This document shows, piece after piece, positions 1 through 64,000 of a DNA stretch of 64,000 nucleotides (positions are counted from its first letter, which is position 1; each line of letters starts with the position of its first letter). The notes below the pieces were generated by a model. That model was not told the origin of the DNA. It worked only from the letters and a program-made list of their open reading frames with translations, and did not search any database. The translations under genes and the position numbers were made by a program. Source of the stretch: Mobula hypostoma (lineage: Eukaryota); NCBI RefSeq assembly GCF_963921235.1, contig NC_086108.1, positions 45,448,001-45,512,000 on the forward strand, in the 5' to 3' direction.

Positions 1-960
1 CTTGCAGACCCCAGTCAGTTCAGATTAGCAACAACATCTCCTCATCAATCTCCATCAGCACAAGTACACCACAAGGCTGTATGCTTAACCTCCTGCTCTA
101 CTCACTTCATACCTATATCTGTGAGGCTAAGCACAGATCCAAGACCATGCTTAAGTTTGTGGATGACAGCACCATTGCTGGCCAAATCAAAGGTGGTGAA
201 GATTAGCATATAGGAGGGAAATAGAAAATCAGCCTGAGCGGTGCCACAACAACCTCTCACTCAACGTCAGCAAAACCAAAGAGCTAATTATTGACTATAG
301 GACAGGAAATCGGACATCCGTAAGCGGTGCTGGCTCGAAGGGCCGAATGGCCTACTCTGGCACCTATTGTGTATTGTCTATTGTCTAGCCCTCTCAAGGG
401 AGCAGCGGTGGGAGAGCCAGTAACTTTAAATTTCTTGGTGTATCATTTCAGAGGATTTGTTCTAGGTCCAGCACTTAAGTCCCATTACAAAGAAAGCACA
501 GCAGTGCCTCTAATTTCTTTGAAGTTTAGGAAGGTTTGGCATGTCATCTAAAACTGACAAGTTTCTATGATGCATGCTGGAAGGTATACTGACTGGTAGC
601 ATCACGGCCTGGTATGGAAACACCAATGCCCTTGAATGGAAAAGCCGACAAAAAGTAGTGAACATAGTACAGTCCAGCAAGGTAAAACCCTCCCTGCCAT
701 TGAGCACATCTACAAGGAACGCTGTTGCAGGAAAGCAGGGCTCCCACCATCCGGACCACACTCCCTTGTCACTGCTGCCATCAGGATGAAGGTACACGAG
801 CCTAAAGTCCCACTCCATCAGGATCAAAGACAGTTATTACCCCTCAACCATCCGGCTCCTGAACTAGAGTGGATAGCTTCACTCCCCTCTAACACTGAGG
901 TCCCAACTGATTCCATATCCTATGGATTCACTTTCAAGGACTCTGAAACTCCTGTTCAGT
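1..960 (+). mobile_element. Rex1/Babar-like non-LTR retrotransposon, decayed RT and C-terminal fragment
   Basis: Broken translation RPQSVQISNNISSSISISTSTPQGCMLNLLLYSL...KFVDDSTI...NLSLNVSKTKELIIDYR, and ORF 574-789 EGILTGSITAWYGN. These motifs are typical of Rex1/Babar RT and C-terminal regions. Confidence 0.8.
325..387 (+). mobile_element. Very short CR1 3' tail inserted in the Rex1 fragment
   Basis: ggctcgaagggccgaatggcctactc...acctatt followed by (tattgtc)n; matches the 3' ends of the CR1 copies at ~10050 and ~14900. Confidence 0.7.
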
Positions 961-1035
961 AGAGCTACTAGGACTTGCTGTTTCAATCCCTATGGTAAAT
1001 CAGCACTCTCGATGTTGGCAGTGGTCTTGGAGTAA

Positions 1036-1795
1036 ACACAAAATAATCTGCAGATGCTGTTGTCAAAGCAACACTCACAATGTGCTGGAGGAACTCAGCA
1101 GGTCAGTCAGCATCCGTTGAAAAGATTAATCGACATTTCGGGCCAAACCCTTCATCAGGATTGAAGGAAGAACTTTGGGGAGGGTTTGAAGAATGCTGGT
1201 AGTTGAAAAAAACAGTAATTTGAAAGACAAAGGGGTGGGGGAGGGGAAGCAGGGAGGTGATTGGCAGGAGAACAATGCGCAGTAGTAGAAGGAGGCGGAA
1301 CTATGAGGGAGGTGATGTGAAAGAGGGATAGGGGAAGGGAGGGGGAGGGAATTACCAGAAGTTGGAGAATTCTATGTTCATACCAAAGGGCTGGAGACTA
1401 CCTAGACGGTATATGAGGTGTTGCTCCTCCAACCTGAGTTTAGCCTCATCATGGCAGTAGAGGAGGCTATGTATGGACATATCTGAATGGGAATGGGAAG
1501 CAGAGTTGAAGTGGGTGGCTACTGGGAGATCCTGTCTGTTGTGGCGGAGAGAGTGGAGGTGCTCGACAAAGCGGTCCCCCAATCAGCGTCGGGTTTCACC
1601 GATGTAGAGGAGGCCGCACCGGGAGCATCGGATGCAATAGATGACCCCAACAGATTCGCAAGTGAAGTGTTGCCTCATGTGGAAGGACTGTTTGGGGCCC
1701 TGAATGGTTGCAAGAGAGGAGGTGTAGGGACAGGTGTAGCACTTACGCTTACAGGGATAAGTGCCAGGTGGGAGATTGGTGGGGATGGGGAGTGG
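1036..1795 (-). mobile_element. Penelope-like element (Neptune-type) 3' fragment: GIY-YIG endonuclease plus pLTR
   Basis: ORFs 1583-1801 and 1352-1582: CKRKCYTC linker, VIYCIRCSRCGLLYIGET (GIY-YIG), RFVEH...VATHF...EEQHLIYRLG. Closely similar to 22726-23457. Confidence 0.9.
1128..1162 (-). ncRNA. Minimal type-I hammerhead ribozyme motif in PLE pLTR
   Basis: Minus strand reads AATC CTGATGA A GGG-TTTGG-CCC GAAA TGTC GATT: catalytic boxes CUGAUGA and GAAA, stem I AAUC/GAUU, stem II GGG/CCC, GUC cleavage triplet. Confidence 0.8.
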
Positions 1796-1974
1796 TGACA
1801 AGGAGGGAGGATCATCATTAGGGTCATCAGGTGGGCACCCTCCTTCTTTGACGTTTCATTGATAAGCCCACAACGTCTCCAGAGGGCTCAACGGTGCTAC
1901 CTGGCGTCCCAGATACACCCCCCTCAGTTCCATACCCTCCTGTCTTCATTATTGCTTCTTAATCTATTTTCATT

Positions 1975-2150
1975 TTGTACTTGCATAATTAGTTGTCTTT
2001 TGCACATTGGTTGTTTGTCTGTCTTTGTAGCTTTTCATTCTGTTGTGTTTCTGTGTTTATTGTGAATGCTTGCAAAACGGGAATCTTGGACTTGCACATG
2101 ATGACATGTACTGTATGCATTTTGATAATGAATTTACTTTGAACTTTGAA
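1975..2150 (+). mobile_element. LINE-derived 3' tail fragment (Rex1-like or non-autonomous)
   Basis: Ends ...gataatgaatttactttgaactttga; a similar copy lies at ~55430-55620. Confidence 0.5.
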
Positions 2151-2424
2151 GTGCAGGTGTCGTATTTTAGCAAATTATACCAGGGTAGGAATGGTGGGAC
2201 CCTTGGGAGTGTTATGGAACAGAGGGATATATGAGTAGAAGTACCTAGTTTGCTGAAAGCAGTGTGTAACACCAGTGCAGTGCTTGTCATATTTCGTGTA
2301 ACTGGTCGCCATACACTTTATGAGAAAATCAAATTACGTAGTACTATACCAGATGCTAGTGGGCCATCAAAAGCTCTAGGTATCGAAAAGAGGTAGTGAA
2401 TAGAAAAGGCACACTTCTGGAGGT

Positions 2425-3379
2425 AAATTTTATTTATTAAAAAGAAGCAATATATACAAAATATTTACATGAGTAAGAACAATTCAAAATTCCAACATTC
2501 TGTCTTAGGTTCTAAATCTCAGATATCACCGAAAACCAAATTCCTTTCTAGATAGAATCAGTGATATTCATTAGAATAAGGTTTATTACTCAAACTTCTC
2601 TAACTAATTAGATCAAGTGTTATTCCCTATTTAAATGTTTATAGATTTTATTTATCCCTAGTTAATGAGGAAACTAATTGAATTCCTATTTTTAAGTATT
2701 ATGGTTAACCTCAGTTTCAGTTCAGGTCAGTATGTCTACAAATTCAAACTCAATCCCACCCCTCAAAAAAACATACAGCTTAACTCCTTTCACCACAATT
2801 CTCCAACATCCCAGCTTTTAAACAAAGTAAATCTTATTCAGTAACTTATCAAAGTCTATGCAAAAATAATCAGTTCTTTCAGAAAATCAAATTCAAATGC
2901 TTTGAATGAGAAATGAAGTTCTGCATCCAAACGTATTAAATCCTCTACGTCATTAAACATTTTGTTCCCGCACCGTTTCTTCAATCCTGGCTGGCTCACC
3001 ATCTTGTTTCTTGGTTCGTTGGATGAAATGGTTGATCATCCACAGAAAGTCGATTCACGAAACTTACACAACAAAAAAAACTGATCTATATGCAACAGGA
3101 TTACAATCTGTAAGTTCTTATACGCATTCTATTTTCTATTGTAAAATAACTCAATATCACACTGTCATTTTCAAACATCTCTCCGTTACAACATTACCGA
3201 ACACTCAAATTAGAACAGTAGAAGTGTTTTGACTCCCCAGATCCCTTGGTATGATTTAACAGAACTAATTCCCGGCTCCACAGTACAGATCTTGGACACT
3301 GCTCTCTGCTGGTGTTCATTATAGCCGTAGCTTCAATAAATCTTTTTTCGATATTGTCTCTCCTCCAGGCGGGCTTATA
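2425..3379 (-). other. Candidate terminal exon / 3' UTR of a minus-strand transcript
   Basis: Acceptor ...ctctaccctatttattggaaattctcag|TAT, open frame YKPAWRRDNIEKRF...SVR* to 3194. Non-repetitive and relatively CpG-rich, with a minus-strand AATAAATAAA near 2430 after an AU-rich tract. Confidence 0.35.
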
Positions 3380-3599
3380 CTGAGAATTTCCAATAAATAG
3401 GGTAGAGATACTAACTACTAATTCCACTTTTAACAGTTTATATCTCTAGTTCGTTTCTATAGCTGGCTGCGTTTCTGTCGCTTCCCACACCTGCGTCAGC
3501 CACACTTGACTCTCACATTGCTTTTTTTTCCATGTTCTCTTTTTTAAAATTCAGTAAACCTAGTTTTCATCCCTTCACAGGTAGAGCTTTCTAACATTA

Positions 3600-4275
3600 C
3601 ATCTTTGGGTTTAATTAACCTGGGTTACAAGAGGCACAGTTAGACAGTGTGGTGAAGAAGATTTTTAGCACGGTGACGATCATCAAAAAGGAGATTGAGT
3701 ATCGGAGCTGGGACATTATGTTGTATTTGCATAACATTGGTGAGACCACACCTGGAGTATTATTTATAGGTTTGGTTGCCCAAGTTAGGAAAAACATAAT
3801 TGAACTAGGAATAGTGCAGAGCAGATTTACAATGATGCTGCCAGAACTCAAGAACCTGTATCATAGGAAGAAATTACAATTCCTTGTAACAAATTAGACT
3901 GAGAGGTGACTTTATAGAACTGTATAAAATCATGAGGGGTATGGATAGGATGAATACATATAGTCTTTTCCCATGTTAGGGGAGCTTAAAAACTAATGTA
4001 GGTTTGAGGTAAGAGGGGAAATACCTAAAAGGAAATGGAGGGGCAAGTTCTTCACACAGTTGGTGATGTGTATATGGAATGACTGCCAGATAAAGTGGTT
4101 GAGGCAGGTCGAATGACAACACTTAAAGACATTTGGATAAGTACATGGATAGGAATGTTCTAGAAGAATATGGGTCAAATGCAGGCAAATGGAATAGGCT
4201 TGGTTGGCATCATGGTTAGCATGGATGAGTTGGGCTGAAGGACCTGTGTCTTATGCTGTGTTACTCTGTGATCCT
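3600..4275 (+). mobile_element. Old CR1 LINE 3' fragment
   Basis: IEYRSWDIMLYL...VQSRFTMMLPEL and CR1-type 3' UTR (gggctgaaggacctgtgtc...gctgtg). Confidence 0.8.
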
Positions 4276-6317
4276 ATAGGCTCCATTATTATAATGAATC
4301 TAGCAGTGAACGGAAAACTGGAACAAGGCAAAAGTCAGCCTGGAAAGATTCTGAGGTTATGAAATCTGAGCCTGAGTCTGACAGTAATTCCCATGGGCAA
4401 AGTAGCCAGGGCACAACTGAAGTTGCATTGAAGTCAGCCAAGGTCAGAGATCTCACTGAGGACAAAGAGAGCAGCTTGAGTGTTAGTCTCACAAGTAGTA
4501 TTGTTTCACAGATTACTCGGTTGGGATCACCTGGTTGTTCGGTATATAAATTGAACCGGTTGAGATTGAAAATCTCACTGCAGATTGATTTTGTATGTTG
4601 CACAACATTTGGAGGAGTATTGTGCTAGGACAAAAAAAATGCAGTAGCGGAAGTATAGAGACATGCAGAAATATTTGCAAAATTTCTCTGTTGCAGGTTT
4701 TTAATTGCCATTTCTTTTTCAATATTATCAATAAATTTCCAGTTCTCGATATCAAGGTTACTAAATAAATTCAGCTTTCCCAAGTCAGCCAAAGAAATAT
4801 AATTGTGCACAGGGTGCCAAAATTCTATAATCTATATCGTCCTGATTATAAATAAATGATATTATTGATAGGATTATGTAAGTGTCAGATGAGAATATTT
4901 TCAGGCTCAGTCAATGGTGTGATTTAATCATCATCCTTAATTCTTCATAAAGGGCTAATTAGCTGCAATACCAATAGGTAGCTCTTGCTCATAAAACAAA
5001 CTTCTCTGAGTATCACCACCTCCAAAGCAGAAGTGTAGAGGCAAAATGGAATTTCTAAAACACCTTTCTCAATCTAAAGAAATCCAAAGATGCTTCACAG
5101 CCAAATAAATCCTTTCAGAAAATTTAATAAAAATCAACACTTTCTGTGGAAGAGAGAAATTTGAAACGATATATAATCTGAGAGTTTAGATAATAGCAGT
5201 GTAACACCATAACATCTCTTTTAATTGATGTAGGGATCCATTTATTTAAAATAACCTAGCAACTACTAAAGTAGTGGAGAGAAGAATATTATGCAAAAGT
5301 TGAGTTTGTCTATTGGTATTTTATTTATTCTCTTATTATTTGCTGAAATAATGTGTTTGGTGACAGCAATAATTTTGAGGTCTAACAATTGTGAATGGAA
5401 GAAACATTATTTCATGCTAATTCTGAGAGAATTCAGGTTTATTTAAATCACTGACGGTGGAGCGACCTAATATTGCTGTCAACTGTTTGTTGCGAAATGA
5501 GAAGTCCTAAATATGTCTAGACACTGATGGAGAAAGCCTACCTTTCACTCATCCATGCTAATGTTTCATCTAAGAAGCTTGTTTACCTCCTTTCAAGCCG
5601 AAGACTGACATAACAAACTACCTCTTTAAGAAAAGTAATCCTGTTTGCTCTGTTTTATCACTGGTCAATGATATGCCTGAAATTCAGCACCTTCAATTAG
5701 TAAGATGTCATGGTGAAGATTAATTGTTCTTTTAGATTACATCCTTTTTAGGATATTAAGGCTATAATTCTCTCAATGTTGAAGAATAGTTATTATCCAT
5801 TGGATAATAATTGGTTTTGAAAGTGAGATCTTTAAAGGGCTATTGTCAAGATCTGTTTTGGCCAGAATAGAAAAAGTGCTGGTAAAAAATTGATGCATTT
5901 TGTCTTTCAACAACAAAATATATTTCTATGCAAAATATTATTGATTATTATTAATTATCTTAATTGTTGGAACAATAAAATTGATGGGATGAAATTTGGG
6001 TCAGGATTATGATGACAGTACAACTGCAGTAGCGTGTCGTATGTGGAAAATATTTCCATATCTGGGAAGCAATGCGAGCTACAGTGATTACTCGGTAAAA
6101 TCTGTGCAAGTGTTGGTAGATTGTTATGCAGCATTTGGCCCTACACCACACAGATTGCAGAAACATACAGAGCTGAAGAAGGCAGGGCTGTAGCAGCCTG
6201 TCTCGGAGATGAAGATTTAGTAATTATGACAGTCAAATTAACAGCCTTGTGACAGATGACACCAAAGGATGACTGGTAGAAGAGGATGGCAGGAAATGGC
6301 TGAAGAACACAACCATC

Positions 6318-6605
6318 TGGGTGCTACAATAGTGTAGTGATTAGCACGACACGATTACAACTTGGGCAGTTGGAGTTCAGAGTTCGATCCCGGCGTCCTC
6401 TGTAAGGAGTTTCTGTATATCTTCCCAGTTCCTCCAGTTTCCTCCAATACTCCAAAGGGTGGGTTAATTGTTCATTCTAAGTTGTTCCCTGATTAGATTA
6501 GTGTTAAATAGGGGTTGTCACTAGTTACTGGGTTAGTACGGCCAGAAGGGCCAGAGGGACTTATTGCGTGCTGTATCTCTAAATAAAGAAATAAAATAAA
6601 TAAAT
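6318..6605 (+). mobile_element. tRNA-derived V-SINE (HE1-like)
   Basis: A-box-like tagtgtagtgattag, B-box gagttcgatccc, V-domain-like ctccagtttcctccaatactccaaag, CR1-like tail and (taaa)n. Related copy at 45450-45690. Confidence 0.7.
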
Positions 6606-6700
6606 TTATTTCCACAAATGACATCATAAGAATAACAAAGTAATATAGAAAAAGATTGAATAGAGTGCATAAACACACACGCACATGCCACAAATGGTCC

Positions 6701-6914
6701 TGTGGGGTAACGTAATTGGGAGAAATGTACATATTTCACAACCACCAGCATTGAGTCAGGGTTTCGCTTTAAGGGGCTGGGTTGACGTGATGACGTTATG
6801 ACATAAAAGGTTTTTAGCTCGCTTTTGTTGTGTAGGTTTTGGAGTTCAATAAAGTGTGTTACGGACTTCGTTAAACATAAGACATCTCACTTTGTTTTGT
6901 TTGTGGAGACCTAC
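6701..6914 (+). repeat. Gypsy 5' LTR
   Basis: TG...CA ends (tgtgggg...cctaca), internal AATAAA near 6848, directly followed by a PBS. Confidence 0.75.
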
Positions 6915-6915
6915 A

Positions 6916-6929
6916 TTGGTGACCCCAAT
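6916..6929 (+). promoter_or_regulatory. Primer-binding site, tRNA-Trp type
   Basis: TGGTGACCCC(AATG) matches the first 10 nt of the canonical tRNA-Trp PBS TGGTGACCCCGACGTGAT. Confidence 0.7.
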
Positions 6930-7074
6930 GCTCTGGGACGATTCTGGAGTTATTGAACGTGTTGGCCAATGCAGTCGCTTTGAAACTGCTGGAGCTCTGG
7001 GAGGAAAATGCTGTTGCTTGGTTTGTACAGGGTGAGGCCCAGTTTGCCCTGCGAGAAATCTCCGTCAACAACAC

Positions 7075-7340
7075 CAGATCACCTCCCTCTGATGCTCCTC
7101 CCCCCATTTTTTTCTTCCATGATCTTCTGTCCCTTTCACCAATCAACTTCCCAGTTCTTTAATTCATCTCTCCCCCTTTTTTTTCAGCTATCACCTTGTG
7201 CTCCAGTCCTGCTGAAGGGTTTGAGCCCAAAATGTTGACTGTACTCTTTTCCATAGCTGCTGCCTGGCCTCTTCAGTTTCTCTGGCATTTTGTGTGTGTA
7301 GTTCGGATTTCCAGCATCTGCAGATTTTCTGTTGTTTGTG
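7075..7340 (+). mobile_element. PLE pLTR fragment with degenerate hammerhead, inserted in Gypsy gag
   Basis: cagtc ctgctga agggtttgagccc aaaa tgtt gactg at ~7205-7242, then ...ttccagcatctgcagatttt. Confidence 0.75.
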
Positions 7341-7515
7341 ACCAGATATTTCTACATGGTAGCTCAGTAATTCCATGGCTGCAGGAGTGGTGAGTTTACC
7401 AGAACACTCACCTGAACTTGATAAATACCGATTGCTGAAAACTTTCCTTTTACAGACTTTTGAACTATTGGAGTTCGAGCACACCTTGCCCGGCCTCGGC
7501 GATGGTAAGCCTTCA

Positions 7516-8142
7516 CAGACATCCCACTCTGGAAAAACTCATTTCAGGGAGGTAGCATCATCAATTTGCGGGAGACTTCCGGGAGAGGTGGGATGTCTGT
7601 AATAGAGTAGCTCCTTAGCAGCTGGCCAGCTAGTTTAAATAATGTTAGCTATGCTAATAAACGAATGACACCTGTTAAACTCACCTCAACATGTCTTTTA
7701 CAGTCTTAACCCACCATGGGCAATAGAAAAGTCACTGTTGCAAACAGTGCAACGAGCAATACTGTCATTATTTTGACCCCTATTAGGCAGGGGTACACTT
7801 TAGTGTAGTCTGGGGTGACGTACGTTTTATATTTTTTTTGGAACACTCTGCCATGGTGTGCTCTTGCTCGCGCACGCTCTCTCTCTCTCTCGTGGTTGCT
7901 CGCACGCTCTCAAGCGCTCTCACTTTCTTTCTCTCTCGCTCGCACGCTCCCTTGTCTTCGCTCTTGCTCTCTCTGTCGCGCGTGCTCTCTCTGGTGGTCG
8001 CTCTCGCGCTCTCTCTTGCTTTTCTCTCGCTCGCTCTCAAAAAAATTGATTTCCGTGACATTGTATATAATTTGCGGGCATCAGGGAGCCACTATTAATA
8101 TGCGGGAGACTCCTGGAAGTTCCGGGAGAGGTGAGATGTCTG
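7516..8142. mobile_element. Non-autonomous DNA transposon (MITE) with 12-bp TIRs and 6-bp TSD
   Basis: TSD CCTTCA at 7510-7515 and 8143-8148; TIRs CAGACATCCCAC / GTGAGATGTCTG. Removing it rejoins gag as GKPS-ELMDHML. Internal CT/CG microsatellite at 7860-8040. Confidence 0.85.
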
Positions 8143-9629
8143 CCTTCAGAGCTAATGGACCACATGCTGTCTCTCCTGGGGAAATCACTATCCTTGTTTT
8201 ATTTTTAAAGGACACTTCATGCAGCAAATGCCTGATCCAGTTTGCGTAGCCCTTGCTAGTGCACCCGTGAAGGACTATAGGGAGCTTGCTAAAATGATTG
8301 ATAGTCTACAGTCAGCCAGGCATCAGACATCATTCCTCCTCCTTTTTCTAACTCAATAAGCCGTGTCAGCAAGGCCCCCAACGTGCCTGTGAAATGGATG
8401 ACGCCGGACCTGTGCTTTTACCATACTCGCTTTGGTAGGAACGTGAGGAAATGCCAACCGCCTTGCAGCTTCGACAGCACATGTGCATTGGGACATCAGA
8501 GGTCTGTGAACGCAACGGGTTCCAGCTGCCAGGGTCGCCTACTGCTCATCACAGACACCCTCTCAGGGCAACGTTTCCTGTGTGACACAGGTGCTCAAGT
8601 GAGCGTGCTGCCAGCATTGCCTATTGATGAGAAGGCAAAGAGCGATGAAACCTGGCTGGAGGCTGCCAACTGAAGCTCAAGCCAGACCTATGGGATACGA
8701 TGGATGACACTCTGTTTCAGTGGGCGACGTTATACACGGGACTTTGTCCTGACTAAAGAGGCTGGAACTCTGCTCGCTGCAGATTTCCTCTGTCCCCAAG
8801 GACCATTAGTCGATCTTAAGAACTGCTGGCTTGTGGATATCAAGGAGTCTGTTCCTTCAGTAAGTTCCCCTCAACGACTCTGTCAGGTGTATGCACCACC
8901 GAATGAGAGTTCACTCAATGCTGGGAGAATTCCCAGTCCTCACCAAGCCCACATTCTCCATCACAGTCGCAAAACATGGGATTGAGCACCACACTCCCAC
9001 AACTGGCCCGTCAGTCCGTGCCCGCGCGCATAGACCGGACCCAGAAAAGCTGGCAACTGCGAAGGCTGAGTTTGCCAGCATGGAAAGACTTGGAATTATA
9101 TGGCGATCGAGTAGCCCCTGAGTTTTACCCCTCAATAGGGTTCCGAAGTCCGATGGTGTTTGTCGCCCATGTGGTCGTTACTGACACCTTAATGAGGCCA
9201 CCACCCGCAATCACCCGGTCCCACATATTCAAGACTTTTTGGCAGGTTTAACGTATAAGTTGATTTTTTGCAAAGTCGATCTAGTTAGGGGCTACCAGCA
9301 AGTGCCTGTGTGCTTGGTGGACATAACCAAAACAGCCGTGATAACCATGTTTGACCTTTTTTGAGTTTCTGCGCATGCCGTTGAGGCCACACACACAGGG
9401 GCTGATTATATCGGCATGGTAGATGACCATGTTACTGACCCAGAGGTCCAGGCTTACTGATCAGCAGTCACGGGCCTGTGGTAAGTTCAGGAAAGCTGCT
9501 GCATGTCTTCTGTGCGATGTCTCAACTGGTCACCTTCACCCCATTGAATCCTCCAACTAGAGACAGACTGGTTTTGACTCTCGCATCCAGGCCAGAAGGC
9601 CTCACAGAAACTGTTTGCACTAAAGTTTG

Positions 9630-10099
9630 TCTGGGATGGCAGGACTTTCATATGATGAAAGACTGGATGAACTAGGCTTATACTCGTTGGAATTTAGAAG
9701 ATTGATGGGGGATCTGATGGAAACATATAAAATCTTCAAGGGATTGGACAGGCTAGATGCAGGAAGATTGTTCCCGATGTTGGGGAAGTCCAGAACGAGG
9801 GGTCACAGTTTGAGGATAAAGGGGAAGCCTTTTAGGACCGAGATTAGGAAAAACTTCTTCACACAGAGAGTGGTGAGTCTGTGGAATCCTCTGCCACAGG
9901 AAACAGTTGAGGCCAGTTCATTGGCTATATTTAAGAGGGAGTTAGATATGGCCCTTGTGGCTAAAGGGATCGGGGGTATGGAGGGAAGGCTGGTGCAGGG
10001 TTCTGAGTTGGATGATCAGCCGTAATCATACTGAATGGCGGTGCAGGCTCGAAGGGCCAAATGGCCTACTCCTGCACCTATTTTCTATGTTTCTATGTT
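9630..10099 (+). mobile_element. Young CR1 3' fragment inserted in Gypsy integrase
   Basis: GLSYDERLDELGLYSLEFRRL...FFTQRVV and a (tttctatg)n tail; nearly identical to the 3' ends of the 12841 and 34128 copies. Confidence 0.92.
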
Positions 10100-10558
10100 T
10101 AAAGGACTGCATGATTGAACTGCAGCCTGTGTGCGGTGCCAGCGGGTAAAAATTAACCATCATATCCAGGCGCCATTGGCACCTTCTGAGGTCCCTGAGT
10201 GATGGCTTGACCATGTCAATGTGGATCTTGTTGGTCCTTTTCCCCACCCCCCCCACCCAAGGTTCCAAACACCTCCTTACCACAGTAGACCATACCACCA
10301 GGTGGCCAGAGGTTGTCATTTGTAATGTATTTGGTTGTAACCTCTTTGGTTACAATCTATTTTGGTCACACGATCTATTTTGGAACCTAATAAGAATCTG
10401 TTGTACAATCTATTTGGCTGTAATCTGTTCAGTTGCTGGATTGATCTGTGTTTAATGAATCAACCAATTCGTTTGTGATCTGGTTGGTTGCTGGATCAAT
10501 CTATACGGTTACAATTTATGAATATTTTGAGATCATAGTCAAAGTGATAAAATGAATG

Positions 10559-11240
10559 TTAGATTAGATTAGATTATGAGGACACTCAGTCCTTGTTTAT
10601 TGTCATTTAGTAATGCAAGCATTAAAAATGATACAATGTTCCTCCAGTATGATATTCCATAAACAGAAGACAGACCAAGACTAAAACTGACAAAAACCAC
10701 ATAATTATAACATATAGTTACAACAGTGCAAAGCAACACTGTAATTTGATAAGAGCAGACCATGGGCACAGTAAAAAAAAGTCTCAAAGTCCCGACAGCC
10801 CATTATCTCACACAGACGGTAGAAGGAAGAAAACTCTCCCTGCCATGAGCTTCCAGTGCCGCAAACTTGCTGATGTAGCATCCTGGAAGCACCCGACCAC
10901 AGTCTGACTCTGAGTCCGTCCAAAAACTTCGAGCCTCCGACCAGCCCTCTGACACCGAGCACCGAGGGCCATCTCTGTCAAGCGCTTTGATCCCGTCCCG
11001 GCCGCCAAGCAACAGGCAAAGCTGAGGATTTGGGGCCTTCCCCTCCGGAGATTCCGGATCACACAGTAGCAGCAGCAGTGAAGCAGGCATTTCTGAAGTT
11101 TCTCCAGATGTTCCTCTGTGCTCTCACGTCTGTCTCCATCAAATCAGGATTGTGCACGGCACCCTACTTGACAGATTACAGATATTCATCACCGGAGAGG
11201 ACGCACGTGCTGCGTCATGCCGCCATCTTCTCCTCCTCCC
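10559..11240 (-). mobile_element. Non-autonomous LINE-derived element
   Basis: Minus strand starts gggaggaggagaagatggcggc (AAGATGGCG internal-promoter-like start) and ends in a (aatct)n tail; no coding similarity recognised. Confidence 0.6.
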
Positions 11241-11687
11241 GAATATACAAATTAAGATTGAAACAAAACAATGGCCAATATCATGAAATGTACACAGAGC
11301 TCTTATTTGAATAAAACACCTTAGTTTGATAAAATTAATGAAAAGATCTGAATAAAAAATACTAACAATATTAAGATCCAGGAAATGCCTATGGGAAAGG
11401 AAATGGCTGCTACTGACTTAGTAGGAATAAGACTACGTGGTCAGTTTGATCAAAAGTATGAGCGAATGAGAGAGTTAATGAGTTGACCAAATACTTCTAT
11501 TAATTGAAAGAAACGTGAAAAATTATAAACTACAAGAACAGCATGATAAAGATACTAAAAAGTTTAAAGAGCAAGTATTTACAATTACCAAATGAGTAAA
11601 AGAACAACATGGAAATTCAATTGAACTGCATTGTCCAGCGCTCAGAAACAAACTAAAACAAAATGGAAAAGTGCAGCTGCAACTTCA

Positions 11688-12842
11688 AGTGTACGGTCCT
11701 GTTGGTGACGGTTCCCATGATGCTGCTAGTGTACGGTCCTGCTGGCGCTGGTTCCGGTGATGCTGCTAGTGTACGGTCCTGTTGGCGACGGTTCCCATGA
11801 TGCTGCTAGTGTACGGTCCTGTTAGTGACGGTTCCAGCTGCAACTTCAAGTGTACGGTCCTGTTGGCGATGGTTCCAGTGATGCTGCTAGTGTACGGTCC
11901 TGTTAGTGACGGTTCCAGTGATGCTGCTAGTGTACGGTCCTGTTGGTGACGGTTCCAGTGATGCTGCTAGTGTACGGTCCTGTTGGCGACGGTTCCAGTG
12001 ATGCTGCTAGTGTACGGTCCTGTTGGCGATGGTTCCCGTGATGCTGCTAGTGTACGGTCCTGTTGGCGACGATTCCCGCGATGCTGCTAGTGTACGGTCC
12101 TGTTGGCGACGATTCCTGTGATGCTGCTAGTGTACGGTCCTGTTAGTGACGGTTCCAGTGATGCTGCTAGTGTACGGTTCTGTTAGTGACAGTTCCCGTG
12201 ATGCTGCTAGTGTACGGTCCTGTTGGCGACGATTCCTGTGATGCTGCTAGTGTACGGTCCTGTTAGTGACGGTTCCAGTGATGCTGCTAGTGTACGGTTC
12301 TGTTAGTGACAGTTCCCATGATGCTGCTAGTGTACGGTCCTGTTGGTGATGGTTCCCGTGATGCTGCTAGTGTACGGTCCTGTTGGCGACGGTTCCAGTG
12401 ATGCTGCTTGTGTACGGTCCTGCTGGTGACGGTTCCCGTGATGCTGCTAGTGTACAGTCCTGTTGGCGACGGTTCCAGTGATGCTGCTTGTGTACGGTTC
12501 TGTTAGTGACAGTTCCCGTGATACTGCTAGTGTACGGTCCTGTTGGTGACGGTTCCCGTGATGCTGCTTGTGTACGGTCCTGTTGGTGACGGTTCCAGTG
12601 ATGCTGCTAGTGTACGGTCCTATTGGTGACGGTTTCAGTGATGCTGCTCGTGTACGGTCCTGCTGGCGACGGTTCCAGTGATGCTGCTAGTGTACGGTCC
12701 TGTTGGCGACGGTTCCAGTGATGCTGCTAGTGTACGGTCCTGTTAGTGACGGTTCCAGTGATGCTGCTAGTGTACGGTCCTGTTGGTGACGGTTTCAGTG
12801 ATGCTGCTCGTGTACGGTCCTGCTGGCGGCCGTTCCCATGAT
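11688..12842 (+). repeat. 40-bp minisatellite, left arm (~29 units)
   Basis: Unit TGATGCTGCTAGTGTACGGTCCTGTTGGTGACGGTTCC(A/C)G, head-to-tail with no spacers. Confidence 0.97.
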
Positions 12843-14962
12843 TTAAAGATCGCATGGATGAACTACAATTGTTCATGCCAGTTTGGCAAAAGAATAAATC
12901 AAGGAAGGTAGTGCACCCGTGGCTGACAAGGGAAATTAGGGATAGTATCAATTCCAAAGAAGAAGCATACAAATTAACCAGAAAAAGTGGCTCACCTGAG
13001 GACTGGGAGAAATTCAGAGTTCAGCAGAGGAGGACAAAGGGCTTAATTAGGAAGGGGAGAAAAGATTATGAGAGAAAACTGGCAGGGAACATAAAAACGG
13101 ACTGTAAAAGCTTTTATAGATATGTGAAAAGAAAAAGATTGGTTAAGACAAATGTAGGTCCTCTACAGACAGAAACAGGTGAATTGATTATGGGGAGCAA
13201 GGACATGGCAGACCAATTGAATAATTACTTTGGTTCTGTCTTCACTAAGGAGGACATAAATAATCTTCTGGAAATAGTAGGGGACAGAGGGTCCAGTGAG
13301 ATGGAGGAACTGAGGGAAATACATGTTAGTAGGGAAGTGGTGTTAGGTAAATTGAAGGGATTAAAGGCAGATAAATCCCCAGGGCCAGATGGTCTGCATC
13401 CCAGAGTGCTTAAGGAAGTAGCCCAAGAAATAGTGGATGCATTAGTGATAATTTTTCAAAACTCGTTAGATTCTGGACTAGTTCCTGAGGATTGGAGGGT
13501 GGCTAATGTAACCCCACTTTTTAAAAAAGGAGGGAGAGAGAAACCAGGGAATTATAGACCGGTTAGCCTAACATCGGTGGTGGGGAAACTGCTAGAGTCA
13601 GTTATCAAAGATGTGATAACAGCACATTTGGAAAGTGATGAAATCATCGGACAAAGTCAGCTTGGATTTGTGAAAGGAAAATCATGTCTGACGAATCTCA
13701 TAGAATTTTTTGAGGATGTAACTAGTAGAGTGGATAGGGGAGAACCAGTGGATGTGGTATATTTGGATTTTCAAAAGGCTTTTGACAAGGTCCCACACAG
13801 GAGATTAGTGTGCAAACTTAAAGCACAGGGTATTGGGGGTTAGGTATTGATGTGGATAGAGAATTGGTTGGCAGACAGGAAGCAAAGAGTGGTAATAAAC
13901 GGGACCTTTTCAGAATGGCAGGCAGTGACTAGTGGGGTACCGCAAGGCTCAGTGCTGGGACCCCAGTTGTTTACAATATATATTAATGACTTGGATGAGG
14001 GAATTAAATGCAGCATCTCCAAGTTTGCGGATAACACGAAGCTGGGCGGCAGTGTTAGCTGTGAGGAGGATGCTAAGAGGATGCAGGGTGACTTGGATAG
14101 TTTAGGTGAGTGGGCAAATTCATGGCAGATGCAATTTAATGTGGATAAATGTGAAGTTATCCACTTTGGTGGCAAAAACAGGAAAACAGATTATTATCTG
14201 AATGGTGGCCGATTAGGAAAAGGGGAGGTGCAACGAGACCTGAGTGTCATTATACACCAGTCATTGAAAGTGGGCATGCAGGTACAGCAGGCGGTGAAAA
14301 AGGCGAATGGTATGCTGGCATTTATAGCAAGAGGATTCGAGTACAGGAGCAGGGAGGTACTACTGCAGTTGTACAAGGCCTTGGTGAGACCACACCTGGA
14401 GTATTGTGTGCAGCTTTGGTCCCCTAATCTGAGGAAAGACATCCTTGCCATAGAGGGAGTACAAAGAAGGTTCACCAGATTGATTCCTGGGATGGCAGAT
14501 CTTTCATATGATGAAAGACTGGATGAACTAGGCTTATACTCGTTGGAATTTAGAAGATTGAGGGGGGATCTGATTGAAACGTATAAAATCCTAAAGGGAT
14601 TGGACAGGCTAGATGCAGGAAGATTGTTCCCGATGTTGGGGAAGTCCAGAACGAGGGGTCACAGTTTGAGGATAGAGGGGATGCCTTTTAGAACCAAGAT
14701 TAGGAAAAACTTCTTCACACAGAGAGTGGTGAATCTGTGGAATTCTCTGCCACAGGAAACAGTTGTGGCCAGTTCATTGGCTATATTTAAGAGGGAGTTA
14801 GATATGGCCCTTGTGGCTAAAGGGATCAGGGGGTATGGAGGAAAGGCTGGTACAGGGTCCTGAGTTGGATGATCAGCTATGATCATACTGAATGGCGGTG
14901 CAGGTTCGAAGGGCCGAATGGCCTACTCCTGTACCTATTTTCTATGTTTCTATGTTTCTATG
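12841..14962 (+). mobile_element. Young 5'-truncated CR1 LINE (ORF2 RT), inserted in the minisatellite
   Basis: ORFs 12854-13843 and 13847-14863 separated by one TAG: KSPGPDG, NYRPVSLTS, YLDFQKAFDKV, GVPQGSVLGP, KFADNTK; (tttctatg)n tail. Confidence 0.97.
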
Positions 14963-15734
14963 ATGCTGCTAGTGTACGAATCTGTTGGCGACGGTTCCAG
15001 TGATGCTGCTAGTGTACGGTCCTGTTAGCGGCGGTTCCAGTGATGCTGCTAGTGTACGGTCCTGTTAGCGGCGGTTCCAGTGATGCTGCTAGTGTACGGT
15101 CCTGTTGGTGACGGTTCCAGTGATGCTGCTCGTGTACGGTCCTGTTAGCGACTGTCCCAGTGATGCTGCTCGTGTACGATCCTGTTAGCGGCGGTTCCCG
15201 TGATGCTGCTAGTGTACAGTTTTGTTAGTGACGGTTCCCGTGATGCTGCTAGTGTACGGTCCTGTTGGTGACGGTTCCCGTGATGCTGCTAGTGTACGGT
15301 CCTGTTGGTGACGGTTCCAGTGATGCTGCTAGTGTACGGTCCTGTTGGTGACGGTTCCCGTGATGCTGCTAGTGTACGGTCCTGTTGGTGACGGTTCCCG
15401 TGATGCTGCTAGTGTACGGTCCTGTTGGTGACGGTTCCCGTGATGCTGCTAGTGTACGGTCCTGTTGGTGACGGTTCCCGTGATGCTGCTAGTGTACAGT
15501 TTTGTTGGCGACGGTTCCTGTGATGCTGCTATTGTACGGTCCTGTTGGTGACGGTTCCCGTGATGCTGCTAGTGTACGGTTTTGTTAGCGACGGTTCCAG
15601 TGATGCTGCTAGTGTACGGTTTTGTTAGCGACGGTTCCAGTGATGCTGCTAGTGTACGGTTTTGTTAGCAATGGTTCCGGTGATGCTGCTAGTGTACGAT
15701 CCTGTTGGCGGCGGTTCCCGTGATGCTGCTAGTG
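14962..15734 (+). repeat. 40-bp minisatellite, right arm (~19 units)
   Basis: Same unit as the left arm, resuming in register after the CR1 tail. Confidence 0.97.
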
Positions 15735-16039
15735 ACGTTATTGCTGGCGCTCCACCCTGGCACACACTTACTTCTGAAGCTGCGCCCGAGGAATTGCAGC
15801 CATATTCAAACAGTCGCCGGAGACAGTAACTCCAAGGAATTACAGCCAGTGATGGGTAGTCTTCCTAGACAGCAAAACATCTCAGCTCGGAGGAACTGCA
15901 GGATCGACATGGCATGGACTCTAGAAGCCCCTTAGCCACTCAAGTGAGGACACCAGAGGATGGGAAAATCACATTGACAGCTATGTCACAGCTTGCTCCA
16001 ATAAAGACCAAGGCAGTGAAGGTTTTAGATAAACATTTG

Positions 16040-16850
16040 AAAGATGCATGACATGTCAGAAAACAGTTCCTGGAGCAGCAGAAAAGCTACCACAGTTAAG
16101 TGCTCCTGCCCCACCTAGTCCATTTTTACATACACAAGTGGACTGCACTTCTTAACCAAAATGTCAAGGATACTCAGATATACTGGTAATAGTGGACAAG
16201 TTTTCAAGATGGGTGAAAACTAGTCCAGCAAGGACAGCCACCTGCCACAGACACAGCAAACAAGGACTGTATTCCTAGCTGGGGATTGTCATGTCACATC
16301 AACTCTGACCATGGAACACATTTCACTGGGAGTGTTTGTCAGGATTATGTTGACTGATGAACATTGAATGGCCTTTTCATAGTCCACATCATCCAGAGTC
16401 ATCAGGACAAGTCAAAAGAATGAATGGAATCATCAAACAACAACTGACCAAGTATCATGAGGAAGCTTTGCCGTACCGGTTCCTATGATCTTGTGTATCA
16501 TCAGAGCAACCCCAAACAAGAAAACTAAACTAAGTCCATTCCAGGTGGTAAAAGGATGCCCTGTGCGTCTGTTGGAAGCCCTCGATCTCAGAGAGGCTGA
16601 TATGCACATTATGGCAGACAGTTTGGTTAACTCAAGCTGTACAGTCTGCTACTCATCGTTTCAGCTACTTGGAGTAACCCAACAGGAAGACACACCCTGA
16701 TGCCTGATGAGTGGCTCCTGATTAAGAAACCACATAAGGATCCACTGGGAGCTGGGTGGTTAAATCCTTATCAACTGCTATTAATTACTAATTTGGTGGT
16801 GAGAGTAGAAGGTAAAAGCAAGTGGATACATGCTAGCCTCTGCAAATGAG
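16040..16850 (+). pseudogene. pol: Retroviral integrase remnant
   Basis: CMTCQK; PSPFLHTQVD; ILVIVDKFSRWV; INSDHGTHFTG; HHPESSGQVKRMNGIIKQQLTK; RATPNKKTKLSPFQ; PYQLLLITN..VRVEGKSKWIHASLCK (GPY/F-type C-terminus). Confidence 0.9.
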
Positions 16851-16995
16851 CTAAAGTGGTGCCCAACAAGGACATCAAATGTTGTGGTTAATGTGCTGGT
16901 AACTTCTTGCCCACAGTACCTACACTGCTAGGTTACAGTGAGCAGGTCACCAACCAGCCAGAAGACTTCGAGCAAGTTGACAATGACTGGACATT

Positions 16996-19810
16996 ATGAA
17001 GTTTATTCCCATATTATTTGTTGTTGTTATCGTTTTGCCACTTCTCCCTACTCGCAATGTGCCAATTGAAATGACTCAATATATACTTGCAAGTATCACA
17101 TGAATTTGCTGATGCTGTTAACAACTCTAGCTTTGGGTATGTCAATATATACTGCACACTTCAATATATTCACCAAAGCTTGGCATTTCTTCAGATTAAG
17201 AACAAACATGCACTCTCTTAATTAAACATTCCAGCAAGGGCGATGTTAACATTATTCCTATGATTCATTATTCTCAAGGGATGCATTAGTATACAATGAT
17301 CATAACCCCCCCGACACACCATCTTGAACTAGATCATTTATGTAAATATAATCAGCATAATTTAGAGAATCACAGTATATTTGACCCTATTTATGTTTTA
17401 TCTTGAGATATCTCTATATCTGCACCTATTGTTCATGACAATGCCAGTAAATTTTTTCATGCGTTCACTATAAAAGATACCTTTTGCGTGAGTTCAGAAG
17501 GTACCATTCCAGTTGGACATACTTCATGGAATTACAAACTACATTATCCTAAATTGGGTAATTTTCATTGACGATCAGTAAAATATTACAATTCAACAAA
17601 GGTCCGGTCAAATAATAAGAAATGGAACAACATGTATTTCATGTGGGGAATTGAGCCTAAACTTTGTCCACGTAATTCTTTCGAATCTTGATATTTATCC
17701 TCTGACTTTCCTGCCACAAGACATACACATACCTTATAGAAACTATAGAAAACCATAGAAACTACAGCACAGAAACAGGCCTTTTGACCCTTCTTGGCTG
17801 TGCCGAACCATTTTCTGCCTAGTCCCACTGACCTGCACACGGACCATATCCCTCCATACACCTCCCATCTATGTATCTGTCCAATTTATTCTTAAATGTT
17901 AAAAAAGAACCCGCATTTACCACCTCGTCTGGCAGCTCATTCCATACTCCCACCACTCTCTGTGTGAAGAAGCCCCCCTAATGTTCCCTTTAAACTTTTC
18001 CCCCCTCACCCTTAACCCATGTCCTCTGGTTTTTATCTCCCCTTGCCTCAGTGGAAAAAGCCTGCTTGCATTCACTCTATCAATACCCATCATAATTTTA
18101 TATACCTCTATCAAATCTCCCCTCATTCTTCTATGCTCCAGGGAATAAAGTCCCAACCTATTCAACCTTTCTCTGTAACTGAGTTTCTCAAGTCCCGGCA
18201 ACATCCTTGTAAACCTTCTCTGCACTCTTTCAACCTTATTTATATCCTTCCTGTAATTTGGTGACCAAAACTGAACATAATACTCCAGATTCGACCTCCC
18301 CAATGCCTTATACAACCTCATCATAACATTCCAGCTCTTATACTCAATACTTTGATTAATAAAGGCCAATGTACCAAAAGCTCTCTTTATGACCCTATCT
18401 ACCTGTGACACCACTTTTAGGGAATTTTGTATCTGTATTCCCAGATCCCTCTGTTCCACTGCACTCCTCAGTGCCTTATCATTAACCCTGTATGTTCTAC
18501 GTTGGTTTGTCCTTCCAACGTGTAATACCTCACACTTGTCAGTATTAAACTCCATCTGCCATTTTTTAGCCCATTTTTCCAGCTGGTCCAAGCCCCTCTG
18601 CAGGCTCTGAAAACCTTCATCACTGTCTACTACACCTCCAATCTTTGTATCATCAGCAAACTTGCTGATCCAATTTACCACATTATCATCCAGATCATTG
18701 ATATAGATGACAAATAACAATGGACTCAGCACTGATCCCTGTGGCACATCACTAGTCACAGGCCTCCACTCAGAGAAGCAATTCTCTACCACCATTTTCT
18801 GGCTTCTTCCATCGAGCCAATGTCTAATCCAATTTACCACCTCTCCATGTATACCTAGCAACTGAATTTTCCTAACTAACCTCCCATGCGGGACCTTGTC
18901 AAAGGCCTTACTGAAGTCCATGTAGACAATATCCACTGCCTTCCCTTCATCCACTTTCCTGGTAACCTCCTCGAAAAACTCCAATAGATTGGTCAAACAT
19001 GACCTACCACGCACAAAGCCACGTTGACTCTCCCTAATAAGTCCCAGTCTATCCAAATGCTTGTAGATTCTGTCTCTTAGTACTCCCTCCAATAACTTAC
19101 CTACTACAGACGTTAAACTTACTGGCCTATAATTTCCCGGATTACTTTTTGATCCTTTTTTAAACAATGGAACAACATGAGCCACTCTCCAATCCTCCGG
19201 CACCTCACCTGTAGACAGCGACATTTTAAATATTTCAGCCAGGGCTCCTGCAATTTCAACATTAGTCTCCTTACCTCCTGACTCCAGAAGTAAACAAGAC
19301 CTTTCAGGAGGAGATTGTTTTGCATCAATTTTATTCTCATTTTATGGTGTTACAAGAAGTATAAAAGTGATTAAAATGTTGCTGCAGCCTTGTAAAAAGT
19401 AAACAATGACATTGCTGATGCCTTGGGAAAAGTATCAATGGAAATGGTTACCAAGCATAAAAGGGTTCTTCAAAATTGTACATATTTGGTCTTCTCCTAG
19501 CAGTTAAGGGGGGAACATGTACAGTTATTGGCAAGGAGTGTTGTTCTTACATACCTGATGAGTCTGAAGACATAACTAATTTGGGTGATCATATTTGTAA
19601 AGGAGCAGCTAAAATATGTCAATCTGATGGATAGAATTTCTTTAATTGGATTCACTTAAATCTCAGAAGCTACGGTTACTCAATATTATGAGTCATATTA
19701 TTCATACTTACACGGCTTATGATAATTTACATCTTTTTCACTTGCTTAAAGGCAATCGTTAATAGAATAGTTCGAATTTGCATGTGTCCCTACTAATCTG
19801 CTGAATCATA
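16996..19810 (+). pseudogene. env: Gamma-type envelope remnant (SU and TM), split by a CR1
   Basis: Signal-like MKFIPILFVVVIVLP; frameshifted (C)WVC-like motif near 17135; furin-like RSK(Q/R)D at ~19285-19300; ISD-like VLQN..; CX6CC (CTVIGKECC, 19518-19544); hydrophobic anchor near 19690-19745. Confidence 0.85.
17737..19268 (-). mobile_element. 5'-truncated CR1 LINE (second subfamily) inserted in env
   Basis: ORF 17917-19224 with NYRPVSLTS, MDFSKAFDKV, KFADDTKIGG; CCTTA repeated at 17732-17736 and 19269-19273. Confidence 0.95.
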
Positions 19811-20077
19811 ATATAATCATGAATATTTTAAAGAATTCATATACATACCCTTTGATATTAATAGTTTTTCGATTATTTTACTCATAACGTAGATATCACA
19901 ATTTTATTTGCCTTGGAATTTCCAGATTTAATTAGTCTAAACATGTGATTTAGAATTGGTGTGTGTGGGGGGGGTGTTGATTATTGGATCCAACTGTTTA
20001 ATTCTTATATTAGACTGTTTAATTGTTATTTTCTTTGCAGTTTAACAATTACCTGCTTGTATTTTGAGTAATATACA

Positions 20078-20204
20078 AGTCACAAACAAGAGAAAATCTG
20101 CAGATGCTGGAAATCCAAGTAATACAGGAGGAACTTAGCTGGCCGGGAAGCATCTATGGAAAAGCGCACAGTCGATATTTGGGCTAAGACCCTTCGGCAG
20201 GATC
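20078..20204 (-). mobile_element. Short PLE pLTR fragment with degenerate hammerhead
   Basis: aaatctgcagatgctggaaatc...cagtcgatattttgggctaagacccttcggcagg. Confidence 0.7.
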
Positions 20205-22335
20205 TAACTGCTTATTATGTCCCTAGTGGCTGTACAAACTATATTTCCAGAAAGCTCTGGAAACTTCTTTGTTCTGCATTATTTGGATAGTGCTTTTTCA
20301 TTGGTTAACTTGGTACTACAGTATTTGAATAAGTGCTTTCTCATTGGTTGAATCTTATCTACAAATTTGAAAGGAATCTTTCTTATTTACAGGTATAAAA
20401 TTGCTAAACACAAAGCAGTGCCACTTTAATATTCTTAGCATCTTAGTCCCTTGACTTTAAGCTTTCTGCTTCTAGCTTAGACCATAAGACCATAAGATAT
20501 AGGAGCAGAAGTAGGCTATTTGGCCCATTGAGTCTGCTCTACCATTCAATCATGGGCTGATTCAATTCTTCCAGTCATCCCTACTCCCCTGCCTTCTCCC
20601 CATGCCCTTTGATGCCCTGGCTAATCAAGAACTTATCTATCTCTGCCTTAAATAATCCTGATGACTTGGCCCCAACAGCCACTCGTGGCAACAAATTCCA
20701 TAGATTTACCACCCTCTGACTAAAGTAATTTCTCCGCATCTCTGTTCTAAATGGACGTCCTTCAATCCTGAAGTCAGGCCCTCTTGTCCTAGACTCCCCT
20801 ACCATGGGAAATAACTTTGCCATATCTAATCTGTTCAGGCCTTTTAACATTCGGAATGTTTCTATGAGATCCCCCTTCATTCTCCTGAACTCCAGGGAAT
20901 ACAGCCCAACAGCTGCCAAGCGTTCCTCATACGGTAAACCTTTCATTCCTGGAATCATTCTTGTGAATCTTCTCTGAACCCTCTCCAATGTCAGGTTATA
21001 CTTTCTAAAATAAGGAGCCCAAAACTGCACACAGTACTCCAAGTGTGGTCTCATGAGTGCCTTATAGAACCTCAACATCACATCCCTGCTCTTATATTCT
21101 ATACCTCCAGAAATGAATGCCAACATTGCATTCACCTTCTTCACCACCAACTCAACCTGCAGGTTAACCTTTAGGGTATCCTGCACAAGGACTCCCAAGC
21201 CCCTTTGTATCTCTGCATTTTGAATTCTCTCCCCATCTAAATAATAGTCTGCCCATTTATTTCTTCCACCAAAGAGCATGACTATACAATTTCCAACATT
21301 GTATTTCATTTGCCACTTCTTTGCCCATTCCACTTTGCCCATATCTAAGTCTCTCTGCACGGTCTCTGTTTCCTCAACACTACCTGGTCCTCCACCTATC
21401 TTTCTATCATTGTAGCCACAAATCCATTAATCCCATAGTCCAAATCACTGATATACATCATAAAAAGCAGCGGTCCCAGCTCTGACCCCTGTGGAACTTC
21501 ACTGGTAGCCGGCAGCCAGCCAGAATAGGATCCCTTTATTCCCACTCTCTGTTTTCTGCTGATTAGCCAATGCTCCACTCATGCTAGTAACTTCACTGAA
21601 ATTCCATGGGCTCTTATCTCGCTAAGCAGCCTCCTGTGTGGCACCTTGTCAAAGGCCTTCTGAAAATCTATCTACTGCATCTCCTTTGTCTACCCTGCTT
21701 GTAATTTCCTCAAAAAATTGCAGTGGGTTTGTCAGGCAGGTTTTTCCTGTCAGGAAACCATGCTGGCTTTGGCCTACCTCGTCATGTGTCTCCAGTATGC
21801 CGTAATCTCATCTCTAACAATCGATTCCAACAACTTCCCAATCACTGATGTCAGGCTAACAGGTCTATAGTTTCCTCTCTGCTGCCTTCCAACCTTCTTA
21901 AATAGCAGAGTAACATTTGCAATTTTCCAGTCATCCGGTACAATGACAGAATCTATCGATTCTTGAAAAATCCTTGTTAATGCCTCCACAATCTCTCCAG
22001 AACCCAAGGGTGCATTCCATCAGGTCCAGGAGATTTATCCACCTTGAGACCATTAAGCTTCCTGAGCACCTTCTCAGACCTAATTTTCACTGCCCTAACT
22101 TCTCTTCCCTGACACCCTTGAATGTCCGCTATACTGCAGATGTCTTCGACTGTGAAGGCTGATGCAAAATATGCATTCACTTCCTCTGCCATCTCTGCAA
22201 CTCTCATTACAATATCTCCAGTGTTATTTTCTATTGGTTCTGTATCTACCCTCCACTCTCTTTTACCCATTATATACTTAAAGAAGCTTTTAGTATCTTC
22301 TTTGATATTAGTCACCAGGTTCCTTTCATAATTCA

Positions 22336-24416
22336 CAAAATATTATGCGGATGTTGGGGTCAAAGCAACATTCACAACATGCTGGAGGAACTCAGCAGGT
22401 CGGGCAGCATCCGTGGAAACGATGAGTTGACGTTTCGGGCCGGAACCCTTCGTCAGGACTGAAGAGGGAAGGGGCAGAGGCCCTATAAAGAAGGTGGGGG
22501 GAAGGTGAGAAAGAGAAGGCTGGTAGGTTCCAGGTGAAAAACCAGTAAGGGGAAAGATAAAGGGGTGGGGGAGGAGAGGCAGGGAGGTGATAGGCAGGAA
22601 AGGTGAAGAAGGATTAGGAGAAAACACAATGGGTAGTAGAAGGAGGTGGAACCATGAGGGAGGTGATAGGCAGCTGGGAGAATGGGCAGAGTGACATAGG
22701 GATAGAGGAAGGGAGGGGGAGGGAATTACTGGAAGTTGGAGAATTCTATGTTCATACCAAGGGTTTGGAGACTACCTAGACGGTATATGAGGTGTTGCTC
22801 CTCCAACCTGAGTTTAACCTCATCATGGCAGTAGAGGAGGCCATGTATGGACATATCTGAATGGGAGTGGGAAGCAGAGTTGAAGTGGGTGGCTACTGGG
22901 AGATCCCGTCTGTTGTGGCGGACGGAGTGGAGGTGCTCGACGAAGCGGTCCCCCAATCTGCGTCGGGTTTCACCGATGTAGAGGAGGCCACACCAGGAGC
23001 ATCGGATGCAATAGATGACCCCAACAGACTCACAAGTGAAGTGTTGCCTCACTTGGAAGGACTGTTTGGGTCCCTGAATGGCGGCAAGAGAGGAGGTGTA
23101 GGGACAGGTGTAGCAATTGCGCTTACAGGGATAAATGCCGGGTGGGAGATCCGTGGGGAGGGATGTGTGGATCAGGGAGTCATGGGGGGACCGATCCCTG
23201 CGGAAAGCGGAGAGGGGTGGAGAGGGAAAGATGTGCTTAGTGGCGGGGTCCTGTTGAAGGTGGCGGAAGTTGCGGAGAATAATGTGCTGGATCCAGAGGC
23301 TGGTGGGGTGGTAGGTGAGGACAAGGGGAACTCTGTCACTGTTGTGGTGGCAGGAGGATGGGGTGAGGGCTGAAGTGCAGGAAATAGAGGAGATGCGGGT
23401 GAGGGCATCATTGATGACAGCAGAAGGGAAACCACGATCCTTAAAGAAAGAGGACATTTGAGATGTCCTGGAACGGAAAACCTCATCCTTGGAGCAGATG
23501 CAGTGGAGACGGAGGAACTAGGAATAGGGAATGGCATTTTTGCATGTGGCGGGGTGGGAAGAGGTATAGTTGAGGTAGTTATGAGAGTCAGTGGGCTTGT
23601 AGAAGATGTCAGTGGACAGTCTGTCTCCAGAAATGGAGACCGAGAGATCGAGAAAGGGGAGAGAAGTGTCCGAGATAGACCAAGTGAATATGAGGGCTGG
23701 GTGGAAGTTAGAAGTAAAGTCGATGAAATTGACGAGCTCTGCATGGGTGCAGGAAGCAGCACCAATGTAGTCGTCAATGTACCGAAGAAAAAGTTGGGGA
23801 ACAGTACCAGAATAGGTTTGGAGCACAGACTGTTCCACATAACCAATGACGATGCAGGCATAGCTAGTGCCCATGCGAGTTCCCATAGCTACACCCTGAG
23901 TCTGAAGAAAATGGGAAGAGCCAAAAGAGAAGTTATTGAGTGTGAGAACCAGTTCCGCCAACTGGAGGAGGGAAGTGGTGGTGGGGAACTGGTGAGGCCT
24001 ATTATCCAGAAAGTAGCGGAGGGCTTTGAGGCCTTCTTGATGGGGAATAGAGGTGTATTCTCCAACTTCTGGTAATCCCCTCCCCCTCCCTTCCTCTATC
24101 CCTATGTCACTCTGCCCCCTCCCCCAGCTGCCTATCACCTCCCTCATGGTTCCGTCTCCTTCTACTACCCATTGTGTTTTCCCCTATTCCTTCTTCACCT
24201 TTCCTGTCTATCACCTCCCTGCTTCCCCTCCCCCACCCCTTTATCTTTCCCCTTACTGGTTTTTCACCTGGAACCTACCAGCCTTCTCCTTCCCACCCTC
24301 ACGCCAACTTCTTTATAGGGCCTCTGCCCCTTCCCTCTACAGTTCTGATGAAACGTCAGCTCATTGTTTCCATGGATGCTGCCCGACCTGCTGAGTTCCT
24401 CCAGCGTCTTGTGAGT
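22336..24416 (-). mobile_element. Penelope-like element (Neptune-type), 5'-truncated RT plus GIY-YIG, with inverted pLTR copy
   Basis: GVAMGTRMG..., FLRYIDDYIG, PFLDL, CKRNCYTC, VIYCIRCSWCGLLYIGET; one in-frame stop at ~23518. 24058-24416 is an inverted copy of the ~22370-22745 end. 17-bp duplication GTTCCTTTCATAATTCA at 22319-22335 and 24417-24433. Confidence 0.95.
22425..22460 (-). ncRNA. Minimal type-I hammerhead ribozyme motif
   Basis: AGTC CTGACGA A GGG-TTCCGG-CCC GAAA CGTC AACT; intact catalytic boxes and palindromic ACGT stem III, one mismatch in stem I. Confidence 0.82.
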
Positions 24417-25369
24417 GTTCCTTTCATAATTCATCTTTTTCTTCCTAATGGCCTTTTCAGTTTCCTTCTGCCAGTTTTTAAAAGCTTCCCAATCCTCTAT
24501 CATCCCACTAGCTTTGGCTTCCTTATATGCCCTCTCTTTTGCTTTTACTTTGGCTCTGACTTTGGCTCTGACTTCACTTGTCAGCCATGGTAGTGTCCTT
24601 CTTCCACTTGAAAATTTCTTCTTATTTGGAATATCTGTCTTGCACTTCCCTCATTTTTCGCAGAAATTCCAGCCATTGCTGCTCTGCTGTCCTTCCTGCT
24701 AATGTTCCTTTCCAGTCAACTTTGGCCAGTTCCCCTCTCAATGCCATTGTAATTTCCTTTATTCCACTGAAATACTGACATATTGGAATTTAGTTTTTCC
24801 TTCTCAGATTAGCTTCTGGTCCTGTTTCCTTTGTTCTATCAATGCTTAATAAAACCATCATGAAGCAATGAGTTTTATGCCTCTTTCCTGACTGCTGAAA
24901 GAACCTTGGATTAAAACATTAGAATCCAACATTTGGAAACTAAGACTTACTAGTGATAGATACTGTTATATCTTGCTTGCATTGCCCTAAAATTTGTCGT
25001 AGAAATTTCCTCTCTGGTTCTGCACCTGTGATTCCAGTGACCTCATTAATTTCATGGCCTAGAGAACGGGACTGGCAATTGAACCAAATATCTTATTGTT
25101 TTTAATTACTTATATCTTTATTTTTCATTTGTATTTAATTAACATTTTAATTTTAATGGCTTTAACAATTTGTACATGTCAGATACATCTAAAAGCAAAG
25201 TAGTCTCACAGATTTTGACTAGAGATAAAACCCCAACCAGCTTTACCTCCTGATATAGTTTGTTTGAGTGCTTTGTGAAAAGGGGTCTCAACATTGCACT
25301 GCCTGAGGTCTACTTGTCACACTGCTGTAACATCCCGACCCTCGGTGCTGATGTTAAAATAAAGGATGC

Positions 25370-25680
25370 TTGAAACATCGGGTCAGGAAAGAGACTATCA
25401 GGCCTGTGGGATATACCCAGCAGTACATGCAACACTTGGGAAAGAGCCAAAATGCAAAATTGCAGATGGATGACTGCTGGAACTAATCAGTTCAAACATA
25501 GACAGAGTGAATAACTGAGTTGCTTAAAGTTGGGAAATTCAGTATTGAGCTCAGAGGCTGCGGTGTTGAAGATTGAGGTGTTGTTCCTCTACCATTCATT
25601 GGGCCTCACAGTAATAGAGCAAGAAGCCCAGCTACATTGGTCAGCTTGGGAGTGGGATGCAGAATTAAAGAGGCTATTTG
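25370..25680 (-). mobile_element. Old PLE 3' remnant
   Basis: gttgggaaattcagtattgag...gaggtgttgttcctc...ttgggagtgggatgcagaattaaa resembles the 1355-1510 PLE end. Confidence 0.5.
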
Positions 25681-25999
25681 ATCGCTTTTGTGTTAGCTTC
25701 CAATAGCTTCAATATAATATTCTCATCGTGCAATTTAAGTCCTTTCATCGCTTCATCTCTTCCTAGTCAATCCTCCCATGTGCTACAGTAATTGATCTCA
25801 GTAATCAATATTCCTTCAACTCTGGCATCTCCCACATTTTAATCCCATTAATATTAGCTGTGTCTTCAGCTCTCCAAACAGGACACCTTTTTAATTCCTC
25901 CTCCCTAAACTTTTCCAACTCCTTCATCTATAAAAGCTCTTAAATCTTATAGTCACCTTCTCTACATATTTCCTGCTTCAATTCTGTGTGCACCTTCTC

Positions 26000-27310
26000 A
26001 TTAAATTCAAAGTAAATTTACTATCAAAGTACATATATGTCACCATATACTACCCCGAGATTCATCTTCTTTGGGCATACGAAAAACACAATCGTATCAA
26101 TGAAAAACTGTGCACAACAAAGATGGACGATGTGCAAAAAGCAACTAATTGTGCAAATGCAAAAGAACCCCTAAACAAACAAATATATAAATAAATAGAT
26201 AGATAAATAAATAAATAAATCTTGCAAGCATGCGTTATAGAGTGCTTGAAAGTGAATCCATAGTGTGTGGAATCAGTTCAGTGTTGGACTGAGAGACGTA
26301 TCCCCTCTGTTTCAAGTGCCTGATGGCTGAGGAGTAATAATTGTTCCTGATGGTGGTGTAGAACCTGATGGCAGCAGCAAGAACAGAGAAAGCCCTGGAT
26401 GGTGGGGGACCTCGAAGATGGATGCTGCTTTCTTGAGGCTGCACTCCTAGGTGTGCTCACGGATGGGGAGGGCTTTGCCTGTGACAGACTGGGCTGTAGA
26501 TTTTTCTTTTCAAGAGCATTGGTGTTTCCATACCAGACTGTGATGTAACCAGTCAGTACACTCTCCACCACACACCTAGAAAAGTTTGTCAAAGTTTTAA
26601 ATGACATGCTGAATCATAGCAAATTTCTAAGAAAAAAAAGGTGCTGTCTTACCTTCTTTGTAATGGCACTTACGTGCTGGCCCCAGGACTACCTTCTGAA
26701 ATGATAATGCCGGGGAATTTAGTTACTGACCCTCTCCACTCTAATCCCCTGGTGAGGACTGGCTCATGGACCTTTGGTTTCCTCTTCCTATAGTCAATAT
26801 CAGCTCTTTGATTTTACTGACATTGAGTGAGAGGTTGTTGTTGTGGCATGATTCAGCCAAATTTTCAGTCTCCTTCCTACAGTACATGCTGATTCATTGC
26901 CAACTTTGATTCGGCCGATGACAGTGGCATCATCAGCAAACTTAAATACGGCATTGGAGCTGTATCTAGCCTTACAGTCATAAGTATAAAGTGAATAGAT
27001 CAGGGGGCCGGGCACACAGCCTTGTGGCGCACGTGTGCCGATGGAGACTGTGGAGGAGAAGTTGCCAATCTAAGCTGATTGGGGCCTACAAGTGAGAAAA
27101 TCAAGGATCCAATTGCACGAGGAGGTCGTGGAGGACCATGTTTTGGAACTTATTGATCAGTTTTGAGGGGATGATAGCTTTGAAAGTAGAGCTGCGGTTA
27201 ATGAAGAGCATTCTGCTGGAACGCCTTCACTCTCCAGATGTTCCAGACTTGAGTGAAAAACCGATGAAATGGCATCTGCTATTGACCTTTTGTGCTGGTA
27301 GGCAGATTAG
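26000..27310 (-). mobile_element. Rex1/Babar-like LINE fragment
   Basis: PLIYSLYTYDCKARYSSNAVFKFADDATVIGRIK; VESVLTGYITVWYGN; 3' tail near 26000. Confidence 0.85.
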
Positions 27311-27512
27311 AATGGATCCAAGTCACTCCTAAGGGAAATTTAGATAACTGGATTAACAATATTAAAAAGGGTAATGTGTTTCTGTCAAGTCACTATGAAA
27401 TGTCGTTTCTGTGGTTAATCTTCCAGAACACCCATACCCTATTATATCCGAATTTACCGTGTGTTGTGGGCCGAAACAAGCAGGTTTTGCTCTATGGTCA
27501 TGGTTCAGATGT

Positions 27513-27620
27513 TTATTCTTGATGCAGCATGTCTCCACCAGCGGACAGTGTATTGATCATAGAATCATTACTAGGAGATGCTGCTTGGCTTTCTGGTATT
27601 GATTTAAGAGGAAGATGGAC
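27513..27620 (-). CDS. Candidate coding exon (phase 0 to stop) of an unidentified host gene
   Basis: Acceptor ...ctttcaatgacaacttgctcag|GTC; VHLPLKSIPESQAASPSNDSMINTLSAGGDMLHQE*; apparently non-repetitive sequence. Confidence 0.3.
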   Translation of the reverse strand, partial: VHLPLKSIPESQAASPSNDSMINTLSAGGDMLHQE

Positions 27621-28817
27621 CTGAGCAAGTTGTCATTGAAAGACAGCTTAGAATGAAATGACCTTCACATGCACCTGGTGGCCAAAATCCACAGAGGCTG
27701 TCAAATTTAGCACCACTCCCAACCTCTGTATTCTTTTGAATTGCATATTTAGCATATCTTTGTCAATTCTGGAGAAAGTGACTTGGTTAGTTGTTATACC
27801 TTTCCATGGAGGTAGTCAGGAATCCTGGAAGTGAAATGCTAATGAAAATCAAAATATAAGATATGGAAATATAAGACATGAAAAAAATATGCTGACAATG
27901 CTCATCGGCCCATGTAGCACACATGGAAAGAGAAATAGAGTTTAACTGAACTGGTGAGTGTTTCCGGCATTTTCTGATTTTATTGAAATGATAACACTGT
28001 GACTCGAGTAATGAACCATGACAGATTTGTCACACATCTATAAGTTTCACATGTACTACCAAAACTCTTTGCTGTAACCTCCCAATTTCCCTCTCCCCTT
28101 GTTCTGTCCCAATGAGAAATTAAAATGCGGCCCCATGAATTTTCTATGTCCCATCCTCATTCTCTGCCTGATAGTTAGAAGGTTACAGAGGTAGAATGAG
28201 AAAAGGATAGATCAGAAAGCTGTGTTCAAAACATTTCCTAATTTAAAGAAGTGCTTTGGGGGAAGTGTAGGAAGGTACATTCCACTTTGACTAATACAGC
28301 AACAGAAAGGAGGGGAAAAGAGTGAGATCAAATCCCATTAATTTGCATTTGAGATCTTATATGGTGCTGCTTTCAGTAAAAATAAAACAAGGATCTGATT
28401 TGAGGGATAAGAAGTGAAGACTTTGTAGTGAGAAAATGCGAAAGTATAGGGTAAGGAGAAGGTGATCCAGGTGAAGTTTGCATAAGTATTAAAGCACTGA
28501 AGCTGTGATGATGTCTTTGCTGTGGGATAAGAATCAAATGACTCATTCTTTTGTCCTTCCAGTGGGGGTCATATTGCATTCAAGTTGTGGAAGGCTCGGT
28601 TTCAGATATGCAGCATAGAAACTGAAGGTTCATACATTTCTCTTCTGTTCCAAATTTCGCTAATAATGAACTGAAATACATTTCATATAAAATAAAAACT
28701 GTTGCTAATAGAAGCTACATCCCTATGAAGAAATGAAGAATGGCCAATAATTGTTTGATATATCTAGTTTGCCACTGTAAAATCTGAGGTGCTTATAGTT
28801 TTGCAGGTAGGCCCCTC

Positions 28818-28996
28818 TGTAGTGTACGACTCTATTTCTTTTAGCGCAACGACTCCCCTTAGCGCTAGTTATTGACTGATAACTTACCCATATGCATTGT
28901 CCGGTTGTTCTCTCTCTGCAAATTGAATATATGAGTTAACTTCACCTCTGAATACGTGCCTTTATTAATCTGATATGTACTTGTACAGGCACAACA
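28818..28996 (+). repeat. Gypsy 5' LTR
   Basis: tgtagtg...tctatttcttttagcgcaa...acaaca; aligns by eye to 37462-37638. Followed by a degenerate PBS-like ttgctgaccagtatg. Confidence 0.85.
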
Positions 28997-31900
28997 AATT
29001 GCTGACCAGTATGAACCTGAGTATCCGCGAATATCACCAATTGCACCGACAGTAGTGAGATGACGGAACTCAGAGGAAGGGAGAGAGACAGCGAGAGGAA
29101 AGAGTGAACCAGTATAGGGAAGGCTGTCACGGATGCTAACACAGGGATGTGTGAGTGACAGAGCACAGTACACAATGAGAAACGCATAAATAGCAAAGCT
29201 AAAGTGAAAATAATGTGACGTTGGCCTTAGTCAGGAAAATTGGTGAATTTGATAGTGCTAATGAGAACTGGGGATCATATATTGAGAAAGTTTATCTATA
29301 TTGTAATGCTAATGATGTGGATGAAGAAAAGAATATATCCACACTTCTTAGTTGAATGGGTGATAAAACATACAGTCTCTTGTGCAATTTAGTAACTCCT
29401 GAAAAGCCAGCAGGCAATATGTTTGACAAAACTGTTAAAATTTTTCAAAATCACTTGAGCCCAAAACAGCTAGTAATAGCTGAGAGATTTAGATTTTACA
29501 AAAGGAACCAGTCAAAGGATGAAACCATTTCTAAATACATTGCAGAACTGCACAAACTTTCCCAATACTGTGACTTTGAAGATGGAATTTCTGATGCATC
29601 AAGAGGTAGGCTTTTATGTAGAACGTATAGTCATAGCACTCAAAAGAAGCTGCTGTCAGAAAGAGATCTCACCTTAGAACAGGCATCAATCATTACAATA
29701 TCAATGGAGATAGCAGCAAAAGATGTGTCAGAACTACAGAAAAAAGTGTAGAATGTGAAATGCTCAAAATGTCTCTGAATAGTGTAAAAAGCCAAAAATG
29801 TCATCAATATGACAAATCCTCCCATGATGCAAATGACTGTTGGTTCAATGAAAAAGTTTGCAGAGTGTCACAGACAAGGTTACATATAGAGAGTCAGACA
29901 AAAAAAAGCACAGCCAAAGAGTAAAACCACATAGAGTGAAAAGTTTCATACACAAAACTAAACAAATGCATAGTGACTGAATGCGAAACACTGAATCAGG
30001 CAACACAGTCTGTCAAAGGTGAGCTGTCATAGCTAGAACTGCATAGCATTACTGAAGCATATCGCAAAATCATCTGAATCACAACAGATGTTTCTGGTGT
30101 CACACTGAAAATGGAGCTGAATACAGTGACAGCTTTATCTGTAATTTCAGAGGATGACTACAACAGACTGTTTTCTAAGCTACTATTAGAAAAGACCTCA
30201 GTGATGCTAAAGATCTACACAGGCAAAAAAGTGTCTCCCAAAGGCAAACAGAAAGTGAATGTCATGTATGGAGGCAAAAGGCAGCAGTTAGAACTTGATG
30301 TGTTGAAATGTGGAGGGCCAGCACTTTCGGACGTGAATGGTTGTGAAAAATCTAACTAGACTGGAACGCAATCATAGCTCTCAATGTATCATCAACAGGC
30401 AACTGCAGCCCAAATGGTAGCACTAACCAGAGACTGGCACGGCTGCTTAACGCTAATGAGAAGGTGTTCAAAGGCATGAAGCTCAGAAATGAACTGGATG
30501 AAGCAGCAACACCTAGATTCCATAAAGTGCGTCCAATGCCATACACACTACATCCTAAACTGGATGCTGAACTTCAGAGCTTGGAGACATCTGGCATTCT
30601 CTCCAAGGCTGAGTGGAGTGATTGGGCCAAGACCATTGTCCTGGTGATCAGGAAAGGGAAGGCCAGAGCTGTTCGCATGTGCAGGCACTTCAAAATGAGC
30701 ATCAACCCTATGCTGCATACTGTGCAGTACCCCCTGTCGTGAATAGAAGATATTTTTGCATCTTTGGCAAGTGGGGAGAGGTTATCAAAGGTTGACTTTT
30801 CACAAACTTATCTACAAATGGAGATTGAGGAATCAAGTAGGAAGTTCCTCACAATCAACATTCATAAGGGACTGTTTCAGTGTAATTGTCTCATCTTTGG
30901 CATTGTAGCAGCTCCAGCAATTTGACAAAGATCAATGGACCAAATGCTCCAAGATATCACAGGAAAATAATGTTACCTTGATGACATTATTGTGACTGGC
31001 AAGAATCTTGATGACATTATTGTGACCTCCAGAACCTTGTTAAAGTTCTTACCAGGCTGAGTGAGTATGGTCTGCATGCAAAGAGACAAATAAGAGTTTT
31101 TCAAGAATGAAATCTCATATTGTGGACATGTCACTGACAAGCATGGCTTACATAAGTCACAAGAGAAGATTGAAGCAGTGTGCAGGCACCCAAACTGAAA
31201 AATCTGTCGCAATTCAGGTCATACTTAGGTCTTGTAAACTACTGCCACAGACTTCTCCCAAATTTTGCCACAGTACTGCACCCATTGAATGTACTGTTGC
31301 AGATAGGAGCAAAGTGGGAATGGTCAGAAAGATGCGGAAAAGCATTCAAGGAAACAAAGAGACTAATCACGTCAGTTGAATGGCTCACCCATTATGCCCC
31401 ATCTCTGCCCATCAGACTGGTGTGTGATACGTCCCCTTATGGCATTGGTGTCATTTTCTCACTCACTATGAAAGATTGATCTGAACATCTGAATGCATTT
31501 GTGTCAAGATCACTGATGAGCGCAGAACACAACTACGCACAGGCTGACCAAGAAGCCCTTAATCTAATGTGGGGAATAAAGAAGTTCCACCACTACCTCT
31601 ATGGACTAAAGTTTACTCTAGTGACAGACCAACAGCCCCCGTGTCCATTTTTAATCCCAGGAAGGGAATCCCAGTGATGTTTGCTACCAGGTTGCAACAT
31701 TGGGCACTTTAACTAGGAGCCCACTCTTATAACATAGCGTTCAAGTGTACCAAACAACAGAGCAATGCTGATGGCTTGTCATGTCTTCCACTGTTGGCAA
31801 CTGAAGAAGAAAAGTCTTCATTCTGTGACCGAGCAGAGGTGTTCCACACAGCATTGGTGGACTAGCTGCCAGTAACAAATTCCGAAATACAAGGAGAAAC

Positions 31901-33781
31901 ATAAAATGATCCAACATTGTCAAAAGTCTATGGTATCACCCCGCAAGGATGGCCAACTCATTGTAATTCTACGTTTCCAGAGTTCTCAGTGAGATGAGAC
32001 CAGCTATTGGTATGTCAAAGCATATTGATGTGTGGATCTTGTGTTGTCGTTCCCTCTAAGCTGAGCACCAGAGTTGTTAGAGAATCTGCATGAAGGACAC
32101 CCAGGTACAGTTAAGATGAAGAGTGTCACACGGAGCTACGTGTGGTGGCCAGGAATAGATAGACAGATTGAAGACATGGCCAGAAGCTGTTCAGAATGCT
32201 ACAAGGTTCAAACTGCACCCCAACAGGCAGCTTTATTCCCCGGGAATGGCTGTCTTCACCGTGGCGAAGAGCACACATTGACTTTGCTGGGCCATTCATG
32301 GACTCCAAGTTTCTGACTGCTGTGGATGCTCATTCAAAGTGGCCGGAGGGCATACCAATGAAGTCAACCACATCAGAAAAGGCTGTCTCAGCTCTGAGAA
32401 CTACCTCCTCCAGAAATGGCTTACCTGAACAAACTGAATGACAACGGACCACAATACACCTCAGAGGAGTTCAGACTATTCATGAAGAAAAATGGCATCA
32501 AGCATTTCAAGTTAGCACATCACCACCTAGAAACAAATGGGTTGGCTGAAAGGTTTGTCCAACGCATTCAACAGGTCCATTAAAGCTATGGACAAGGAGG
32601 ACACTTCTGTTCAGCATAAGGTGGACAAGTCCCTTTTTGTGTATCGGAATTCTGTTCATGCGATGTCAAGTCAAACACCTGCAATGCTGTTCATGAGCAG
32701 GAGTCTGAGATCTGGCATAGACCTCCTGAAACCAGACCTCCTGTACAGAATAAACAGTTCAGCCAGTTGCCAAGTAAATCAACAAGGAAGTCCTAGCGAG
32801 TGATTACCAAGAAGACAAGTGGACACCCGGTAGGATAGCTACAAGAACAAGACTACTGATGTATGCAGCGGATGTTGGAGATCATACATACATGTAGATG
32901 TCATATGGACCAAATACTGGATGCCCAGCCAAAGAACACACCTGGGTTGTCTGCATCCGACAAGTCGGACACATTACATCAACCGGTCTTACCTCTCAGT
33001 GATGGTCACGTCACCAACAGCAATGTGACACCTGCAAGAGAAAGCTGTCTTTGGCAAGACACCTGCCAAACCTAATGCCACTCCACAGGTCCGGGGGCAC
33101 TATCCTAAGAGAAACAGCACCACCAAAAAGAATGGATCTTTAGGATAGTGAAGGTAGTTACAGACTGTTATTTTAAAAATATCAAACAAACGCTGCTATT
33201 GTGAAATCCTGTTTATTTGAGCGTGGTCTATTAAAAGGAAATTGAATGTTTTGTTTGTAATGCCCTGGTTCATATTTTTTACTGTTATGCTGTTTGTATT
33301 TCTTTTAGCAGTTCTGTAAGAGCAGTCTGTTCTGTTTTCAGCTTGTTTGGGTTATTGTTGAAAATAAGAGATGAGGAGAAATGTGTGCCATCCAATCAGG
33401 ATGGTCGAATTAAGGGGAGGTTTCTCTGGTGAGGGACACAAAGGTAGGGCTTGGATCTTTTGTTTGAGAGGAGATGAAGAGGGAAGACGCGGGAGAGAAG
33501 AGGTCATAGGATTCTATGCCACGTGGGACCGTGATTCGATGAAGCTAGGAGCAAGATCAATTGAGGATTGGTGACTATGGAGAAACTTTGAGCCCCAACT
33601 TGTGCACATTTGACTGTTTCATTAAAACGGGCCCTTTTCTTTTTGTTCTTTTCTTTACTAACCCTTTAATCAAATTAAGATTCATAAATATAATCTTTCA
33701 ATCGTATGCAGTGTACTGTCTGTTACTCTGTGGCACTAATTTGTAACAGGGTAATGAATTATACAGCATCCACACAAACAG

Positions 33782-36700
33782 AATTCAGAATTCAGAATCA
33801 GGTTTATTAACACCGGCATGTGACGTGAAATTTGTTAACTTAGCAGCAGCAGTTCAATGCAATACATAATTTAGTGGAGAAAAATAATAATAATAATAAT
33901 AAATAAAACAAACATAATAATGATAAATAAATCAATTACATATATTGAAAAGATTTTAAAAAGTGAAAAAGCAGAAATAATGTATATTAAAAAAAAGTGA
34001 GGTAGTGTCCAAAGCTTCAATGTCCATTTAGGAATTGGATGGCAGAGGGGAAGAAGCTGTTCCTGAATCGCTGAGTGTGTGCCTTGAGGCTTCTGTACCT
34101 CCTAGTTGATGGTAACAGTGAGGGAAGGACATAGAAACATAAAAAATAGGTGCAGGAGTAGGCCATTCGGCCCTTCGAGCCTGCACCGCCATTCAGTATG
34201 ATTATGGCTGATCATCCAACTCAGAACCCTGTACCAGCCTTCCCTCCATACCCACTGATCCCTTTAGCCACAAGGGCCATATCTAACTCCCTCTTAAATA
34301 TAGCCAATGAACTGGCCTCAACTGTTTCCTGTGGCAGAGAATTCCACAGATTCACCACTCTCTGTGTGAAGAAGCTTTTCCTAATCTCGGTCCTAAAAGG
34401 CTTCCTCTTTATCCTCAAACTGTGACCCCTCGTTCTGGACTTCCCCAACATCGGGAACAATCTTCCTGTATCTAGCCTGTCCAATCCCTTTAGGATTTTA
34501 TACGTTTCAATCAGATCCCCCCTCAATCTTCTAAATTCCAACGAGTATAAGCCTAGTTCATCCAGTCTTTCATCATATGAAAGTCCTGCCATCCCAGGAA
34601 TCAATCTGGTGAACCTTCTTTGTACTCCCTCTATGGCAAGAATGACTTTCCTCAGATTAGGGGACCAAACCTGCACACAATACTCCAGGTATGGTCTCAC
34701 CAAGGCCTTGTACAACTGCAGTAGTACCTCCCTGCTCCTGTACTCGAATCCTCTCGCTATAAATGCCAGCATACCGTTCGCCTTTTTCACCGCCTGCTGT
34801 ACCTGCATGCCCACTTTCAATGACTGGTGTATAATGACACCCAGGTCTCGTTGCACCTCCCCTTTTCCTAATCGGCCACCATTCAGATAATAATCTGTTT
34901 TCCTGTTTTTGCCACCAAAGTGGATAACTTCACATTTATCCACATTAAATTGCATCTGCCATGAATTTGCCCACTCACCTAACCTATCCAAGTCACCCTG
35001 CATCCTCTTAGCATCCTCCTGACAGATAACACTGCCGCCCAGCTTCGTGTTATCCGCAAACTTGGAGATGCTGCATTTAATTCCCTCATCCAAGTCATTA
35101 ATATATATTGCAAACAACTAGGGTCCTAGCACTGAGCCTTGCGGTACCCCACTAGTCACTGCCTGCCATTCTGAAAAGGTCCCGATTATTACCACTCTTT
35201 GCTTCCTGTCTGCCAACCAATTCTCTATCCACATCAATACCTTACCCCCAATACCCTGTGCTTTAAGTTTGCACACTAATCTCCTGTGTGGGACCTTGTC
35301 AAAAGCCTTTTGAAAATCCAAATATACCACATCCACTGGTTCTCCCCTATCCACTCTACTAGTTACATCCTCAAAAAATTCTATGAGATTCGTCAGACAT
35401 GATTTTCCTTTCACAAATCCATGCTGACTTTGTCCAATGATTTCATCACTTTCCAAATGTGCTGTTATCACATCTTTGATAACTGACTCTAGCAGTTTCC
35501 CCACCACCGATGTTAGGCTAACCGGTCTATAATTCCCTGGTTTCTCTCTCCCTCCTTTTTTAAAAAGTGGGGTTATATTAGTCACCCTCCAATCCTCAGG
35601 AACTAGTCCAGAATCTAAAGAGTTTTGAAAAATTATCACTAATGTATCCACTATTTCTTGGGCTACTTCCTTAAGCACTCTGGGATGCAGACCATCTGGC
35701 CCTGGGGATTTATCTGCCTTTAATCCCTTCAATTTACCTAACACCACTTCCCTACTAACATGTATTTCCCTCAGTTCCTCCATCTCACTGGACCCTCTGT
35801 CCCCTACTATTTCCAGAAGATTATTTATGTCCTCCTTAGTGAAGACAGAACCAAAGTAATTATTCAATTGGTCTGCCATGTCCTTGCTCCCCATAATCAA
35901 TTCACCTGTTTCTGTCTGTAGAGGACCTACATTTGTCTTAACCAATCTTTTTCTTTTCACATATCTATAAAAGCTTTTACAGTCAGTTTTTATGTTCCCT
36001 GCCAGTTTTCTCTCATAATCTTTTTTCCCCTTCCTAATTAAGCCCTTTGTCCTCCTCTGCTGAACTCTGAATTTCTCCCAGTCCTCAGGTGAGCCATTTT
36101 TTCTGGTTAATTTGTATGCTTCTTCTTTGGAATTGATACTATCCCTAATTTCCCTTGTCAGCCACGGGTGCACTACCTTCCTTGATTTATTCTTTCGCCA
36201 AACTGGGATGAACAATTGTTGTAGTTCATCTATGCGATCTTTAAATGCTTGCCTTTGCATATTCACCGTCAACCCTTTAAGTGTCATTTGCCAGTCTATC
36301 TTAGCTAATTCACGTCTTATACCTTCAAAGTTACCCTTCTTTAAGTTCAGAACCTTTGTTTCTGAATTAACTATGTCACTCTCCATCTTAATGAAGAATT
36401 CCACCATATTATGGTCACTCTTACCCAAGGGGCCTCTCACGACAAGATTGCTAATTAACCCTTCCTCATTGCTCAATACCCAGTTTCTAGAATAGCCTGC
36501 TCTCTAGTTGGTTCCTCGACATGTTGGTTCAAAAAACCATCCCGCATACATTCCAAGAAATCCTCTTCCTCAGCACCCTTACCAATTTGGTTCACCCAAT
36601 CTACATGTAGATTGAAGTCACCCATTATAACTGCTGTTCCTTTATTGCACACATTTCTAATTTCCTGTTTAATACCATCCCCAACCTCACTACTACTGTT

Positions 36701-37320
36701 AGGTGGCCTGTACACAACGCCCACCAGCGTTTTCTGCCCCTTAGCGTTATACAGCTCTACCCATATCGATTCTACATCCTCCCGGCTTATGTCCTTCCTT
36801 TCTATGGCGTTAATCTCCTCTCTAACCAGCAACGCCACCCCACCTCCTTTTCTTTCATGTCTATCCCTCCTGAATATTGAATATCCCTGAATGTTGAGCT
36901 CCCATCCTTGGTCACCCTGGGGCCAAGTCTCTGTGATCCCAACTATATCATATTCATTAATAACAATCTGCACTTTTAATTCATCCACCTTGTTACGAAT
37001 GCTCCTTGCATTGACACACAAAGCCTTCAGGCGTGCTTTTACAACTCTCTTAGCCCTTATGCAATTATGTTGAAAAGTGGCCCTTTTTGATGCTTGCCCT
37101 GGATTTGTCAGCCTGCCACTTTTACTTTTGCCCTGGGTGCTGGAGGTCCTTAATAATAGATGCTGCCTTTCTGAGACACCACTCCTTAAAGATGTCCTGG
37201 GTACTTTGTAGGCTAGTGCCCAAGATGGAGCTGACTAGATTTACAACCTTCTGCAGCTTCTTTCGGTCCTGTGCAGTAGCCCTTCTATAGCAGACAGTGA
37301 TGCAGCCTGTCAGAATGCTC
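33782..37320 (-). mobile_element. Rex1-like 3' fragment (33782-34127 and 37130-37320), split by a CR1
   Basis: (attcaga)n tail; the sequence ...ggtaacagtgagggaagg resumes as tgccctgggtgctggagg on the far side of the CR1. Confidence 0.75.
34128..37129 (-). mobile_element. Young CR1 LINE with near-complete ORF2 (APE endonuclease and RT), one frameshift and one stop
   Basis: NARSIRNK..GITETW..GGGVAL..VYRPP..MGDFN; GPLGKSDH; RT motifs with KFADNTK; (tttctatg) tail. Near-identical to 12841-14962. Confidence 0.97.
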
Positions 37321-37461
37321 AGAACAGACGTTTGGTGTGCATAATCTCACGGGTTCGGTGGGGCCGGAGGTTGTCCTCCCTAGACTTACACCGCCAAGGA
37401 AACCAGGGAATCCATGTCACGTATACAGTTTTATGTTACATTAATCTAAAGGGGGAGGAAG

Positions 37462-37638
37462 TGTAGTGCATGGATCTATTTCTTTTAGCGCAATGACACC
37501 CCCTAGCACTAATTATTGACTGATAGCTTATGCATGCGCATTGATTTGTTCCTTTCTCTGCAAAGTGGATACGCAAATTAACTTCACCTCCCAGTGTGTG
37601 CATTTATTTATTTGGTATGTAGTTGTACAGAAAATACA
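37462..37638 (+). repeat. Gypsy 3' LTR
   Basis: Follows the PPT; homologous to 28818-28996 but visibly diverged. Confidence 0.85.
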
Positions 37639-37889
37639 CTACTTCCTTAACTAATCCTTCTCCAATCCTTGCTTGACGTTGAGTTCTTCAGAGCCATAAA
37701 TAGTGTGTTTAACCGACCCTGGCTATCCCTGATACCTGTCTGAATGTCTGCATGTTCAACCCTACTGTGACCTTGGCACACACAGAGAGCCTACCAGTGG
37801 ACAGCACAGACACAGCCACATTACCTCCACTCCATCCACCAAAAGTGGAACTACCTGGTGGCTAAATATTACTTACTTTATACCTTATT

Positions 37890-38205
37890 GTCACCAAACA
37901 ATTGGTATTAGAATGTATAATCATCACAGTGATATTTGATTCTGCGCTTCACACTCCCTGGATTACAAATATTAAATATTAAAAATAGATAAAATTAGTA
38001 AATATTAAAAATTTAAATTATAAATCATAAATAGAAAATAAAAAAATTGGAAGCAAGGTAGTGCAAAACAAAACTGAGATGCAGTTCCGGATATTTGGAG
38101 GGTACGGCCCAGATCCGGGTCAGGATCCGTTCAGCAGTCTTATCACAGTTGGAAAGAAGCTGTTCCCAGATCTGGCCATACGAGTCTTCAAGCTCCTGAA
38201 CCTTC
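37890..38205 (-). mobile_element. Rex1-like 3' fragment
   Basis: gaaagaagctgttcc...gtcttcaagctcctgaaccttct resembles 34050-34100. Confidence 0.55.
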
Positions 38206-38214
38206 TGAAAAGCT

Positions 38215-38840
38215 CCTAAAAAGGGGGTGGGGGGGGAAAAACCCAGAGGATGGGCAAGGGGTATAGTCAGAGGGACAGAGGGAGAAAAAGGAGAGAGAGA
38301 GAGAAAGAATATGTGTATATAAATAAATAACGGATGGGGTACGAGGGAGAGGTGGGGCATTAGCCGAAGTTAGAGAAGTCAATGTTCATGCCATCAGGTT
38401 GGAGGTTACCCAGATGGAAAACCTGAGTGTGGCTTCATCTTTACAGTAGAGGAGGCCGTGGATAAACCCCATCCGTACCCCATCTGTTATTTATTTATAT
38501 ACACACATTCTTTCTCTCTCTCTCCCTTTTCTCCCTCTGACTATACCCCTTGCCCATCCTCTGGGTTCCCCCCCTCCTTCCTTCTCCCTGGGCCTCCTGT
38601 CCCATGATCCTCTCATATCCCTTTTGCTAATCACCTGTCCAGCTCTTGGCTCCATCCCTCCCCCTCCTGTCTTCTCCTATCATTTGGGATCTCCCCCTCC
38701 CCGTCCCACTTTCAAATCTCTTACTAACTCTTCTTTCAGTTAGTCCTGACGAAGGGTCTCGCCCGAAATGTCGACTGTACCTCTTCCTAGAGATGCTGCC
38801 TGGCCTGCTGTGTTCACCAGCAACTTTGATGTGCGTTGCA
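38215..38840 (+). mobile_element. PLE fragment with inverted pLTR segments
   Basis: 38225-38345 and 38470-38575 are inverted copies around a GIY-YIG C-terminal remnant; hammerhead at 38742. Confidence 0.85.
38742..38776 (+). ncRNA. Minimal type-I hammerhead ribozyme motif
   Basis: AGTC CTGACGA A GGG-TCTCG-CCC GAAA TGTC GACT; perfect stem I AGUC/GACU. Confidence 0.85.
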
Positions 38841-38844
38841 AAAG

Positions 38845-39110
38845 TACATCATTCCTCCTCCTTTTCATTAAGCCCGGTCAGCAGGGCCTTCACCACATGC
38901 ATGCCTGCGGTTGTGAAGCAGACAACACCGGGTCTGTGCTTTTCCCACGCTCTCTTTGGTGTAAATGCCAGGAAGTGCGGACACCCTTGCAGCTTCAACA
39001 GTGCCAGCGCGTGAAGACATCAGAGGTCTGTGAATACCGTGGGCTCCAGCTGCCAGTAACATCTACTGTTGATTACAGACAGTCTTTCAGGCTGATGTAT
39101 TTTGTGCAGA
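38845..39110 (+). mobile_element. Gypsy gag-pro fragment, related to 8330-8590
   Basis: CFSHALFGVNARKCGHPCSF; gacatcagaggtctgtgaa shared with ~8492. Confidence 0.8.
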
Positions 39111-39229
39111 CCCACTAACTGGTCCCAGAAGCAAACTCACAAGACGTTATCTATAGCAAAATTATTCAGGTTTAGTAATGGCATAGCCTTGGTAGCTAGT
39201 ACTGTGAATAGGCCATGTTTGTAGGTAGT

Positions 39230-40172
39230 TGAATGCTACGGTGATGGCTGTATGTTGTTAGTCTGCAGAAAGTTGAACACTCAGCCAGTTCCATTATGGG
39301 CACAGAACGCCCCAGTGTTGTCACGTGAACGAAGTCAACGGAGAGAAGTACTGGTAGATATGAAGCAATCTTTTTATTCAACAAAATGAGACAGAGCAGA
39401 CATCATATTGAGACCTATTTCGGAGGAAAAAAGCCTGCATGACCCAACACTACATGACATTTTATAAGCTAAAGATCAAAAGATAATTCAGGCTAAAGAT
39501 CAAAGGACAATTCTACATTTACAATGCTTTCTTTGATCTACACACAACTCTCATACCTCCCTCTTCGCATCCACACCACAGATTCCCAAATGACACCCAG
39601 GTAATGAATTTGATCAGCATTGTCTGGTCTTCCATCTGTGGTGTCTTTTAATTAACAGCGGGTTACGGTCCTAGAAACCCATTGTTCAGAGCTGTATTTT
39701 AGATTTAATCCATGGTTCATATTCGCATCTGAAGGCTGTCGATTGAAGTCAGTTGCTGAAGTTATTTGCTACATGTGGTAACCCCTAAAAATGCTCTAAC
39801 ACCCAGCATTGAGGACACCCTCAAAAAGTAATGCCTGTAAAGGCAACATTAATCAGTAAAGACTCCCATCAACCAGGACAAACCCTCTTGTCATTGCTAC
39901 CATCAAGGAGGAGGTACAGGAGCCTGAAGACACACACTCAAACATTTCAATAACAGTTTCTTCCCCTCTGCCATCAGATTTCTGAATGGACAATAAACCC
40001 ATGAACACTACCTCTTTATTTTTTCCTCTCTTTTTGCACTAATATTTAATTTAATTTTTAATTATATATACTTATTGTAATTTATAGTTTTTTATTATTC
40101 TGTATTGCAATGCATTGCTGGTGTAAAAACACAAATTTCATGACATAATTAACCTGATTCTGATTTTGATTC
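39230..40172 (+). mobile_element. Rex1-like 3' fragment, split by a solo LTR
   Basis: ...cccatcaaccaggaca...ttgctaccatcaaggaggaggtacaggagcctgaagac...; tail aacctgattctgattttgatt. Confidence 0.75.
39316..39801 (-). repeat. Solo LTR, 486 bp, with 5-bp TSD
   Basis: TGTT...AACA termini; CCCAG at 39311-39315 and 39802-39806; minus-strand TATAAA (~39461) upstream of AATAAA (~39372). Confidence 0.85.
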
Positions 40173-40441
40173 AATATGGATAAGAACAGTTACGAAAAAT
40201 TCCAGTTATGCAGGTGAAAGCGAGGAGGGACAATTGAGCATGAAATTTTTATCTTTGAAAAATTTATTATGCTAATGGTTGTAGCTTAAAAAATTGGGTT
40301 TAGAAATGTGATTGCCTAACATATCTATTTACAATATTATCTGACAGAAAATCAAATTTTACTTGAAGGGAAGACAATTCCATGTAATATTGCATCATTT
40401 CTTTAATCATGCGGGCACTTGAGAAAGTGCTTCATACTTAC

Positions 40442-40570
40442 ACTGGCGACATGCATCTGATAATACCATGCAATGCCATTTTTCAATGGTGCTGGGTGAG
40501 ATGTCATCATGTTTCCTAAACTGTGTCCTCCATTAACAAACCTGGTTTTAAAAATACTTTCCTTTTGGAT
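40442..40570 (-). CDS. Candidate internal coding exon, 129 bp, phase 0/0
   Basis: Acceptor ...accttttaaatcatgcag| and donor AGT|gtaagt; only one frame open: IQKESIFKTRFVNGGHSLGNMMTSHPAPLKNGIAWYYQMHVAS. Confidence 0.45.
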
Positions 40571-41760
40571 CTGCATGATTTAAAAGGTAATAATTGGTAG
40601 TTTCACTTACAAATACTACACTCCACTTCAGAAAACTCGGTAGGCTGACTGCTTATTCTAAAAATGTAATGTTATTCACCACCGAGAGTTTTACTGAACT
40701 CTTCTGTTGTTACAGAACTTGAAAACTTCTTGCACTATGCACTCCTGCAATGTATTTATGAAATTTGCTCAAACACTTGGAAATGGATATCAGAGGGACC
40801 ACATTCAGGCGGAGAACCCTGGAGATGGAAGCATAGATTTTATTCCTTAGGCTCTAGCAGGACCCACACTCACTCTTGACTTCTCAAAGGGCTCTTGCCT
40901 CTGCAGGCCGAGTTTTCCTTAGCATTTGTGCCAAATTTTGCAACTTCCAGGGTCACATTTGTTCTGACTGTCATATCAACGATTATAGTCACCTCAGCTT
41001 CTTAGCCTTAGGATCATTCCAGGGACTATGCCCCATCAAAAATGCACTGACATAGTCACCTGTACTCCTTTAGCAAAGCAGAAGAAGCAGAGAGGGCACG
41101 TGGAATTGCCTGCATTGCTAACTTATTATAGACACACTTGTGGAGTACATAAGGCACCCAAGCAAAATATGAAGTTCTACATGAGTCATAAGGAATGGCT
41201 TCAATTCACTCAGTGTTCAAGTAAGAGTTGATCATGAAAGGAGTTTCCTCATATTTCAGGGGGCATACTGCCCTACTGGATGGATACTGAGGTTCAGGTC
41301 TCCCTCATCCTTACCCAGCTTCTCACTCTTGTCTGCTCTACAGACGCCCCAGCATAAAGGGCTCAGTTGAGATTACGTTTGAACTCCTCAACATGCACCT
41401 TTACTGTCTATTCAGTTGTGATGGTGACTTTCAGAATATATAAGACAGAGTTTCTCACTTTACCATCATCTGATGCTTCGTAAACTGACAAGCAAGCCAT
41501 TGCCTGATACTCTCTAGCAAGAAGAGGAGCAGCAGAAAAAAAAACATGGAGAAGAATAGGAGAAAGAGGAGGAGAATGAAAAAAAGGAGGGGGAGACGAA
41601 GGAGGATTGAGCTAATATCAAAAACATCTATAGTTTTGGCTAGTGGAAGAACTGAACAGAGGATAGTGTACAAAACAGATTTACGTGTGATGTCAAGGAA
41701 AATATAACAATCTGTATAATCTCATGGTACAGTAGTATCCAGTCAGCACATGGACATCTA

Positions 41761-41942
41761 GCCGGCTGGTGGTGTAGTGGCACCTGCACTGGAAGTCAAG
41801 GTGAGTGGTCCCAGGTTCACATCCAGCTGGCTCCATTCACGCTTCCCATCCGTGCTGGGTTGAGCTGGCAACTCGGCCTCGTAAAATGTAAACAAACGTT
41901 AAAGAAATGGCAAGGTACAGAAAGGAACAACAGCAACAACAT
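41761..41942 (+). mobile_element. tRNA-derived SINE
   Basis: A-box tggtgtagtgg, B-box-like ggttcacatcc, (caa)n-like tail. Confidence 0.6.
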
Positions 41943-43149
41943 AGACATCTACCAGTGCAGTATTGATTTCCTGCAAAAACTAAAACAGACATTTTTCATT
42001 TTTTGATAATAGGCTTAGGTGGCACGTCAAAAGATCCATGATAGTCTATTTTACACCAGTGGCCAGTTCGAACTACTTGAATGCTATGTTGAAAATTGAG
42101 GAAGAAGGTTTGTTTTTATGGTTGGTAACCTCTGGTTCTAGTTGAAAAATTGCAGGCTATGCAGTAATAGATGTGAGAATGATTAATTTGCCTCCATATT
42201 ATATCAGTTCAACATGGTTCCCTGTGTGATGACATCTCATGGTGTCATTCCTTATTCATATCAGTGTGAGGGCACTACACCTGCTGCTTTATTGCGTTAG
42301 ATAGAGTCAATCTCTTACGGCAGAGAGTTACTTCCAGAAAGCATTCATCGAGATTTCAGTCAGCCTTAATTCCTATGGAGATTTGCAGTCAGCTAGCTCA
42401 ATAAGCGTACTGTCAGGGTCAATTCGAGTAAAGTGGCAGTCAATAAAATGTGTTACTATATACTGTTACAACTCACCCTCTATTTGATTTACTATCACAT
42501 GGAAACAAAAATGGGCAGATTATGATCCTTTCAGTCAATGCTGCTTAATAGCTGCATGGAATTAATTACCTTTGGAGGCAAAGTCTTCAGGTTTAATGAA
42601 GTAATGGTCTTTCTTTTCAGATTTGCAGTATGTGCTTGAGTTGCTGCAACAAAAGATTTATGCTTCACATTAGGTAAGGGAGATGAGAGAAGAATCTTTG
42701 CTCATTATGGCTGCATTTAAAGGTGAAGTACATTTGTAAAAGTGCACTGCTGTCATTTAGAGCCTATTATTCTCAACTGAGAAGGCCCGAATGAGGTTCT
42801 GGGGTTAATTACACTCATTGAACTTCTAAGCATAATTAATCTCTGAACCCACACTGCTTTGGGAGAGAAGTCACTGTGGAAAATTGTCTCTGAGGGTTTG
42901 CTCTCTATAAACATATTATTCCATCATCAAGAGGATCTGCAAGTGGGATGTGTGATGCTACTTGATGGATTCTCTTTCTATGCATGTCCATGGGAGCAGA
43001 AAAGATCCACCAGCCATTGTGTCAGTGGTATAACCTTAAGGGTGTAAATATTGCTCCACTGACTCCACATAACTCCTGTGAAACATTAACTCCTGATCAC
43101 CACATGATATCTGTGCCAATCAGAAGGCCCGAATTAAACTAAATCTCTT

Positions 43150-44560
43150 CTGCCTGTACATATCATTTGCATGGTTGATATTACTACGGCCAGTTCACTG
43201 GTTGGTACAATTAGAGGTTGTGCCCATATTTCTGCTAATGACAAATCGAGAAAGAAGGATGAGGTCCTTTTGGCTGATGTTAGGGAACTAAGGAAGAAAT
43301 TAAAGAGTAAGACCTCAGTGGTAGACGAATCTAAATCATTACAATGGTGCCATACAACTGTGAATGCAAAAATAGTAGGATAGGGTAAATTGCTGAAAAG
43401 TGCTTGCTTTAGACTCTTGGTTTCTGGGAGAGCTAGAACTTGTGCAAAATGGATAGGTTGTATCTCATTAGGTCTAGAGGCAATCTCTCTGTAGGGGCTT
43501 TTGCAGAGGGTTTAAACTAGTTTGACAGGGAATAGGAACCTAACAGTAATTTGAATGAAATGGGGGGAAATTTGAGAAGTAAAGTATGTGAGCTTAGAAG
43601 TCAGAGGAACAAATTGCAAGAAAAAGGAAACATAATTGTTTGTTGGTGCTAAATTGCAAGGAATATAACAAGTAAAGATGATGAATTAAGTGCACAGTGC
43701 ACATGTATGATACCGTAGCAATATCATAAACTTTGTTTAAAAATGGGGAGGAGAGACAACAGTTTAGTGTTTCTAGTTACAGGATTTTCTGAAGCGATAG
43801 CAAAGGTTAGTGAAATTGGAGAAGATGTTGAAATATTGGTGAAGAAAACAATAGCAGCTGCATGGATGGATAATATGTAAGAAAAATGAAAAAAACGAGG
43901 CCAAACAGATTGAAGTGAGGGGATAAAAGGAAAATCACACAGGTGTGAATGTATTGTAAAACTTCAATCAAAAGATGATGAAACACTCAATTTCCAAGAT
44001 ATGAAAGTTAACAAGCTGACATAAAATAAAATGCTGAATGACAACAAAAATATGTAGTGTTCTGAATATCAAGGAAGGTCTAAGGTACAGTCAGACAGAT
44101 ATTGATTATAAAACACTGCGGAACTTTGGTGGATGGAATTTGATCTTGACAAATGCAAGGAGATGCTTTTTGTGAAGTCAGATGGAAATGAACTAGAGAA
44201 TGTTGATGGACAGAGAAATCTAAGGATCCAAGTCCATGTCCTGAAAGTGACAACACTGGTTAACAGACTGGTGAGGAAAGCATGTGGCATGATACCCTTA
44301 TTGAGCCTGGCATAGAATATAAGAGTTCGACTTTTTGTTGCAAGTTTACAAAAATCAGTTCGGTCTCATTGGAGCACTGTGTGCAGTTGTGGAAGGACGT
44401 GATTGTGCCAGAGAAAGTGTAGAGGAGATTCACTAGGATTCACTTAGATCAGAGGTCTTTATTTATGGGGAGAATTTGGATCCTGGACTCATTTTTCCTT
44501 GGTATGACCTGATAGAAATATATAAGATCACAAGAGGCAGAAACAGGTTGATTGGAAATC
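43150..44560 (+). mobile_element. Highly decayed CR1 (ORF1 end, APE and RT pieces)
   Basis: EVLLADVRELRKKLKSKTS; MEFDLDKCKEMLF..QRNLRIQVH..VNRLVRKACGM. Confidence 0.65.
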
Positions 44561-45449
44561 TGGATAGACCTCCTGGCAAAATCTTTAGACTGTGAATTTG
44601 CTTCCACAAACTATTTTCAGTCCAGAAATATTTTTCTCCTTAGGTTTCTGCCCATCCTTTAATTGGTTAATTTGATTATCAAACAAGTTTTTTTTTCCAC
44701 GTTCTTAAGCAATAAGTGTATTGATCAACTATAATGCTTAAGTATATGTGGTGTGATTAAAAATCTATCTTCTATTTCATGGTCTGTCGAGTGTTGTCAT
44801 CCAAACTCCTCTATAAACAAGTTTCCTTTGCAGTACAGATACTTTTGGTGATAAAGTTTGGCTATGTTCTCCATTCTGATTAACAGTTTTGCTATCTATA
44901 AATAAACTCACGCATTACCTTTTAACAATAAATAATTTGATTTATATAAAAATTGAGATTCAGCATCTTTACAATTATACTGCTTAAAAATGATCGTCTG
45001 TTATCCAGCAGACGTTGGAGACGTCTGTCTCCATTTCATAATTTAATAGGGAAGCAGCGCTGCCACTTCAGCTGTTAATTTCTAAAACTACATTTGTTGT
45101 ATATCTGCAGTCACAGCAACAATTAGTTTGAAGTTAGCTGCACTCTATGTTATTTTCAATCAAGTCAACAGTAAAATTACTGCAATGATCTGCTCATTTG
45201 AGCTAAGTTAAACTAAGCCCCTAATTACTAGTTTAGCTAAGCAGTTGTCAGTATGGAAAATAGAACAGGACAACACAAGAACAGGCTCTTTGGCCCAACA
45301 TGAGGCTGAATTTCTTCTGCCTGAACATATCCATATCCCTCCATTCCCTGCATATTCGTATGTTTATCTAACAGCACTAAACACCACTATTCTGTCTACT
45401 TCCGTCACTACCCATTCCAGGCGCCTGCACTCTATATGAAAAATGAGTG

Positions 45450-45692
45450 CTGCGGTAGCCTAGCAGATAGTGCGGGCCATTCTGGGGTTTGGAATTCAAC
45501 TCCAGCGCCGTCTGTACGTGGAGTGCGTGGGTTTTCCTGGGTGCTCCGGTTTCCGCCCACAGACCAAAGACGTACCGGGTAAGTTAACTGGTCATTGTAA
45601 ATCCACCTGTAATTAGGTTAGAGTGAAATCAGGGCTGTCAGGGCCTACTCTGTGCTGTATCATTAACTAACTAACTAACTAAATAACTAACT
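45450..45692 (+). mobile_element. V-SINE (HE1-like) nested in an old minus-strand CR1 tail (~45250-45830)
   Basis: gagtgcgtgggttttcctgggtgctccggtttccgcccacagaccaaagacgtac, typical V-domain; (ctaa)n tail. Confidence 0.75.
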
Positions 45693-46818
45693 AAATAAGA
45701 ACTTGCCAGCTCATCTCTTTTGAATTTATCCCCATCATGCTAAATGCATGTTCTTGAGCTTTTGACATTTCTACTTTTGGACAGTGATTCTGACTGCGTA
45801 GTCTATATATGCATCTCAATATTTTATAAACTTTACTCCCATCCACATCTTCCTCCAGAAAACTGTGGACCTGCATCCAGAATACAAACTGTTCGAGAAG
45901 CGAGCCAATTCGGAATCCAGACTACCAATTCACCCTGAATCTTAATTTTCTAGATCAGAAGGGCAATTAGTTTTGGAAGATGGAGATTTGAGGGGTGAAA
46001 ATGCATTACTGGTATTATTACAACACATGATTACAAAAAGTGGTGGTGCTGCCAGAATAAATATATTATTTAATATATGGAATATTTCAAACGCAAAGCA
46101 TCTGCTGCCAATGGAAGTCATGAAAACTGTACAGAGGTTGCATATTTTCCAATCAGTTTATTTTTTTCCAGTCTGCTGCTCATTACCACATGGCATTAAA
46201 TAAAGAGGCCTGCAGTCAGTATAAATTTCTAAAGGATGACCTTGGATGTTCTCAGCTGTTTTTCTTGACTGGAAAGCAGCCAAACTAATCACTTTGAATG
46301 TGAAATGTGACAGAAAGTAAGCAGTTAATTTCTTGACTTTAGCCCTGGTCACATTTTACAGATTTTGGAAAAAAAGAGTCCATTACCTTTCCACCCTGTG
46401 CAGAAAGCATTTGGCTCTTTGGTTATTAGAATATTGCTGTCCTTGCAGCATGATTTGGCTAGCTTTGTGCAATGTCAGTGTCCACATATTATGCTGCTTT
46501 CTTCACAGCCGTAGGTCTTTGGTTTAGGGAAAACTAGAGGCAGACTGTTTCATTGTAATTGCTATTCTTCAGCACAGCTCCACTTCAATGTTGGAATTGG
46601 GGTGGGTGGAAATCAAGCTAATGAGCAAATTTGAGAATAATGTTCCTATTGTGCCGAGTCAGTGGCTTCTTGTTCTCAAGTCTGTCTACGTAGATAACTG
46701 AATGAAATTAACTGCTACAATTGGACAGGTTCTCCAACCTGCTTTTGGCAGTAATTTTCTCCTCTGAAAGATAAACATAAAGGAATTTACATTGACTCTG
46801 ATCTTTACCACTACTTAC

Positions 46819-46885
46819 CGGAATGTCTTCATGAACGTTACGTGCCAGATATACAGATAATATCAAACCACAAAGTTCGGTGAAT
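46819..46885 (-). CDS. Candidate internal coding exon, 67 bp, phase 2/0
   Basis: Acceptor ...gtcctacag| and strong donor CCG|gtaagt; only one frame open throughout: (R)FTELCGLILSVYLARNVHEDIP; CpG-containing unique-looking sequence. Confidence 0.5.
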
Positions 46886-48489
46886 CTGTAGGACTGTAAT
46901 TTCTCATTTCAATTGGGCAATGATATATCTGCCCTGCTCGAGCCACTAGAATCTGAGGCGTCAGTAGTTCTGCATCCTTACCATCAAACAAAGATAAACA
47001 CAAGTGTCTACATTGTCATGCTTAAGTGACCATGTCTGCAGTGAATATAATAACAAAGGTTAAATTCGATAGAAGGTAGAGATAAAATTCCAGTGCATCA
47101 AAACACAATTACTACATAAAATCATAATTTCAGCATGTGATGGGCGAGTGGAACTGTAAAAATAATGTATGGTAATGTTTCATTTCAAAGTTTTTGACTA
47201 AGTGCTTAAGCACAAGTTCTTCTTTAAAGATTCTGCTATTCAGAATAACTTTTGATTCTTATTTTGATCTCTAATTTTGAGCTTTCCCCTCCTTCATGGT
47301 AACTTATAGAATGTAGGTAGACACATAGCATCTATAGTGACTATGCTACCATACCAGCCAGATGGCACCGGTATATATTTAAACCATCCAGCTCGTTAGT
47401 AAACCAGAATAGATTAGAAAAAGCACCAACTGTCAACTTTACTTCATACTAATAAAGCTGATCTCAGCTATGCTATCACCGGTGTTATTCCTATTGGTAC
47501 AAGTGATGCTTGTTCTGATTCCGTACCCAACATTCATTGTTCAGGCTAACATCCAAAAAAGACATTTTTATGTGGCACCCTTCGCCAGCCAAGTACCCTT
47601 AAAGTGTATTCACTCAAATGCTGTGTTAATCATGCAACTAATTTGGTGACACCAAGCTTCCAAAAGTAAAGTAATGATATAGTCTGATTTAATAATATTG
47701 AATGATGTATTACAAATGGCCAGTACCCTGGGATATTTCTGCTAACCTTTGAAATAACATATTGGTGTCTGTACCCAAAGAGTAGACAGGGTTTCGCGTG
47801 ATGTTGTATTGAAAAAGTAATCATTCCTTCAGTCTTGCAGCAAAGTGTGTCTGTTTGAACCTCTAGAATGGTATTTAGATCCATGAAGTTCTGATTTAAA
47901 GTTGACAGTGTTACCAAGTGAGCTACAGCTGATCATTGGATGAGTCATTGGTCACCTGCTCCTGTTTGTGATTTCAGAAAAGGAATACTCCAGGAACTGG
48001 TGAGGTATGAATATGTTTTATTTTCCCTGTTAATTGTGTGTTATCTGCAGTAGACACTATTTCCTATAGTAAAATTTCTATTTTAAATTAGTCACTAATT
48101 TTTCAGTTCTTCTGCATTATGTATGAGAAACTTTTCAAAAAAATGGGCTTCCAGTAAAAGGTGGTACTGTGCCCAGTCTCAGTGGCCCCTCTGGGTCCAA
48201 ACGAAGGTATAACTGTTTGTCTTTATGCCTTATTTACGATCACAAGACACAGCTGGATATTAAGAATGTCAAGTACTGCAGGTCCAACCCATCAACGAGT
48301 TGCTTGATAGCAATGGAGCTGGACTTGTTGCGCACCATGTTGAGTCTGCTACAGCCACCCAAGGAAGAAGGTGTCAGAAGCGGTGTGGTGTCCAACAAAT
48401 GGTGCAAATGATTGTCTTGGACATTTTTCTTATGATTGCAAGACCCTGTCAGACATTGGTCATGTAGAATACTGCAAGTCTGGCTCACC

Positions 48490-48992
48490 GTGAGACTGAC
48501 AGTGGGGAAGCTGCAAAGCCTCAGTGGTTGCGCGGACCAGGCCTCCAGGCCGCAGGGTTACCTGTTGCGGCCGCCCAGTGGATGAGACGCCGGAGGCTGT
48601 GCGGGAGAGAGCAGGGGCACAGTAGGTGTCCGTGCTGGGTTGGGAACTGACCCCTCATAATTGTTGCTGCCCTCCAGTATTCACTCGGTGGAAGACAAGC
48701 TGGAATCTGTACATCTGTGGCTGTGATGAGGACTGCTGAATGCTTGTTCTTGCAGAAAGACGGCTCCAGGACAATATCCCATGCACCATCAATCTACAGG
48801 CTATGACACTCAGGGACTAGGGCTAGATAGCCTGTTGTGATTGTATGTTTTCCTGCTATTGCAATTACATGTGCTACATGTGCCTTGTGCTGTGTGTGAC
48901 CATTTGTTCTGCGTTTTGTATCTTATTCCCAGAGGAACACTGTTTCCTTTGGCTGATTCATGTTTTTGGTTGAGTGACAATTGAACTTGAAC
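48490..48992 (+). mobile_element. Internally deleted Rex1-derived non-autonomous element
   Basis: GC-rich 5' part, remnant resembling ORF2 start (SVEDKLE...LVLAERRLQDNIP), tail tgacaattgaacttgaac. Confidence 0.5.
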
Positions 48993-49064
48993 AAAAGAAA
49001 GAACTCAACATTTAAATATTGCTTTTAGAAGTTCAGGACATCTCAAAGAACTTGACTGCCAATA

Positions 49065-50260
49065 AAATATTCATCCTAGCCAGCCCGTCAGGATTCTCTG
49101 CGTTATTTTTACGAGCCGGGGGTACCAATGGTCACACACAGCACAAGGCACATGAATGTTTCGGAGTGCTGCACTCCTCTCACCACTTATGCTATGATTC
49201 TATTTGCTTCCAACAGATGGATTCAAGACTCGCAATGCCATCCCAAGCTCTTTCTCCATTGTAACCAGTTATGGGCCACTGTTTCTCATGAATTCAGGGA
49301 GATGTTACACTCTTGCAAAAGGGCGTTGAGAAAATACTTGATATGCTTCTTTCATCAATCTTGTGCCACGATAGAATTTGAAGTAGAATATTTGTTTGGA
49401 GTGAGCCAGGTGAATAACATAGCCAGCCCATGGATCTAACCATGTGTAATTAGGGAACTTTGCATGGGACATGGAGCAGATTTAATTTTATTCTGCCAGT
49501 AGACTTGAAGGATTGTGTGGAAATACCATTGGTGGTACCACTCCACTGTCTTGAGATCATTCCTACAGGCAGTCCATATCTCAGAAGTTTACAGGAGGGC
49601 AGGGATCACTGTATTCTGGTTACATACATTGACCTCATGATCTTCAAACACTTTTTCTCAGGGAGCCAAAGATCATTTTTCTCTTGTATTTTCACAATCT
49701 ATGTTAGCCTTTATTGAGAAGAAGCTTGTGGGATATGTGAAATGTTCCATTTTCTATACTGTCATTGTGGACCTTTATTGTCAGGAGAACTGTGTTGTAA
49801 GCAGGGTAGTTAGAGGACTGATACTTTGCAAGAGTAAGCCCCATTCTCTTGCACAACTATGTACAAGTTAATGATAAGTCGGATCTCAGCCTCCGAAAGG
49901 GCACATAATCAATTATCGCGTGTATATTGCAGCCCAATGACTGAGGATGGAATGAGATGACTGAAATTGATCTGTTTCACTTAGTTCTACTTCATGGGTA
50001 GCTTAGTAAAAATGAGGTACACCATTTTGATCATAAAGGCTAAGAAAGTTATGTCACAACCTCTATTTGACCTAAGTATGCAAGGGGACTAGGTCTGTGG
50101 GATCATTTAGCTAAAATTGTGTAGTGGACCTTAGCTGGAAACAAATTTCTGCAGGCAGCCCAATTTGAGAAGGATGCTTTGTAGATTATTTTAATCAAGA
50201 GTTGAACACTTTTGAGAGGTCAAAAACACAATGTTGATGATCCTCCATGCCTTTCTCATG
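49065..50260 (-). mobile_element. Old RTE-like LINE remnant
   Basis: Minus-strand LQY(ADD)-like motif near 49915-49935 and decayed LINE-like coding sequence. Confidence 0.4.
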
Positions 50261-50614
50261 GAATTGGTGTGTGATGACAATCATACCCTTATGCTTCTGA
50301 ATAGATACAAGCCACCCTGGGAATTATAGCACGTAGCAGAGGGAGATTTGATCTGATTCCTTTCCTGAAGATGCTCATGTTTATGACAATCTTGAGCTTC
50401 TCTGGCATGTACTACTCTTCCTATAGGTGAAAGATGAGGTCCTGCATTTGTGACTGAGGTTCCTCTCAACCAATATTTCAGACATAGTTCAAGAGTGGAA
50501 CAGTTTCTGGTCAGAGTGGAGATCTAAGGCACTCTCCCAATATGAAGATGAATCGGTTGCCGTCAATCACGACATAAGATATAGAAGCTGAAGCCCGTCA
50601 TTCAACTTCTGAGC

Positions 50615-50782
50615 AATGCACAGAAAAGCTGGAGGAGCTCAGTAGGACCTGATGAGTTTTGATGAAGGATTTTGGCCTGAAACATCATCTGTTTATTCCT
50701 CTCCATAGACACTGCCTGACCTGTTGATCATCTCCAGCATTTTTGTATGTGTCTCAAGATTTCCAGCATCTGCAGAATCTCT
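50615..50782. mobile_element. Short PLE-derived inverted fragment with degenerate hammerhead
   Basis: aaaagctggaggagctcagtagg ... ttgatgaaggattttggcctgaaacatc ... cctgttgatcatctccagcatttt. Confidence 0.65.
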
Positions 50783-50939
50783 CAAATCCTGCCTGCTAAC
50801 TCTGACATTTGGCTGATCTTTCTCATGGCATTTCTCTGTTGTACAGACCTCATGTACCAAGATTCTAATCCTAAAACCTATTGATCTCTATCTGTGCGTT
50901 GGGAGATCTTAAAAAGTGGGTTATTGCAGATTTTTCAGA

Positions 50940-51250
50940 GCCAGTTAATTACTTTCTGAGTGCAAACTGTTGTGTGATATTGACCACTGTAGGTTGTTAA
51001 ACGTGACCAAATAATTTATCTCAATTATGTAGTTTTAGAGTTAACTATTGACATGAAGACAAAAACTTATCTACACTTCTTCTGGGTTGTTTACAAAAGC
51101 AAGGAGGTAGAAGCTTGATTTTAATATCTTATTCTAGATATGGTACTACAGCTCCTATAGCTACAGCATACATTTAATACTGAAGTCTCTGGAATGGGAT
51201 TTCACATGACAATATCCAAATCTAGAGGTGAAAGTCCTTTCACTGAACTT
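50940..51250 (-). mobile_element. Ancient DeuSINE-like remnant
   Basis: gaagtctctggaatgggattt...agaggtgaaagt...cactgaac and ttttaatatcttattc resemble the tRNA head and Deu domain as I recall them; highly diverged. Confidence 0.4.
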
Positions 51251-52225
51251 AGACATACGCTTTGATAGGATCAAGACTGTTAATTTTCTTTTTTAGTCTC
51301 CAAAGCCTGCCTCTGCATTTACCCAAGGTATTTGGTTGCCTGCAGGAAGCATAGTTGTTAAAGTCAGAAACTTACAAACTGAGAACCAAAACAAAAGTTT
51401 CTGTGAGCACTCCGCAGGTCAAGCAGTATGCTTAGTGGAGAGAGAAATTGAATTAGATGGTCAATAACTAGATTTTTATTTTCACCACAGACTGAGGCAA
51501 GACAACATCGATGCCACAATGAATGTTCAGATATATGGCATCTAAGCTCAGACTACTGCCACAGAGCTTCTGAGTGCCAATGTTCAAAGAGGTATGCAGT
51601 AAAACTATCTTCCCAGATTAGTATGATTGCTGAAATTATATTCTGGAGGATACAGTAAAGTGGAACTGTGGATCAAGACAGGTTTGAGATAGCGTGAGAC
51701 AGTGCCGTTATAGTTAAGAAGTCAAGAGCACATGGCATTTAGAGTGGATCTCGAGGTTTAATGAGGGCAGCAATGAGGGAAAAAAAACACTTAAAAGTTT
51801 AAACACACCTCTGATTATGGGTCAATTTAAATTTCAGTTGAAGTCCCAATGGAATAAATTGGAGCTGAAGAAATTTTTTAAGCAAAGAACTATGGTTGTG
51901 GAAGCAAGTTTTGATCAACAACTTATCAAACAGAAATAATTGAGAATGCACATGGTAAAAGAGACAGATGAAAATAGATGCTAGAGAGAAGCATGGAGCT
52001 TCTTCGAAGTGGGCGTTGCTGGCTGGAAAATGGTAATGTATTTATGGAGTCAGTAACATACAGCACAGTTCTTTCCACCCACCATGTTCATGCGAACCAT
52101 CAAGTACTTATCTATACTCATCCCATTTAACAGCACTTGGTCCATAGCTTTCTATGTCTTTGCAATTCAGCTGCTCTTCTAGATGCTTCATAAATGTCTG
52201 CATCCCCCATCTTCTCAGGTAGTCA

Positions 52226-52622
52226 CTGAAATCCCTCGGAGAAAAGAAAGCGCCGGATCACTCAATCAGCTCAAAAACACACAATCAAAATGTAAATCAT
52301 GGGTTCCAATAGAAGCAGATTCACATCTGAAAGAAGAAGTAAAAAAAGTAGTTTTGTGAACTGCCTGAAGGATGTTGGCTTTGGTTGCCATCTTCTTCCA
52401 TTTAATCCAAGATTTAAACATATATTCTTTGTACCTTGGTAAGCACTTGGATCCAATCATGTCAGGAAGCATTCACTGAACAAAATATAAATTCAAAATG
52501 TAAATTCTTGAAGAATCATGTGCACACTAACAGAAATATATTTATTGTTGTTCTACAACAGCTGCATAATAAAGTGAACTTCCATGGTTCACAGTTACTT
52601 GTGAACAGTTTTTACATAAAAA
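52226..52622 (+). mobile_element. DNA transposon fragment (Tigger/pogo-like?)
   Basis: 52226-52320 is the reverse complement of ~63890-63995. Confidence 0.5.
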
Positions 52623-52625
52623 CTT

Positions 52626-52850
52626 GGGCTCGTGGACAAGTGGTTAAGGCGTTTATCTAGTGATCTGAAGGTCGCTGGTTCGAGCCTCAGCTGAGGCAGC
52701 GTGTTTGTGTCCTTGAGCAAGGCACTTAACCACACATTGCTCTAGCCTGTGCGAGGAGTGGCGCCCCACACAGACTTCAAACCTGCACCTTGTAAGGCAT
52801 GAAAATGCTCAACGCAGGCCTCTCATGGTCTGAGTTGACGTTCCCTTTTT
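52626..52850 (+). mobile_element. tRNA-derived SINE with CORE-like domain
   Basis: A-box tggacaagtgg, B-box ggttcgagcc, gtgtccttgagcaaggcacttaacc. Confidence 0.7.
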
Positions 52851-55039
52851 ACATAAGGACGTAAAATTCAGGTCCAAGAGTAAGCCGATGAGCTTTTCAA
52901 GACTGTTTTGTCTTACAGCAAGATCATGGATAATCCAGTCTTAGTTTAGCAGCACTTTTCTGCAGTCACCCTTACTATTTGACTTACATGTGACTGTCCA
53001 TCTCTGAGCTGAAAATATACTGTGGCTCCTCCTGCAGCAGAACATTTTAAATATTCATGGTCCTCCATAAAAATAAACTCCATCTGAAAAGGCCAACCCG
53101 TAGCCTGAATCAATGGCTTATGCTTCCAGATACCTCCACTAGAGGAACCATCTTCTCAGCTACACCCCGTCAATACCCCTGAAAATGTTATGAGTTGCAG
53201 TTAGATTACCCTTCATTTTACTAAATTCCAATGAGTACAAGCCCAACCTGCTCAACATTTCTTCATACATCAACCCCTTTTGACCAGGAATCAACCTTTT
53301 TTTGCAATATATTATTCCTTAACTACAGACTCTAAGATGGTATGCATGTTCCACCAGCACCTTGTAAAATTGTAACAAAACTTCCCGACATTTACATATC
53401 ATCCCCCTTGTAATAAAGATCATGCGGATTCTCAATCACAGAGTATAAATCAGAATGTGCACTTTATAAAGTTTTGTACAGAAAATGAAAGGGAGAAAAT
53501 GATGGGATCAAGAGAGAAAGAAGAGAGAAAAAATGTAAAAGAAATATTTTATTTTAATTTATAATTTCAAAATTACTTCAGAAATAACTAAAGTCTGAAA
53601 TAAGTATTTTGAAGTTTCAATGCTAGGCAATTTGTTTGGCAGTTTTAAGTTTTATTGCACTACCAAAATCCACATTTTCTTGAACGGCCCAATCCCAATG
53701 TTTCCTGCCATATTTGTTTTGCACATTAATTCTCCATTTCCACATCCTTATGCAGCTCTTTTAGTACAGGCTGTTTCTGTGTAATGAAAGGACATCCTTA
53801 AGTCAAATTTGCCCATATGTTGGAAATTACACAAAAAATTATTGGAAATGGTAACCATTTGTGATGAGTGACATCAAAAGCACAGAAGCATATAAGGCTG
53901 ATAAGAAATGGTATCTGAGAGGAAACTAACTCTGCCCTTTATAGGAACTGATGTAGGTAATTATGTCGGACTTTTGAATGCAGTAATTTATGGGAGCTTG
54001 TTTGTTTGGAAAGAGTGTTCATAAGTTTAGCATTTATAACCCAGGACAGTCTGTTGATATTTCACAGTGAACTTCTGACAAAGAGGTGACTTTGTTGGCA
54101 AGTTCCTAACATCTGTGTTCAACTGCACATGTGCAGTTGTGAAAGTTACTTTCGGATTACTTTCTAGTAATAGTGAACACTGATTGATTCCCGTTATTTC
54201 GACTTTAAAGTTTGGTCTGTGGTTTTAGAAGGTGGAAAGCAATCTAGAATAACTGTTATCTGTCACCTTTACTGAATATCTTTCACTCAAAAGCAACAGT
54301 TCAGTTTATGTACTAATATCAAGTTTCACAGGAGTCAATAACCTAAATTGAAGTGAAGGTAATACAAAACCATACAAAGCTACTAAGATTAAATTAGCTA
54401 CCTACCCTGCCCCTCCCATCATCATTTAATCCTAAAACATTTAGCTGCAATATAGTTAGCTTGTTGGATATAATAAGCAAGGCATTGAGTGCATCATGGT
54501 TGCATGCACTGCAAGTTGTTTTCATGTTGCTAAAAAGACTAAGAAAGCCAAATGAAAAGTAAAGGTGAAAGGTTAAGATCCACTATGTGGGGTATTGTGA
54601 GGATTAAAATGATCAAGAAAGCATGTATATCAGAAAAATACTGATTAGGTCATGTGTAGTTTTTCAAACTCAGCCAGTAGTAAGATGGAAAGACTAAGGG
54701 AAGTAAAAGTTTTGACTTTAAAGTCCTGGGAAACTAAATGAATTGAGATATAGACAATGGGGTTCTAATAACTATTGTACATATTTTGTTTCACCAAAGA
54801 AAGAAAGCAAGGAAAATGGAAAAACTCTGTCTTTACTGGTAATTAACATATGGCATTGATGATGATACTGTGCAGAGGAGTTGGAAACCTGTATGGAAAT
54901 TGGGCAGCATGTAGATTATTTAAAGAAGATAAGTTATGGTGGATCTACTACAAGAAATGCAAGTAAGGTTGTTTCAGGGTAATCGAGACCAGACTGTAAC
55001 CTGCAGTGAAAATGATAATGTGTGTGAAACAATACCAAC

Positions 55040-55133
55040 CGAACAGAGAACAGCGAGGAAATTTCCAAATTCTGCAGATTTCTTTCCAGGGACAGCATGA
55101 GTATGTCCAAACAAACCTTCAAATATGTACTAC
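55040..55133 (-). CDS. Candidate coding exon ending in phase 2 (acceptor at 55133 or 55116)
   Basis: STYLKVCLDILMLSLERNLQNLEISSLFSV(R); donor CG|gttggt; phase matches the 46885 exon. Weak acceptor. Confidence 0.35.
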
Positions 55134-56349
55134 CTAATGGAGTCAATTTTTTAACTGCTGCTTGTGGAACGTGCCATACACAAATTAGTCAACTTGCATA
55201 CCTACGAGATAATCAAAAAGCAAAAACTGAATATGCTGGAAATCTGAAATAACACAAAATGACAGACGCAATCAGCAGTTCAGCCAGCATCTATGGAGAG
55301 AGAAATGGACTCAACGTTTCCGGTTGATAGCCTTCAGGAGAGTGGCTTACACTTCCAAAGTAATTCATTGATAATGAAGCTTATAAGTGTGAAAAGTACT
55401 TTATAAATTTTACTTTTCATCTTTTTTTCTTTTTCTATTTGCACAGTTAGTTGACCTTTGCACATTGGTTTTATGTCCATCTTGTTGGGTGCAATCTTTC
55501 ACTGATTCTATTGTGTTTCGTTGTATTTGCTGGGAATGCCGGCAAGCAAATGAATCTTAACATTGTAAATGGTGATGTATACCATATGTACTCTGATAGT
55601 AAATGTTCTTTGAACTTTTAATTTTATCTGAAGACACCAAATATTCTTGTACAGTTCTATAGATGGCAATACTTTCTATTCCCTCATTGAAGTTGAAGAA
55701 TAAACATGGATTATTGATGGTGGTTAATTTGAGGATGCGTAACAGCTAAACTAGTCATAGAAACCTAGGAATTACAATAAGGTGCTCAGAGCTGCTGTCT
55801 ATTCCACTACACAGTCCGATCATGAATGAGTTGAACCTTATTTCAATTTAGCTGCCTGGTTTCCATATCCCTTAATATCCTTACATAACAAAAAAAACAT
55901 TTATTTTGACAGTTTCAATTGATTCAGCAACAACACCTTGTTGGGACCAGGAATTCAAGATACACATTACTCTTTACATCAAAATGTGTGTTCTGACATT
56001 ATCTTTCAGTGCGCCAGCTGTAATTTTGGTACCCTGCCAAAACGAATGTAGAATTTGTGAGGGACAATTTGTAAGTGGAATGCTGCTATAAATCACTATT
56101 TCATTGATGTTGCCCTGTCTTAGTTCTCACCTGAGTTCTCAATAGCAGAATGAAGCTGCTTTAGCTTCCAGGGAGGTGGCACTGGGATTACTTCTCTTGA
56201 GCAAATCGTGTCCTGTGGTAGGTGGTCAAGGTCAAGACCACCATTGCTGGGTGTGAAGAGTCACTATTTGTGAAGGGCAATGCTGGGAGATCATATGGGC
56301 TTTGGAATCAGAACAAAAGTGATCAGAGGCTCCATCATATTCTTCTCGT

Positions 56350-56605
56350 TTAGTATTGGAAGTAGGTACAGAGGAGATGTCAGGGGTAGGTTCTCACACA
56401 GAGAGTGGTGAGTGCGTGGAATGGGCTGCCAGCGGCGGTAGTGGAGGCGGAAACAATAGGGTCTTTTAAGAGACTCCTGAGTGGATACATGGAGCTTAGA
56501 AAAATAGAGGGCTATGGGTAAAGCCTAGGTAGTTCTATGATAGGGACATGTTCAGCACAGCTTTGTGGACCGAAGGTCCTGTATTGTGCTGTATGTTTTC
56601 TATGA
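56350..56605 (+). mobile_element. CR1 3' fragment
   Basis: cacacagagagtggtgagtgcgtggaatgggctgcc...gaccgaaggtcctgtattgtgctg. Confidence 0.8.
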
Positions 56606-57949
56606 CAAGATTATTAAATTAAAGATGAGAACCTTTCAGAACAGATCAGAAATGAACATAAAGCAACCTTTCATTCCTTATTTACCCACCCACGAATATA
56701 TATGGACCTGCGCAAACAATACAGTTTTGCAGGGTTGCTATAACCCATTGGGTAAAGCTGTTTATACTATTTGTACTTTTTGATGGAAAGTAGCTACAGA
56801 TAAATCAAATATCTAGAGAAATGCCTTTTCAATTGAACAAAGTCATGCAGTCACTAAAGGGAGAGTGAGTATAAAAAAATCATCCGTATGATACATTAGT
56901 TGAGAAATATTAATAACCTTTATAATTAATAATTTATGATCAGATTAAATGTAAGTGATTGTAGTCTGGGATGGGTGGATAATTTGTACATATTGGTCCT
57001 CAGAGAGTTATCAGATAATTCCTTTCAAACAAACAGTAGAAGTGAGTATGGAATGAGCTACAGAGAAGCTGAAAACTATGATCCCTTTATTTTTCCCTTA
57101 TCCCAGGGGTAACCATGGCAGAAATCTTTAATTTTCAATCATTTTCTGTTTGTTTTTTCTTTAAATGCAAGTTTCTTTGGTTAGGTGTACTCAGGTGCCC
57201 AGCTATTAGGAAGAAGTCAAGCTATTCATTTAATTATTTTTTCTAGAATAATATAAATATAATAATCGTTTGATCCCCAGAAAAAATAAATTAAATAAAG
57301 GATTAAAGTCAGATATTTCATCTCCCAAACAAACTATAGCTGAATCTAGAATGTTTTGTTAATCTTACTGACTATATCTCCTACTTTCAAAGGTAGTCAT
57401 AACAAGCTACCATTGTGAAACAGGATAGAAGCATATCAATAGCTTATTTCTAAATGTTGCAAGTTAATTTTGCTTTCCTCATCTCATTGGCCTTGAATTA
57501 ATGACTGTGGTTAAGAAAGTCAAATAAAGCATACAAACCATAATCAGCATAATCTGTAACAGATTGATAATTAAAAAATAATCCTAGTAGACAGACAAAC
57601 AACTACTATTAACAAGCAAAGCAGTTTTAAGGTTCAATTTCATGCAACCCTATGCAACATTTCAACATCCCAAATAAGGGAAGTTCTTAGACATTTGATC
57701 ATAGCTCCTAAGTCTAACACCCACCCCAACTTTCAATTTCTTTACACTTTCAATAAGATTTAATTACTTCCATGTGTAATCTTAAGCTGGAGGATCATAA
57801 CAATACATAGTTAGAGCATTTAAAAGCCTCAGCTTTTTACTTCTGTATCAATAAAAAAAATCAGCAAAGGCCTATCGAGCATTTCTAGTTACAGGACAAG
57901 GTAAATGTCATTTACTTTCTTTCTCTAGAATGAAAGCTTAGAATAGAGT

Positions 57950-58100
57950 AGCACACATCAAAGTTGCTTCGTCAGGGTCTCGGCCTGAAATGTCGACTGT
58001 ACCTCTTCCTAGAGATGCTGCCTGGCCTGCTGCGTTCACCAGCAACTTTGATGTGTGTTGCTTGAATTTCCAGCATCTGCAGAATTCCTCGTGTTTGTGA
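57950..58100 (+). mobile_element. Short PLE-derived element with inverted arms and a partial hammerhead
   Basis: cacacatcaaagttgc...gcaactttgatgtgtg inverted pair; ggtctcggcctgaaatgtcgactg matches ~38755-38835. Confidence 0.75.
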
Positions 58101-58224
58101 CTTAGAACAGAGCTCTGCTTTTTTGTGGGAGCGTGATTTTCGACCTGCTTAACTCCCCCAAAAGTAACTAAGTTTTAGTAATTGCTTTCAAAACAGTAAT
58201 GTAGTTAACAATTACTGAAGAAGG

Positions 58225-59400
58225 AATGACAGTGGTCTTGTAGCTCATAAAAGTAGATAAGTTCCTGGGACCTGACCAAATATACTCTAGGACACTGAAG
58301 GAAGCAAGAGAAAAAAATGCTGGGACCTTGGCAGAATTTTTTATGTCTTCCTTGGCTGTAATGAGGTACTAGAAGACTGGTAGGTGGCTAATGGGGCACC
58401 TTTACTTAAGAAGAGCTACAAGGACAAGCCAGGGAACTAGAAGCAGGGGAGTCTAATATCAGCAATGGAAAATTACTGGAGGGAATTCTGAGAGATAGAA
58501 GCTGTCAGTTTTTGGAAGGCAAGGACTGATTAGAATTAGTCAGCTTAGCTTTATGCATGGGAAGTCATGTCACAAATCTATTACAGTCTTTTGTAAAGGT
58601 GACAAAGAGGATTGACGAGGCCAGGGCAGTGTACATTCTCTTTGTAGACTTGACTAAGGCTCTTGACAAGGTCCCATATGGTAGGCTGGTGCAGAAGGTG
58701 AGACCACATGGAATCTAGGGTGTGTTAGCCATGTAGATACAAAGTTGGCTTGGTGGAAGGTATCAGAAGGTTGCAGGGCAGGGTTATTTTTCAAATTGGA
58801 GATCTGTAACCCTGCCACAGGGACCAATGCTTGATCCCCGGTTGTTCGTCACATACGTTCCTGATTTGGATGAGGATGTTGGTGGCAGTGATTAGTGAGT
58901 TTGTGTAATTCACTTAAATTAGTGGTGTGGTGGACAGTGAAGAAAAAATTCTGAGGTTATAACAGGATCTAGATTAAATGAGAAAGTGGGCAAAGGAATG
59001 ATAGACAGAATTTAAGTCAGACAAGTATGACATAATGCATTTTGTGAAGATAAAGCTGGGCAAAGCATACATGGTGCATGGCAGGGCCTTGGGGATTCTT
59101 ATAGAAGAAAGAGATCTAAGATATCAGTGCACAGTTCCCTGAAAGTGGTAACAGTGTTAGAGAAGATAGAGAAGAAGACATATGGCATCCTTGCCTTCAT
59201 CAAGGCATTGAAGACAAGAGCTGAGTTGATATATTGCAGTTACTGCTGTGCAAGGTATTGGTGAGAATACCTGGTGTACTATGTTCAGTTTGGTCACCAG
59301 ACTATAGGAACAATGTGATTATGCTAAAGACGCTGCTGAAAATATTCATAAGGAAGTTGCCAGGACTGGAGGACTTGGGTTAATAGAAGAGACTGCTTAT
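58225..59400 (+). mobile_element. Old decayed CR1 ORF2 fragment
   Basis: DKFLGPD, EDW*VAN, KDKPGN*, KALDKVPYGRL, LPQGPML motifs with many stops. Confidence 0.8.
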
Positions 59401-59409
59401 GCCTCTTAG

Positions 59410-62160
59410 AAGTGATTGCCTTTTCATTGGCTATGTAGAACAGTCCATGCTCCAAACCTTACCCAGTAATGCTCCCCAGCTCTTCCTCCGCTACATTAAC
59501 TACTGCATTGGTGCTGCTTCATGAGCTCATCAATTTCATCAGCTTTGCCTCTAACTTCCACCCTGCCCTTAAATTCACTTGGTCCATTTCTGACATCTCC
59601 TGGTCCTTCCTCAATCTCTCTGCCTTCATCTCCAGAGACAAACTGTTGAATGACATCTTTCATACACCTACCAATTCCCATAGCTATCTTGACTATACCA
59701 CTTCCCACCCTGTCTCCTGTAAAAATGCCACTCCCTTTTCTCAGTTCCTTTGTCTCTGCCGCATCTGTGTCTCCATTTTCCAGGACATCAGAAATGTTCT
59801 CCTTCAAAGAATGGGATTTCCCTTCCTCCACTATTGATGCAGCTCTCGCCCACATCTTCTCCATTTTCCACACACCTGCGCTCACCCCATCTTCCTGCTG
59901 TCTCGACAGTGATAGAGTTCCTCTTGTTCTTACCTACCACCCCATGAGCCTCTGCATTCAAAACATCATCCTCTGCAACCTCCGCCATCTCCAAAGGGAT
60001 ACTACCACCAAACATATCTTTACCTTCCCTCCCCTCTCTGCTTTCTGCAGGGATAACTCCATCCATGATTCCCTTGTCCATTTGTCCCTCCTCACTAATC
60101 TCCCTCCCAGCACTTACCCTGCAAGCAGCTAAGGTGCTCAACCTGCCCATACACCTCCTCCCTCACCTCCATTCAGGGACCCTGATGAGGCATCACTTCA
60201 CCTGTGGATCTGCTGTGGTCATCAATTGTGTCCGGTGCTTTGAGGATATAACAAGCGCAGTGGATAGAGGGTAACAGATGGACGTTATTTACTTGGATTT
60301 CCAGAAGGCATTTGATAAGGTGCCGCATAAAAGACTTATCCATAAGATAAGGATGCATAGAGTTGGGGGTGATGTATTAGCATGGATAGAGGATTGGTTA
60401 ACCAATAGAAAGCAGAGAGTCAGTACTGGGCCCGCAACTGTTCACGACATACACTAACGATCTTGAAGAGGGATCTGTGTAGTGTATCTAAGTTTGCTGA
60501 TGATACTAAATTAAGTAGAAAAGCAAAAAACAAAGATACAGAGAGTCTGCAGAGAGATATAAAAAGGTTAAGTGAGTGGGCAAAAGTCTGACAGATGGAG
60601 TACAATGTTGGTAAATGTGAGGTCATCCAGTTTGGAAGGAGAAATGAAAGAACAGATTATTATTTAAATGGTAAAAATATGCAGCATGCTGCTGTGCAGA
60701 GGGACTTGGGAGAGCTTGTACATGAATCACAAAAGGTTGGTTTGCAGGTGCAGCAGGCTATCAAGAAGGCAAATGGAATGTTGGCCTTCATTGCTAGAGG
60801 GATTGAATTCAAGAGCAGGAGGTTATGCTACAACTATACAGGGTACTGGTGAGGTCCTTCCTGGAGTACTGCATGCAGTTCTGGTCTCCGTACTTGAGGA
60901 AGGATATACTGGCTTTGGAGGTGGTGCAGAGGAGGTTCACTGGCTTGTTTCCGGAGATGAGGGGGTTAGGCTATGAGGAGAGATTGAGTTGCCTGGGACT
61001 GTACTCACTGAAGTTCAGAAGAATGAGAGGAGATCTTATAGAAACATATAAAATTATGAATGGGTTAGATAAGATTGAGGCAGGAAAATTGTTTCTGCTG
61101 ATAGCTGGAGACTAGAACCAGGGGACGTAGCCTCAAGATTCAGGGGAGTAGATTTAGGAAGGAGATGAGGAGGAACTGCTTTTCCCAAAGAGTGGTGAAT
61201 CTGTGGAATTCTGTGCCCAATGAAGCAGTGGAAGCTCCCTCAGTAAATATATTTAAGATCAAGTTAGATAGATTTTTGCACAGTAAGGGACTTAAGACTT
61301 ATGGAGAAAAGGCAGGTAGGTGGAGATGAGTCCATAGTCAGATCAGCCATGATCTTATTGAATGGCAGAGCAGGCTTGACGGGCCAGATGGCCTACTCCT
61401 GTTCCTATTTCTTAAGTTCTTATGTGCTCCCGACGCATCCTGCTCTACATTGGTGAAACCCATCGTAAAATGGGGGACTGCTTCGTCAAGCATCTCTGCT
61501 CCATCTGCCAAGGGTGGAACTATTCTGGTGGTCAAACATTTTAATGCCAATTCCCATTCCCTTTCTAACATGTCTGTCTATGGAATCTTCTTGTGGCAAG
61601 ATGAGGCCATCCTCAGGGTGGAGGAGCAACACCTTGTATTCATCTGTGTAGCCTCCATCCTGATGGGATGAATATGGATTTCTCTTTCTGGTTAAAAAAA
61701 TAATTCCTCCTCCTTGCCTCTTCTTCTGTTCCCCACTCTGGCTACTTACCTCTTCTCAGCTGCCTATCACCTCCCCCTGGGCCCCCTCCTCCTTCCCTTT
61801 CTCCCATGATCCACTCTCCTCTCCCATCAGGTGCCTTTCTCTCCAGCCCTTTACCGTCCTCACCTGCCTGGCTTCACCTATCACCTTCTAGCTAGTCCTT
61901 CTTCCCCTCCCCCCAGTTTTTTATTCTGGTGTCCTCCCCATTCCTGCTCAGTCCCGAAGAAGGGTCTTGGCCCAAAATATTGACTGTTTATTTATTTCCA
62001 TGGATGCTGCCTGACCTCCGGTTCCTCCAGTATTTTTTAAATTACTATAAATTGCACCTTGCACATTTAGACAGAGATGTAACATAAAGATTTTTACTCT
62101 TCATGTATGTGAAGGATACAAGAAATAAAGTCAATTCAATGTGTTGCTCTGGATTTGTTG
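59410..62160 (+). mobile_element. Penelope-like element fragment (RT C-terminus, GIY-YIG, pLTR), split by a CR1
   Basis: FASNFHPALKFTWSISD..KPT-like HTPTNSHSYLDY; DRVPLVLTYHP; resumes at ~61423 with LLYIGET; degenerate hammerhead at ~61950-61986. Confidence 0.88.
60240..61422 (+). mobile_element. 5'-truncated CR1 inserted in the PLE GIY-YIG region
   Basis: YLDFQKAFDKV, KFADDTK, MEYNVGKCEV, VQRRFT; tail ttcttaagttcttatg. Confidence 0.92.
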
Positions 62161-62614
62161 GGGCTGGAATGACCTGAAGAGTTTTATAAAGTGAGGGTCA
62201 CAGAGAAGGTGGATGAGCACTGTGTTTTTCCAAGGTTAGGAGAGTTTAAACCTGAGAGCATAGGTTTAAGGTGAGAAGGGGATTTGAGGGGCAAGTTTTT
62301 CCATACAGAGGATGTTGGATCTGTGGAACAACTTGCCAGAGGATGTGGAATAAGCAGGTACAGTTACAAAGTTCAGAAGACATTTGGACACTGATGGATA
62401 GCAAAGGTTTAGAGGGATATCAGTATGGATGTTTTCAGCCTTAGGGCCCATTTCCTTTGTGGATAACCCCATAACACTGAAATAGGCACAGAAGATATAG
62501 AAAAATGGTTAACATTAACCTAACAGTAGCAATTTATTAGTTTACAAATGGGAATTATGTCAAGGATTTTTAATCTACATTACACCAGCAGGAAGCATTC
62601 TAGTGGTGATTATT

Positions 62615-64000
62615 ACATTAGTTGGGTCACATTGGGACCAATACTTTTGGCCCAAATAAGTGGCTGCCCCAATTAGCCAAAGTTTCATGGAAATAGCTAA
62701 AAAGATATAAACAAGCCAAACTACCGTTTAACCGAGTAACAAATTATGTACTTAAATACAGCAGTTGTTATAGCCAGGGCTGATAGCGGGGATAAGCTCT
62801 CACTACCTATTCAATGTTCCCAATGGCATGTATGTCAAACAGCTTCTGACAACTGAGTCCAGCTCCAGGCCTTCACTAAGCCCAGTGGAACCGTTCTGCT
62901 GACGGGAAAAGGGGCAAAGGAGGGTTACAAGCACTCTAAAACCAGTCACGTCGGGCAGCTGGAGATCACCAGCCGAGGCTGGTAGCTCATCTAGGAGAAG
63001 GAAATCCCTGATTTCATATATGAACTGGTGCTTTCCCAGCATGTATGATGAATAAACCCTTCTTGGGCTTCTAGTCGTGTACAGGTATCAATTAAAATTG
63101 ATATCTGTACCTGGCTGGAAGCCTGAGGAAAGTTTATTAGTCTGATCTCAAGCCTCCGCTGCCTGGCAGCTAGATCCACTCATAGGTAAAGCTTTGGGAA
63201 TAAATCCCAAGGAAACAACTAGAGCTGGAGTCCCTAAGGCAGTCCTACGTTGCGTTCAACACAGACTGGCAGCTCCTGTGATACCACTGTTTACCAAAAT
63301 CCGTCAGTTTCTGCCATTCCTTTGGATTCATCAGCTGCATGGATACAGGGAGCCTGCTACATGGGCAGAAGTCCATTCTCCATATTGTACTGCTTTGGCT
63401 TGTGTATCATGTAGACAGCTAGAACGCAATATGCATGGTTAACCCCAACTAATAGAGAGCCTCAAGATTTAAATGAAATATAGAACAAATTAGAACACTA
63501 CCAATACCACTACAGTACTATAAAACTGTCTATTAGTTATCAAAGGAAGAATTCATCCAGTATACACTGCCACATCCTTCTGAATGACGGTAAATGAACA
63601 AAATCAGTGCAGACACTTAGTGCAGATAATGAACTACCTTCATACATTCCTTTGATGATTGAATCCTCTAAATCTTCATTTTTATTGTAACATGAAAATG
63701 CTACAATGCTTGTTTTGCTGCAAAACAGTTCTGAGTGATCTTACTGCTTATTTCTTGCCAACTATCAGTGACAAAAATCGCTGCTCTTTGAAGACAAACA
63801 TGCAACTGAAGCTATTTAAAAATTGTTTGCTCTAATCCTGGTGTGGTGTACTTGTTTACTTCTTCTTTCAAGTATGATTCTACTACTAAACCATGTGTTT
63901 GGAACCTAAGATTTGTATTTTGATGGTGTGTTTTTGGGCTGATTGAGTGATCTGGTGCTTTGCTGTCTCTGAGGTGGTTTGGTGAGGTTTCAGAGTACAT
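62615..64000 (-). mobile_element. Probable Tigger/pogo-like DNA transposon remnant containing an RTE-derived insertion (~62770-63465)
   Basis: Terminal-like tgggtcacattgggacc...agtggctgccccaattagcc; 63890-63995 has a second copy at 52226. The inner segment differs in composition. Family calls are tentative. Confidence 0.4.

Follow-up and report, generated by a model that had tools for sequence, protein, structure and literature searches.

A CR1-split 40-bp minisatellite within an internally deleted class I endogenous retrovirus, probably grown from a gag linker

Minisatellites are described as originating from sequence between flanking repeats of 5–10 bp, and also from LTR elements (PMC6947457). 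The model of Haber and Louis 1998, as conveyed by PMC6947457 and PMC3389668, starts from a unit between short direct repeats that grows by slippage, conversion and unequal exchange. The human survey in PMC3389668, to the extent of the account used here, counts 7,276 TE-derived arrays, with 1,597 ERV-associated and 300 flanked by direct repeats of 5–20 bp; known models explained about 6% of the TE-derived arrays, and most of the unexplained ones have only two units. In mouse, Ms6-hm is a single-locus array inside a MaLR LTR (Kelly 1994, as cited in PMC6947457), and soybean Gmr9/Ogre retroelements carry minisatellites in thousands of element copies (PMC3305785, in the portion available). Going by PMC3389668 and PMC6947457, ERV-derived minisatellites with short flanking repeats are already well described. 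Fish class I ERVs have been described as well (PMC6001957 and PMC4422223, in the portions available). Within the literature searched, with most subscription papers outside its scope, we found no fish ERV for which a minisatellite derived from gag has been reported.

Here we describe an array in a stretch of 64,000 nucleotides of Mobula hypostoma DNA, hereafter the window. Like the human arrays of PMC3389668, it overlaps an ERV and has expanded locally; unlike them, as far as that survey describes them, it has 48 units, appears to derive from internal coding sequence of a class I ERV of fish type, and contains a CR1 that divides it. It shares with Ms6-hm its place as a single-locus array inside an LTR element, but the mouse array (PMC6947457, at second hand) lies in an LTR and this one in gag-like sequence. 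As in Gmr9/Ogre (PMC3305785, same portion), the minisatellite is inside an LTR retroelement, but the flank here is near single-copy. The unit also lies between short direct repeats, as in the Haber and Louis model as relayed by PMC6947457 and PMC3389668; however, the exact repeat is 4 nt, below the 5–10 bp (or 5–20 bp) given there, an imperfect partial unit continues it on the right, and unit 4 preserves another switch, made at a 3-nt match that overlaps. Our preferred reading, which we consider probable, is that this locus-specific minisatellite grew from the variable linker of an ERV gag.

Tandem Repeats Finder, applied to the window, returned period-40 arrays at 11688–12826 (28.5 copies) and 14961–15734 (19.4 copies). 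A unit-by-unit parse gives 29 unit starts in the left half (11688–12842, plus strand; 28 complete units, then 34 nt of unit 29) and 19 in the right half (14961–15734, plus strand; the remainder of the cut unit, 19 whole units and a closing AGTG). The array thus comprises 48 units of 40 bp, head to tail, with 89–91% matches, and has units of tens of bases in tens of copies, as a minisatellite should. A 13-nt unit motif matches 45 times in the window (0.67 expected by chance), always within the array, and neither self-BLAST nor a motif scan of the 64 kb found the unit elsewhere. An earlier interpretation made from the letters alone (the sequence-only reading) had proposed about 29 plus 19 tandem 40-bp units, split in register by a CR1 and bounded by short near-repeats. 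The repeat finder, the parse and the CR1 junctions agree with this, and the bounding repeats are seen as a 4-nt AGTG present at both array ends, 11688 and 15731. The uniformity of the units needs correction: the period is 40, but unit 4 has 41 bp and carries a copy of the left flank that had been missed. Viral contigs contain 18 isolated matches to a 15-nt motif of the unit, none extending beyond 20 nt; we read them as chance.

The copy lies in unit 4 (11808–11848, plus strand). The left junction at 11674–11705 (plus strand) consists of 14 nt of flank and 18 nt of unit 1, and these 32 nt recur exactly at 11835–11866: unit 4 runs to a 3-nt CAG, where it switches to the 14 nt that end the left flank. 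This shows that a rearrangement happened at the locus, beside the left flank. Either a short conversion tract or an early duplication of 41 bp, through a second, overlapping microhomology, would account for unit 4 itself. We rejected the idea that it belongs to a recent 161-bp duplication, because units 1–4 are no closer to units 5–8 than other units are (4, 6, 3 and 2 differences of 30; left-unit mean, 3.6 of 40). At the opposite end, the right flank opens at 15735–15752 (plus strand) with what looks like a diverged partial unit. Its best anchored score, 19 against unit 2, was equalled by 3 of 120 GC-matched random 36-mers; the left flank resembles the unit end at chance level beyond the shared 4 nt (62/120). 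Assembly of the unit from both flank ends therefore finds support on the right side only, and we did not retain it. A hairpin-driven origin was likewise rejected, since none of 200 shuffles folded worse than the unit strand. A contig of organism A, possibly the source sample, matches 15651–16000 without a single difference, which argues against an obvious assembly error at the right junction.

The element that divides the array, a 5'-truncated CR1 LINE at 12841–14962 (plus strand), has one in-frame stop (13841–13843) and a tail of three TTTCTATG. It combines 5' truncation, an RT-like ORF, an 8-nt repeat tail and a short or absent target duplication, which are hallmarks of CR1 LINEs, the family to which we assign it. 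An inverted copy at 34129–36246 is 97.7% identical and extends further 5'. The insertion overlaps the unit by 2 nt at its 5' end and by 3 nt at its 3' tail, with a target duplication of 0–5 nt, and because these end bases are common to CR1 and unit, the array resumes in register. A young, 5'-truncated CR1 landed inside unit 29 in register. Two unit haplotypes are common to both halves; since they occur on both sides of the CR1, the array was already diverse when the element arrived.

Units differ on average at 3.6 of 40 positions in the left half, 4.2 in the right half and 4.0 between halves. In the right half, 5 of 18 neighbouring units are identical, four identical neighbours lie in a row at 15331–15490, and distance rises from 3.3 at lag 1 to 5.0 at lag 10; in the left half a two-unit block recurs at a 120-bp step. 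Identical neighbours, lag-dependent distance and the repeated block point to local duplication. Divergence of the halves is borderline overall (permutation test, p 0.058). One column differs between them (Fisher test, p 0.007, uncorrected, among 22 variable columns), and a few variants are restricted to one half (for example, 5/19 versus 0/29 at one column).

The array is also rich in CpG. Its observed-to-expected ratio is 0.88–1.0, versus 0.13–0.50 in the ERV parts and 0.33 for the window. The suggestion that every unit keeps 2–4 CpGs holds for 45 of the 48, the full range being 1–5. TG or CA variants occur at every CpG position, and the simplest reading would be that turnover outruns decay; protection from methylation is a possible alternative. 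With a 40-bp period, each plus-strand frame of the left half contains 20–30 stops, so the expansion postdates any need for gag at the locus, although such a post-gag expansion could also have taken place in a deleted donor element. The array shows no sign of function, and none is implied.

Downstream of the array and on the same strand lie an integrase and an env, both broken, so that the array, with its gag-like flanks, sits within a transposable element. The integrase (core and C-terminal domain; 16031–16850, plus strand) matches Pfam rve (E 0.0044) and MLVIN_C (E 0.00029), neither reaching its curated cut-off, and foamy-virus integrase at E 1.6e–07. It has 1019 relatives at E ≤ 0.001 and a tblastx match at E 1e–72 to L019, a metagenome locus; a word-based protein search with the integrase read-through found no match. 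The best-scoring named relatives are teleost elements, and others come from elephant shark, a skate and a lizard. A gamma/epsilon-type integrase with MLVIN_C, albeit one whose MLVIN_C score is below the Pfam cut-off, assigns the element to class I. In carrying MLVIN_C and in having its best relatives in teleosts it is like the fish class I (epsilon-like, clade Mu) ERVs, as far as PMC6001957 and PMC4422223 describe them; that clade is a tentative placement, and RT is absent from this copy. The env (16990–19780, plus strand) is split by another CR1 (about 17726–19340, minus strand) and matches the env of L019 weakly (E 0.009). Its transmembrane part contains, near 19520–19545, what we take to be a CX6CC motif.

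The element is internally deleted: most of the capsid, PR and RT are missing, with neither PR nor RT mapping at the locus, and integrase and env follow the array. Neither self-BLAST nor a direct comparison of leader and 3' region revealed an LTR pair, and the 5' LTR appears to be lost. The ERV family is represented by 1829 contigs in organism A and 1732 in organism B, about half of them below 90% identity. Between 46 and 53 family contigs exit the window upstream of 15973, 37–45 do so downstream of 16021, and 21–23 join at 16031; because contigs leave or join the window there, 15973 and 16021/16031 are deletion junctions. These junctions are about 50 bp apart, and the first is spanned by contigs of both organisms. 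The short piece between them (15973–16021, plus strand), common to many family copies, is probably an RNase H remnant: compared with about 160 proteins, it scores best locally against the two nearest relatives, at their RNase H end (raw score 38), and an unrelated match in another frame reaches an equal score.

Several other repeats occur in the neighbourhood. At 8200–10320 lies a broken element of Gypsy type, with protease, RT and integrase-like text (RT match E 2e–11) and an interrupting CR1 fragment (9631–10100). It breaks off at about 10320, the point at which the leader-like region of the ERV starts. We found neither the ERV 5' LTR nor a continuation of the Gypsy-like integrase, which suggests that a deletion joined the two. 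Degenerate 15–18 bp tandem repeats (Tandem Repeats Finder) occupy the leader position at 10320–10560. The stretch from there to the gag-like flank, 10561–11240, resembles an inserted repeat and has no second copy in the window. At 19968–20460, a G-run followed by TG may represent the polypurine tract and 3' LTR; a short interspersed repeat breaks this stretch at about 20077–20210. An unrelated, degenerate CT-rich tandem repeat at 7923–8020 likewise has period 40 (2.5 copies), and a second broken Gypsy-like element covers 29200–32500, with RT, RNase H and integrase matches at 30428–32453.

Whether the unit came from gag depends on the flanks. The left flank (11241–11687, plus strand) is an A-rich, broken, gag-like 5' region at the matrix/coiled-coil position; the right flank (15735–15972, plus strand) is a broken, near single-copy sequence resembling a gag linker and the start of capsid. 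As a reference for comparison we used P0177, a related fish-ERV family found through pol that keeps gag. On its gag, 11506–11637 matches the coiled coil (residues 94–135; 19 of 300 shuffles score as high), and 15786–15866 matches residues 182–210 at 41% identity (12/300) in the frame starting at 15693. Taken as a colinear pair, with only 11500–11687 of the left flank entered, the flanks score 78, a value reached by none of 300 shuffles and none of 200 real-segment pairs. The array edges then fall at residues 151 and 166, and the gap of about 15 residues is about one unit long.

This signal is weak. It is fragile and depends on the relative used: near-identical family members give 0/300 (P0177), 0/80 (P0178), 15/80 (P0186) and 8/80 (P0204), and for three unrelated gags 4, 66 and 79 of 80 shuffles score as high, the 4/80 belonging to a lizard gag at another position. 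Pfam returned no gag hit for either flank; blastx of either against 245 relatives gave nothing below E 0.16, and a word search of proteins with the left-flank peptide found no match. A capsid profile built from 11 relatives ranks the right flank first of 5100 tiles, at noise level (5.8 versus 5.6 bits). It places the frame of the right-hand peptide quoted in the sequence-only reading on top, a lead that came from a protein within the profile. Comparison with L019, the one locus compared of 38 metagenome loci, showed no match to the flanks; the right junction matched no metagenome contig, and no related locus was found in viral contigs.

The continuous frame claimed across one unit is not confirmed: the quoted peptides can be read on each side, but the right-hand one (frame of 15692/15722) scores at chance level, with 255 of 300 shuffles scoring as high against the related gag. 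Birth from gag is partly supported, since the array lies in an ERV and its flanks weakly match consecutive gag parts with about one unit between them. Judged from such comparisons, gag origin of unit and flanks is likely but unproven.

Two related fish ERVs carry in-frame internal deletions. In L019 (2690–5839) the 5' end of gag runs directly into the RT connection, RNase H and integrase, and env is open; in the P0177 family a whole gag is joined to RNase H and integrase. Both may be non-autonomous forms whose frames are open. A predicted protein, P0170, joins a Bicaudal-D domain to ERV RNase H and integrase and is possibly a prediction or assembly chimera.

Sequencing depth bears on how many copies of flank and unit exist. 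Over 15789–15857 of the right flank, depth was 38, 15 and 19 in three runs versus about 16, 6 and 9 for a single contig, that is, about 2–2.5x in all three covering runs. Summed depth is 15–47 over the right flank versus 500–3400 over the integrase, and at 80% identity most ERV family copies do not have the right flank, which means that the genome may no longer contain the founding state. For the unit, the ratio of summed to single-contig depth is roughly 36 (run X1), 66 (X5) and 75 (X6), figures that do not give copy number, with X5 and X6 from one sample. Such values suit a single array with tens of units better than thousands of units or a large dispersed family. A single-unit version was not seen among the well-supported loose ends listed, and contigs covered the array's last two units. 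The bounding direct repeats fit the proposal that the array was amplified from one unit.

We also compared a second organism, the stretch being represented in each organism by contigs of one sample. Organism B has an orthologous contig over 15713–16001 (12 differences in 289), and three orthologous pieces together differ at 37 of 1233 sites, or about 3%. It combines high unit depth with a loose end at the right flank made of a further unit, and so holds tandem units at the flank. The array most likely predates the split of organisms A and B. Run X9 (organism C, share 0.05, 65 million letters) covers integrase and env pieces only; its zero depth over the units and right flank carries no weight at that size.

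We next weigh these results against other origins. The unit could be foreign to gag, a short GC-rich piece or short array copied in during break repair and then expanded here, with the shared 4 nt as the target duplication of the inserted piece. We regard this as unlikely. Composition speaks for it, the units being T/G-rich (A 13%) and the left flank A-rich (A 44%), as do the 4 nt that are the sole exact sharing at both ends, the right gag match lying outside the frame of the quoted read-through, and the loose ends without a single-unit copy. On the other hand, the flank matches leave about 15 residues of the related gag, close to one unit; the right flank, similar in GC to the units, opens with a diverged partial unit; and depth gives no hint of a large donor family. 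An older origin is improbable, too: a deleted, non-autonomous ERV lineage would already have had the array, or a shorter version, and brought it along on insertion, leaving only later growth to this locus. The host element is internally deleted, the related fish ERVs P0177 and L019 show that deletion can spare the gag 5' end, integrase and env, and mobile elements carrying minisatellites are known from soybean Gmr9 (PMC3305785) and LTR12 (PMC3389668), as far as those accounts go; but a right flank at about 2–2.5x single-contig depth means that no large family carries it. Formation at a deletion or repair junction of non-adjacent pieces, with flanks that were never neighbours and are not both gag, is very unlikely: gag homology is weak and at least two other deletion junctions lie within 300 bp of the array (15973 and 16021/16031), but both flanks find their place on a single gag, in the right order and spaced as expected (0/300).

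Under growth from the gag linker, we infer that the array was born in place, along the following course. A class I ERV would have integrated and lost most of its capsid, PR, RT and parts of RNase H and integrase. A segment of about 40 bp between short imperfect direct repeats would then have been duplicated, by slippage or unequal exchange of the Haber–Louis type. A second switch, at an overlapping CAG match of 3 nt, would have copied the left junction into unit 4; its anatomy is plain in the array, and its place in the order is our suggestion. Local duplication and conversion, whose pattern is visible among the units, would have expanded the array to about 48 units and kept renewing it, a renewal that may hold CpG high despite TG/CA variants at each CpG position. 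Finally, as its junctions show, the young CR1 landed in register within unit 29 of an already diverse array.

A more ambitious version of this history is tentative, and we hold it to be doubtful as a whole. In it, the locus would be a complete, datable birth record: two founding microhomology duplications (40 and 41 bp) kept across a species split, a CR1 that serves as a time mark and after which the halves drifted apart, and turnover that outran methyl-CpG decay and left a CpG-rich island in a dead provirus. If this were true, comparing the two organisms and individuals would yield the rate of unit turnover relative to CpG loss directly, in a lineage for which our literature searches turned up no comparable case.

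Overall, the array reveals no new mechanism. It exemplifies a known route of repeat origin with an unusually readable anatomy, and the mechanism put forward in the sequence-only reading is plausible and partly supported. The beginnings of minisatellites are only partly settled, and a locus with readable founding junctions, a junction copy and a CR1 time mark offers a teaching and test case for them.
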